From the NCBI GenBank assembly GCA_027296205.1, contig JAPUJM010000109.1, positions 1-34,548 on the forward strand: DNA of 34,548 nucleotides, given 5' to 3'. Every line of letters starts with the position of its first letter. Within the stretch, counting starts at the first letter, position 1. This stretch comes from Actinomycetota bacterium (GTDB lineage: Bacteria; Actinomycetota; Acidimicrobiia; Spongiisociales; ZC4RG35). Shown here in pieces: positions 1-34,548 of the stretch. A program made the translations under genes and the position numbers. The notes beneath the pieces are model-generated. The model worked only from the letters and a program-made list of their open reading frames with translations, made no database searches and was not told where the DNA came from.

Positions 1-254
1 ATCTTCCGGGCGGTGGCCAATGTCGCAAATCGCTCGAGGTGCGCGTAGGCATCGGGATGGCTGTACAGACGCCAGCCCCCGGCCACTGGGCGCAGCACCA
101 ACCCGGAGCCACGTGCTTCCATCTCCTCACCAAGCTGTCCCAGGAGATCCTCCACGTGCCGTGTCGAGACTTCGAGCACTTCCGCCAGCTCACTCGCCGG
201 CACCGGCGACTCGGTCACGAACAGGACGGCTTCGAGGGCGGCAAGCTCGTTCAT
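1..254 (-). CDS. scpB: Segregation and condensation protein B (ScpB), N-terminal part only; the gene runs off the window edge
   Basis: Minus-strand translation from the ATG at 254 gives MNELAALEAVLFVTESPVPASELAEVLEVSTRHVEDLLGQLGEEMEARGSGLVLRPVAGGWRLYSHP..., a typical ScpB N-terminal winged helix. ATGA start/stop overlap with scpA (251-254). Absent from the ORF track because there is no stop inside the window. Confidence 0.85.
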   Translation of the reverse strand, partial: MNELAALEAVLFVTESPVPASELAEVLEVSTRHVEDLLGQLGEEMEARGSGLVLRPVAGGWRLYSHPDAYAHLERFATLATARK

Positions 255-1012
255 GATGTCCACTCTGAGGTCAGGTCGACGATGCCATCGTCGCGATGAC
301 GAACCTCGATCGACGACAGCCAATCATCCTGGGCCACTTCGATCAGGCCCCATCGGGCCATCTCGAGGAGGGCCAGGAAGTACGCAGCGACCTCGATCGG
401 GTGGCCGCAGTCCTCGATCAGGTCCTCGAAGCTGGCAGTGGTGACCGCCTCGATGCGATGACGCAGGTCTGCTATCGCCGAGTCGACATTTGGCAGGTCG
501 AGATCGAGGTGATCGAGATCGGGTTCCTGTGATTGCCTCATGAAGACCTTGGCCGCGAGAACAGCCAGCCCTGGGGCATCGATGGGCAGGGTCACCTCGG
601 GCAAAGGCGCCTGGACATCCTGGTCCAAACCGGAGACTCGGGGAACGTAGCGATTTCCGTCCTGAAGCCTTCGCCGCAGGACGGCGGCGACATCCTTGAA
701 TGTGACACACACCAGCAGCTGCGAGAGAAGACGGTCACGCTCCTCAATGAGGGCCAACTCGTCGTCGAGCTCGACGTCGCCCGAGGTCGGGAGCAGAGAA
801 TGGGCTTTCAACTGGATCAGGGTGGATGCGATGAGGAGAAACTCAGAGGTCACCTCGATGTCCATCTCTCGCATCTCGTCGAGAAAAGAGAGGTACTCCC
901 CCACCACCTCGGTGAGTCCGACGGCTGCTATCTCCACCTGGTGCTTCGTTATCAGTTGAAGAAGCAGATCGAGGGGCCCTTGAAAGACAGTTGTCTTGAC
1001 GTGGAATGTCAT
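251..1012 (-). CDS. scpA: Segregation and condensation protein A (ScpA, kleisin)
   Basis: 253-aa ORF. The N-terminus ...FQGPLDLLLQLITKHQVEI... is the ScpA signature. scpB follows immediately. Confidence 0.9.
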   Translation of the reverse strand: MTFHVKTTVFQGPLDLLLQLITKHQVEIAAVGLTEVVGEYLSFLDEMREMDIEVTSEFLLIASTLIQLKAHSLLPTSGDVELDDELALIEERDRLLSQLLVCVTFKDVAAVLRRRLQDGNRYVPRVSGLDQDVQAPLPEVTLPIDAPGLAVLAAKVFMRQSQEPDLDHLDLDLPNVDSAIADLRHRIEAVTTASFEDLIEDCGHPIEVAAYFLALLEMARWGLIEVAQDDWLSSIEVRHRDDGIVDLTSEWTS

Positions 1013-1029
1013 TGCGGGTTCGAGATTAT

Positions 1030-1536
1030 TCAGAAATCAGCCCTGGTTCCGGCCTTTGGCGCCTGATCGGCCGCGACGAGGGTCTTCCAAAGGTTGCTTT
1101 CAATGGTCTGAGGCCTCTCGCCCTGATGATGAAGCGCGTATTCGATGGCGAGTGATGGTGCTTGCAACTCGACGAGCTCCCGGGCCCCGTTTCTTCCGTG
1201 GTCCCGGTACAGGACCATTCGCTCGGTGAGTGGAAGCCCGAGAACGATCATGACAGAAGCGACGGATCGACCGATCACCCCGAGGTGGGCATGACGTTTC
1301 CCGACGTCGTGCATCAACGCCGCTGTTATGACCTCTCCATCGTCGTGCCCATCCGAGATGACACTCAGAGCGGCGTGATAGCCGTGACGCTGATCCGCAT
1401 CCATTTGCTCGAAGAACACCTCAGCCAGCTCAGGGGCAAGCCACGAGGCAACGGTGGCCCGCTCGGAGATCGAGAGTGGCTTCGAGGTGAGGACATCGAA
1501 GAACCGTCTGGTCAGGTGGCTCAGAGAGCCAGACAT
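1030..1536 (-). CDS. HD-domain metal-dependent phosphohydrolase
   Basis: 168-aa ORF with QRHGYH ... LMHDVGK ... (H..HD motif pattern). Confidence 0.7.
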   Translation of the reverse strand: MSGSLSHLTRRFFDVLTSKPLSISERATVASWLAPELAEVFFEQMDADQRHGYHAALSVISDGHDDGEVITAALMHDVGKRHAHLGVIGRSVASVMIVLGLPLTERMVLYRDHGRNGARELVELQAPSLAIEYALHHQGERPQTIESNLWKTLVAADQAPKAGTRADF

Positions 1537-1539
1537 GGG

Positions 1540-1893
1540 TCAGGAATTCGCCTGGGACTTGCAATCGACGCAGAGCACGGACGCCGGTCGGAACTTCATC
1601 CGGTCGGCTCCGATCTCTTTGCCACAGTTATCGCAGGTGCCGTAGGTCCCCGCGGCAATATGGGCCAAAGCCCTGTCGACATCGTCCAACTGGTGCTTCA
1701 GCGAGTCAACCACTCCCAGCACCTCGGTTCGCTCGGCTGTCACCGCCGCCGCGTCGGCGAAGCTCTCCCCGAAATCGAGGTCGGCCTTGAGATCCCCCGA
1801 TTCGGCCGCACCAAGCTCATCCAATTGGTGAACCAGATTCGCTCGCTCTTCTTTGAGCGTCTTCTCTGCGGTTGCGATATCGAGCGCCATCAC
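1540..1893 (-). CDS. DksA/TraR-family C4 zinc-finger protein
   Basis: 117-aa ORF with a coiled-coil N-terminal part and a C-terminal CDNCGKEI...CVDC four-Cys finger. ATGA overlap with the xerD stop (1890-1893). Confidence 0.8.
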   Translation of the reverse strand: MMALDIATAEKTLKEERANLVHQLDELGAAESGDLKADLDFGESFADAAAVTAERTEVLGVVDSLKHQLDDVDRALAHIAAGTYGTCDNCGKEIGADRMKFRPASVLCVDCKSQANS

Positions 1894-2765
1894 CGACTCC
1901 TCGGGTGTGCCTGGACGTAGATCTCCATCACGTGGGCGGGACTTACCCTCGTGTAGACCTGGGTTGTGCTAATCGTAGCGTGCCCCAACATCTCTTGAAC
2001 AGTTCTGAGGTCTGCTCCCGCCTCGACCATATGGGTCGCTGCGGAATGCCGCAACACGTGGGGCGACACTCGTCGCTGTTCGATTCCCGCCCTGGCGGCA
2101 TGTTTCTTGACCACGTCAAACGCCCCCTGTCGAGAGAGCCTGCCTCCCCTCATGTTGAGAAATACCGGATCGCCGGGCTCCGAGACCCTGATTATCGTCA
2201 AACGGTCCGGCAGCCATCGCGCCATGGCGTCGACGGCCTTGGCGCCAAGGGGCACCAGACGCTGTCTGGCGCCCTTTCCGGTTACCAGGACGATTCTGTC
2301 GGTGAGGTCGAGATCACCCAGGTCCAGGCCGACTGCTTCCGACACCCGCGCTCCCGATGCGTAGAGGAACTCCAAGAGGGCAGAGTCACGGCGAGCACCG
2401 GGAGTCTCGGAGCCCGGAGCCTCGACCAGGGCGACAGCCTCCTCGATGGTGACGGCTTTGGGAAATGGGTCGGGGCGACGTGGGGTCTGGAGGAGACTCG
2501 TCGGATCGGATTCTCTCAACTCCTCGATCAGTAGAAATCGATGTAAACCCCTGATCGCGGCGATCTTTCTGCCGATGGTCGCGTTGGCCAGGTGGTTCTG
2601 TCTCAAATGGCTCACGAACTGTTCGACCAACTCATCGGTGGGCTCGCTGCCATCCAGGAAAGCCATGTATTGATCGAGGTCCCGCTGGTATGCGATCAGC
2701 GTGTTCTTCGCCAGGCCCTTCTCGACCCGAAGCGAGATCAGGTACTCCTCGATGCACTCGGACAT
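1890..2765 (-). CDS. xerD: Site-specific tyrosine recombinase XerD
   Basis: The ORF extends to 2855, but homology-like sequence starts at MSECIEEYLISLRVEKGLAKNTLIAYQRDL (ATG at 2765). This also removes the overlap with ald. The C-terminal part has the catalytic R..HxLRH..Y pattern (LRHSAATHMVEAGADLRTVQEMLGHATISTTQVYT). Confidence 0.9.
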   Translation of the reverse strand: MSECIEEYLISLRVEKGLAKNTLIAYQRDLDQYMAFLDGSEPTDELVEQFVSHLRQNHLANATIGRKIAAIRGLHRFLLIEELRESDPTSLLQTPRRPDPFPKAVTIEEAVALVEAPGSETPGARRDSALLEFLYASGARVSEAVGLDLGDLDLTDRIVLVTGKGARQRLVPLGAKAVDAMARWLPDRLTIIRVSEPGDPVFLNMRGGRLSRQGAFDVVKKHAARAGIEQRRVSPHVLRHSAATHMVEAGADLRTVQEMLGHATISTTQVYTRVSPAHVMEIYVQAHPRSR

Positions 2766-2782
2766 CGAGAGGTGAGCCGAGC

Positions 2783-3904
2783 TCACACTCCGGCGAGGGC
2801 CTCGGCCGCAGGGACGTGATCCACACCGAGACTCTCGGCGACGGCGCCGTGACACACGCTTTCGCCGACGATGTTCACTCCCGACTCCAGTTCCGGGTGG
2901 GCGCTCACGGCGTGACGCACTCCTTCGTCGGCCAGGGCTACCGCATAGCGCATGGTGGCGTTGGTCAACGCATAGGTTGACGTGTGGGGCACCGCACCAG
3001 GAATGTTCCCTACCGCGTAGTGCAGAACCTCGTGAACCGTGTAGACGGGATCGTTATGGGTCGTCTCCTCAGAAGTCTCGAAACAGCCCCCCTGGTCGAT
3101 CGCAACGTCGACGAGCACCGCGCCCCGCTTCATCGATCGCACCATTTCCTCGGTGACGAGCTTGGGTGCGGCGGCACCGGGGACCAGAACCGTCCCGATG
3201 ACGAGGTCCGCCGCGAGGACCTGATCCTCCAGGGTCAGCCTGTTGGAGTGCAGAGTGACGATCCGTCCCTGGTAGAGAGAGTCCAGCGACCGAAGCTTGC
3301 TGATGTCGTTGTCGAGAACAATCACATCGGCCTGCATCCCCATGGCGATCACCGCGGCATTCGACCCGGCCATTCCACCACCGATCACGACAACCCTGGC
3401 AGGACTCACACCAGCGACGCCTCCCAGGAGAATTCCCCTCCCACCCTGCGCCTTGGTGAGGAAGTAGGCACCTGCCTGTGTGGCCATGCGACCCGCAATC
3501 TCAGACATGGGCGCCAGTAGGGGCAGCGACCGATCCGACATCTGGACGGTCTCATAGGCGATTCCGATGATCCCCTTCTTTGCCAGACCTGCGGCCAAAT
3601 CCGGGTAGGCGGCGAGGTGAAGATAGGTGAAGAGAATCTGACCCTCCCGGAACATCTCAACCTCGGACGCCTGGGGCTCTTTCACCTTGAGGATCATGTC
3701 GGCGCCACCGAACACCGCCTCGGCGTTGGGGACGATGGTGGCTCCTTGCGCCTCGAATTCGTCGTTGTGAATGGTGGAGCCTTCGCCGGCGTCCTTCTCT
3801 ATGAGCACCTCGTGGCCACGCTCGGTCAACTCGCGTACGCCAACAGGTGTGATGGCCACGCGATCTTCAGCGGTTTTGATCTCTTTCGGTACGCCGACGA
3901 TCAC
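2783..3904 (-). CDS. ald: L-alanine dehydrogenase
   Basis: 373 aa, MIVGVPKEIKTAEDRVAITP..., Rossmann motif VVVIGGGMAGSNAA. GTG start preceded by GAGGAGG. Confidence 0.9.
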   Translation of the reverse strand: MIVGVPKEIKTAEDRVAITPVGVRELTERGHEVLIEKDAGEGSTIHNDEFEAQGATIVPNAEAVFGGADMILKVKEPQASEVEMFREGQILFTYLHLAAYPDLAAGLAKKGIIGIAYETVQMSDRSLPLLAPMSEIAGRMATQAGAYFLTKAQGGRGILLGGVAGVSPARVVVIGGGMAGSNAAVIAMGMQADVIVLDNDISKLRSLDSLYQGRIVTLHSNRLTLEDQVLAADLVIGTVLVPGAAAPKLVTEEMVRSMKRGAVLVDVAIDQGGCFETSEETTHNDPVYTVHEVLHYAVGNIPGAVPHTSTYALTNATMRYAVALADEGVRHAVSAHPELESGVNIVGESVCHGAVAESLGVDHVPAAEALAGV

Positions 3905-3970
3905 AGACGAATCCTCCTCAAAAGGCGGGTAACGGTCCCAACAAGGCTAGACCCCGCGAAATGCCGCCCG

Positions 3971-5686
<1,716 letters not shown>

Positions 5687-5724
5687 TCACAGTAGCACCG
5701 TGGTCTCACGATGCCACCCATTGG

Positions 5725-7317
5725 TCAGTCCGATGCTGTCGCGAGGAGTTCGGCCGCCGCCTGGTGCCCCGCTTTGCTCTCCGGCAACCCGGCGAGCATG
5801 CGGGAGATTTCTCGCAACCTGGTATCGCCGTCAACGGTGTAAACCCTTGCGGAGCCGCGTTGGCGCTCCACCACGTAGTGGACATCGGCGTACGCGGCGA
5901 CCTGAGGGAGATGGGTAACGCACAGAACCTGGTTGCCCTCGGCGAGGTCGGCCAGTTTTCGCCCGAGCGCAAGAGCGGTCGCTCCTCCAACTCCGGCGTC
6001 CACCTCGTCAAAGACCAGTGTGGCGGTTCCAGGTCTCCGAGTGGCCAGTCTGACCGCCAGAACCAGACGCGACAGTTCGCCGCCCGAAGCGACGGCGTGA
6101 ACCGGCCCTGGTTCCAGCCTCTCGTCAGAGCTGAACCAGAGTTCGATGCGATCGAGACCATTCGGCCCCGGTTCCGCAGATTCGATCCGGAACTCGAGGC
6201 TTGCCTCGCCGAGACCCATGTCCCCGAGATGAGAAGAAGCCTCTTTGGCGAGTCGCGATGCCGTGCGCAGTCGGGTATCCGTGAGGTTGGAGCCGGCCGA
6301 GGCGAGAGCCCCCCGAGCCTGGCTCAAGGCCGCCTCCAACTCCCCTGCGGTGGACAGGAGGGAGTCGAGTTGGTCGGCCCTCTCCCTTGCCTGCTCACCA
6401 AAATCGATCACATCGCCGAGAGTCCTCCCATACTTGCGTTTCAGATCTCCTATAGCGGTGAGACGATCTTCGACTTGGTTGAGAAGGCTCGGATCGGTAT
6501 CGAGATCGTCGGCCGCTCGGCGTACTTCTCGTCCCAGTTCGGCGATGTCTGCCGCCGCGGCGTCAACTTCCTCTGTCAGCGATGCCAGCCCCGGGTCTAG
6601 GTTGCTGACTTTGCGAATCCTGGAGACGGCCTCGCCACCGTCCTCCGTCATCCGGTCGATCGCTCGAAGCGTCTCGGCCAGGTGCTCCCCGATTTCTTCG
6701 ACGTTTCGAAGCCGGAGTGCCTTGGCCTCCAGTTGCTCGTCCTCGTCGGGCTCGAGAGCGGCGCCCGCGATTTCAGAGGCCTGGAATCTCACCAGATCGA
6801 GTTCACGACGAAGAGCCATCTCGTCCCCGCCCAGCATGCTCAGGCGATCCTCTGCATCCTTCAGGTCATCCCACGCCGACTTGTAGGCCTCAGAAGTCAA
6901 TCGACCATCCTCATCCAGCGCCGAGTCGACCAGGGAAAGCAGGTGCGATGGGCGCTTCAGCGAGAGCCGATCGTGCTGTCCCACGATCTCGACGAGGGCA
7001 CCGACTCGGTCCGAGAGGGTTCTAGCTGAAACGACCGAGCCCTCGAGATGGGCCCTGCTGTTCCCTTCCCGTGGCACTACTCGGGTAACCCCTAGCTCCT
7101 TGGCACCACTTCTGAACAGACCGTCGGCCTGGGCCCGATCGGCCTTCGGCCCCACCGCCGCCGGGTCGGACTTCTCACCCAGAATGAGACGCAGCCCCCC
7201 GAGCAGCAGGGTCTTGCCGGCACCCGTTTCACCCGTGATAACGGTGAGTCGGGTCGAGGGCTCGATGGTGGCTTCCTCGAGCAACCCGAGATTGTGGACC
7301 CGTAAATGCTCGAGCAC
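5725..7317 (-). CDS. recN: DNA repair protein RecN
   Basis: 530 aa. MLEHLRVHNLGLLEEA..., Walker A GETGAGKT, long coiled-coil middle, C-terminal SGGELSR signature. The GTG start overlaps the nadK TAG stop by 1 nt. Confidence 0.9.
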   Translation of the reverse strand: MLEHLRVHNLGLLEEATIEPSTRLTVITGETGAGKTLLLGGLRLILGEKSDPAAVGPKADRAQADGLFRSGAKELGVTRVVPREGNSRAHLEGSVVSARTLSDRVGALVEIVGQHDRLSLKRPSHLLSLVDSALDEDGRLTSEAYKSAWDDLKDAEDRLSMLGGDEMALRRELDLVRFQASEIAGAALEPDEDEQLEAKALRLRNVEEIGEHLAETLRAIDRMTEDGGEAVSRIRKVSNLDPGLASLTEEVDAAAADIAELGREVRRAADDLDTDPSLLNQVEDRLTAIGDLKRKYGRTLGDVIDFGEQARERADQLDSLLSTAGELEAALSQARGALASAGSNLTDTRLRTASRLAKEASSHLGDMGLGEASLEFRIESAEPGPNGLDRIELWFSSDERLEPGPVHAVASGGELSRLVLAVRLATRRPGTATLVFDEVDAGVGGATALALGRKLADLAEGNQVLCVTHLPQVAAYADVHYVVERQRGSARVYTVDGDTRLREISRMLAGLPESKAGHQAAAELLATASD

Positions 7318-8093
7318 TACTTCAGCCCGAACTTGTCCTTGACCAGGCCGGAGAATGTCCGGCCGCCCAAGGACACAAAGCGGGCTGGCCGGTCGCCCTT
7401 GCTGATGGTGACGGTCTCGTGCTCTTCGAGCCGACCAAGGTCGGTCTTGTCAACGTTGACCTTCACCGGCCGATCGCGGCTAACGGTCACTTCGATGGAT
7501 GTGGTGTCCGGGAGCACCAGCGGACGGTCAAAGAGGGAGTGCGTGGATATCGGGGTCATGACAAGTGCATCAACACGATGATCCACCAACGGTCCTCCGG
7601 CCGAGAACGAGTAGGCGGTGGACCCGGTTGGGGTAGCAACGATCAAACCATCGGCTCGATATGTGATAAACGCCTCGCCGTCAATGACTACGTCGAGACT
7701 CACCAGTCTTGTGGTGTCGATCTTCTCCACGACCACATCGTTGACCCCCAGGGCTGTCACCCCACCGATGGTCGCAGCGACCGTGGTCCTCTCGTCGATG
7801 TCGTAGTCCCCGGCGATCAGTCGTCGCACTGTCGGCTCTAAATCAGGAGGCTCGGCCTCGGCAAGGAAACCGAGTGTCCCGAGGTTGAAGCCGATAACCG
7901 GAACGTCCCAAATGAGCGAACGACGCACGGCGCCCAGCATCGTGCCATCGCCGCCCACTCCCACGACGATGTCGGGTGGGGTCTTGTCGTCTGTGATCAC
8001 CGATCCACCCAGTAGCTGGATCTGGGCTGAGAGTGCCTCGGCGAATTCCCCCGCGGACTCGCGTCCCTGTCGCACTTCGAGTGCAAACTTCAA
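7317..8093 (-). CDS. nadK: NAD+ kinase
   Basis: 258 aa with GGDGTML motif. TTG start preceded by GAGGTG. Sits upstream of recN, as in mycobacteria. Confidence 0.9.
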   Translation of the reverse strand: MKFALEVRQGRESAGEFAEALSAQIQLLGGSVITDDKTPPDIVVGVGGDGTMLGAVRRSLIWDVPVIGFNLGTLGFLAEAEPPDLEPTVRRLIAGDYDIDERTTVAATIGGVTALGVNDVVVEKIDTTRLVSLDVVIDGEAFITYRADGLIVATPTGSTAYSFSAGGPLVDHRVDALVMTPISTHSLFDRPLVLPDTTSIEVTVSRDRPVKVNVDKTDLGRLEEHETVTISKGDRPARFVSLGGRTFSGLVKDKFGLK

Positions 8094-8102
8094 CCGGACA
8101 CC

Positions 8103-8246
8103 TCAGGTCGCCTCCAACTCGTCCAGGATTCGGCTCAGGAGATCGGCCAATTCCGCAGCCGGCCCGGGAAGAGAGGCAGGATCGAGCTGCTCGAGTTGCT
8201 GCAAGGCGTTCTCGAGTTCTTCGACTTGGGCGTCGGTGAGGTTCAT
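8103..8246 (-). CDS. Small acidic helical hypothetical protein (47 aa)
   Basis: The ORF 8103..8339 overlaps the upstream HAD gene. The internal ATG at 8246 (MNLTDAQVEELENALQQLEQL...) fits the gap between HAD (ends 8257) and nadK. No recognisable domain. Confidence 0.45.
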   Translation of the reverse strand: MNLTDAQVEELENALQQLEQLDPASLPGPAAELADLLSRILDELEAT

Positions 8247-8256
8247 GTGGCGTCGA

Positions 8257-9027
8257 TTATTGCCTGCTGGCACGCGATAACACCAGATCCACGGCTGATT
8301 CGAAGTCAGGCACGACGTGGTCGGCCGCCGAGACGTCATCGTCGCTGGTGGTGGCTCCGGTCAGAACGAGAATGGAACTCCACTCGGGCTCCGCTGTTGC
8401 CATCGCAACGTCGGTATCCATTCGATCGCCGATCACCCATGCCTCGTCGATGCCGCGCGATTTGACCAGGTCCCTCATGGCCTGGTGCGGCTTGCCTGCA
8501 ACCTCTGGGACCCGCCCGGCCGCGGTCGCAATCGCAGCTACGAGGGAACCGGCGCCGGGGAGGAATCCTGTGGCGGTCGGCAACGTCGGATCAGTGTTGG
8601 TTGCCAGGAATCTGGCACCCGAACGCACCGCCGCCGAAGCCCGTGCGATGTTGTCGTAGGTGACATTCCGATCCAAGCCCACGACCACCGAGCCGGCCTT
8701 CTCAGGGTCCTCGGTGATCTCGATACCGACGCGAGCCAGGGCATCGACGACACCCTTCTCCCCAACGACCATTGTCGGCTGGTCTTCGAGGGTCAGTAGC
8801 GAAGCCGCCGCCTGGGACGACGTAATAACCTGGGAAGGGTCGGTGGAAACGCCAGTCACGACTTCGATCTTGGATGCCACCTGAGCCGGTGTTCGTGTCG
8901 AGTTGTTTGTCAAATAGGTGATTCGAGCGTGAGTCTCCGTGAGCCGACGCAGGGCCTCGGGGGCACCCGGAACAGCCACATCCCCCCGATAGAGGACACC
9001 GTCGAGGTCACAGATGACTTCGATCAT
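8257..9027 (-). CDS. HAD-superfamily subfamily IIA hydrolase (NagD-like phosphatase)
   Basis: 256 aa. N-terminal DLDGVLY motif, a later TNNS motif and a C-terminal GDRMDTD motif. ATGA overlap with the M20 peptidase stop. Confidence 0.85.
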   Translation of the reverse strand: MIEVICDLDGVLYRGDVAVPGAPEALRRLTETHARITYLTNNSTRTPAQVASKIEVVTGVSTDPSQVITSSQAAASLLTLEDQPTMVVGEKGVVDALARVGIEITEDPEKAGSVVVGLDRNVTYDNIARASAAVRSGARFLATNTDPTLPTATGFLPGAGSLVAAIATAAGRVPEVAGKPHQAMRDLVKSRGIDEAWVIGDRMDTDVAMATAEPEWSSILVLTGATTSDDDVSAADHVVPDFESAVDLVLSRASRQ

Positions 9028-10349
9028 GGGCTGAAAAAGTGGTGGAGCACCCTTTCGTAGAGGGCTGTCGTGCGTTCCACCGACTCCACGGATACCCGCT
9101 CGTCGTGACCATGGAACAGCGCGAGCATCTCGGAGAAAGTCATCCGGTCGTCGAATAGCCCGACCCCATAGGCGACCGTTCCGTGAGGACGCCAGAACCG
9201 AGCGTCGGTGGCGACGTTCATCAATGTGGGCAAGAGGTTGCGATGGCCTTCGAGGTCTTCCACACTTGCCCCGATCGCATCCCAGAGGGGGTTCCCGACC
9301 GGGCTGATGGTCGACTCCATGTCGATGACCGATGCGATGTCGATGTCGTCGCGGGCGTTCCCCATTGCTTTGAACAGATAGGAGTCGACAAAGCTGCGAT
9401 CCATCCCGGGAAGCGCACGGATATCGACCGCCGCGGTGGCCCCGTCGGCAATGATATTCGCCTTCATGCCGGCGTCCAGCATGTTGGGTGAGACCGTCAG
9501 ATGGGTGACCGCGTGCACATACCGGGCGAACAGAGGATCGGTCACGGAGAGTCTGTCGATGGCCTCGTCTACCCGGTCGGGGTCGGTGAGAGCTTCTTTC
9601 ATGTCATCCTCCAATGCCAGGGCGTCCACGAAGCTCGCCCACTCCGGGCTGATCGACACAGGCGTCGCCGATTCAAAGATGCCGTGGAGGGCCTCGACCA
9701 TCTTTCGAAGGGCGTTGTCTGATCGATACGGCGCCGACCCGTGTCCCGGGGTCCCCGATGCCGTCAGAGTCGACCAGAAGGCCCCTTTCTCACCAATCGA
9801 CACAGGAATGATCGGCTCCGAAGCATAAGACAGCGGTGGGTATGCCACTTCGGTGAGTAAATAGTCGATGTGAACCAGGTCCCACCGTTGCTCGACGAGC
9901 GCCGAGGCCCCAAAACGTCCACCCCCTTCCTCATCGGCGGCTGCAATGAAGAGGAGATCGCCTCGTGGCTCGAGTTCGCCGGTCACGTACGGGCGAACCG
10001 CCAGCGCCATGGCGGCCGTGACGTTGAGCATGTCGACGGCCCCTCTGCCGAACACAAAGCCGTCGATTATCTCTGCGGCGAATGGCTCCTGCGTCCAACC
10101 GGCGGGGTCAACCGGCACAACGTCGAGGTGTGGCACCAGCGCCAGCGAGGGGGCGTCGGGCTCGGTCCCGCTGATCCTGTAGATCAGCGATTGACGTCCG
10201 GGTGCGGGCTCGAAGATCTCCCCTTCGACACCGAAGAACTCCAGCAGCGTCGCCACCGAGCGGTGCTCCTGGCCACTCTCCCTCGTTCCGTCGTTCACAC
10301 AGGTGTTTCGGATCAGGGTCTGCAGGAGTGAGATGACTGGTGAGCTCAT
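9024..10349 (-). CDS. M20-family metallopeptidase / dipeptidase
   Basis: The ORF extends to 10424. The likely start is the ATG at 10349 (MSSPVISLLQTLIRNTCVNDG), which makes an ATGA overlap with the Nudix stop. M20-like HLDVVP and AADEEGGG motifs. Confidence 0.8.
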   Translation of the reverse strand: MSSPVISLLQTLIRNTCVNDGTRESGQEHRSVATLLEFFGVEGEIFEPAPGRQSLIYRISGTEPDAPSLALVPHLDVVPVDPAGWTQEPFAAEIIDGFVFGRGAVDMLNVTAAMALAVRPYVTGELEPRGDLLFIAAADEEGGGRFGASALVEQRWDLVHIDYLLTEVAYPPLSYASEPIIPVSIGEKGAFWSTLTASGTPGHGSAPYRSDNALRKMVEALHGIFESATPVSISPEWASFVDALALEDDMKEALTDPDRVDEAIDRLSVTDPLFARYVHAVTHLTVSPNMLDAGMKANIIADGATAAVDIRALPGMDRSFVDSYLFKAMGNARDDIDIASVIDMESTISPVGNPLWDAIGASVEDLEGHRNLLPTLMNVATDARFWRPHGTVAYGVGLFDDRMTFSEMLALFHGHDERVSVESVERTTALYERVLHHFFSP

Positions 10350-10747
10350 TGCCTCAGCTTTTCTATCAGGTCTCGCATGGTTGGCGTCAGCGGGTAGGTG
10401 TCCACGGTGGCCAACTCCACCCATTCCGCCTCATCGGCATCGTCGGACGCTTCCAGTTCGCCGCCGGCCGCTTTCGCGTAGAAGTCGATCAGGACTATGT
10501 GATATGTGTCGGTGATGCGTTCCCCGACCCACGCGACGTCTCCAACGTCGACGTCCAAACCGGTCTCTTCGGCCGCTTCACGCCGTGCCGCAGCTTTCAG
10601 GGTCTCGCCGATGCGCACCTTCCCTCCGGGGACCGCCCAGAGCCCTTTTCCGGGCTCGTTTCCCCTCTTGATCAGGAGAAGGCGCCCCTCTTCGACCAGG
10701 ACCACACCAACCCCGACGAGAGGTGTCTCACTCACGGTTGTCGTCAT
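10346..10747 (-). CDS. NUDIX hydrolase
   Basis: 133 aa. Nudix box GGKVRIGETLKAAARREAAEETGL. Confidence 0.85.
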   Translation of the reverse strand: MTTTVSETPLVGVGVVLVEEGRLLLIKRGNEPGKGLWAVPGGKVRIGETLKAAARREAAEETGLDVDVGDVAWVGERITDTYHIVLIDFYAKAAGGELEASDDADEAEWVELATVDTYPLTPTMRDLIEKLRQ

Positions 10748-11207
10748 GATGCATCACGATCGACCTGGCGCTGAACCCGCCTGCCTCGAAGAAGTTCTTG
10801 GCGAGACGATGACCTGGGAGCACATGAGCGTCGAACTTGGTGATCCCCCTTTCACGCAGCATCTCCATGACCGCGTCTCTCATCTCTTCGCCCACGGCCA
10901 CCTCTCTAGCTTCATGATCCACGAAGATCAGACGTATCGCGCCGACCCTCTCGCCCTCCGCCTGCTCCAACAGGGGCTCTACTCGAGCCAACAGGAATCC
11001 GAAAGGCGTGTCATCGATGGTACCGATCATGACGATGACGTCGGGATGCTCGAGCGCTCCGGCGAAGGAACTCTCTATTGGTTCGGCGAGTCCGTCGGCC
11101 AACTGCCACATTCGGTGCAGACCGACCATCTCTTTCTCGAGCGATCGGTAAAGACCCACAAGGACGTCAATGTCCTCCAGCGATGCTTTCCTGGCGGCGA
11201 CTCTCAT
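10728..11207 (-). CDS. GNAT-family N-acetyltransferase
   Basis: The ORF extends to 11552 but overlaps the glycosyltransferase there. The ATG at 11207 (MRVAARKASLEDIDVLVGLY...) makes an ATGA overlap with that gene's stop. The C-terminal part (VAVGEEM...AKNFFEAGGF) is GNAT-like. Confidence 0.7.
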   Translation of the reverse strand: MRVAARKASLEDIDVLVGLYRSLEKEMVGLHRMWQLADGLAEPIESSFAGALEHPDVIVMIGTIDDTPFGFLLARVEPLLEQAEGERVGAIRLIFVDHEAREVAVGEEMRDAVMEMLRERGITKFDAHVLPGHRLAKNFFEAGGFSARSIVMHHDDNRE

Positions 11208-11938
11208 GAACGGGTGAACGGTAGTGCCCGCCAGAGCCGTCCCAACCCCCAGATTGTCACCAGCCACATGGCTTCGGCGACGATTCTCAGGCCCATCTTG
11301 GACGTCCCCCGGGTTCGATCCTTGAAGCTGATCGGAACTTCGACGATGGCCAGACCTTGTTGATGTGCCCGCCAGGCCATCTCGACCTGAAAGCCGTAAC
11401 CCGAGGCCTCGGCGTCCTGATATGGCAAACGGGTCAGAGCCGTTCGCCTGAAGGCCCTGAAGCCGGCGGTTGCGTCCTGAATCGGTGTGCCGAGCATCAT
11501 TCGTGCGTAGAGATTCCCGGCTCGGGAGATGAGACGCCGATGAACCGGCCAATCAGGAGTCGAACCGCCGGGCACGTAACGGGAGCCAATCGCCAGGTCA
11601 GCTCCCTCGTCGATCGCCGCGACCAGTCGGGGCAGATCGGCCGGATCGTGACTGAAGTCGGCGTCCATCTCGACAACAACCTCCGTGTCGCCTTCCAGAA
11701 GGTGGTCGAAAGCAGCGGCATAGGCGGGGCCGAGTCCTTCCTTCGCTTTGCGATGCAAGACAGATATCCGGTGGTTATCCCGGCTGAGTCGGTCGGCAAT
11801 GCCGCCGGTGCCGTCGGGGGAGGCGTCATCGACTATGAGAACGTCGTATCCGAGGTCGGTGACAGCTCGGATCAGGTCGGGAAGGTTCTCGCGTTCGTTG
11901 TAGGTGGGTACGACGACCGTGACCCGCTCAGGCGCCAC
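11204..11938 (-). CDS. GT2 glycosyltransferase, polyprenol/dolichol-phosphate mannosyltransferase-like
   Basis: 244 aa. VVVPTYNERENL ... VDDASPDGT ... EMDADFSHDP, the Ppm1/DPM1-type pattern. Confidence 0.85.
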   Translation of the reverse strand: MAPERVTVVVPTYNERENLPDLIRAVTDLGYDVLIVDDASPDGTGGIADRLSRDNHRISVLHRKAKEGLGPAYAAAFDHLLEGDTEVVVEMDADFSHDPADLPRLVAAIDEGADLAIGSRYVPGGSTPDWPVHRRLISRAGNLYARMMLGTPIQDATAGFRAFRRTALTRLPYQDAEASGYGFQVEMAWRAHQQGLAIVEVPISFKDRTRGTSKMGLRIVAEAMWLVTIWGLGRLWRALPFTRS

Positions 11939-12125
11939 GGTCCTGGCTCATCACTCGGCTCCGCACACGATGGTCCTCCTCTGACTGTTGCACTGGGCTG
12001 TGAAGCCAGCAGCGAAGTGGGGAGGGCACGGGCAGATGATACGGCACAGACGGAAGGTGCAGCGTGATGCCATTCATCGAGAAGACATCGATGACGTGCA
12101 AGGGTTTCACGCCATCACGCCAAGC

Positions 12126-13376
12126 TCACCTGCCTGAGCGATGGCTGCCCCCAGAAGCGGATCGTCGATCGGGTTGGACGTCGTCCCCGGCCAACTCTTC
12201 GATCTGCTGCGCGAGAAACCGCCGGTCCGCTTCCGTCACTGCGAGGCGGGCGGCGCGTTCGTAGGCGGTCTTCGCTGCGTCTCGTTGTCCGAGTCGACGC
12301 AACGTTGTGCCGCGGGCTGCGTGCATGAGGTGATAGTTGTCGAGGTCGGGTGCGATTGCGTTGAGGGCGGTGAGCGCAGCGCCGGGACCTTCTGTCTCGC
12401 CGACGGCGATGGCCCGATTGAGCGCAACCACGGGGGTGGGCATGACCGAGAACAGATGATCGTAGAGATCGACGATCTGGGGCCAGTCGGTTGCTTCGAA
12501 CGAGTCGGCGTCGCAGTGCACGGCTTGGATCGCGGCCTGGAGTTGTAAGGGGCCTGGTCGGTCGCGACGAACGCAGGCGCGCACGATTGCCTGTCCCTCT
12601 TCGATCATCGTGCGGTCCCACTTGGTCCGGTCCTGGTCGCGCAGGAGAACGAGGGCACTCTCGGCTGTGCGGGCCGGCACCCGCGACTCGCTGAGCAGCA
12701 TCAACGCCAGCAGCCCTGCCGCTTCCGGCTCGTCGGGCATCAACTCGACAAGAGCGCGAGCGAGCCGAACTGCTTCGCCCCGCAACGAGGCTCGTTCCGG
12801 ATCATCGACCCCGGTGTTGTAGATGAGGTACACCACAGAGAGGACCGACCGGAGTCGCTCAGGCAGGTCGGCCTCTGCTGGCACGCGATAGGGGATCTTG
12901 GCGGCCTTGATCTTGTACTTGGCTCGGACCAGCCGCTTCGCCATCGCCGACTCGCTCACCAGGAACGAGCGGGCCACCTCATCCACACTCAGCCCGCCCA
13001 GCAGACGTAGGGTCAAGGCCACCTGGTGCTCCGTTCGCAGCGCCGGATGGCAGCAGGTGAAGATCAGCCGGAGTTGGTCGTCACTCACCGGCTCGTCTTC
13101 TCCCCAGTCCTCAGCGCCTGGGCCGTGCGATGTGCCGGCGACCGCACCAAGCTGCTCATCGAGCTCCCGGCCCCGGGCCGAACGGCGAAGACCATCGATG
13201 GCACGGTTTCGTGCGGTCGTGATTATCCACCCCGCCGGGTTGGGTGGGATGCCGTCGTTCAGCCATCGGTCACTGGCAACAACGAATGCGTCCTGGACGG
13301 CGTCTTCGGCAAGCGTGATGTCGCCGAAGACCCGGACCAGCGTCGCCACCGCTTGGCCGTACACCTCACGGAACAC
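12126..13376 (-). CDS. ECF-type RNA polymerase sigma factor with a long C-terminal TPR-like extension
   Basis: The ORF extends to 13583 but overlaps the YciI gene. Sigma region 2 begins at ...VFREVYGQAVATLVRVFGDITLAEDAVQDAF..., with a GTG at 13376 as the best in-frame start; the exact start is uncertain. Region 4 is followed by a helical extension of roughly 200 aa. Confidence 0.8.
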   Translation of the reverse strand: MFREVYGQAVATLVRVFGDITLAEDAVQDAFVVASDRWLNDGIPPNPAGWIITTARNRAIDGLRRSARGRELDEQLGAVAGTSHGPGAEDWGEDEPVSDDQLRLIFTCCHPALRTEHQVALTLRLLGGLSVDEVARSFLVSESAMAKRLVRAKYKIKAAKIPYRVPAEADLPERLRSVLSVVYLIYNTGVDDPERASLRGEAVRLARALVELMPDEPEAAGLLALMLLSESRVPARTAESALVLLRDQDRTKWDRTMIEEGQAIVRACVRRDRPGPLQLQAAIQAVHCDADSFEATDWPQIVDLYDHLFSVMPTPVVALNRAIAVGETEGPGAALTALNAIAPDLDNYHLMHAARGTTLRRLGQRDAAKTAYERAARLAVTEADRRFLAQQIEELAGDDVQPDRRSASGGSHRSGR

Positions 13377-13428
13377 GCGCTCGACACCGGTCGTTTCCCG
13401 ATAGGGGGCGGCGATGGGGGTCAGGGCC

Positions 13429-13791
13429 TCAGGCGCCCGGCATCTCGAAGAATGGGGTGACCTCGATCGGATGGTTGATTGCGTCAACGACCTTGCCCGC
13501 CCAGGCCAGTGCTGCATCGAGGTCGCCCGCGTTGATGATGTAGAACCCGGCAATATGCTCTTTCGACTCAGCGAACGGCCCATCGGTCATGACCAGGTCG
13601 CCATCTTGCGAGCGGACGACGGTCGCCGCATCGGGGTCATGGAGTCGACCAGTGAAGACGAACGTACCGCTCGCCTTCATCTCGGATTCGAGGGCAGTGA
13701 TCCGCTCCATGAATGTCTGCGTCTCCTCGGGCGTCATCGGCGTGCGGACCTTGCTGTCTCCAGCGTATGTGGACAACAGGTACTGACTCAT
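13429..13791 (-). CDS. YciI-like (DGPF-motif) protein
   Basis: 120 aa with the motif TDGPFAESKEHIAGFYII. AAGGAGG RBS. Lies directly upstream of the sigma factor. Confidence 0.8.
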   Translation of the reverse strand: MSQYLLSTYAGDSKVRTPMTPEETQTFMERITALESEMKASGTFVFTGRLHDPDAATVVRSQDGDLVMTDGPFAESKEHIAGFYIINAGDLDAALAWAGKVVDAINHPIEVTPFFEMPGA

Positions 13792-13918
13792 GATTCCTCC
13801 TTGTGATGGTGCGGGTCTTTCCCGCGCTCACCCTCCCTACGAATGGGATCGGCCCACGAGGACGCCCCACGGCAAGAATAATTCTGAACGATTCTTGGCC
13901 ATGGAGCAATCGGGCAAA

Positions 13919-14383
13919 CTAGGCAACACAGTCCTGGCAGATCATTTTGCGCTTGTTGGCCATCTGGCTCATTCGCTTCACCATGAAGCACGACTGGCAG
14001 ACAAACTCGTCCGACTTCTGGACCTGGGCATCGACGTTCATGGTCAGCTCCTCGCGCCGCATGGCGCGAAGCTCCTTGACCTCATCGACGAGTAACGCTT
14101 CGCTTTCTTCGTCCTCGTTCAGTTTCAGTTCCTGGTTTTCCAGTTCCTCGAGGGCCTCGGCCGTCTCCTCATCGTGGTCCCCATCTGATTTCTCGTCGTC
14201 GTCGTCGTCATCATCGTCGTCGTCGTCATCGTCGTAGTCATCTGCATCCGCCTCGTCCTCGTAGGCGTCTTCCTCGACTTCATCGTCCTCAGGTTGGAGT
14301 TCGTCGTCGGCCTTGAGCTCCTCCAGCTCCTTCTTGTTGCTGGATTTCTCTTTTGTGGTGTGTGCAGTTTTCTTTTGTGCCAT
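13919..14383 (-). CDS. DUF4193-family protein with a highly acidic, poly-Asp N-terminal half
   Basis: 154 aa. The conserved C-terminal ...SDEFVCQSCFMVKRMSQMANKRKMICQDCVA (CxxC...CxxC) is typical of actinobacterial DUF4193. Contains a run of 13 consecutive Asp codons. Confidence 0.75.
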   Translation of the reverse strand: MAQKKTAHTTKEKSSNKKELEELKADDELQPEDDEVEEDAYEDEADADDYDDDDDDDDDDDDDEKSDGDHDEETAEALEELENQELKLNEDEESEALLVDEVKELRAMRREELTMNVDAQVQKSDEFVCQSCFMVKRMSQMANKRKMICQDCVA

Positions 14384-14432
14384 TTCTAAGCGGTGTAGAT
14401 CCCAACGGCGCGGGAGTATAAGTCAAGCTCCA

Positions 14433-15296
14433 TCAGATTTTGAGATGTATCGCGGCGGGAACAACCCGACCCGAGACTGTCGTATTCCCGACCAGATCAC
14501 CATCTGCCTCCAGAGGCCACGTCGGGTCTGTCTCGATCTTGAATTCGGCGGCCGTGAAGCGTCGAACCGAGGGGTCGCCAAGATGGGTCCCTTTGATCAC
14601 TTTCGGAACGATGACGGGAGCCTGAGTCTTGTTGGCGTTGATTATCTGGATATCCAGAATTCCATCAACCAACGTGGCTCGAGGCGCCACATTCCATCCG
14701 CCGGCGAAGAACTGCGCGTTCGCCATGATCACGGCGAGGGCCTCCGACTCATACGTGCGACGCTCCGTCGTAATAGTCACATTGGCCATAGGAAACCTGG
14801 GGAGACGGACGCCGAACGCGAGGGGATATCGGAGAACGCCGAGCTTGCGCGTGATCTTCGATGCTGTTTCGACGGCCGCGGCCCCGGCTCCGACCTGGGC
14901 AACGTTGACGAAATATCGTCGACCCCAGGAGCCCTCCAGGGTCACCACGTCGATGGCGTACGTCTCGGCGGTGGCCAGGTGTGTGGCCGCAGCCCCCAAC
15001 TCCTGAGGGAGCCCAAACGTGCGAAGCAGGTCACACCCGGTGCCGGCGGGAAGGATCGCGATGGTGGGCGGCTCGTCCAGATCGAGGTTCAAGAGAACAT
15101 TGACCGCAAGGTTGACCGTGCCGTCGCCCCCGACGAGGGCAAAGTGGGTCTTCCCCTCGGAAGCGGCCGTCTTGAGGGCTTCTTCCGTTTCGGCCGAGGA
15201 GCCGGGCACCACCATGTCGACTTCGACTGACGCGGCCCTCAAGGCCTCCTGCACATGTCCGACCGGTATCGCCTTGCGACCGGCCGCCTGGTTCAC
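14433..15296 (-). CDS. Diacylglycerol/lipid kinase family protein (YegS/BmrU-like)
   Basis: GGDGTVN motif. The GTG at 15296 cuts off the usual first beta-strand. In-frame upstream sequence reads L-I-G-K-W-L-V-V-V-N-Q-A-A-G, so the true start may be the CTG at 15320 (see findings). Confidence 0.8.
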   Translation of the reverse strand: MNQAAGRKAIPVGHVQEALRAASVEVDMVVPGSSAETEEALKTAASEGKTHFALVGGDGTVNLAVNVLLNLDLDEPPTIAILPAGTGCDLLRTFGLPQELGAAATHLATAETYAIDVVTLEGSWGRRYFVNVAQVGAGAAAVETASKITRKLGVLRYPLAFGVRLPRFPMANVTITTERRTYESEALAVIMANAQFFAGGWNVAPRATLVDGILDIQIINANKTQAPVIVPKVIKGTHLGDPSVRRFTAAEFKIETDPTWPLEADGDLVGNTTVSGRVVPAAIHLKI

Positions 15297-15316
15297 GACT
15301 ACGAGCCACTTGCCGA

Positions 15317-17863
15317 TCAGCCCACTCCTTGGGCTGCTACGACTCCTCGATCTACAGAGATGAGCGCGGTCATTGCTTCTTCCCGAAGTTCGGAGACCCC
15401 GTCTCTGATCTGTCGAAGCAGATCCGCCAGTTGCCTGGAAACACGTACGAAGTCGCCGGGCGCCATGCCATGTGCGTCCAGGTCATCAAAGGCCACTTCG
15501 CTCGCCCATTGATACGCAAGGATGCCAAAACCAGGGTCGGGGCGCCTGGTCGGTGAAAGTCGCAGACCCTTCTCCCGTGTGGTCAGGTCCTTCCAGAGCA
15601 TCTCGATGTCTGACCATCGGGCGTGCAACTCCGGAGTGGGCCACTCGGCCACCGACGCCTGATCGGTACGTGGTTCGTAGACGAACGCTGATAGCAGTGA
15701 TGCCAGCTCGGCGGGTTCGAGCCCGTAGAGAAATCCCTTCTCCATTGCTTCGGCCAGCAGCAAGTCGGTCTCGTTGTAGATCCGTCGCAGCCGCTCTCCT
15801 CTGGGCGTGAGCGACCAACCCTCGGTGTAGCCAAGCTCTTCGAGTAGCTGCCGGATCGCTTGGAACTCCTCGATAAGACCGAACCCGGAACTCCGCCGCA
15901 GCGCCCTGTGCTGTTCGAGACGCCGTCTGACTCGGTTGGCGCGTCTCGAGGCAGCGAGATGACGAGAAGCGTCGGGACACTCCGCAACGGGGTGCTCGAC
16001 CAACTTTCTTCTTTGCGGCGATCCGTCCGAGATGACCGGCGGGACTTTGCGAAGACGCCGCAGTGTCTCCTGGACGAACCGCCGATCTCGAGGCTTGAGG
16101 GGCGTGGGAAGATCGAGTTTGCCCGCCCGGCGACTTGCACTCGGGATCTCCCGGGAGCCGACCGTCGAGACCCGGCCCGAAGTGGACAGAACCAGGTAGC
16201 GGGCACTGCCGTTCTTTGGCGCAAGCCTCTTGAGCACCGTGTAGCGGCCATCACGAGGACCTCCGACGATGTCCAACACATCGCCCGTGCTCAACGTCGC
16301 CGCGATCCCATCATTGGGCCGTTTCGGGTCGAGAGCCTCGATCAGGGCAAGGTACTCCTCTACCGACCCCCGCTCACACTCGGCTTGCTTCTCCTCGTTC
16401 GTCAATCGATGCTCGAGGGCGGCGATGGCGTCTCCGGCATCAGCCCGGTCGTCGTCCCGCTGGAAGGCGGCAAACGAGGCTTCGAGAAGAGCCTCGGTTT
16501 CGTCCTGTCGGTAGTTGGCTATGAGATTTGCCGTCATGTTGTAGGTGGGGCGAAAGCTAGATCGAAGCTCGTGAGCTCCAATGGAGGCGATCTCTGTCAC
16601 CTGGCTGAAGCGAACGAACGGCGAATGAAGCAACACCCCAAATCCTTCGACGTCGATTCCCCTTCGGCCCGCTCGCCCGGTCAATTGTGTGTAGTCCCCC
16701 GGCCGAAGAAGCTCGTGGCTCTCTCCGTTGAACTTGGAGAGATTCTCAATGACCACCGAGCGGGCCGGCATGTTGATCCCCAGCGCCAAGGTCTCGGTGG
16801 CGAAGACCACTTTCAGATAGCCGAGTTCGAAAAGCTCCTCGACGGCTTCCTTGTAGGCAGGGACCAGCCCGGCGTGATGCGAGGCGACACCGGCGTCGAG
16901 GCCAACCATCCACCGGTCGTAGCCGAGGACGTCGAGATCGTCGTCCCCTAGATGAGCGGTGCGCCCCTCCGCGATTTCGCGTATGGCCTGCCTTTCTTCC
17001 GGGTCGGTGAGCCTCACCCCAGCCTCCATCAGGCGATTCACTGCAGCATCACAGCCCGCTCGAGAGAAGATGAAGTAGATCGCCGGGAGCATGTTCTCCG
17101 ATGCCAGGGCTTCGATCGTCTCGATGCGGTTGGGTGTCTTGAAGCGACGCTTTCTTCCTCGCTCGAGGCCGAGCATGTGCTCCAGTCGTGGATTGGCGCG
17201 GCGTCGCCCATCCCTGATGACAAAGGTGGGCAGGAGGTGGAGAGCATGTGATCCCATGCGATCTTTGAGCATGTACATCGATTCGAGGGGCACGGGTCGC
17301 TCCTCGGTGGTGATCAGCCGGGTCGATCCGCGTCTCTCACCAACCCAGTCTGCGAACTGCTTATTGTTGGAGATGGTCGCCGACAAGCAGACAAACTGGA
17401 CATGACGAGGGCAGTGAATGATCACTTCCTCCCAGGCGGCCCCCCGGGAACGATCCTGGAGATAGTGGGCCTCATCGAGCACGACAAAGGCCACGTCGTG
17501 TAGTTGGCCGGCGTCGGCGAAGATCATGTTTCGGAGGACCTCGAGGGTCGCCACGATCACTGGTGCCTTTGGGTTGATCACATTGTCACCGGTGAGGAGC
17601 CCGACGCGATCGGATCCGTACTCCTCTGAGAGGTCGGCGAACTTCTGGTTGGACAGTGCCTTGATCGGTGTGGTGTAGAAGGAGCGTTTGCCTTGATCGA
17701 GTGCCAGATGGATGGCAGCCTCTGCGACGAGGGTCTTGCCGGCCCCGGTCGGCGCCGTGACAACAACCGAGGATCCGTCGTCTATCGCCTCGGCCGCCTC
17801 CAGTTGGAACTCGTCAGGCGTGAATTCGACCCGGTCCCAGAATTCGCTCAGCCGATCGCTCAC
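15317..17863 (-). CDS. helY: Ski2-like DEAD/DEAH-box ATP-dependent RNA helicase HelY
   Basis: 848 aa. Walker A APTGAGKT, DEAH box (VLDEAHY), helicase C domain and a long C-terminal domain. Sits downstream of tatC as in mycobacteria. GTGA overlap with the tatC stop. Confidence 0.9.
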   Translation of the reverse strand: MSDRLSEFWDRVEFTPDEFQLEAAEAIDDGSSVVVTAPTGAGKTLVAEAAIHLALDQGKRSFYTTPIKALSNQKFADLSEEYGSDRVGLLTGDNVINPKAPVIVATLEVLRNMIFADAGQLHDVAFVVLDEAHYLQDRSRGAAWEEVIIHCPRHVQFVCLSATISNNKQFADWVGERRGSTRLITTEERPVPLESMYMLKDRMGSHALHLLPTFVIRDGRRRANPRLEHMLGLERGRKRRFKTPNRIETIEALASENMLPAIYFIFSRAGCDAAVNRLMEAGVRLTDPEERQAIREIAEGRTAHLGDDDLDVLGYDRWMVGLDAGVASHHAGLVPAYKEAVEELFELGYLKVVFATETLALGINMPARSVVIENLSKFNGESHELLRPGDYTQLTGRAGRRGIDVEGFGVLLHSPFVRFSQVTEIASIGAHELRSSFRPTYNMTANLIANYRQDETEALLEASFAAFQRDDDRADAGDAIAALEHRLTNEEKQAECERGSVEEYLALIEALDPKRPNDGIAATLSTGDVLDIVGGPRDGRYTVLKRLAPKNGSARYLVLSTSGRVSTVGSREIPSASRRAGKLDLPTPLKPRDRRFVQETLRRLRKVPPVISDGSPQRRKLVEHPVAECPDASRHLAASRRANRVRRRLEQHRALRRSSGFGLIEEFQAIRQLLEELGYTEGWSLTPRGERLRRIYNETDLLLAEAMEKGFLYGLEPAELASLLSAFVYEPRTDQASVAEWPTPELHARWSDIEMLWKDLTTREKGLRLSPTRRPDPGFGILAYQWASEVAFDDLDAHGMAPGDFVRVSRQLADLLRQIRDGVSELREEAMTALISVDRGVVAAQGVG

Positions 17864-18573
17864 TTCTTGAGAATGAATCGAACCAGCCAGTACGTGATCT
17901 CGTACATCAGATAGAGCGGCACCGATAAGAGCATCAACGTGAAGGCATCGCCGCTAGGCGTTATCAAGGCGGCGGCCGTCACCACGATGAGGACGGCCCA
18001 CCGCCGTCCCCGAGCCAATTGCTTCGACGACACCACTCCGGAGGCTGCGGCGGCAAACAGGAACACCGGGTACAGGAAGGCAAGACCGAAGGCGAGTAGG
18101 AATCTCAGCGTGAACGAGTAGTAATCGCCCACCCGGAGGTTGTTCTCGACGTCGGGGAGCACCCCGAGCAAGAAATCCAGGCCCCGGGGAAGTGACCAGT
18201 AGCCAAACAGGACACCACCGACGAAAAGAATGGCAAGCGCCGTCACCACGGGAATCGCCCACTTGCGCTCTTTGGAGGTGAGAGCCGGATTCACGAACCC
18301 CCACAACTGGTAAAGAATCACGGGGCTGGCCAGGATCACGCCACCGAATAACCCGATCCGCATCAGCACCCCCCACTGCTCGGTGACAGCGAGGCTCTGC
18401 AGGAAGGAGTCCGGGGCCGCAGCCTCGAAGGGTGCTTCCAAGATGATGCGCAGCTGCTTGGAGAACACAAAGGCGATGATTGCACCGACGAGGACGGCTA
18501 TCCCGATCTTGAGGATGCGCCATCGCAACTCATCGAGATGGGAGAAGAAGGACTGTGGACTGTCGTTACTCAA
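17860..18573 (-). CDS. tatC: Twin-arginine translocase subunit TatC
   Basis: 237 aa, polytopic membrane protein, FFSHLDELRWRILK N-terminus typical of TatC. TTGA overlap with the tatA stop. Confidence 0.9.
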   Translation of the reverse strand: MSNDSPQSFFSHLDELRWRILKIGIAVLVGAIIAFVFSKQLRIILEAPFEAAAPDSFLQSLAVTEQWGVLMRIGLFGGVILASPVILYQLWGFVNPALTSKERKWAIPVVTALAILFVGGVLFGYWSLPRGLDFLLGVLPDVENNLRVGDYYSFTLRFLLAFGLAFLYPVFLFAAAASGVVSSKQLARGRRWAVLIVVTAAALITPSGDAFTLMLLSVPLYLMYEITYWLVRFILKK

Positions 18574-18947
18574 TCATCTTCCCCGTGAGGATCCGGATTC
18601 CCCTCCATCTCTTCCATCTCGGTCATCGCATCCTCCGGCGTGGGGCCGGACACGGGTTTCGTGCCAGTCGGGTCGACATCGCCTTGGCTCGCAGACTTGA
18701 TGTCTCGTTTGATGTCCTTTAGGGGCTGCTTCAGCTCCTCCAACGGAGCCTTGAGCTCTTTTCCGACCGCCTTGAGGTCAGCGGCCTCCGCTTCGAGGCC
18801 TCGAGAGATCTCTCTCGCCGCTGCACGCAGCTCCGTCGTCCAATTCCCGATCTTGCGCGCCAACTGCGGCAAGCGCTTCGGCCCCAGCACGACGAGTGCC
18901 AGAAGCGCAATGATGATGATCTCGCCACCCTGAAGCATTGAGGGCAT
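18570..18947 (-). CDS. tatA: Twin-arginine translocase subunit TatA/TatB family
   Basis: 125 aa. N-terminal TM helix plus the hinge IIIIALLALVVLGPKRLPQLARKIG, then an amphipathic and acidic tail. The start could also be the Met 3 codons in. Confidence 0.85.
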   Translation of the reverse strand: MPSMLQGGEIIIIALLALVVLGPKRLPQLARKIGNWTTELRAAAREISRGLEAEAADLKAVGKELKAPLEELKQPLKDIKRDIKSASQGDVDPTGTKPVSGPTPEDAMTEMEEMEGNPDPHGEDD

Positions 18948-18980
18948 GCTAAAGCCTCGAGCCTCGCTAAAGGAGAAGGC

Positions 18981-19000
18981 GGCGACTCCCCCGAGTCGCC
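18981..19000 (-). terminator. GC-rich hairpin between the zinc-ribbon ORF and tatA; possible terminator or attenuator
   Basis: Perfect 8-bp stem GGCGACTC/GAGTCGCC with a 4-nt loop. On the minus strand it is followed by GCCTTCTCCTTT, only a weak U-tract. Confidence 0.35.
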
Positions 19001-19063
19001 ACCCTCAGGCCGAGGAGCACTCTGCCCTAGGCGCCCGTCGACATCTCTTGGAGGAGAGCTAAG

Positions 19064-19354
19064 TCAGCCGGCGAGCAGACGGAGCGGATCCGGCTCCGTC
19101 TCGAGGGCGGTAGAGAAAGCTTCGATCTCCTGCTCGGAGATCGGATCAGGGTTGACGACCTCGAACTGCACCCCGGTGGCGAGGAGCACGCTGACGACGC
19201 GGGAGTTGGCCGGCCGACGTTGCAGGTATGTGCAAGTCGGGCACTTGAAGCGGTAGTCACCCTCCCTGCCGCCAGGATGCAGCTCCAACGCCACGTCTTC
19301 TGGTGTCAGGTGGATGTCACCGCATCGGGTACACGTCGTCTTGATTGTCGTCAT
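19064..19354 (-). CDS. Small zinc-ribbon protein (CxxC...CxxC), unknown function
   Basis: The ORF extends to 19483 but overlaps pafC. The ATG at 19354 (MTTIKTTCTRCGD...FKCPTCTYLQ...) is preceded by GGAGA; the ATG at 19375 is an alternative start. Confidence 0.6.
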   Translation of the reverse strand: MTTIKTTCTRCGDIHLTPEDVALELHPGGREGDYRFKCPTCTYLQRRPANSRVVSVLLATGVQFEVVNPDPISEQEIEAFSTALETEPDPLRLLAG

Positions 19355-19439
19355 CTCTGGTCTCCGGTCTCCCATTTGTGCCCTTTTGATCGGCAGACAT
19401 TGGGTGAGACTGAAGACCCGTGCTCTAGGTCTATCGACC

Positions 19440-20369
19440 CTATCGGTAGGCGGTGAGGAGACGGCCTCCCAGATCCTTGACACGTTCGGCGACCTCGATG
19501 CCTTTCACCAGCCTGGCATCCTCCCCGAGACGAAGGAGCAAGCGGGCGGGCACTTCGGCATCCGGCGCCGAGAATCGGATCCGTGTGGAACGACTGCTCT
19601 GCCGAAGCACCTCGACCGGGTAGTACTCGAGGACCCAAAGTGCTCTCGGGTAAAGGTCGATCGTGCACACCACATCGTCCTCAGACGCCGTGTAGCCCAC
19701 TCCGGGCTCCGGGACGCGTTTCGGCCGCTCGAACATGTCGTCGGTCACTTCGATGTCCCGGATACGGTCGACACGAAAGGTGCGCTCTTCGTCGACAAGA
19801 CGACAATGTCCCATGACATACCAACGGCCCAGGGTGGTGAAAACGGTCCACGGCTCTATCTCTCGCTCGGTGGTTTCCTCCTTGCCGACGGAGCGATAGG
19901 TAATTCGCACCACCCGTTGGTCGGCGGCGCTGTTGCGGAGGATTCCGACGTTGTCCGACTCGTCGAGAACGTCTACGACGAGCGCCGAAGAGGCTTCCGG
20001 CATGACTGCCTTGGTCAGTTTTCGCACAGCCGATTCCAGGGCGGGTGTCGAGGTCCCCATTCCGACAACCGTCATTCCCGCAGCCAGTAGCCCAAGCGCC
20101 TCGGTGGACGTCAACCGGGGGGCGCGGGTGAAGTAATCGGCCGCGTCGATGATCACTTCGTCCTCGTCGATGTAGGCCTCCATGAGATCTCCGGGCCCGT
20201 ACCCGGGGAGTCCACAAACGAACACGGTGTTCAGGTCACGTGTGAGCTGGTCTTCCGAATAGTCGAACCGGTCGAGGATCTCGCTGACATCAGCCGATTC
20301 TTTCTCGAGCACGTAGGGAATTAGTGCCAGTATGCGTGACAGACGAGAGACGGTCCGGGAGCTGGTCAC
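19440..20369 (-). CDS. pafC: Proteasome accessory factor C (HTH-WYL regulator)
   Basis: 309 aa. N-terminal HTH (RLSRILALIPYVLE...), a central WYL-type segment (GRWYVMGHC), position after pafB. ATGA overlap. Confidence 0.85.
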   Translation of the reverse strand: MTSSRTVSRLSRILALIPYVLEKESADVSEILDRFDYSEDQLTRDLNTVFVCGLPGYGPGDLMEAYIDEDEVIIDAADYFTRAPRLTSTEALGLLAAGMTVVGMGTSTPALESAVRKLTKAVMPEASSALVVDVLDESDNVGILRNSAADQRVVRITYRSVGKEETTEREIEPWTVFTTLGRWYVMGHCRLVDEERTFRVDRIRDIEVTDDMFERPKRVPEPGVGYTASEDDVVCTIDLYPRALWVLEYYPVEVLRQSSRSTRIRFSAPDAEVPARLLLRLGEDARLVKGIEVAERVKDLGGRLLTAYR

Positions 20370-21286
20370 GGGAGATTCTCCAGGGCGGCCTCAATACGCG
20401 TGCGGATCTCATCTCGAATCTCGGGTGGCTCGAGAACCTCGGCAGCGTCACCAAAACTGAGCACCCATCCGACGAGCGCATCGCGGTTCGCAACCGGCAC
20501 GGTCGCCACTAGTTCAGCTTCGGGTTCTTCGAGTCCGAGGGTCCGGGCTGCCCACCATGCAACCTCGGAATCGAAGCGGATCTTTGCTTCGACCTCGGGG
20601 TCGGATCCGGTTTCCCAAGGCTGTGAATCCATGAGCGATCTGACATCGAAACCCCTCGGCTTGGCAAACGTCCCAGTCGTGGCGGAGACGGTGAGCTTCT
20701 CGATCCTGTCGACCCGATAGATCCTCTCACCTTTGGACCCGGCTCCGACCAGATACCAATGGCCACGTCTGTGTGCGATGCCGTAGGGATCGAGTTGGCG
20801 GGTCTTGTCCCGATACTCGAATTCCACGGCTCTCCGCTCTGTGATGGCCCCAAACAGAGATCCGAGCACTTCCGCTTCGGCGCCGAGGTCGGCACCGAGT
20901 GGTTCCAATCCAACACTTCGCTCTATCCCACCAAGCTTGAGGAGAGCATCCAGTCCGGCGTGTGAACCACCCAACCGCACCATTCTGGCCGCTACCGAGA
21001 GCGCGACCCGCTCCTCTTGGGTGAGGCCAGGATCCGGGATGGCGTACTCGTCAGGGTCTACCGTGTAGCCGTAGTCGACCTCCCAGGCGTCCAGAGGGTG
21101 ACGACTGAGAGGCACCCCGAGCTTTCGCAGGACGTCCTTGTCTCTTTCGAACATCCGGTGAAACGCCTCGTCGGTCTGCTCGTCGTAGCCGAGAACCGTG
21201 CGACGCACGTCCTCGGCGGTGACGGGAGCCGGTGACTCGAGCAAGTAGATCAGGAGATTGAGCACACGTTCGACCACGTTCTGCAT
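20366..21286 (-). CDS. pafB: Proteasome accessory factor B (HTH-WYL regulator)
   Basis: 306 aa. VERVLNLLIYLLES HTH and a WYL-type segment (RGHWYLVGA). Lies directly downstream of pafA. Confidence 0.85.
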   Translation of the reverse strand: MQNVVERVLNLLIYLLESPAPVTAEDVRRTVLGYDEQTDEAFHRMFERDKDVLRKLGVPLSRHPLDAWEVDYGYTVDPDEYAIPDPGLTQEERVALSVAARMVRLGGSHAGLDALLKLGGIERSVGLEPLGADLGAEAEVLGSLFGAITERRAVEFEYRDKTRQLDPYGIAHRRGHWYLVGAGSKGERIYRVDRIEKLTVSATTGTFAKPRGFDVRSLMDSQPWETGSDPEVEAKIRFDSEVAWWAARTLGLEEPEAELVATVPVANRDALVGWVLSFGDAAEVLEPPEIRDEIRTRIEAALENLP

Positions 21287-21308
21287 TACCTGGGTGCCTC
21301 GCCCTCCC

Positions 21309-22664
21309 TCAAAGACTTTCGATGAGTTTCTCCACTCGCTCGTCTTCGGACTTGAAAGGGTCCTTGCACATGACGGTGCGCTGAGCCTGGTCGTTGAGCT
21401 TGAGATGAACCCAGTCGACGGTGAAGTCTCTCTTGTGTGCCTTCGCCGCCCTGATGAAGGCTCCTCGGAGCTTTGCCCGAGTCGTCTGTGGAGGGGTGAT
21501 TACAGCCTCTGCCACCTTCTCATCGGTGACGACTCGATCGGTGAGACCCTTGCTCTCGAGCAGGTAGTAGAGACCGCGGCTCCGATCGACATCGTGATAG
21601 GCGAGATCCATCATCGATATGCGAGGATCCGACATGGGAAGACCTCGAACCTCTGAATACCTCACCAGAAGCCGGTATTTCATGACCCAGTCGACCTCCC
21701 GGTGGAGGGTCATCGGGTCCTTCTCCAGACCGGTCAGGAGATGCTCCCAACGATCGATGGCACGTTGGACCTCGGCCGGGAACCCGGGGCTTCGGGCAAA
21801 TCGCATGACTCGGTCGAGGTACTCCCATTGAATGTCTAGAGCGCTCAACTCCCGTCCATTGGCGAGTCTGATTTTTCGGGAGCATGTGATGTCATGAGAC
21901 ACCTCGCGGATGGCGCGTATCGGGTTTTCCAGGGTCAGGTCGCGGAACACCACGTCACGCTCGATCATCTGGAGCAGCGCGACCATCGTGCCGATCTTGA
22001 CGAACGTCGCGTACTCGCTCATGTTGGAGTCGCCGGCTATGACGTGAAGTCGACGGTACTTCTCTGCGTCGGCGTGGGGCTCGTCGCGGGTGTTGATGAT
22101 GGGTCTGGATCGAGTTGTCGCAGACGACACACCCTCCCAAATGTGATCGGCGCGTTGGGCAATCGAAAATGCCGTGCCCCGTGGAGTCTGCGTCAGCTTC
22201 CCGGCACCCAGAAAGATCTGACGTGTGACCAAGAAGGGGATGAGAACGTCGACCGTGCGATGGAAGTCCTTGTGTCTGCTGACCAGATAGTTCTCATGAC
22301 ATCCGTATGAGTTGCCGGCACTGTCGGTGTTGTTCTTGAAGACATAGATTTCGCCCCGGATGCCCTCTTCTTCGAGCCGTTCTTCCGCTCCTGTGACGAG
22401 ACCCTCCAGGATTCGCTCTCCTGCCTTGTCGTGGGCGACTACGTCTTCGAGGCTGTCGCACTCGGGGGTGGCATATTCGGGATGGGATCCCACATCCAGG
22501 TACAGCCTCGCCCCGTTCTCTAGAAACACGTTGGAAGAGCGACCCCAGGAAACGACCCGCCGAAAGAGATAACGAGCGACTTCGTCCGGGCTGAGCCGAC
22601 GCTGACCGCGCAGGGTGCAGGTGACTCCGTACTCGTTCTCTATCCCGAAGATCCTGCGCTCCAT
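21309..22664 (-). CDS. pafA: Pup-protein ligase PafA
   Basis: 451 aa. [16 protein letters not shown]...[21 protein letters not shown], the glutamine-synthetase-like Pup ligase signature. Paralogous to the dop ORF in this window. Confidence 0.95.
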
Positions 22665-22711
22665 GAACCCAGGCTAAACCGGATAGGAGCTCTCGGTCGG
22701 AAGACCGGTGC

Positions 22712-23380
22712 TCAGACCTCGGTGAACTGCTCCACGTCGAGACGGCGGAAGGCTCGTCTGCCGTTGGCGTCGTCAAGGACCGCGGCTTCCCAACCCTCCG
22801 ACTCTCTGTCATCGACGCGGCGAAATGACTCGACACCGGCTGCGAAAGCCTCCTCGAGGCTCATGCCCTCATGCCACAGCTCCTCGAGGACCTCTGTCAA
22901 CTGCTCGGCCTTCCCGCCTATGGCCACGAAGTTACGCTCGTCGTAAAGCGTTCCGTCATAGCTGATCCTGAACAGACGGTGCTCGTCACCATCTTCGGAG
23001 ATCTCGGCGATCAGAACCTCGACCTCGAAGGGCTTGGGGTCACGGGTGAAGATCATGCCGAGGGTTTGGGCAAACGCCGTGGCTAGCCCCATCGCGGTGA
23101 CATCATCTCTGGAATAGAGATATCCCATGAGATCGGCCTGGCGGATGCCCGCCTTGCGCAGTGTCTCGAACTCGTTGTACTTCCCGACGCCGGCGAAGGC
23201 GATGCGGTCGTAGACCTCGGAGATCTTGTGCAGAGCCGTGGAAGGGTTCTCCCCGAGGAGCAGAACTCCACCGCTGTAATCCACCGCGACAATGGACCTG
23301 CCTCGGGCGATGCCCTTCCGGGCGAATTCCGCCTTGTCCCGAACGAGTTGCTCGGGCGCGACGTAAAAGGGAATGGTCAT
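22712..23380 (-). CDS. prcA: 20S proteasome alpha subunit
   Basis: 222 aa, MTIPFYVAPEQLVRDKAEFARKGIARGRS... ATGA overlap with prcB. Confidence 0.9.
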   Translation of the reverse strand: MTIPFYVAPEQLVRDKAEFARKGIARGRSIVAVDYSGGVLLLGENPSTALHKISEVYDRIAFAGVGKYNEFETLRKAGIRQADLMGYLYSRDDVTAMGLATAFAQTLGMIFTRDPKPFEVEVLIAEISEDGDEHRLFRISYDGTLYDERNFVAIGGKAEQLTEVLEELWHEGMSLEEAFAAGVESFRRVDDRESEGWEAAVLDDANGRRAFRRLDVEQFTEV

Positions 23381-24171
23381 CGGATTGTTTCCAATGCCGA
23401 CTCTGCGATCGGGGCGATCACATCGTCGGAAAGCTCCTCAACACCGTCCGAATCGATTCGCACGACATTGGGGAAGATCCCGCGTCTGAGATCGGGGCCT
23501 CCGGTGGCTGTGTCCTCCTGCGAGGCTGAGACCAGTGCCTGGACGGCAAGTTGAGCCGCATCGTCGCCTGTCAGATCGTCCTCGTAGGCTGTTCGCAGAT
23601 ACGAGCGGGCCAGACGTGACCCGGATCCGGTGCTCCCGAAGTCGATTTCCTCGTAACGGCCACCCACGATATCAAAGCTGTACACCCGGCCAATCTCGAG
23701 GCGCTCGTCGTATCCGGCAAATAGCGGTACCACCACGAGACCCTGAAACGCCAGGGGGAGCTGGCCACGGACCAAACGGGCGAGAAAGGAGGCCTTTCCT
23801 TCCAGGGAAAGCCTGATCCCCTCGATCTTCTCGTAGTGCTCCAACTCCACCTGAAAGAGTTTGACCATGTCGATTGCCAGACCAGCAGTGCCGGCGATGG
23901 CAATAGCCGAATAGTGGTCGGCTTTAAACACCTTGCGGATGCGACGATGTGCGACGAGGTTGCCTTCCGTAGCCCGCCGATCACCCGCTATCACCACTCC
24001 ATCCGGGTAGTGGAGGGCAAGAACAGTGGTGCCTTCCGGCGCCGAGGGGGTTGTGGCACCTTCTGGAACAGAGAAGTTTGGGCTCGCTCCCACAATCTCT
24101 AGGAGGTCACTGAAGCTGGCCCCGGGCACCGGGACGTCGAGGGGCAACGGCCCCATCGGTCGTTCGGTCAC
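23377..24171 (-). CDS. prcB: 20S proteasome beta subunit with propeptide
   Basis: 264 aa. Propeptide followed by G/TTVLALHYPDGVVIAGDRRAT (catalytic Thr). ATGA overlap with pup. Confidence 0.9.
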   Translation of the reverse strand: MTERPMGPLPLDVPVPGASFSDLLEIVGASPNFSVPEGATTPSAPEGTTVLALHYPDGVVIAGDRRATEGNLVAHRRIRKVFKADHYSAIAIAGTAGLAIDMVKLFQVELEHYEKIEGIRLSLEGKASFLARLVRGQLPLAFQGLVVVPLFAGYDERLEIGRVYSFDIVGGRYEEIDFGSTGSGSRLARSYLRTAYEDDLTGDDAAQLAVQALVSASQEDTATGGPDLRRGIFPNVVRIDSDGVEELSDDVIAPIAESALETIR

Positions 24172-24356
24172 TGGCCGCCCTTTTGGACGTAGTTCTTGAC
24201 GAATTCCTCTGCATTCTCCTCGAGAACCTCGTCGATTTCATCCAGGAGATCGTCCAGGACCTCCATGTCGGTGTCGCTTTCGACCGTTGCTTCGGCTGTT
24301 GCTTCGGGCTCGTCCTTGCCCTTGTCCCGCGACTTGGAGCGTTCTCGGTCTGACAT
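24168..24356 (-). CDS. pup: Prokaryotic ubiquitin-like protein Pup
   Basis: 62 aa, acidic and disordered, with the C-terminal ...FVKNYVQKGGQ. The GGQ end implies Dop deamidation. Confidence 0.95.
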   Translation of the reverse strand: MSDRERSKSRDKGKDEPEATAEATVESDTDMEVLDDLLDEIDEVLEENAEEFVKNYVQKGGQ

Positions 24357-24361
24357 CTATC

Positions 24362-25831
24362 TCATCCTTCTAGACGTCGGAGCAGGTCCGCTGCGTCCTC
24401 GGCCTCGTCCAGGAGGGCGCCGACTCGTTCGGCGTCGCCTCTCAGGGGCTCCATCATAGGAACGCGCTTGAGATGTGATCCACCGACATCGAACACCAGC
24501 GAATCCCAGTTGGCGGCCACGAGTGAGTCTGGAAAATCGGATACGCAGCGTCCGCGGAAATAGGCACGTGTCCGTTGCGGCGGTGTCGAGACGGCATCCT
24601 CGACTTGTTGATCGGTATAAAGGGTGCGCATCTCGCCCCTGGCGACCAGCCGGTGGTACAGGCCCTTTTCAGGGTCGACATCGTGATACTGGAGGTCGAG
24701 GGCCCTCAGTTTGGGGTTCGACCACTCAAGTCCATCACGTGCCACATAACCCCCAAACAGACGTTTCTTGGCTACCCAGTCCAGGGTGTCGGCCAGTTGC
24801 ATCGGCTCGGTTTCAAGTAGCGCCAGGGTGCGCTCCCACTCCTCGATGAGTTGGTTCCACACGGGCTCATCAAGCTCCTTCTCGACATATTTGGCGAACC
24901 ATTCCAGGTATCTGCCCTGCAGTTCGAGAGCCGTGGCCGAACCTCCTCCGTCGAGCTGGATGGGTCGGCACAACGAAAGATCGTGACTCACCTGCCAGCA
25001 GGCTTCGACCGGGTCGGATAGGTCGAGCGGATCAGGGATGGCTCCGTCTTCGAGGGCGGCGAGCATCAACGCCGTCGTGCCCAACTTCAGGAACATCTGA
25101 ACCTCGGAGAGGTTGGCGTCGCCGATTATCACGTGAAGACGTCTGTACCGAGCCGGGTCGCTATGAGGCTCGTCTCTCGTGTTGATGATCGGGCGTTTGA
25201 GGGTTGTTTCAAGACCGACCTGCTCCTCGAAGAAGTCGGCGCGTTGCGTGATCTGAAAGTCGACATCGGGGCGGTCGTTCTCTCTACCCACCTTTCCGGC
25301 GCCCGTGAAGATCTGACGGGTCACCATGAAGGGAATCGCGTACCTGATCACGTCGCCAAACGGCGTCTCACGGGAAAGCAGATAGTTCTCGTGAGCGCCG
25401 TAGGAGTTCCCCTTGCCGTCGGAGTTGTTCTTGTACAGCGAGACCTGGCGTCCGGAGGTCTCCGAGGCGACGACAGCGGCTTGGTGCATGACTCGCTCCC
25501 CCGCCTTGTCGTAGAGCACTGCTTCCAGCGGGTCGTAGGACTCGGGACTGGAGTATTCGGGGTGGGCATGGTCGACGTAGAGCCGGGCGCCGTTGGCCAG
25601 GACGGAGTTGACCACGGCCCCCTCCGAATCGATCAACCCGTAAGTGTCGTGACCGAATCCGCGAGCGTCACGTCCCGGAGACTCCTCCTCATAAGACCAC
25701 TGGACTTTGACCCTCGCTCCCGGATAGCTATTGACAACGAGGGACGATGCCGCGGCCGGATTGAATCCGGGGTCACCCCTGACGACGATTCCGTACTCGG
25801 TCTCGGTTCCGAGCACCTTGTGGATTGCCAT
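24362..25831 (-). CDS. dop: Pup deamidase/depupylase Dop
   Basis: 489 aa. [17 protein letters not shown]...NGARLYVDHAHPEYSSPE. PafA paralogue located between mpa and pup. The ATG overlaps the mpa TAA stop by 1 nt. Confidence 0.9.
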   Translation of the reverse strand: MAIHKVLGTETEYGIVVRGDPGFNPAAASSLVVNSYPGARVKVQWSYEEESPGRDARGFGHDTYGLIDSEGAVVNSVLANGARLYVDHAHPEYSSPESYDPLEAVLYDKAGERVMHQAAVVASETSGRQVSLYKNNSDGKGNSYGAHENYLLSRETPFGDVIRYAIPFMVTRQIFTGAGKVGRENDRPDVDFQITQRADFFEEQVGLETTLKRPIINTRDEPHSDPARYRRLHVIIGDANLSEVQMFLKLGTTALMLAALEDGAIPDPLDLSDPVEACWQVSHDLSLCRPIQLDGGGSATALELQGRYLEWFAKYVEKELDEPVWNQLIEEWERTLALLETEPMQLADTLDWVAKKRLFGGYVARDGLEWSNPKLRALDLQYHDVDPEKGLYHRLVARGEMRTLYTDQQVEDAVSTPPQRTRAYFRGRCVSDFPDSLVAANWDSLVFDVGGSHLKRVPMMEPLRGDAERVGALLDEAEDAADLLRRLEG

Positions 25832-27558
25832 TACAGGTACTGGCCGCCGGAGACCTTTTCGATGAGCCGGCTCTCCTCGTCTCCCCCGACGAGCGTTCTG
25901 ACATAGACAATCCGCTCGCCCTTTTTCCCGGAGATCTTGGCCCAGTCATCCGGGTTGGTCGTGTTCGGCAGATCCTCGTGTTCGCGGAACTCCTGTTTGA
26001 TCGCAGCTTTCAGATCGGAGGAACGCACGCCGATCGGCCCACCAGCGATTTGGCGTTTGATCGCGTCCTTCTTGGCGCGCCTGACGATGTTCTCGATCAT
26101 CGCCCCGGAGGAAAAGTCCTTGAAGTAGAGCGTCTCTCGATCGCCATTGGCGTATGTCACTTCGAGGAATTCGCGGTCCTTGTCCGTGGCGTACATGTCG
26201 TTGACGGTGTTATCGATCATCGCGACGATGAAATCCCCGACAGAACCACCGAATGAACTCAATTCCTCGGAGTCGATCGGGGTCTCATCGGTGATGTAGA
26301 TCCGGAAGATCTCTCGTGCGGCAACAGGGTCGGGCCGGTTGATCTTGATCTTCACGTCCAGCCGACCGGGGCGGAGAATCGCCGGATCGATCAGGTCTTC
26401 ACGGTTGGATGCACCGATGACGACCACGTTCTTGAGTGATTCGACACCGTCGAGCTCAGACAACAGTTGAGGCACGATGGTCGACTCGACGTCAGAGCTG
26501 ATTCCCGAGCCTCGGGTGCGAAACAGCGAGTCCATCTCGTCGAAGAAAACGATGACGGGAACACCCTCGTCTGACTTCTCTTTCGCCCTCTGGAAAATGA
26601 GACGAATCTGACGCTCGGTCTCACCAACCCACTTGTTGAGCAGTTCGGGGCCTTTGATGTTGAGGAAGTAGGAGCGTACGTCGGGGCGTCCTGAGCGTTC
26701 GGACACCTTCTTGGCCAGGCTGTTGGCCACTGCCTTGGCAATCAGGGTCTTACCGCACCCGGGCGGGCCGTAGAGAAGAATGCCTTTTGGTGGCTCCAGT
26801 TCATACTCCTTGAACAAATCCTTGTGCATATACGGAAGCTCGACGGTGTCGCGAATCTGCTCTATCTGCTCTGCCAGACCGCCCACCTCGGCATATGTCA
26901 CGTCGGGGACCTCTTCGAGGACGAGTTCTTCCATTTCCGGTCTCTCCATCTTCTCCAGAATCAGACCGGTCTTCGTATCGATCCGGACATAGTCGCCGGC
27001 CCGGAGAAAGACCTCTGTCATCGCCTCGGAACGTTTGAGAACCTTTTCTTCGTCGGCGTGGGCAACGATCATCACCCGGCCGTCGTCGAGTGTCTCCCGC
27101 ACCCTCAAAACGTCGCCCGCGGGCTCGAAGGATCGGACGTCGATGACGTTGAAGGCCTCGTTGAGGAGGACCTCCTGGCCGACCTGGAGCTTCTTTACCT
27201 CCACACTTGGCTGGGCGGCGACCCGGAGCTTGCGAGAGCCGGTGAGGACATCGACGGAGCCGTCGGCGTTGACCTGTAGAACGGTTCCGAAGTTATTGGG
27301 AGGAGAGGTGAGCTTCTCCACCTCTTCCCTGAGCACACCGAGTTGTTCGCGGGCCTCTTCCAAGAGATGGGAGAGCTTGTCGTTCTGGGCGGCTGCGCGA
27401 TCAAGCCGATCACGGGTGCGTGAGAACTCCGACTCGAGGTCGTCGAGCTTGCCCGGGGCCTCGCGAACCCGGCGGCGAAGATAAGCGATTTCCTCTTCGA
27501 GTGCGGCGACGACCTGACGAACCTGAGCCGCGTCATCCTGTGTCCGTCCTTCTTCCAC
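25831..27558 (-). CDS. mpa: Proteasome-associated AAA+ ATPase Mpa/ARC
   Basis: 575 aa. N-terminal coiled coil, Walker A GPPGCGKT, Walker B FFDEMD, C-terminal ...GGQYL proteasome-docking tail. GTG start with an AGGAGG RBS. Confidence 0.95.
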
Positions 27559-27702
27559 GGCTTTCCTCCTGGCCTAGGGTCGCCTGCAATGAGTATACGA
27601 AGGGGTTCGGTTACTTATCTGCGATCCTTTAGGCGCTCGTGAGATTGGTCCGGCAAAACGAAGACGTCGCGGGCAATCTCCCCGCGCAGTCCGTCGCCGG
27701 CA

Positions 27703-28494
27703 CTACGAACGGCTGGGCGCGGAATCGGTTTTGCGCATGAAGACGAGGAAGCCCGTGTGGCCGACCATATTGTGTTCCGGGCGCACGGATCGCCCGGACA
27801 CGTTCCAATCCCGGACGAGGAACTCTTTGACCTCGATCTCAGCGAACGTTCCCATCTCTCGTGCCTTCTCGACTGTCGTCTGCACTTGTGGGACCGTCGG
27901 AAGGTAGGCGCACAGGACTCCCCCGGATGGTTGGTGCTCTGATGCTGTCTCGAGGACGTGCCACGGTTCGGGGAGATCGAGAATGATTCGCTCGGGAGTG
28001 ACGTCGGCCACCGCATCGGAGACGTCTCCGATCCGCAGATCGATGTTCTCCGGGATCTCGCCGTACCAACGCTCGATCGCCTTACGGGCATGGGCCCCGT
28101 GGTCTTCCCGGATTTCGACGCTGACAACCCGTCCGCTGGGACCGACCGCACGGGAAAGGCCAAGTGTGAGAGCACCCGATCCGGTGCCTCCTTCGACCAC
28201 GGTCATCCCGGGGCCAATGTCTGCGTAGACGAGTATCGGCCCGAGGTCCTTGGGGTAGACGACCTGAGCCGCTCTCTTCATCTTCAGGATGTAGTCGGCG
28301 AGGCGGGGACGGAGAAGCAGTAGCACCGTCCCGGTCGACGCCTCGACCCAGGAACCGTCCTCAGCGTCGATCAGACTGTCGTGAGGGACGGAGCCCTGGT
28401 GGTACTGGAAGATGCGACCAGATTCGAGCTTGAGCAGGAAGTGTCGGCCCTTGGGGTCGACTAGGACTGCGGGGTCTCCCTCCGCGAGACCCAT
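27703..28494 (-). CDS. trmI: tRNA (adenine58-N1)-methyltransferase TrmI
   Basis: 263 aa. N-terminal beta domain (GDPAVLVDPKGRHFLLKLESGRIFQYHQGSVPHD) plus a SAM-binding VVEGGTGSGALT motif. Neighbours mpa, as its counterpart does in mycobacteria. Confidence 0.85.
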   Translation of the reverse strand: MGLAEGDPAVLVDPKGRHFLLKLESGRIFQYHQGSVPHDSLIDAEDGSWVEASTGTVLLLLRPRLADYILKMKRAAQVVYPKDLGPILVYADIGPGMTVVEGGTGSGALTLGLSRAVGPSGRVVSVEIREDHGAHARKAIERWYGEIPENIDLRIGDVSDAVADVTPERIILDLPEPWHVLETASEHQPSGGVLCAYLPTVPQVQTTVEKAREMGTFAEIEVKEFLVRDWNVSGRSVRPEHNMVGHTGFLVFMRKTDSAPSRS

Positions 28495-28586
28495 CAGAAG
28501 ATGGCTATCACCGAGAAGAGAAGTCCTATGACCATCCCGACAACGACGACCCAGACGATTATTTGCACGACTTTCTTGTTTTGCAT
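28494..28586 (-). CDS. Candidate 30-aa single-TM micropeptide, stop/start coupled to trmI
   Basis: My translation gives MQNKKVVQIIVWVVVVGMVIGLLFSVIAIF*. Its TGA overlaps the trmI ATG by 1 nt (TGATG). There is no clear SD and it uses AT-rich codons. It is below the ORF-track length cutoff. Confidence 0.3.
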   Translation of the reverse strand: MQNKKVVQIIVWVVVVGMVIGLLFSVIAIF

Positions 28587-28624
28587 GGTGTCTATATGGT
28601 TGCGGACGAAGGCAACGGTAGAAG

Positions 28625-28909
28625 ATGGCGAGCTACAAGAAGAAGTTCATGCGTCGCATGTGGGGCGGCTCGGACGCGATGGAGGTCGGTTTCGATCGCA
28701 CCCTGCGCGGGCTACGTGAGGGTGACAGCACCGATCTCTACTTCGGTTTGGCCTTGAGCGCCCTGGCGTATCTGCAGCGAACCAAGCCGCGGAAGAAGCT
28801 GATCTACCGGCAGTCGGTCCCCGAGGGGGCGGCCATCGTGATCCATCACAAGAAGTCGGGGAATCCGCGTCTCGAGATCATCAAACCGAAGAAGCGGGCC
28901 CGCGGCTGA
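28625..28909 (+). CDS. Basic hypothetical protein (94 aa)
   Basis: First plus-strand ORF after the 28.5-kb minus-strand array. MASYKKKFMRRMWGG...; no domain I recognise. Confidence 0.5.
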   Translation: MASYKKKFMRRMWGGSDAMEVGFDRTLRGLREGDSTDLYFGLALSALAYLQRTKPRKKLIYRQSVPEGAAIVIHHKKSGNPRLEIIKPKKRARG

Positions 28910-28922
28910 CGGTCCCGTGAAT

Positions 28923-28971
28923 CGTTTTGTGAAGATCTACGCGGGTTATGGCCGCGCGAATCTTCACAAAA
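28923..28971. repeat. Left 49-bp inverted repeat (self-complementary hairpin unit)
   Basis: CGTTTTGTGAAGATCTACGCGGGTTATGGCCGCGCGAATCTTCACAAAA is the exact reverse complement of 29950-29998. Internal 12-bp stem TTTTGTGAAGAT/ATCTTCACAAAA plus inner stem CGCGG/CCGCG. Confidence 0.95.
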
Positions 28972-29005
28972 ACTATCTGTCACCCGCCGTTGGCACCCTG
29001 GTCAC

Positions 29006-29905
29006 ATGTGGGACTTGGGGAGAGTCCGTGAATACGCCCGATCCAATCATGGGGTTGTCGACAGAGCGACGGTCCTCGAACTCGGTGCCACGGATGACAT
29101 CATTCAGCGACAGGTCAACGGTGGGCGATGGGAGGAATTGAACCCCGGTGTCTATTACCTGAACGTCACTCCGATCACTTGGCACACCAGAGTCAGGGGC
29201 GCTGTCCTGGCTGCCGGAGTTGAAGCCCTGGCCTCACATCGGACGGCGGGACTGCTCTGGAACCTCGATGGTGTTGGCGGGCGAATCGTCGAGGTGACCG
29301 TTCCATATTCTGACAAGCCGATTCCGAGAGGAGTCGTGCTCCATAGAACGCGTCGCCCGCTTCCGAGCGACGTAGCCGAAGGCATCCCAACAACATCGGC
29401 GGAGCGAACGCTTCTCGACCTCGCTCGGTATCTGCCGGATTTGTTTCTCGAGAAGGCTCTGATGAGTGCCCTCCGCCAACAACTCACGACCGTCGACTCC
29501 GTGGGCCGGCTCCTTGTTGAACACGGTGGTAGCGGTGTTCGAGGGACAAAGAAGCTGCGGCGGGTCCTGGCGCTCGCTGATGACGGTATCACCGGGAGTG
29601 CCGCCGAGGTGGAGGCTGCACAGCTGATTCGGTCCGCCCCGGTATCGGCACCGGTTGCCCAGAGGGCCATTCACCTGCCCGACGGCTCCAATGCCTATCC
29701 GGACTTCTGCTGACCCGGCCGAATGAAGATTGTCGAGATCGACGGGCTCGACGCCCATTCGTCATCGGACCTTCTCCACAACGATCTTTTGCGTCAGAAC
29801 ATGCTGATGGAGCTCGGCTGGCAGATGAGACGCTTCAGCGCTCGACAAGTGAGACGCAATCCACGGTCGGTCCGCGAGGAGATCGTGAGGTTCATCAACG
29901 GTTAG
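29006..29905 (+). pseudogene. AbiEi_4-like HTH / DUF559 (Vsr-like endonuclease fold) protein interrupted by one in-frame TGA
   Basis: ORFs 29006..29713 and 29723..29905 are in the same frame (offset 717). The junction reads ...AYPDFC*PGRMKIVEIDGLDAH...GWQMRRF, matching the DUF559 core (PDFxW...vEvDG..H...D..R...L...GW.v.RF) with TGA (29711-29713) at the W position. N-terminal part: GVVDRATVLELGATDDIIQRQVNGGRWEELNPGVYYL. Confidence 0.75.
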
Positions 29906-29949
29906 CGCCCTGAGTGATGGCTTCTCACGTTTCGAGAAGGCCACCTCGG

Positions 29950-29998
29950 TTTTGTGAAGATTCGCGCGGCCATAACCCGCGTAGATCTTCACAAAACG
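29950..29998. repeat. Right 49-bp inverted repeat (self-complementary hairpin unit)
   Basis: TTTTGTGAAGATTCGCGCGGCCATAACCCGCGTAGATCTTCACAAAACG is the exact reverse complement of 28923-28971. An extra TTGTGAA half-site lies at 30000-30006. Confidence 0.95.
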
Positions 29999-30018
29999 GT
30001 TGTGAACCGATCCGGAGG

Positions 30019-30213
30019 TCAGACGCGGTAGACCTCGACGACCGTCTTGTTGCGGCGGCCTCTCTTCCGACCGACCACGAAGGCTGTGATCACCACAACC
30101 CCGATCACCACGGCGATGAGGATGGCCTTGTCCTGAGTCGAGCGTCTGGTGTCGTCGACGGCGTCGACTAGCTCGAGAGCCTTGGCCTCCAGATCATCCC
30201 GGGAGATCGTCAC
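30019..30213 (-). CDS. Small single-pass membrane protein (64 aa)
   Basis: GTG start preceded by GGAGGA. Acidic N-terminal helix, TM segment ILIAVVIGVVVITAFVV, basic tail. 20-nt overlap with the upstream ORF. Confidence 0.6.
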   Translation of the reverse strand: MTISRDDLEAKALELVDAVDDTRRSTQDKAILIAVVIGVVVITAFVVGRKRGRRNKTVVEVYRV

Positions 30214-30502
30214 TCTGCATCCTCCACACGATTATCCCTGCGGTACCTGCCGCGGCGAGGGCAGTGAGAAAACGGGAAAGAACCACCCACCACTCGCCCA
30301 CAGGAAAGACCATCTTCAGACTGTGATAGACGGCCCAGGCGATTAGGAACGCCCCAATCGACAGGACCATGGCGCCGCCGACACCCTTGGCCGCGACCTT
30401 GCCAAGACGCTTGGCGGGCTCGATCGTCTCTTGCAGGAGGTACTCCCGGGAGATGTCGATCAGCTCTGTTGCGATCTGAGGTATTTCTTGAGGTTCGGCC
30501 AT
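30194..30502 (-). CDS. Two-TM membrane protein with actinobacterial holin-X-like topology
   Basis: 102 aa. Amphipathic N-terminal helix, then the glycine-rich TM1 GVGGAMVLSIGAFLIAWAV and TM2 VVLSRFLTALAAAGTAGIIVW. Family assignment is by resemblance only. Confidence 0.55.
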   Translation of the reverse strand: MAEPQEIPQIATELIDISREYLLQETIEPAKRLGKVAAKGVGGAMVLSIGAFLIAWAVYHSLKMVFPVGEWWVVLSRFLTALAAAGTAGIIVWRMQSDDLPG

Positions 30503-30551
30503 GGGTACCTGAATCTAACAAGCCCTAGACAGAGCGCCACCCGGGGTTATC

Positions 30552-31850
30552 GTGCGAATGGTGAATCCGGTCACTTCAATGCGGTCGCTCGGCCCCCGTT
30601 ACATCGCACTGTGGGTGGGTCAAACCATTAGCCAGGTCGGCACGTACGTCGCCTTCCTGACGATTCCGCTCCTCGTTCTTCATATTCAGGAATTCACCGG
30701 GACGGGGAGCGTCCTGGATTTCTCGATCGCGTACGCGCTGGAGACCGCCCCGACCCTGCTGGTAGGTCTGGTAAGTGGTGTTCTTCTCGATCGATGGCAT
30801 CTGCGGCCGGTGATGGTGGCGACGGACCTATTGCGCGCCTCGGCCTTCTTCTATCTGGCCGCGGAAGTGGGGAACTACGGAACCTCCACGGTGTTTGTGA
30901 TGGCATTCTTGATCGGGTCGATGACGACTCTCTTTGATGGGGCGCTCTATTCCCTGATCCCTTCAATCGTCAAGCGAGAGCGTTTGGCCGACGCCAACGC
31001 GTATGTCGCGGCGAGTCAGCAGGCCAGCTTTGCCCTTGGTCCTCTTCTGGCGGGCGTCATGGCCGTCGTCTTCGCCGGGCCCGCGCTCGGGCTTTTCGTC
31101 AACGGCCTGACCTTCGTGGCCTCGGCGATATCGCTGAAGTGGGTCGGGCGTGTCCCCCATCATCGCCGTCCAGAAGACGAGAGGCAGCCTTTTTTCACCG
31201 AGGCAGTCAACGGGATTCGATACCTCTGGGCCGAACCGAGGCTTCGGGTCACCACCATCGCCTCGGCCGTCCCCAACTTTGTCATGGGTTTCATCGAGGC
31301 GACCTTTGTGGTGCTGGCTTTCGAGGTCCTGATGGCCGAGTCCGAGCTCCAGGTTGGGGTTCTTCTTTTCGCCATGGGCGTGGGTGGGGTCATCGGCGCC
31401 CTCATCGCTCCCCGAATCACCCGCAGGTTGGGTTTGGGAAGGGCTCTGGTGGCCGGGATGGCCATCGCCGGAGTCGGGCTGTTTCTCGTGATGTTCACGA
31501 CCTACGGTCTCCTGACGCTGGCACTCCAGGCGGGATGGATGTTCGGAGTCTCCGTCATCAACATCCCTTTGGCGACTATCCGTCAGCACTACGCCGCGGA
31601 ATCGATGCTGGGCCGTGTGATCACGGCAAGCCGCGCCATCGGTTGGGCGACACTCCCCCTCGGTGCGCTGATTGGCGGCTGGCTTGGCGCCAGCGAGTCG
31701 ACCTACCCATGGGTCGCCCGCTCATTCCCGCTCCTGCTGATTGCCACCGCTCTCTGGCTCTACACCACGGTTGTCTGGACTGACACGTTCGGACCTGGTT
31801 TCGAGCTGGCGAAGGAAGTCGCTTCCGATGAAGCGAAGACCGTCGACTAG
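30552..31850 (+). CDS. MFS transporter (EntS/DUF894-like)
   Basis: 432 aa, about 12 predicted TM helices. N-terminal YIALWVGQTISQVGTYVAFLTIPLLV. The start is ambiguous (30552 GTG, 30558 ATG, 30579 ATG). Confidence 0.8.
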   Translation: MRMVNPVTSMRSLGPRYIALWVGQTISQVGTYVAFLTIPLLVLHIQEFTGTGSVLDFSIAYALETAPTLLVGLVSGVLLDRWHLRPVMVATDLLRASAFFYLAAEVGNYGTSTVFVMAFLIGSMTTLFDGALYSLIPSIVKRERLADANAYVAASQQASFALGPLLAGVMAVVFAGPALGLFVNGLTFVASAISLKWVGRVPHHRRPEDERQPFFTEAVNGIRYLWAEPRLRVTTIASAVPNFVMGFIEATFVVLAFEVLMAESELQVGVLLFAMGVGGVIGALIAPRITRRLGLGRALVAGMAIAGVGLFLVMFTTYGLLTLALQAGWMFGVSVINIPLATIRQHYAAESMLGRVITASRAIGWATLPLGALIGGWLGASESTYPWVARSFPLLLIATALWLYTTVVWTDTFGPGFELAKEVASDEAKTVD

Positions 31851-32052
31851 CCGACCCATAGAAATAACTCGGGTCTGGATCATTCCGGGCGCCGGTGGTC
31901 AGAGAAATTCACATCTGAACCACGGTGTTTCGATGCCGGTCGGCTTCGGAGGCCACACTCGTCCCCGGTTGGGCTATCCTCTCAGACCGCGACTTAGGGT
32001 CGCGCGGGTAGCCGCATGGATTGGCCTCCCGTCCACTGTAGAGGAAGACACT

Positions 32053-32295
32053 GTGAATCTGTTCGTAGGCAACTTGCCTTACACAACATCCGACGACGAT
32101 CTCCGCCAAATGTTCGAGCCTCATGGCTCGGTCGATTCGGCACGTGTGATCACCGATCGCGAGACCGGGAGGTCTCGAGGCTTTGGATTCGTCGAAATGG
32201 CCGATTCGGCCGCAAACGAAGCAATCGAGGCTCTCAACGGGTCCGACATCGGAGGCCGCGAGCTCGTGGTCAACGAGGCACGCCCTCGCCGCTGA
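32053..32295 (+). CDS. RRM-type (RNP-1/RNP-2) RNA-binding protein, 80 aa
   Basis: GTG at 32053 preceded by GAGGAAG. VNLFVGNLPYTTSDDDL (RNP-2) and RGFGFVEM (RNP-1). Occupies the 3' part of the longer track ORF 31741..32295. Confidence 0.85.
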   Translation: MNLFVGNLPYTTSDDDLRQMFEPHGSVDSARVITDRETGRSRGFGFVEMADSAANEAIEALNGSDIGGRELVVNEARPRR

Positions 32296-32312
32296 GTCGG
32301 CTTTAGAAGCAG

Positions 32313-32345
32313 AAAACCGAGTGCCCTGGGTACTCGGTTTTGCTG
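32313..32345 (+). terminator. Rho-independent, potentially bidirectional terminator after the RRM gene
   Basis: AAAACCGAGT-gccctgggt-ACTCGGTTTT, a 10-bp stem whose outer A/T pairs double as A-tract and T-tract, followed by GCTGTCT. Confidence 0.7.
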
Positions 32346-32416
32346 TCTGAAAGAGAACGGAAGGCTATAGAAGCCAAGGGGCGATACCGACTTGCTATCG
32401 CCGGAGCTGTGTGCTC

Positions 32417-33391
32417 ATGAGGGACGGAGCGACCGAGTCATTCGAGGAGTTCAAGGACTCGTTTGCCTATGGCTCGAGAAACGATCTGTCGTTCAAATTC
32501 CTCAAAGGGATCAGTTCCGATGAAGCTGGAGAGTTCTTCAGCAGACTTCTCGAAGAGGTTGGTGAGCTGTTCGACGGCACATCGACCGATCGGCTGATCG
32601 ACCTCGTGTACGAATGGCAGGTGAGGGCCTATCAGCCGGAGGCCACCGCAAAGAGAACTTACGTCTATGAGGACCGCCCGTTCACACCGCTTGCCAAGCC
32701 CCTCACCGAAACGACAGTCGGCCTGGTCACTTCGTCGGGACACTTCGTCTCGGGCGATGATCCGTCACCCCTTGACCGGGATGACATGACTCAGGATTGG
32801 GCCATTGCCCAAATAACTGAGTTTCTGCGAGCCGTGCCCGTTCTGAGTGAGATCCCAAGGGACCTGTCTGCCGCAGAGATCCGGGTACGCCACCCCGGAT
32901 ACGACATCCGGTCGGTGTCTCGTGATTTAGATGTTGCCCTTCCCAGGGCGCCTCTCATTGAAGCCGAGCGCGCCGGTCGCATAGGACGACTTGCTCCGAC
33001 TCTGTTTTCTTTCGTCGGAGCCTGCTCGCAGGGTCGCCTCAACAACGAGCTCGACGACTGGGTGCAACTATGGGAGAGCGAAGGCATCGAGGCGCTCTTC
33101 CTGGTACCCGTCTGACCGGTCTGTCATGTGTCGGTCGGACACATAGCGAGAAAAGCCGAAATGGAGGGTCTTCCAACTGTCACCGTGATTGTCCGGTCCT
33201 TCAGACATGTTGCCGAAGAGATGGGCTTCCCCCGCACAGTGATCACGCGCCACCCGATGGGTCGCCCCCTGGGACCACCAGGAGACAGCTCGACCCACAG
33301 TCGCGTTGTCGGGACGGCTCTCCACCTCCTGGACACGGCGACCGAAGGTGGAGCCATCGTCGAGCTAGAGGACCCCTACCGACCTGGCTGA
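32417..33391 (+). CDS. GrdB/PrdB-family (glycine/sarcosine/betaine/proline reductase component B-like) putative selenoprotein, with TGA 33113-33115 read as Sec
   Basis: ORFs 32411..33115 and 33128..33391 are in frame (offset 717). The fused sequence is ...EALFLVPV-U-PVCHVSVGHIARKAEMEGLPTVTVIVRSFRHVAEEMGFPRTVITRHPMGRPLGPP.... This parallels my recollection of GrdB around its Sec (..LTST-U-GTCTRCGATMVKEIERAGIPVV...IPHPLGNP). Upstream TVGLVTSSGHFVSGDDP and RIGRLAPTLFSFVGA also resemble the family. ATG at 32417 with GGAG 10 nt upstream; GTG at 32411 is an alternative. Confidence 0.7.
33126..33144 (+). promoter_or_regulatory. SECIS-like hairpin downstream of the in-frame UGA
   Basis: ATGTGTC-GGTCG-GACACAT, a perfect 7-bp stem with a G-rich 5-nt apical loop. 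The stem starts 11 nt after the UGA and the loop 18 nt after it. Confidence 0.55.
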
Positions 33392-33460
33392 GCCGTGGTT
33401 GTTCAATCGACGCCTTTTCGTGAGGTTCCTTGTATGGACGATTAAATGGGAAGCACCGCC

Positions 33461-34548
33461 ATGTCGATAGAGACTTGTGGCAGGGCTAGAGCGATGACCG
33501 ACACACCCACGAAAACGTCACCGAAGTTGAACCTGACGGCCCGCGACCGGAGGGTCCTGGATTCTCTTTTCGCGATCGACACGCGAGCTCTTGCCGTCCT
33601 CCGGGTCGGACTCGCCGCAATCATCCTTTACGAAGCGTTCTTTGTCGTGCTTCCACGGCCCAGAACCGGTTCGGGGCTAGGCGGGTTCGCCGTGGATTAC
33701 GCCGGTGTTCTGATCATTCCTTTCGCGGTGATGCTGTTCATCGGTTACCGAACTCGCTTCGCCACCATCCTGTGCTGGCTGCTCTACTCGATCCCGATTC
33801 GGAGCGCGCTTCTGGCGCCCGAAAGTGGCGTTGACCTGGGGAACTTCCTACTTGCCCTCTTTCTCTTTTGGGGCATGTTCCTACCCCTGGGAGCCAACCT
33901 CTCGTCCGACGCCAGACGAGACCGCTCGAGCAAGCCGGTCCGTTTCCTTTCGGTCGGAAGCGCGGCGGTGCTCGTGCAGGTGTTCATCATCTATTTCTCT
34001 TCTGGTGTGACCAAGCACATGGGAGAGTGGGTCTTCGATCGCACGGCGTTGGAGACGGTGTTGGGAATTCCGCGCTTCAGTACCGACCTCGGGCAGGCGC
34101 TAACCCAGTTCCCGGTCGTTCTCGGCTTCTTCTCCGTCACGACCGTTGCATTTGAGATCATTGGCACTGTTCTTCTCTTCGTCCCGGGGAGGACGTTGAA
34201 TTCCCGACGGACGGTCATCGCCACGGCGTTTATCGGATTTCATGCCGGGATAGCCCTACTCATGGGCATCGGAATCTTTCCGTTTGTCATGATGTTCGTG
34301 TGGCTCGTCTTCCTGCCGACACCGGTTTGGGATCGGCTCTTCAAGCGGAGCACTCTGGAATCGACTCCTGTTGGGGCAGTTGTCGACAGAAATCGATCGC
34401 GGAATATCACGGCCACGTTCGCTTTGGGCTTCATAATCGTGTCTAACGCCATGACCTGGCTCTACTTCCCGGTTCAGGAGGGGTTCCCGGCAGCGTGGCA
34501 AACGGTGGGGAGATATCTCCTTCTCTATCAGCAGTGGGCGATGTTCAG
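33461..34548 (+). CDS. HTTM-domain (vitamin K-dependent gamma-carboxylase-like) polytopic membrane protein; 3' end beyond the window
   Basis: Open frame from the TAA at 33443 to the window end, so it is not in the ORF track. Candidate ATGs at 33446, 33461 and 33494. Translation: ...LFAIDTRALAVLRVGLAAIILYEAFF...IYFSSGVTKH...FIGFHAGIALLMGIGIFPFVMMFVWLVFLP...YLLLYQQWAMF. Multi-TM with the Q-x-W-x-MF motif typical of HTTM proteins. Confidence 0.6.
   Translation, partial: MSIETCGRARAMTDTPTKTSPKLNLTARDRRVLDSLFAIDTRALAVLRVGLAAIILYEAFFVVLPRPRTGSGLGGFAVDYAGVLIIPFAVMLFIGYRTRFATILCWLLYSIPIRSALLAPESGVDLGNFLLALFLFWGMFLPLGANLSSDARRDRSSKPVRFLSVGSAAVLVQVFIIYFSSGVTKHMGEWVFDRTALETVLGIPRFSTDLGQALTQFPVVLGFFSVTTVAFEIIGTVLLFVPGRTLNSRRTVIATAFIGFHAGIALLMGIGIFPFVMMFVWLVFLPTPVWDRLFKRSTLESTPVGAVVDRNRSRNITATFALGFIIVSNAMTWLYFPVQEGFPAAWQTVGRYLLLYQQWAMF

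Follow-up and report, generated by a model that had tools for sequence, protein, structure and literature searches.

The window analysed here is a stretch of 34,548 nucleotides from an Actinomycetota genome of the class Acidimicrobiia. Towards its end, two convergent genes, p94 and p64, which encode unrelated small proteins with no Pfam match, are separated by a compact unit made of two palindromic elements and one gene (Table 1). The gene is the only one between the two elements, in agreement with the initial annotation, and its product comprises an AbiEi-type winged-helix DNA-binding region (residues ~1-200) and a nuclease domain of the Vsr/DUF559 type (residues ~225-299). The repeats begin at the 14th and at the 21st nt past the stop codons of p94 and p64, respectively, distances that had been given correctly.

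Table 1 Features of the hairpin-bounded unit and of its immediate flanks
Feature	Position	Strand	Basis or remark
Flanking gene p94 (context only)	28625..28909	+	Converges on p64
Upstream 53-nt palindromic element	28922..28974	.	Contains the 49-nt arm 28923-28971
AbiEi-type winged-helix + Vsr/DUF559-type PD-(D/E)XK nuclease gene	29006..29905	+	ORFs, Pfam, PADLOC, AlphaFold, Foldseek
Premature TGA stop	29711..29713	+	TGG -> TGA at invariant Trp codon
Downstream 53-nt palindromic element	29947..29999	.	Inverted relative to the upstream copy; contains the 49-nt arm 29950-29998
11-nt partial box copy GTTGTGAACCG	30000..30010	.	Alignment A6 and conspecific contigs
Flanking gene p64 (context only)	30019..30213	-	

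The two arms, described at the outset as a perfect inverted repeat of 49 bp, are reverse complements of each other at 49/49 positions, and the match can be extended to 52 nt at 98% (28920-28971 with 29950-30001); the window contains four copies of the 12-nt outer stem TTTTGTGAAGAT, where 0.06 would be expected. Each arm is itself a hairpin, with folding z-scores of -3.4 to -5.2 per arm, and the centre is asymmetric enough for the copies to be recognised as inverted (50/53 matches in inverted against 35/53 in direct alignment), both points having been anticipated. The natural unit, however, is a palindrome of 53 nt rather than 49 bp. In the upstream element it is composed of a box (C)CGTTTTGTG, a 5-bp stem I (AAGAT/ATCTT), a 3-nt internal loop, a stem II (CGCGG/CCGCG), the loop GTTATGG and the box CACAAAA, while 49 nt of the downstream element are identical to solo copies, as opposed to gene-flanking ones, in other species (L002, L013). 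The outermost CG does not represent the 2-bp target duplication initially considered possible, for it sits in the conserved palindromic box, and solo copies, too, have it at either end. As to the extra half-sites seen outside both copies, the one on the right is an 11-nt insertion and the GTGAA on the left is ordinary flank, partly conserved in relatives. The insertion is confined to the lineage of the window: it is absent from 5/5 relatives of alignment A6 (L016, L017, L018, L025, L031), and in the conspecific contigs L262 and L263 the comparison covers only its first four bases, GTTG, which agree. Two further candidates were rejected, namely TCTGTCAC as a family-wide extra half-box, which was found only in the genus of the window plus L020 (7/35 loci), and an intrinsic terminator, the hairpin lacking a U-tract and a simple scan returning weak neighbouring matches only. 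An Rfam search of the hairpin gave nothing at E<=1.

The DUF559 assignment of the C-terminus holds in the intact orthologue (Pfam DUF559, 27.3 bits against a cutoff of 20.6), DUF559 and MTES_1575 being the only Pfam matches of the protein, with no transposase domain among them. PADLOC recognises AbiEi over residues 6-169 (E=1e-21). The AlphaFold model (pLDDT 91) was related by Foldseek to AbiEi (6y8q, E=3.6e-7) and Rv2827c (1zel) in its N-terminal module, and in its nuclease domain most closely to the catalytic domain of I-Bth0305I (3r3p, TM 0.76), as well as to 3hrl and to Vsr (1vsr and 1cw0, probability 0.98-0.99). In an alignment of 40 sequences, residues D233, E244, D246, H251, D260 and W236 are invariant, the putative Vsr-like active-site residues, with the catalytic Asp and His positions D233, D246, H251 and D260, being among them. 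To judge from its sequence, the enzyme gene of the window is inactivated by the TGA, an allele that coexists with an intact one in the population, for both TGG, as in L262, and TGA are present in conspecific contigs. The hairpins beside the broken gene are intact and identical to each other, so that they can outlast the enzyme for a short time at least.

The association of gene and element is systematic. Where flank was available, the element is found upstream of the gene in 36/37 loci and downstream in 37/37, and both paralogues elsewhere in the genomes and members of distant subfamilies at 25-40% identity (L146, L154, L063, L088) are likewise bracketed by it, the gene being present in one or two copies per genome. 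Distant DUF559 proteins of Frankia, Microbacterium and Allokutzneria (28-34% identity) have no such flanking elements, which makes the association specific to the Acidimicrobiia lineage. The initial annotation had remarked that HTH-DUF559 proteins were not described as repeat-bounded, and no published description of the link was found. Terminal inverted repeats, nevertheless, are not its defining feature: among the 16 loci informative for orientation, the flanking copies are direct in 14 and inverted in 2. For this reason, and given that there is neither a target duplication nor a transposase domain, a TIR-bounded transposon or MITE was rejected.

The element belongs to a dispersed family with a fixed length of 53 bp, invariant end boxes of 9-10 bp (CCGTTYTGTG...CACARAACGG) and two covarying inner stems. 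Paired cells in the alignment of the family amount to 88.5% against 67.4% in shuffles, and the covariation score of 0.50 (0.14 when shuffled) was reached by 0/500 shuffles, slid controls giving 0.07-0.17. A pattern of the window type retrieves 13 loci of Acidimicrobiia type, that is 11 solo loci and 2 orthologous units, whereas the general pattern retrieves more than 120 loci across Acidimicrobiia (a lower bound, among the matches listed), with a DUF559 relative nearby in only 4 of those listed. The possibility that the 49-mer is a REP-like repeat at many loci unrelated to DUF559 genes had been set by the initial annotation against its own reading; such is the case, yet the gene is systematically flanked, and the dispersal, instead of refuting the link, proves to be what is of interest here.

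At least 14 conserved solo sites occur in the genus of the window, and the density of solos in unbiased flanks is 1 per 187 kb, at which the ~300 kb of TrmI neighbourhoods sampled are too little for a presence-absence correlation between hairpin and gene. Solo sites are convergent in 28 cases, tandem in 36 and divergent in 3, compared with 99, 228 and 74 for all intergenic gaps, and lie at a median distance of 7.5 nt from a stop codon; REPs have been reported with a similar placement at gene 3' ends (PMC3733652). Solo copies may point either way with respect to the neighbouring gene. Within the genus, each site is stable and vertically inherited, with orientation and sequence kept, so that any copying must be rare; an apparent flipping of solos at one site proved to be an artefact when the contigs were placed in the orientation of their flanks. 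A filled and an empty solo site can be compared in L128 and L065, a sign of turnover. The copy number of the element is seemingly in the tens per genome, and in hairpin-rich genomes (L115, L130) hairpin pairs may bracket ordinary genes, too. A viral origin of the element was rejected, as none was found in viral contigs.

The inner part of the element tends to follow the resident gene. The flanking hairpin of the same genome is, among 37 genomes, the single best match for 26/39 solos. A case in point concerns JAYEGJ, in which two paralogues carry two inner-stem types and solos exist for each type. The rare box variant CTGGG/CCCAG is confined to the surroundings of L028 and L047, and the proteins of these two loci are each other's nearest neighbours. 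Moreover, the solo sites L014:6844 and L103:4868, although orthologous, have 36% of their inner sequence in common, whereas each is 94-100% identical to paralogous elements of its own genome.

As regards the history of the locus, about 25 genomes have the same unit in single copy at the same syntenic site, with protein identities as low as about 50%, so that here it is not a recent insertion. Empty sites, for which the initial annotation had recommended a search, do exist in outgroups, with p94 and p64 abutting at 9-44 nt. In the congeners L025 and L031, identity to the window is 80-96% in the flanks but falls to about 50-58% between 28920 and 29999, where a divergent, roughly 57%-identical allele is present with both breakpoints inside the conserved end boxes. 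Paralogous units lie in unrelated genomic contexts. The unit can thus be absent, duplicated to other loci or replaced by a divergent allele, which makes hairpin-gene-hairpin a discrete, exchangeable module, but one that is ancient at this site. From the earlier notion of a small mobile or invertible cassette, what survives is the discrete module, through allele exchange, empty sites and paralogues; recent insertion and invertibility do not.

On balance, the comparative sequence evidence favours reading the region as one instance of a repeat-plus-enzyme system of Acidimicrobiia that resembles REP/RAYT and employs a PD-(D/E)XK nuclease. A tentative proposal as to its working is that the AbiEi/Vsr-like nuclease maintains and spreads its own 53-bp elements by nicking in the boxes and copy-templated repair, in a homing-like gene conversion. 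The winged-helix module would recognise the conserved boxes, AbiEi proteins being known to bind inverted repeats (PMC7319586), and the Vsr-like domain might nick or cut the palindrome, either as duplex or as extruded hairpin. Repair templated by another copy would then copy or convert elements, thereby holding the copies of one genome to one type and occasionally seeding new sites, while the upstream copy probably serves in autoregulation of the gene as well. Several observations weigh against this explanation: mobilisation of REP-like elements is not known for PD-(D/E)XK nucleases, copies seem to be few, solo sites are vertically inherited within the genus, hairpin pairs may bracket ordinary genes, and hairpins persist beside the broken gene of the window. 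QIDW01, which has AACCG-type hairpins around the gene and yet an AAGAT-type solo (L009), breaks strict cognate pairing and is a further point against it.

The same genome, in which a new type of unit stands among solos of an old type, would be readily understood if the unit were a mobile cassette, the gene and one hairpin integrating at a pre-existing solo hairpin by way of a circular or homing-type intermediate, with solos as targets or excision scars that are made by some other process. A circle with one site entering a chromosomal site fits the mostly direct flanking copies; breakpoints of exchanged alleles in the conserved boxes, paralogues at other loci and a nuclease domain most like that of a homing endonuclease are also in keeping with it. 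Even so, such a cassette is unlikely. The empty p94/p64 sites (outgroups, L188) have no hairpin at all, so the ancestral site offered no obvious landing pad, in the genomes mentioned above the unit is syntenic and present in single copy, no recombinase is encoded in the unit, and the sharing of inner-stem types between solos and gene-flanking copies is not explained by the cassette itself.

Somewhat more doubtful is a purely cis-regulatory role, the hairpins being operator and terminator of the gene, the solos unrelated 3'-end palindromes of the host, and the target of the nuclease lying elsewhere. AbiEi and Rv2827c do autoregulate via inverted repeats in their promoters (PMC7319586, PMC3985639), and here 31-95 nt (mostly 31-60) separate the upstream element from the start codon, the element abutting a conserved -35-like motif, GGGGGTTGAA, in most relatives; the closeness of solos to stop codons and the persistence of hairpins beside the broken gene of the window would likewise be expected. 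An operator, though, accounts poorly for the occupation of both sides of the gene in essentially all members, paralogues and 25-40% identity subfamilies included, for types that are paralogue-specific within one genome, for a box variant that follows the protein subclade and for orthologous solo sites converted to the resident type, and the lack of a U-tract and of an Rfam family match disfavours a terminator.

Action at the RNA level, with the elements as transcribed 3'-UTR hairpins that a Vsr/RAP-like domain binds or cleaves, appears improbable: most copies would be transcribed, given their placement just past stop codons, and RNA is what Vsr-like RAP domains act on in organelles (PMC11879112), but among stem mismatches of the family alignment G-T is about as frequent as A-C, with no excess, the boxes are conserved symmetrically and hence alike on both strands, the orientation of the element to the neighbouring gene is not fixed, and the winged helix that forms the N-terminal module is of the DNA-binding type. 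Finally, an invertible switch, in which the 978-bp interior would flip between the perfect 49-bp repeats as a possible inversion substrate, as initially suggested, is close to refuted by four conspecific contigs that reach past the upstream hairpin and are colinear with the window (L262-L265), by the same gene orientation in orthologues of sister species, by the direct flanking copies of most relatives and by the absence of an invertase.

The closest parallel to the repeat-plus-enzyme reading is offered by REP/RAYT systems (REPtron, REPINs; PMC2817692, PMC3116915, PMC3733652), which share with it dispersed short palindromes at gene 3' ends, a low-copy, largely vertically inherited enzyme gene bracketed by a repeat family dispersed in the same genome, repeat types that are genome-specific, and the possible coexistence of several enzyme/repeat pairs per genome. 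The enzyme differs, RAYT being an HUH Y1 transposase (IS200-like, PF01797) and the present protein an AbiEi winged helix fused to a Vsr/DUF559 PD-(D/E)XK nuclease, and so does the repeat, since REPs measure 20-40 bp and bear a one-sided GTAG (or CTAC) tag, whereas the element described here has 53 bp and symmetric CCGTTCTGTG/CACAGAACGG boxes; the window copy does contain CTAC/GTAG, but within the variable internal loop and without conservation. Flanking copies are, in addition, mostly direct, copies seemingly number tens and not hundreds, and the hosts are Actinomycetota (Acidimicrobiia). CGTC-tagged REPs and other untagged families 'apparently lack a dedicated transposase' according to Di Nocera et al. 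(PMC3733652); compared with these palindromic extragenic repeats without a RAYT, a dedicated flanked gene is present here, and the element is longer and symmetric, with CCGTTCTGTG boxes rather than CGTC.

On the side of the protein, the N-terminal ~170-200 residues are alike in sequence and fold to those of AbiEi and Rv2827c (type IV AbiE toxin-antitoxin). AbiEi proteins, however, bind inverted repeats near their own promoter, while the palindromes here are genome-wide repeats and not a private operator; no AbiEii (DUF1814 nucleotidyltransferase) toxin gene lies next to the gene, and a nuclease domain takes up the C-terminus. The latter has the fold of Vsr, DUF559 and I-Bth0305I and retains the D...ExD...H...D motif, but there is no methyltransferase gene within the unit or immediately adjoining it, in particular no adjacent cytosine methyltransferase as for Vsr, nor, unlike for the EDxHD homing endonuclease I-Bth0305I, an intron or intein host around the gene, which stands alone between two hairpins. 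A gene between two like-oriented hairpin sites whose outer parts are conserved and whose inner parts vary is also reminiscent of IS200/IS605 elements and of integron attC sites, except that the sole gene is the AbiEi-DUF559 fusion, with no TnpA (Y1 HUH) or TnpB, that the boxes GTTCTGT and ACAGAAC do not fit the RYYYAAC/GTTRRRY cores, and that neither IntI nor any other integrase lies in the conserved neighbourhood.

REP-like palindromes are widespread. Only their GTAG class has a known cognate enzyme, the RAYT, the others having been described as lacking one (PMC3733652). The system outlined here would represent a second, testable pairing of enzyme and repeat, with an entirely different catalytic fold and in a poorly studied, mostly uncultured class; if true, this would be the first dedicated non-HUH enzyme for a family of REP-like elements, and it would account for the retyping of resident repeats when the enzyme cassette is exchanged. 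The 53-bp substrate with its conserved boxes offers a defined target for biochemistry, and cassette replacement, paralogue-specific repeat types and a polymorphic null allele may be regarded as natural experiments on the co-evolution of repeat and enzyme. The repeat family would also account for assembly breaks at these sites. For one subfamily of the 'orphan' AbiEi-DUF559 proteins of Actinomycetota, a concrete and testable role is thereby put forward.

In the Acidimicrobiia, the nuclease gene found between the two hairpins of the window is almost invariably enclosed by a 53-nt palindrome. The protein family has 814 matches, each of about 300 aa, and 47 genomic loci were obtained via the family alignment; where flank is available among the Acidimicrobiia members, the palindrome lies upstream in 36 of 37 loci and downstream in all 37. 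Between the end of the upstream copy and the start codon are 31-95 nt (most 31-60), and the downstream copy starts between 1 nt inside the stop codon and 71 nt past it (most 2-51). Away from the gene the same loci hold only one solo copy per 187 kb, and the association is therefore not due to chance. Subfamily members at 25-40% identity, from Microthrixaceae, Ilumatobacteraceae and other Acidimicrobiales MAGs, carry the element too (L146, L154, L063, L088); the flanks of the distant DUF559 proteins of Frankia, Microbacterium and Allokutzneria contain none. Element pairs also bracket ordinary genes in hairpin-rich genomes, so bracketing alone is not diagnostic. In most family loci (L026-L053) a conserved GGGGGTTGAA motif precedes the DUF559 start codon, 5-12 nt after the upstream hairpin and about 35-40 nt before the ATGTGG start, and looks like the -35 box of a promoter whose mRNA would have a short leader or none; in the window genus TCTGTCAC stands in its place.

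Coordinates and membership of the features discussed, in the window and in the loci compared
Locus	Positions	Strand	Feature
Window	28625-28909	+	94-aa gene
Window	28922-28974		upstream hairpin
Window	28976-28983		TCTGTCAC
Window	29006-29905	+	interior gene; in-frame TGA at 29711-29713
Window	29947-29999		downstream hairpin
Window	30000-30010		GTTGTGAACCG insertion
Window	30019-30502	-	small neighbour genes; 64-aa gene at 30019-30213
L183	2163-2291		128-nt degenerate palindromic remnant
L186	3457-4097		640 nt of unrelated sequence
L020	2855-2903, 2917-2965		tandem doublet
L178	5128-5176, 5200-5248		tandem doublet
L115, L130	4223-5186 (L115), 5123-6172 (L130)		bracketed hydrolase-like ORF; short-chain dehydrogenase
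L101, L105, L111, L132, L163, L164, L177			50-51 nt variant (JAVEEC)
L124, L159, L160, L181			50-51 nt variant (DASVPJ)
L076, L093, L161			50-51 nt variant (JAEVZA)
L002, L004, L008, L014			doubtful label (CAXMMT)
L019			doubtful label (JACZUI)
L043, L182			doubtful label (SMXW01)
L146			doubtful label (JAEKLB)
L222			doubtful label (CAXMSN)

The initial annotation of the window had described a perfect 49-bp inverted repeat, hairpin arms and a single gene between them, and all three hold: 28923-28971 is the reverse complement of 29950-29998 (49/49; extendable to 52 nt at 98% identity), each arm folds stably (z = -3.4 to -5.2), and one gene alone occupies the interior. Four copies of the 12-nt outer stem, and no others, are present in the window, versus 0.06 expected, and the GC content of the repeat-bounded segment is no different from that of its surroundings. 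Across genomes, 100 copies (the two arms of the window, and 98 others chosen so that no genome contributes more than one of a given stem-I type) align gap-free over 53 columns. Sequence is conserved in columns 2-10 and 44-52; stem I (columns 11-15 paired to 39-43) and stem II (19-24 paired to 30-35), with an internal loop of about 3 nt between them and an apical loop of about 5 nt, vary freely while keeping their complementarity. Paired cells amount to 88.5% versus 67.4% in shuffles, double-sided changes to 465 versus 186, and the covariation score to 0.50 versus 0.14 (reached by 0 of 500 shuffles; slid controls 0.07-0.17). All gene-flanking copies have constant length and the end boxes CCGTTCTGTG / CACAGAACGG, which take the compensated form TTTTGTG / CACAAAA in the window genus. 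Since G-T mismatches in the stems are as frequent as A-C, nothing points to an RNA-strand-specific structure; an Rfam search with the element gave no match, and a terminator scan led to rejection of a canonical terminator reading.

The outer CG, proposed as a possible 2-bp target duplication, belongs to the box and is present at both ends of solos. The extra half-site reported on the right does exist as a partial box copy, GTTGTGAACCG, directly 3' of the downstream element, but it is an 11-nt insertion that the alignment shows to be absent from five relatives (L016, L017, L018, L025, L031); it may be a footprint of past activity. MAGs labelled Frankiaceae, Mycobacteriales and Actinomycetes contain variants of 50-51 nt that have the same boxes, with no DUF559 relative in their 8-kb loci; the element family may reach beyond Acidimicrobiia, or these bins may be mislabelled.

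A cassette defined by terminal inverted repeats is not what the family shows. Flanking copies are direct in 14 loci where the asymmetric centre permits orientation to be read (51/53 direct versus 28/53 inverted in L047, 50 versus 37 in L021), and clearly inverted only in the window (50/53 inverted versus 35/53 direct) and in L025. Nor is there any sign of an invertible segment, the interiors of the conspecific contigs L262-L264 being colinear with the window.

The window covers the proteasome/ARC-ATPase neighbourhood of an Acidimicrobiia genome, with the local order TrmI (-), 94-aa gene (+), hairpin-gene-hairpin unit, 64-aa gene (-), holin-like gene (-) and MFS transporter (+). The unit's neighbours are small conserved genes of unassigned function, whose products are a basic protein of 94 aa, a membrane-anchored one of 64 aa and one of 102 aa that weakly matches Phage_holin_3_6; across the class these genes keep synteny with TrmI and the proteasomal ARC ATPase. 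As regards the proposal of a small mobile cassette, the unit is indeed a discrete, exchangeable module, found in other contexts and missing from empty sites, but it is ancient in the window's synteny: about 25 of 38 units occupy this position, even at about 50% protein identity, and about a dozen lie elsewhere. TrmI-anchored loci of a more distant clade (L190-L199) have 9-44 nt, and no hairpin, separating the abutting 94-aa and 64-aa genes. For loci within the clade, the gap is a clean 24 nt in L188, L183 retains at an otherwise empty site a degenerate remnant with box-like fragments, and in L186 unrelated sequence fills the site. A case in point concerns L025 and L031, whose flanks are congeneric (TrmI 89-93% identical) and whose nuclease is about 57% identical to the window's, with hairpins of another type. 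Nucleotide identity with the window is 80-96% up to 28919, falls to about 50-58% over 28920-29999 and recovers from 30000; the junctions lie within the conserved boxes. The locus has thus stayed fixed while the module, hairpins and gene together, was exchanged as a whole.

In the AlphaFold model of the protein (pLDDT 91, pTM 0.83), a fold search finds residues ~1-200 similar to the AbiEi antitoxin (6y8q, E=3.6e-7) and Rv2827c (1zel), and PADLOC AbiEi models hit the protein with E=1e-21; binding to inverted repeats is known for AbiEi proteins (PMC7319586, PMC3985639). For the last ~95 residues the structural neighbours are the catalytic domain of the homing endonuclease I-Bth0305I (TM 0.76), Vsr and the DUF559 structure 3hrl. 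D233, E244, D246, G247, H251, D260, R263, Q264 and N265, invariant in 40 sequences, would by analogy with the Vsr fold form the active site. Next to the nuclease gene there is no AbiEii toxin gene, methyltransferase, transposase or integrase. The window's TGA, which splits the gene, replaces the codon of the invariant Trp236 (Ser in the sister species L017). Among conspecific contigs with an identical 94-aa neighbour and hairpins identical to the window's, L262 and L264 have TGG, giving an intact protein of 299 aa, and L263 has TGA; the null allele is thus a true segregating polymorphism and not an assembly error. Three assemblies of this species end at the upstream hairpin (L267) or about 80 nt (L266) and 370 nt (L265) past it, as expected close to a repeat.

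The 49-mer is not private to DUF559 genes. Searching one genome per species for the two outer-stem arms around any centre gave 13 Acidimicrobiia-type loci, spread over four MAGs: two loci carry the complete unit and are syntenic orthologues of the window, and the remaining 11 hold a solo hairpin and lack a DUF559 relative. Another 31 loci came from a scan of metagenomes, and both scans together give at least 14 distinct solo sites kept across the window's genus. Two solos from other species (L002, L013) are 49/49 identical to the window arms, and the region is about 80-90% identical between the window and the three sister-species orthologues that were compared with it directly (L016-L018). With the general boxes, at least 120 loci were found across Acidimicrobiia, a DUF559 relative lying near 4 among the matches listed. 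Some MAGs are labelled Boseongicola, Acidobacteria or Kiloniellales; these labels look wrong, because the contigs are syntenic with and closely similar to Acidimicrobiia genomes.

Solos lie in 28 convergent, 36 tandem and 3 divergent gaps (99, 228 and 74 for all intergenic gaps of the same loci), at a median of 7.5 nt from the nearest stop codon, and such a distribution near gene ends has been reported for REPs (PMC3733652). At some sites, among them one upstream of a DUF559 paralogue, the element forms tandem doublets with a spacing of 13-23 nt. Solo sites are frequently orthologous between genomes; within the genus their orientation is constant (a flip at one site was only apparent, an artefact of contig strand) and their sequence nearly so, with some compensatory changes. 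One site is occupied in L128 but not in L065. On a longer time scale, copies change type: at the orthologous sites L014:6844 and L103:4868 the inner sequences share 36%, each being 94-100% identical to its own-genome paralogues.

The inner-stem type is genome-specific, and solos have the type of the hairpins around their own genome's DUF559 gene. Compared with the flanking hairpins of 37 genomes, 26 of 39 solos have their single best match in their own genome; most exceptions come from four congeners with one common type. Paralogues follow the same pattern: JAYEGJ has two, of two types, each with solos (L026 with L074 and L103:4868; L028 with L103:383), and in DATKCE and JASFVB the same holds for one paralogue each. 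The rare box variant CTGGG/CCCAG is confined to the surroundings of L028 and L047, and the proteins of these two loci are each other's nearest neighbours. A counter-example is QIDW01, where AACCG-type copies flank the gene (L031), yet the solo is of AAGAT type (L009); this genome may be caught after cassette replacement and before solo retyping, or may be evidence against strict cognate pairing. The main rival to a repeat-enzyme reading sees the solos as sites into which a cassette of gene plus hairpin integrates.

Literature searches found no prior description of this element/nuclease arrangement, and non-GTAG REPs are stated in the REP literature to be without a dedicated enzyme (PMC3733652). 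The likeness to REP/RAYT systems lies in a low-copy, vertically inherited gene bracketed by its genome's own dispersed palindromes, and in types specific to genome and paralogue, the logic that singled out RAYTs as the REP enzyme. Here, however, the enzyme combines a winged helix with a Vsr-like PD-(D/E)XK nuclease, and the element is longer and symmetric, with flanking copies mostly direct. Along this line, the protein would read the boxes and cut or nick the palindrome, copy-templated repair would then homogenise the copies and occasionally spread them, and the upstream copy would probably double as an operator.

What the first reader, a model, noticed from the sequence alone, without database searches (positions are those of the whole stretch)
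33113..33144. In-frame UGA plus SECIS-like hairpin: a GrdB/PrdB-family selenoprotein hidden as two ORFs
**Seen directly**
- ORFs 32411..33115 and 33128..33391 are in the same frame. They are separated only by the TGA (33113-33115) and four sense codons.
- Reading through gives ...GIEALFLVPV-U-PVCHVSVGHIARKAEMEGLPTVTVIVRSFRHVAEEMGFPRTVITRHPMGRPLGPP..., which contains a U-x-x-C redox motif.
- A perfect hairpin ATGTGTC-GGTCG-GACACAT (33126-33144) starts 11 nt after the TGA, and its G-rich apical loop begins 18 nt after it.

**From memory**
- Clostridial GrdB carries Sec in a U-x-x-C-x-x-C motif, followed by a segment like ...MVKEIERAGIPVV...IPHPLGNP. The sequence here parallels that.
- Bacterial SECIS elements are hairpins placed shortly 3' of the UGA, with conserved G residues in the apical loop.

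**Inference**

This is a single gene of about 324 aa encoding a selenoprotein. An automatic annotation would split or truncate it.

No GrdA, GrdC, GrdD, GrdE or Prd partners and no sel genes are in the window. It therefore appears to be an orphan GrdB-like thiol/selenol oxidoreductase of unknown substrate.
Basis: partly seen in the sequence, partly recalled or inferred. Interest (0 to 1): 0.75.

Follow-up and report, generated by a model that had tools for sequence, protein, structure and literature searches.

The report
PrdB-like selenoprotein gene split by UGA
The two adjacent ORFs are one gene for a 324-residue selenocysteine-containing enzyme related to the PrdB subunit of D-proline reductase; this selenoprotein family has been catalogued since 2005, so the finding is correct but not new, although what the enzyme does without its usual partner PrdA is still unknown.

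Summary
The observation and the interpretation both hold. ORFs 32417-33112 and 33116-33391 are one reading frame interrupted only by TGA 33113-33115. All 85 orthologues examined, from several phyla, carry TGA at this column. Five of six full-length homologues have Cys there. The frame stays open for 83-181 more codons and evolves like coding sequence.

The hairpin (stem 33126-33132/33138-33144, loop GGUCG) meets all four published bacterial SECIS criteria. RNAalifold recovers it independently, and four stem pairs show compensatory changes, some at the cost of amino-acid changes.

The protein is an N-terminal ~88-residue helical domain plus a complete PrdB-like domain. Its U-x-x-C-H motif aligns with the Sec of genuine PrdB. 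It fails the curated PrdB and GrdB thresholds. No PrdA was found in 902 kb around 88 family loci, and no neighbour is conserved.

The selenoproteome literature already lists this family as "proline reductase PrdB, pfam07355, UxxC", abundant in Sargasso Sea and GOS data. This is therefore a new member of a known kind, and public databases routinely deposit it as two ORFs.

Not shown: Sec machinery in this genome, and the substrate. From the window alone, about 0.5 such TGA-plus-hairpin cases are expected by chance; the comparative data are decisive.

The parts
32403..32406 (+). Shine-Dalgarno-like GGAG, 10 nt upstream of the likely start codon
   Evidence: Read directly from the sequence. Its spacing fits ATG 32417 but not GTG 32411.
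32417..33391 (+). Complete coding sequence of the PrdB-like selenoprotein: 324 aa, Sec233 encoded by TGA 33113-33115, true stop TGA 33389-33391
   Evidence: Translation. 85 of 85 orthologues share the architecture. tblastn matches in 80 genomes run from about residue 5 to about 325 across the TGA.
32417..32680 (+). N-terminal domain of about 88 residues, specific to this clade, with the conserved motif F-x-x-F-K-x-S-F-x-Y-G-x-R-x-D-L-x-F-K-F. It is absent from genuine PrdB.
   Evidence: No Pfam or NCBIfam coverage of residues 1-89. No match to PrdB, PrdA or the CBO2463-domain protein. The AF2 model of homologue P0022 predicts it as helical (H23-85).
32681..33388 (+). PrdB-like catalytic domain, with conserved SSGH, RVRH-GYD, U-P-V-C-H and HPMGRP-G-P elements
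   Evidence: TIGR04483 PrdB aligns to residues 91-324 = profile 20-235 of 238. The family HMM scores 128.9 bits against Terrisporobacter PrdB over PrdB residues 22-238. tblastn against annotated prdB genes covers query 91-323.
33113..33115 (+). In-frame UGA read as selenocysteine (U233)
   Evidence: TGA at this column in 85 of 85 loci. Cys in full-length homologues P0022, P0028, P0036, P0053 and P0067. It aligns with the annotated in-frame TGA of genuine prdB.
33122..33124 (+). Codon of Cys236, the resolving cysteine of the U-x-x-C motif; it also forms the 5' side of the lower SECIS stem
   Evidence: Invariant C in all homologues and in PrdB. Pairs 33123:33147 and 33124:33146 were predicted by RNAalifold.
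33123..33147 (+). Bacterial SECIS element. Lower pairs 33123-33124/33146-33147; C33125 opposite A33145 unpaired; upper stem 33126-33132/33138-33144; apical loop 33133-33137 (GGUCG).
   Evidence: All four bSECIS criteria are met: 5-nt loop, 7-bp stem, G in the first loop positions, 17-nt spacing, MFE -8.3 to -10.9 kcal/mol (criteria from PMC13188914). RNAalifold recovers it on 77 sequences. 96% of cells pair against 14-61% in slid controls, 4 pairs have compensatory changes, and 0 of 500 shuffles reach the covariation score. Synonymous codons are fixed: Gly GGA/GGG 77 of 77, Val GTG 71 of 72, both against a 41% background.
33389..33391 (+). True stop codon (TGA)
   Evidence: The orthologues' frames end 83-116 codons after Sec, with one at 181.

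Best explanation
Positions 32417-33391 are one gene for a 324-residue selenoprotein.

Recoding. UGA 33113-33115 is recoded as selenocysteine. The mRNA hairpin at 33123-33147, whose GGUCG loop starts 17 nt after the UGA, acts as a bacterial SECIS. By established knowledge of bacterial Sec insertion, such a hairpin recruits SelB carrying Sec-tRNA(Sec) to the ribosome paused at the UGA. The anatomy and its conservation are shown here. SelB binding and selenium incorporation are inferred.

The protein. It is a stand-alone member of the GrdB/PrdB superfamily (Pfam PF07355) and is closest to the PrdB subunit of D-proline reductase. It carries the same U-x-x-C-H centre, placed between a beta-strand and the N-terminus of a helix, plus a clade-specific helical N-terminal domain.

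Most likely mechanism, inferred by analogy with PrdB and GrdB, at about 45% confidence:
1. The Sec233 selenolate attacks an electrophilic atom of a bound small-molecule substrate and reductively cleaves a bond.
2. Cys236 resolves the selenium adduct into a Se-S bond.
3. A cellular dithiol or disulfide-reductase system, such as thioredoxin, re-reduces that bond.

It is probably not a D-proline reductase, because the pyruvoyl-bearing partner PrdA is absent from every locus examined.
For: Recoding
- Same frame with a single TGA.
- TGA at the identical column in 85 of 85 loci, from Acidimicrobiia, Chloroflexota, Gemmatimonadota, Acidobacteriota, SAR324, Desulfobacterales, Spirochaetales and the Olavius delta-1 symbiont.
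- Cys in five of six full-length homologues.
- Codon-position diversity after the hairpin (0.41/0.29/0.64) equals that upstream (0.37/0.32/0.63).

SECIS
- All four published criteria are met (PMC13188914).
- Unbiased RNAalifold gives the same hairpin.
- Compensatory changes occur at 4 pairs, and some change the protein: V to M, H to Y, V to G with H to L.
- Synonymous positions in the stem are fixed.
- Two of four Cys-form genes use pair-breaking codons never seen in the 77 Sec forms.

Family
- PF07355 scores 26.1 bits against a gathering score of 22.
- TIGR04483 PrdB scores 79 bits over residues 91-324.
- The family HMM scores 129 bits against genuine PrdB with the Sec columns aligned: LLTAG-U-GTCH against FLVPV-U-PVCH.
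- AF2 model of Cys form P0022: pLDDT 92, with the Cys between strand 237-241 and helix 245-260.

Orphan status
- No neighbour cluster occurs in more than 9 of about 80 loci.
- No PrdA or CBO2463 hit in 902 kb, while the positive control operon is detected.

Sec capacity of the lineage
- Orthologue L065 is from the Olavius delta-1 symbiont, which has a documented large selenoproteome including SelD and five 'proline reductase' selenoproteins (PMC1976440).
- selA/B/C/D are present in all 84 Actinomarina genomes, class Acidimicrobiia (preprint 10.64898/2026.04.03.716425).
Against: - No selA, selB, selD or tRNA-Sec was found in the window or in any of the 84 related loci examined at that stage. 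The Sec machinery of this particular genome is therefore unverified.
- Three of the seven upper-stem pairs are forced by the conserved peptide H-V-S-V-G-H-V itself.
- The four Cys-form genes still keep 6-7 of 7 pairs. The hairpin is thus partly a by-product of the protein sequence, and the Cys-form control (n = 4) is weak.
- Rfam has no model that recognises the element.
- The enzymatic mechanism rests wholly on analogy. There is no solved structure of any family member, no substrate, and no conserved partner.
- Curated PrdB and GrdB thresholds are not reached.
Confidence: 0.88

Rival explanations
1. The TGA is a genuine stop. The locus holds two separate genes, or a gene truncated by a nonsense mutation (a pseudogene), and the hairpin is incidental.
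For: Gene callers annotate it this way in every database entry found. In this high-GC window, same-frame open stretches split by one TGA are common (39), and about 0.5 would carry a suitable hairpin by chance.
Against: - A nonsense mutation would not sit at the same column in 85 of 85 orthologues from several phyla.
- That column is Cys in five of six full-length homologues and Sec in genuine PrdB.
- The downstream frame shows purifying selection identical to the upstream part.
- The 3' part has no conserved start: called starts vary, and products range from 56 to 119 aa.
- Without the 3' part the PrdB domain would lack its redox centre.
Confidence: 0.02
2. It is the B subunit of a true D-proline (or glycine/betaine) reductase, and its partner proteins (PrdA/PrdC, or GrdA/GrdE/GrdC/GrdD) are encoded elsewhere in the genome.
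For: - The best family match is PrdB, across the whole PrdB length and with the same U-x-x-C-H centre.
- The literature files these sequences as 'proline reductase PrdB' (PMC1088965, PMC2398784, PMC1976440).
Against: - TIGR04483 scores 79 bits against a cutoff of 300, and TIGR01918 scores 31 against 65.
- There is an extra N-terminal domain of about 88 residues and an insertion of about 30 residues relative to PrdB.
- No PrdA or CBO2463 hit in 902 kb around 88 loci, whereas genuine prdB has prdA immediately upstream.
- No conserved neighbour at all.
- The Olavius delta-1 symbiont has five such genes but no GrdA or GrdB (PMC1976440).
- By general knowledge, the hosts are largely aerobic lineages such as Acidimicrobiia, Gemmatimonadota and SAR324, not Stickland fermenters. 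This was not tested here.
Confidence: 0.07
3. The gene is a single selenoprotein, but the protein is a general thiol/selenol-disulfide oxidoreductase or peroxidase (a thioredoxin-like redox carrier) rather than a substrate-cleaving reductase of the PrdB type.
For: - The U-x-x-C motif at a helix N-terminus is the hallmark of redox carriers, and selenoproteome surveys class the family with 'thiol-based oxidoreductases' (PMC1794560, PMC1088965).
- Weak, lineage-specific links to redox and detoxification genes: arsenite methyltransferase directly upstream in 5 loci, a pyridine-nucleotide disulfide oxidoreductase in 6 loci, and AhpD-like (CMD), DsbD and MerR genes in L004.
- Absence of a pyruvoyl partner.
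Against: - At 324 residues, with many invariant non-redox residues shared with PrdB (H-G-GYD, PR, PMG-x-x-G), it looks like a substrate-binding enzyme rather than a small carrier.
- The fold is not thioredoxin-like and has no significant PDB neighbour.
Confidence: 0.3
4. The UGA is read through by a mechanism that does not use selenocysteine (near-cognate Trp/Cys/Arg insertion, or a lineage-specific reassignment), with the hairpin acting as a generic read-through stimulator.
For: Sec machinery could not be demonstrated for this genome. One homologue (P0070) has Arg at the column.
Against: - There is no genome-wide reassignment: the window's long genes (up to 848 aa) are intact under table 11.
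- The column is the catalytic Sec of PrdB and is Cys in most full-length homologues.
- The hairpin fits the SelB-type SECIS model in loop sequence and spacing.
- Family members occur in organisms with documented Sec usage (PMC1976440).
Confidence: 0.03

Closest known systems
'Proline reductase PrdB' selenoprotein family of the environmental selenoproteome surveys (pfam07355, UxxC): Sargasso Sea 2005 (PMC1088965), bacterial genomes 2006 (PMC1794560), Olavius delta-1 symbiont 2007 (PMC1976440), GOS 2008 (PMC2398784)
   Same: - Same Pfam family, the same U-x-x-C motif, and the same pattern of Sec forms outnumbering Cys forms. GOS reports 235 Sec against 110 Cys. Here, 85 of 85 genome loci are Sec forms, and most whole-query representatives end at the Sec codon.
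- Orthologue L065 comes from the Olavius delta-1 symbiont, which that literature credits with five such genes.
- The window gene is most simply a further member of this catalogued family.
   Different: - Those papers label the family by its nearest characterised relative and do not discuss the missing PrdA, the extra N-terminal domain or the function; 'PrdA' does not occur in the Sargasso paper.
- I could not align their accessions directly, so identity of the clade is inferred from L065 and from the shared family and motif.
PrdB, the 26-kDa selenoprotein subunit of clostridial D-proline reductase (NCBIfam TIGR04483; for example Terrisporobacter plasmid prdB in L087, and Acetoanaerobium noterae in L089)
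   Same: - Homologous over the entire PrdB length (27% identity; family HMM 129 bits).
- Sec at the equivalent column in a U-x-x-C-H motif.
- Shared H-G-GYD, GIPTV, PR and PMG motifs.
- In-frame TGA with a downstream coding hairpin.
   Different: - Scores 79 bits against the equivalog cutoff of 300.
- Has an extra helical N-terminal domain of about 88 residues and an insertion of about 30 residues.
- No prdA, CBO2463-domain gene or prdD/E next to it, whereas genuine prdB has all of them adjacent.
- Different host lineages.
GrdB/GrdF/GrdH, the 47-kDa substrate-specific selenoprotein B of glycine, sarcosine and betaine reductases (TIGR01917, TIGR01918, NF040794, NF040795)
   Same: Same Pfam superfamily (PF07355) and a Sec-first redox motif. 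The C-terminal halves align (residues about 150-316 to profile positions about 260-429).
   Different: - Much weaker matches (27-38 bits against cutoffs of 65-800).
- About 110 residues shorter.
- Motif is U-x-x-C-H-V-S rather than the U-x-x-C-x-x-C reported for GrdB (PMC13188914).
- No GrdA/GrdE/GrdC/GrdD context.
FarB, the GrdB-like selenoprotein proposed to cleave the C-F bond of fluoroacetate in Synergistota (PMC10838667)
   Same: A member of the same superfamily proposed to have been recruited to a non-amino-acid substrate. This is a proposed precedent that the Sec centre can be redeployed for other reductive bond cleavages.
   Different: FarB keeps a GrdE-like partner (FarE) and feeds the glycine reductase A/C system in an anaerobe. 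The window protein is stand-alone. The two sequences were not compared here.
Cys-type 'glycine/sarcosine/betaine reductase selenoprotein B family proteins' of Alphaproteobacteria (Haematobacter WP_035710215.1 in L088; Roseomonas)
   Same: Orphan PF07355 proteins of about 310 aa with a C-P-I-C-H centre at the same column and no Prd/Grd partners. They are about 30% identical to the window protein.
   Different: They have Cys instead of Sec and a different, shorter N-terminus. The Haematobacter gene lies next to a class-III aminotransferase-fold enzyme gene.

Membership tests
Bacterial selenoprotein gene (Sec-UGA plus bSECIS) | In-frame UGA that aligns with Cys (or Sec) in homologues | tested here: met
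   Cys in P0022, P0028, P0036, P0053 and P0067; P0070 has Arg. TGA in 85 of 85 orthologous loci. Aligned with the Sec codon of annotated prdB.
Bacterial selenoprotein gene (Sec-UGA plus bSECIS) | Reading frame downstream of the UGA conserved as protein | tested here: met
   The frame stays open for 83-181 codons in every locus. Codon-position diversity is 0.41/0.29/0.64 downstream against 0.37/0.32/0.63 upstream. HPMGRP-G-P and other motifs are conserved.
Bacterial selenoprotein gene (Sec-UGA plus bSECIS) | bSECIS consensus model: apical loop 3-9 nt, upper stem 4-16 bp, G in the first two loop positions, 16-37 nt between UGA and loop, MFE at or below -7.5 kcal/mol (PMC13188914, Fig. 2 legend) | tested here: met
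   Loop GGUCG (5 nt), 7-bp stem, 17-nt spacing, MFE -8.3 (19-nt core) and -10.9 (27 nt). 74 of 77 homologues pass the energy cutoff.
Bacterial selenoprotein gene (Sec-UGA plus bSECIS) | Evolutionary support for the RNA structure (covariation beyond what the coding constraint explains) | tested here: met
   RNAalifold gives the same hairpin. There are 4 pairs with double changes; 96% of cells pair against 14-61% in slid controls; 0 of 500 shuffles reach the score. Stem synonymous codons are fixed against a 41% background. Caveat: 3 of 7 pairs are forced by the peptide, and the Cys forms keep 6-7 of 7 pairs.
Bacterial selenoprotein gene (Sec-UGA plus bSECIS) | selA, selB, selC (tRNA-Sec) and selD present in the same genome | not testable with these tools
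   None found in the window or the 84 related loci examined. The rest of the source genome is not available. Support is indirect only: the delta-1 symbiont (L065) has a documented selenoproteome (PMC1976440), and Actinomarinales have selABCD (preprint 10.64898/2026.04.03.716425).
Bacterial selenoprotein gene (Sec-UGA plus bSECIS) | Selenium actually incorporated at the UGA position | not testable with these tools
   Needs 75Se labelling or mass spectrometry.
Pfam PF07355 (GRDB) superfamily | Score at or above the Pfam gathering threshold | tested here: met
   26.1 bits against a cutoff of 22, E = 6.5e-6, residues 90-207. Homologues carry precomputed PF07355.
D-proline reductase subunit PrdB (NCBIfam TIGR04483, equivalog) | Score at or above the curated equivalog cutoff (300 bits) | tested here: not met
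   79.3 bits, although the alignment covers profile positions 20-235 of 238.
D-proline reductase subunit PrdB (NCBIfam TIGR04483, equivalog) | Sec in a U-x-x-C motif at the catalytic position | tested here: met
   U-P-V-C-H aligns with U-G-T-C-H of Terrisporobacter and Acetoanaerobium PrdB.
D-proline reductase subunit PrdB (NCBIfam TIGR04483, equivalog) | Encoded next to prdA, the proprotein that supplies the pyruvoyl group, within a prd operon | tested here: not met
   tblastn with PrdA and the CBO2463-domain protein finds nothing in the window plus 88 loci (902 kb). The positive control finds prdA, CBO2463 and a prdD/E-like gene around A. noterae prdB. No conserved neighbour. A prdA elsewhere in the genome is not excluded.
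D-proline reductase subunit PrdB (NCBIfam TIGR04483, equivalog) | Single-domain protein of about 240 residues | tested here: not met
   324 residues. The N-terminal ~88 residues have no counterpart in PrdB, PrdA or CBO2463.
Glycine/sarcosine/betaine reductase selenoprotein B (TIGR01918 subfamily; TIGR01917; NF040794; NF040795) | Score at or above the curated cutoffs | tested here: not met
   30.7 against 65.45; 27.4 against 602; 35.7 against 800; 38.5 against 775.
Glycine/sarcosine/betaine reductase selenoprotein B (TIGR01918 subfamily; TIGR01917; NF040794; NF040795) | U-x-x-C-x-x-C motif (as described for GrdB in PMC13188914) | tested here: not met
   The sequence is U233-P-V-C236-H-V-S239, and Ser at the third position is conserved across the family.
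Glycine/sarcosine/betaine reductase selenoprotein B (TIGR01918 subfamily; TIGR01917; NF040794; NF040795) | Operon with grdA, grdE (or grdG/grdI), grdC and grdD | tested here: inconclusive
   - No recurrent neighbour cluster, and the seven neighbour proteins annotated (three window neighbours and four recurrent-cluster representatives) are unrelated: MFS, HTTM, ArsM, CoA-binding, disulfide oxidoreductase, DUF6789 and an unresolved RRM ORF.
- Precomputed Pfam for the neighbours in L001-L004 and L093 shows no Grd families.
- No direct GrdA/GrdE sequence search was run.

The most novel reading that the evidence does not exclude
The 'PrdB' selenoprotein counted for two decades among the most abundant selenoproteins of oxic marine and soil bacteria may not be a proline reductase at all. 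It may be a self-sufficient selenoenzyme.

In this reading, a PrdB-type U-x-x-C-H catalytic domain is fused to its own helical N-terminal domain, works without a pyruvoyl partner, and acts on an unidentified substrate. The only genomic hints are lineage-specific:
- coupling to arsenite methyltransferase, which would fit reduction of methylated arsenic or selenium species, or re-reduction of ArsM;
- translational coupling to a small CoA-binding protein.

The evidence here excludes neither this reading nor a more ordinary redox-carrier role.
Probability: 0.55. Interest if true: 0.5.

Novelty: new member of a known kind. Interest (0 to 1): 0.3.

Why it matters
Annotation. This is a clean, verifiable case of a systematic error. 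The catalytic centre, Sec233-x-x-Cys236, is therefore cut off from the rest of the protein. The SECIS alignment built here (77 sequences, invariant G-U-x-G loop core) could seed a family-specific covariance model to repair such annotations, since Rfam has none.

Biology. The gene adds nothing unexpected, because PrdB-like selenoproteins are already known to be widespread. The analysis does sharpen an unaddressed question: what does a PrdB homologue do in bacteria where no PrdA gene accompanies it at any locus examined? It also supplies testable leads, namely the clade-specific N-terminal domain and the arsM and CoA-binding-protein linkages.

Tried and rejected
1. N-terminal extension as a fused copy of the small CBO2463-domain protein that lies between prdA and prdB. 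Rejected: HMM searches with the whole family profile and with its N-terminal part give no match to CBO2463, PrdA or PrdB (E of 0.08 or worse in a 3-sequence search).

2. A conserved operon partner. Rejected: clustering 581 neighbour ORFs from about 80 loci gives no cluster present in more than 9 loci.

3. Sec machinery nearby. tblastn with E. coli SelA/SelB/SelD and ARAGORN on the window plus 84 loci found nothing. I found no way to reach the rest of these genomes with the tools, because ranked homologue searches from E. coli or Firmicute queries would return only close relatives of the query.

4. Solved-structure relatives. phmmer against PDB sequences gave no hit. Foldseek of a pLDDT-92 model gave no hit at E of 1e-3 or better, only generic flavodoxin/Rossmann-like resemblance.

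5. Rfam, at gathering and at permissive thresholds: no relevant family. Rfam has no bacterial SECIS model.

6. Modelling the window protein itself with Cys in place of Sec.

7. Looking up the window's own contig by exact protein: not on record.

8. A possible second split selenoprotein in L004 (pyridine-nucleotide disulfide oxidoreductase next to MerR). Rejected: the gap is a run of N.

9. Simple promoter and terminator scans around the gene found nothing.

10. The first Pfam query for the RRM gene used the wrong frame. The gene was then delimited directly from the sequence.
Full report
**1. The observation**

The sequence is as described.
- An ORF beginning at GTG 32411 ends at TGA 33113-33115.
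- The same frame continues through CCG GTC TGT CAT (P V C H) into the ORF called from GTG 33128, and ends at TGA 33389-33391.
- ATGTGTC-GGTCG-GACACAT at 33126-33144 is a perfect 7-bp stem with a 5-nt loop.

The likely start is ATG 32417. A GGAG lies at 32403-32406, 10 nt upstream, and homologues begin MRDG/MADD. This gives a 324-residue product with Sec at 233 and Cys at 236.

The window alone does not prove the case.
- In this 61% GC sequence, 39 pairs of same-frame open stretches of at least 80 codons are separated by a single TGA.
- A perfect 7-bp hairpin with a G-first loop falls at SECIS distance with probability about 0.012 per TGA.
- About 0.5 such coincidences are therefore expected.
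- A 71-nt fold has a z-score of only -1.39.

**2. Comparative evidence for one gene**

A search of 5.8 billion proteins returned about 240 relatives.
- Nearly all of the 120 listed are 227-235 aa long and end at ...LVPV, exactly where the window has its TGA.
- Some are named 'glycine/sarcosine/betaine reductase selenoprotein B family protein [Acidimicrobiia bacterium]'.
- Six are full length. Five of these read VPV-C-PVCHVSVGH, with Cys at the TGA column; P0070 has Arg.

A scan of one genome per species returned 80 loci in which tblastn runs from about residue 5 to about 325 straight across the stop.
- The hosts are mostly Acidimicrobiia.
- Others include Anaerolineae and other Chloroflexota, Gemmatimonadota, Acidobacteriota, SAR324, Desulfobacterales, Spirochaetales and the Olavius delta-1 symbiont.

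Together with four loci fetched by exact protein, all 85 sequences have TGA at that column.
- The frame then stays open for 83-116 codons in every locus but one, which runs to 181 codons.
- Per-codon-position diversity after the hairpin is 0.41/0.29/0.64, matching 0.37/0.32/0.63 upstream. The 3' part is therefore translated and under the same purifying selection.

A search with the 3' part alone found 96 proteins of 56-119 aa, those with a source name all called 'hypothetical protein'.

**3. The hairpin as a SECIS**

I aligned 77 distinct 75-nt segments around the TGA (A2). RNAalifold, with no guidance, predicts the same hairpin plus two lower pairs after a one-nucleotide mismatch. In window coordinates:
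- lower pairs 33123-33124 with 33146-33147;
- upper stem 33126-33132 with 33138-33144;
- loop 33133-33137.

Pair counts:
- 96% of cells pair, against 14-61% when the 3' partners are slid.
- Four pairs carry double changes: C-G to U-A ten times, G-C to A-U three times, and two singletons.
- No shuffle of 500 reaches the observed covariation score.

Several compensations change the protein: V to M with a synonymous His change in L064, L072 and L083; H to Y in L051; V to G with H to L in L039. The RNA is therefore constrained in its own right.

Loop positions 2, 3 and 5 (G, U, G) are invariant. The loop variants are GGUCG (48), CGUGG (23), CGUCG (4), CGUUG (1) and UGUAG (1).

The published bacterial SECIS model requires a 3-9-nt loop, a 4-16-bp upper stem, a G in the first two loop positions, 16-37 nt between UGA and loop, and an MFE at or below -7.5 kcal/mol (PMC13188914, Fig. 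2 legend). The window has 5 nt, 7 bp, GG, 17 nt, and -8.3 to -10.9 kcal/mol. 74 of 77 homologues pass the energy cutoff.

A caveat I checked: three of the seven stem pairs are forced by the peptide H-V-S-V-G-H-V. The other four depend on synonymous or conservative choices, and these are fixed in the Sec forms.
- The stem Gly codon is GGA or GGG in 77 of 77, against a 41% background in the same genes.
- The stem Val codon is GTG in 71 of 72, against a 41% background.

Four natural Cys-form genes (L090-L093) still keep 6-7 of 7 pairs. Two of them use GGC or GTC, which break a pair and never occur in the Sec forms. This supports a SECIS but is weak at n = 4.

Rfam recognises nothing here, as expected, since it has no curated bacterial SECIS family.

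**4. What the protein is**

Family scores:
- Pfam GRDB (PF07355) is above its gathering score: 26.1 against 22.
- The best NCBIfam match is the PrdB equivalog TIGR04483: 79 bits, residues 91-324 on profile positions 20-235 of 238. It crosses the Sec position but is far below the 300-bit cutoff.
- The GrdB/GrdF/GrdH models score 27-38 bits against cutoffs of 65-800.

Comparison with genuine prdB:
- tblastn against annotated plasmids found genuine prdB genes aligned to residues 91-323 at about 27% identity.
- In Terrisporobacter, prdB has an in-frame TGA in LLTAG-U-GTCH-RSA. It is preceded by prdA and a small CBO2463-domain gene, and selD is on the same plasmid.
- A profile of the 84 read-through orthologues matches this PrdB at 129 bits, with the Sec/Cys columns superposed. 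The H-G-GYD, GIPTV, PR and PMG-x-x-G motifs are shared.

The first ~88 residues have no counterpart in PrdB, PrdA or the CBO2463 protein and no Pfam or NCBIfam match. They carry the strongly conserved motif F-x-x-F-K-x-S-F-x-Y-G-x-R-x-D-L-x-F-K-F.

The motif is U-P-V-C-H-V-S, not the U-x-x-C-x-x-C described for GrdB.

An AlphaFold2 model of the natural Cys form P0022 is confident: pLDDT 92.3, pTM 0.89.
- It shows an N-terminal helical domain followed by alpha/beta domains.
- The Cys(Sec) lies between a strand (237-241) and the N-terminus of a helix (245-260).

No solved structure resembles it by sequence or by fold: 0 hits at E of 1e-3 or better, and the best TM-score is 0.29.

**5. Context**

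The window is actinobacterial in character. Reading the ORF translations, I recognise the Pup-proteasome cluster, TatA/C, RecN and PyrG; this rests on my own knowledge, not on a family search.

The gene's immediate neighbours:
- an MFS transporter gene at 30552-31850;
- a small RRM-type RNA-binding protein gene at 32053-32295, followed by a strong hairpin;
- downstream, an HTTM/SdpB-like membrane protein gene from 33446.

Across about 80 loci, no neighbour family occurs in more than 9 loci.

A direct tblastn with PrdA and the CBO2463 protein finds nothing in 902 kb (window plus 88 loci). The positive control recovers prdA, CBO2463 and a prdD/E-like gene around Acetoanaerobium prdB.

Two weak, lineage-specific links exist.
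- An arsenite methyltransferase (NF008823, 309 bits against a cutoff of 263) lies 19-95 nt upstream on the same strand in five loci from two phyla.
- A CoA_binding_2 protein gene abuts or overlaps the start in at least eight Acidimicrobiia loci.
- Neither is present in the window.

**6. Sec machinery**

No selA, selB, selD or tRNA-Sec was found in the window or in the 84 related loci examined. The rest of the genomes cannot be reached with these tools. Indirect support:
- Orthologue L065 is from the Olavius delta-1 symbiont, whose large selenoproteome includes SelD and five 'proline reductase' selenoproteins (PMC1976440).
- All 84 complete Actinomarina genomes (class Acidimicrobiia) encode selA/B/C/D (preprint 10.64898/2026.04.03.716425).

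**7. Mechanism**

Shown: a single conserved reading frame with a Sec/Cys column, and a covarying hairpin of SECIS geometry.

Inferred from established bacterial Sec biology: SelB with Sec-tRNA(Sec) binds the hairpin and decodes UGA233.

Inferred by analogy with PrdB and GrdB chemistry (general knowledge, not tested here), at roughly 45%: the Sec233 selenolate attacks a bound substrate, Cys236 resolves the adduct to a Se-S bond, and a dithiol system regenerates it.

The main functional rival, at about 30%, is a general selenol/thiol oxidoreductase role.

A classical D-proline reductase role with PrdA encoded elsewhere is unlikely, at about 7%.

**8. Comparison with what is known, and novelty**

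Selenoproteome surveys have listed this family since 2005.
- 'Proline reductase (PrdB)' was the third most abundant selenoprotein family of the Sargasso Sea: 42 genes and 1 Cys homologue (PMC1088965).
- GOS lists 'Proline reductase PrdB, pfam07355, UxxC' with 235 Sec and 110 Cys sequences in 38 samples (PMC2398784).
- 'Proline reductase' appears in Anaeromyxobacter and Geobacter uraniireducens (PMC1794560), and five copies appear in the delta-1 symbiont (PMC1976440).
- Full-text searches found no paper on 'PrdB-like' proteins, none linking proline reductase selenoproteins to Acidimicrobiia, and no mention of PrdA in the Sargasso paper.

The finding is therefore a correct rediscovery: a new member of a known kind of selenoprotein, mis-annotated as usual.

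The family is small in sequence space. There are 304 representatives at E of 1e-3 or better among 1.84 billion, and 27 at E of 1e-30 or better. Those covering the whole query mostly end at the Sec codon.

**9. Verdict**

Interest is 0.3. The residual interest lies in the unknown function of a PrdA-less, N-terminally extended PrdB homologue that is common in oxic environments.

Noticed in passing
L041 5131-5967, L049 1771-2574, L053 446-1252, L059 5121-5978, L069 4943-5935 (each directly upstream of the PrdB-like gene): An arsenite methyltransferase gene (NCBIfam NF008823, 309 bits against a cutoff of 263 for L041) lies 19-95 nt upstream on the same strand in five loci from Actinomycetota and Chloroflexota. 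Four further loci have one within 1-4 kb. NCBIfam also holds ArsM fused to Sec-containing redox domains (NF041537, NF041536), so ArsM may recurrently pair with selenoprotein redox partners.
   Followed up: partly
L001 9609-10004, L002 9589-9987, L003 9577-9987, and the ORF directly upstream in L013, L014, L022, L045 and L050: A small CoA_binding_2 (PF13380) protein gene sits immediately upstream of the selenoprotein gene. In L001, L013, L014, L022, L045 and L050 the gap is -4 to +15 nt, suggesting translational coupling in one Acidimicrobiia sub-clade. It is absent from the window.
   Followed up: partly
P0070 (full-length homologue), alignment A1: This homologue has Arg (LLVAA-R-PVCH) at the Sec/Cys column. 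CGA is one substitution from TGA, so it may be a sequencing or assembly error, an inactivated copy, or a real variant.
   Followed up: no
L055 and L056 (two contigs of the same Anaerolineaceae MAG, JBGSJZ01): Two paralogous copies of the gene occur in one MAG, both with the TGA and the hairpin. This echoes the five copies reported for the Olavius delta-1 symbiont.
   Followed up: no
window 32053-32295 (+) and 32309-32346: A small 80-residue gene for an RRM-type RNA-binding protein (RNP motifs LFVGNL and RGFGFVEM read from the sequence; GTG start) is followed by a strong hairpin (-23.6 kcal/mol) and a T-rich tail. This probably insulates the selenoprotein gene as its own transcription unit. The simple terminator scan did not call it.
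   Followed up: partly
window 33446-34548 (+), running off the end of the window: The downstream gene encodes a membrane protein with an HTTM domain (PF05090, 49 bits) that weakly resembles SdpB-family export proteins (TIGR04033, 35 bits against a cutoff of 178).
   Followed up: partly
window about 17860-27560 (- strand): Read from the ORF translations and not checked with family searches, this stretch looks like the actinobacterial Pup-proteasome cluster: a Mpa/ARC-like ATPase, Dop-like and PafA-like ligases ([27 protein letters not shown]), two proteasome subunits and two WYL-type regulators, followed by TatA/TatC and a large helicase. This fits an Acidimicrobiia origin.
   Followed up: no
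L088 3102-6837 (Haematobacter massiliensis plasmid pOT1-1): A Cys-type orphan PF07355 protein (C-P-I-C-H centre, 308 aa) lies directly downstream of a 900-residue protein annotated as a class-III aminotransferase-fold PLP enzyme, next to cobalamin biosynthesis genes. This is another PrdA-less context for the superfamily.
   Followed up: no
L004 about 12345-12446: An apparently split pyridine-nucleotide disulfide oxidoreductase next to MerR looked like a second hidden selenoprotein, but it is interrupted by a run of N (an assembly gap), not a TGA.
   Followed up: yes
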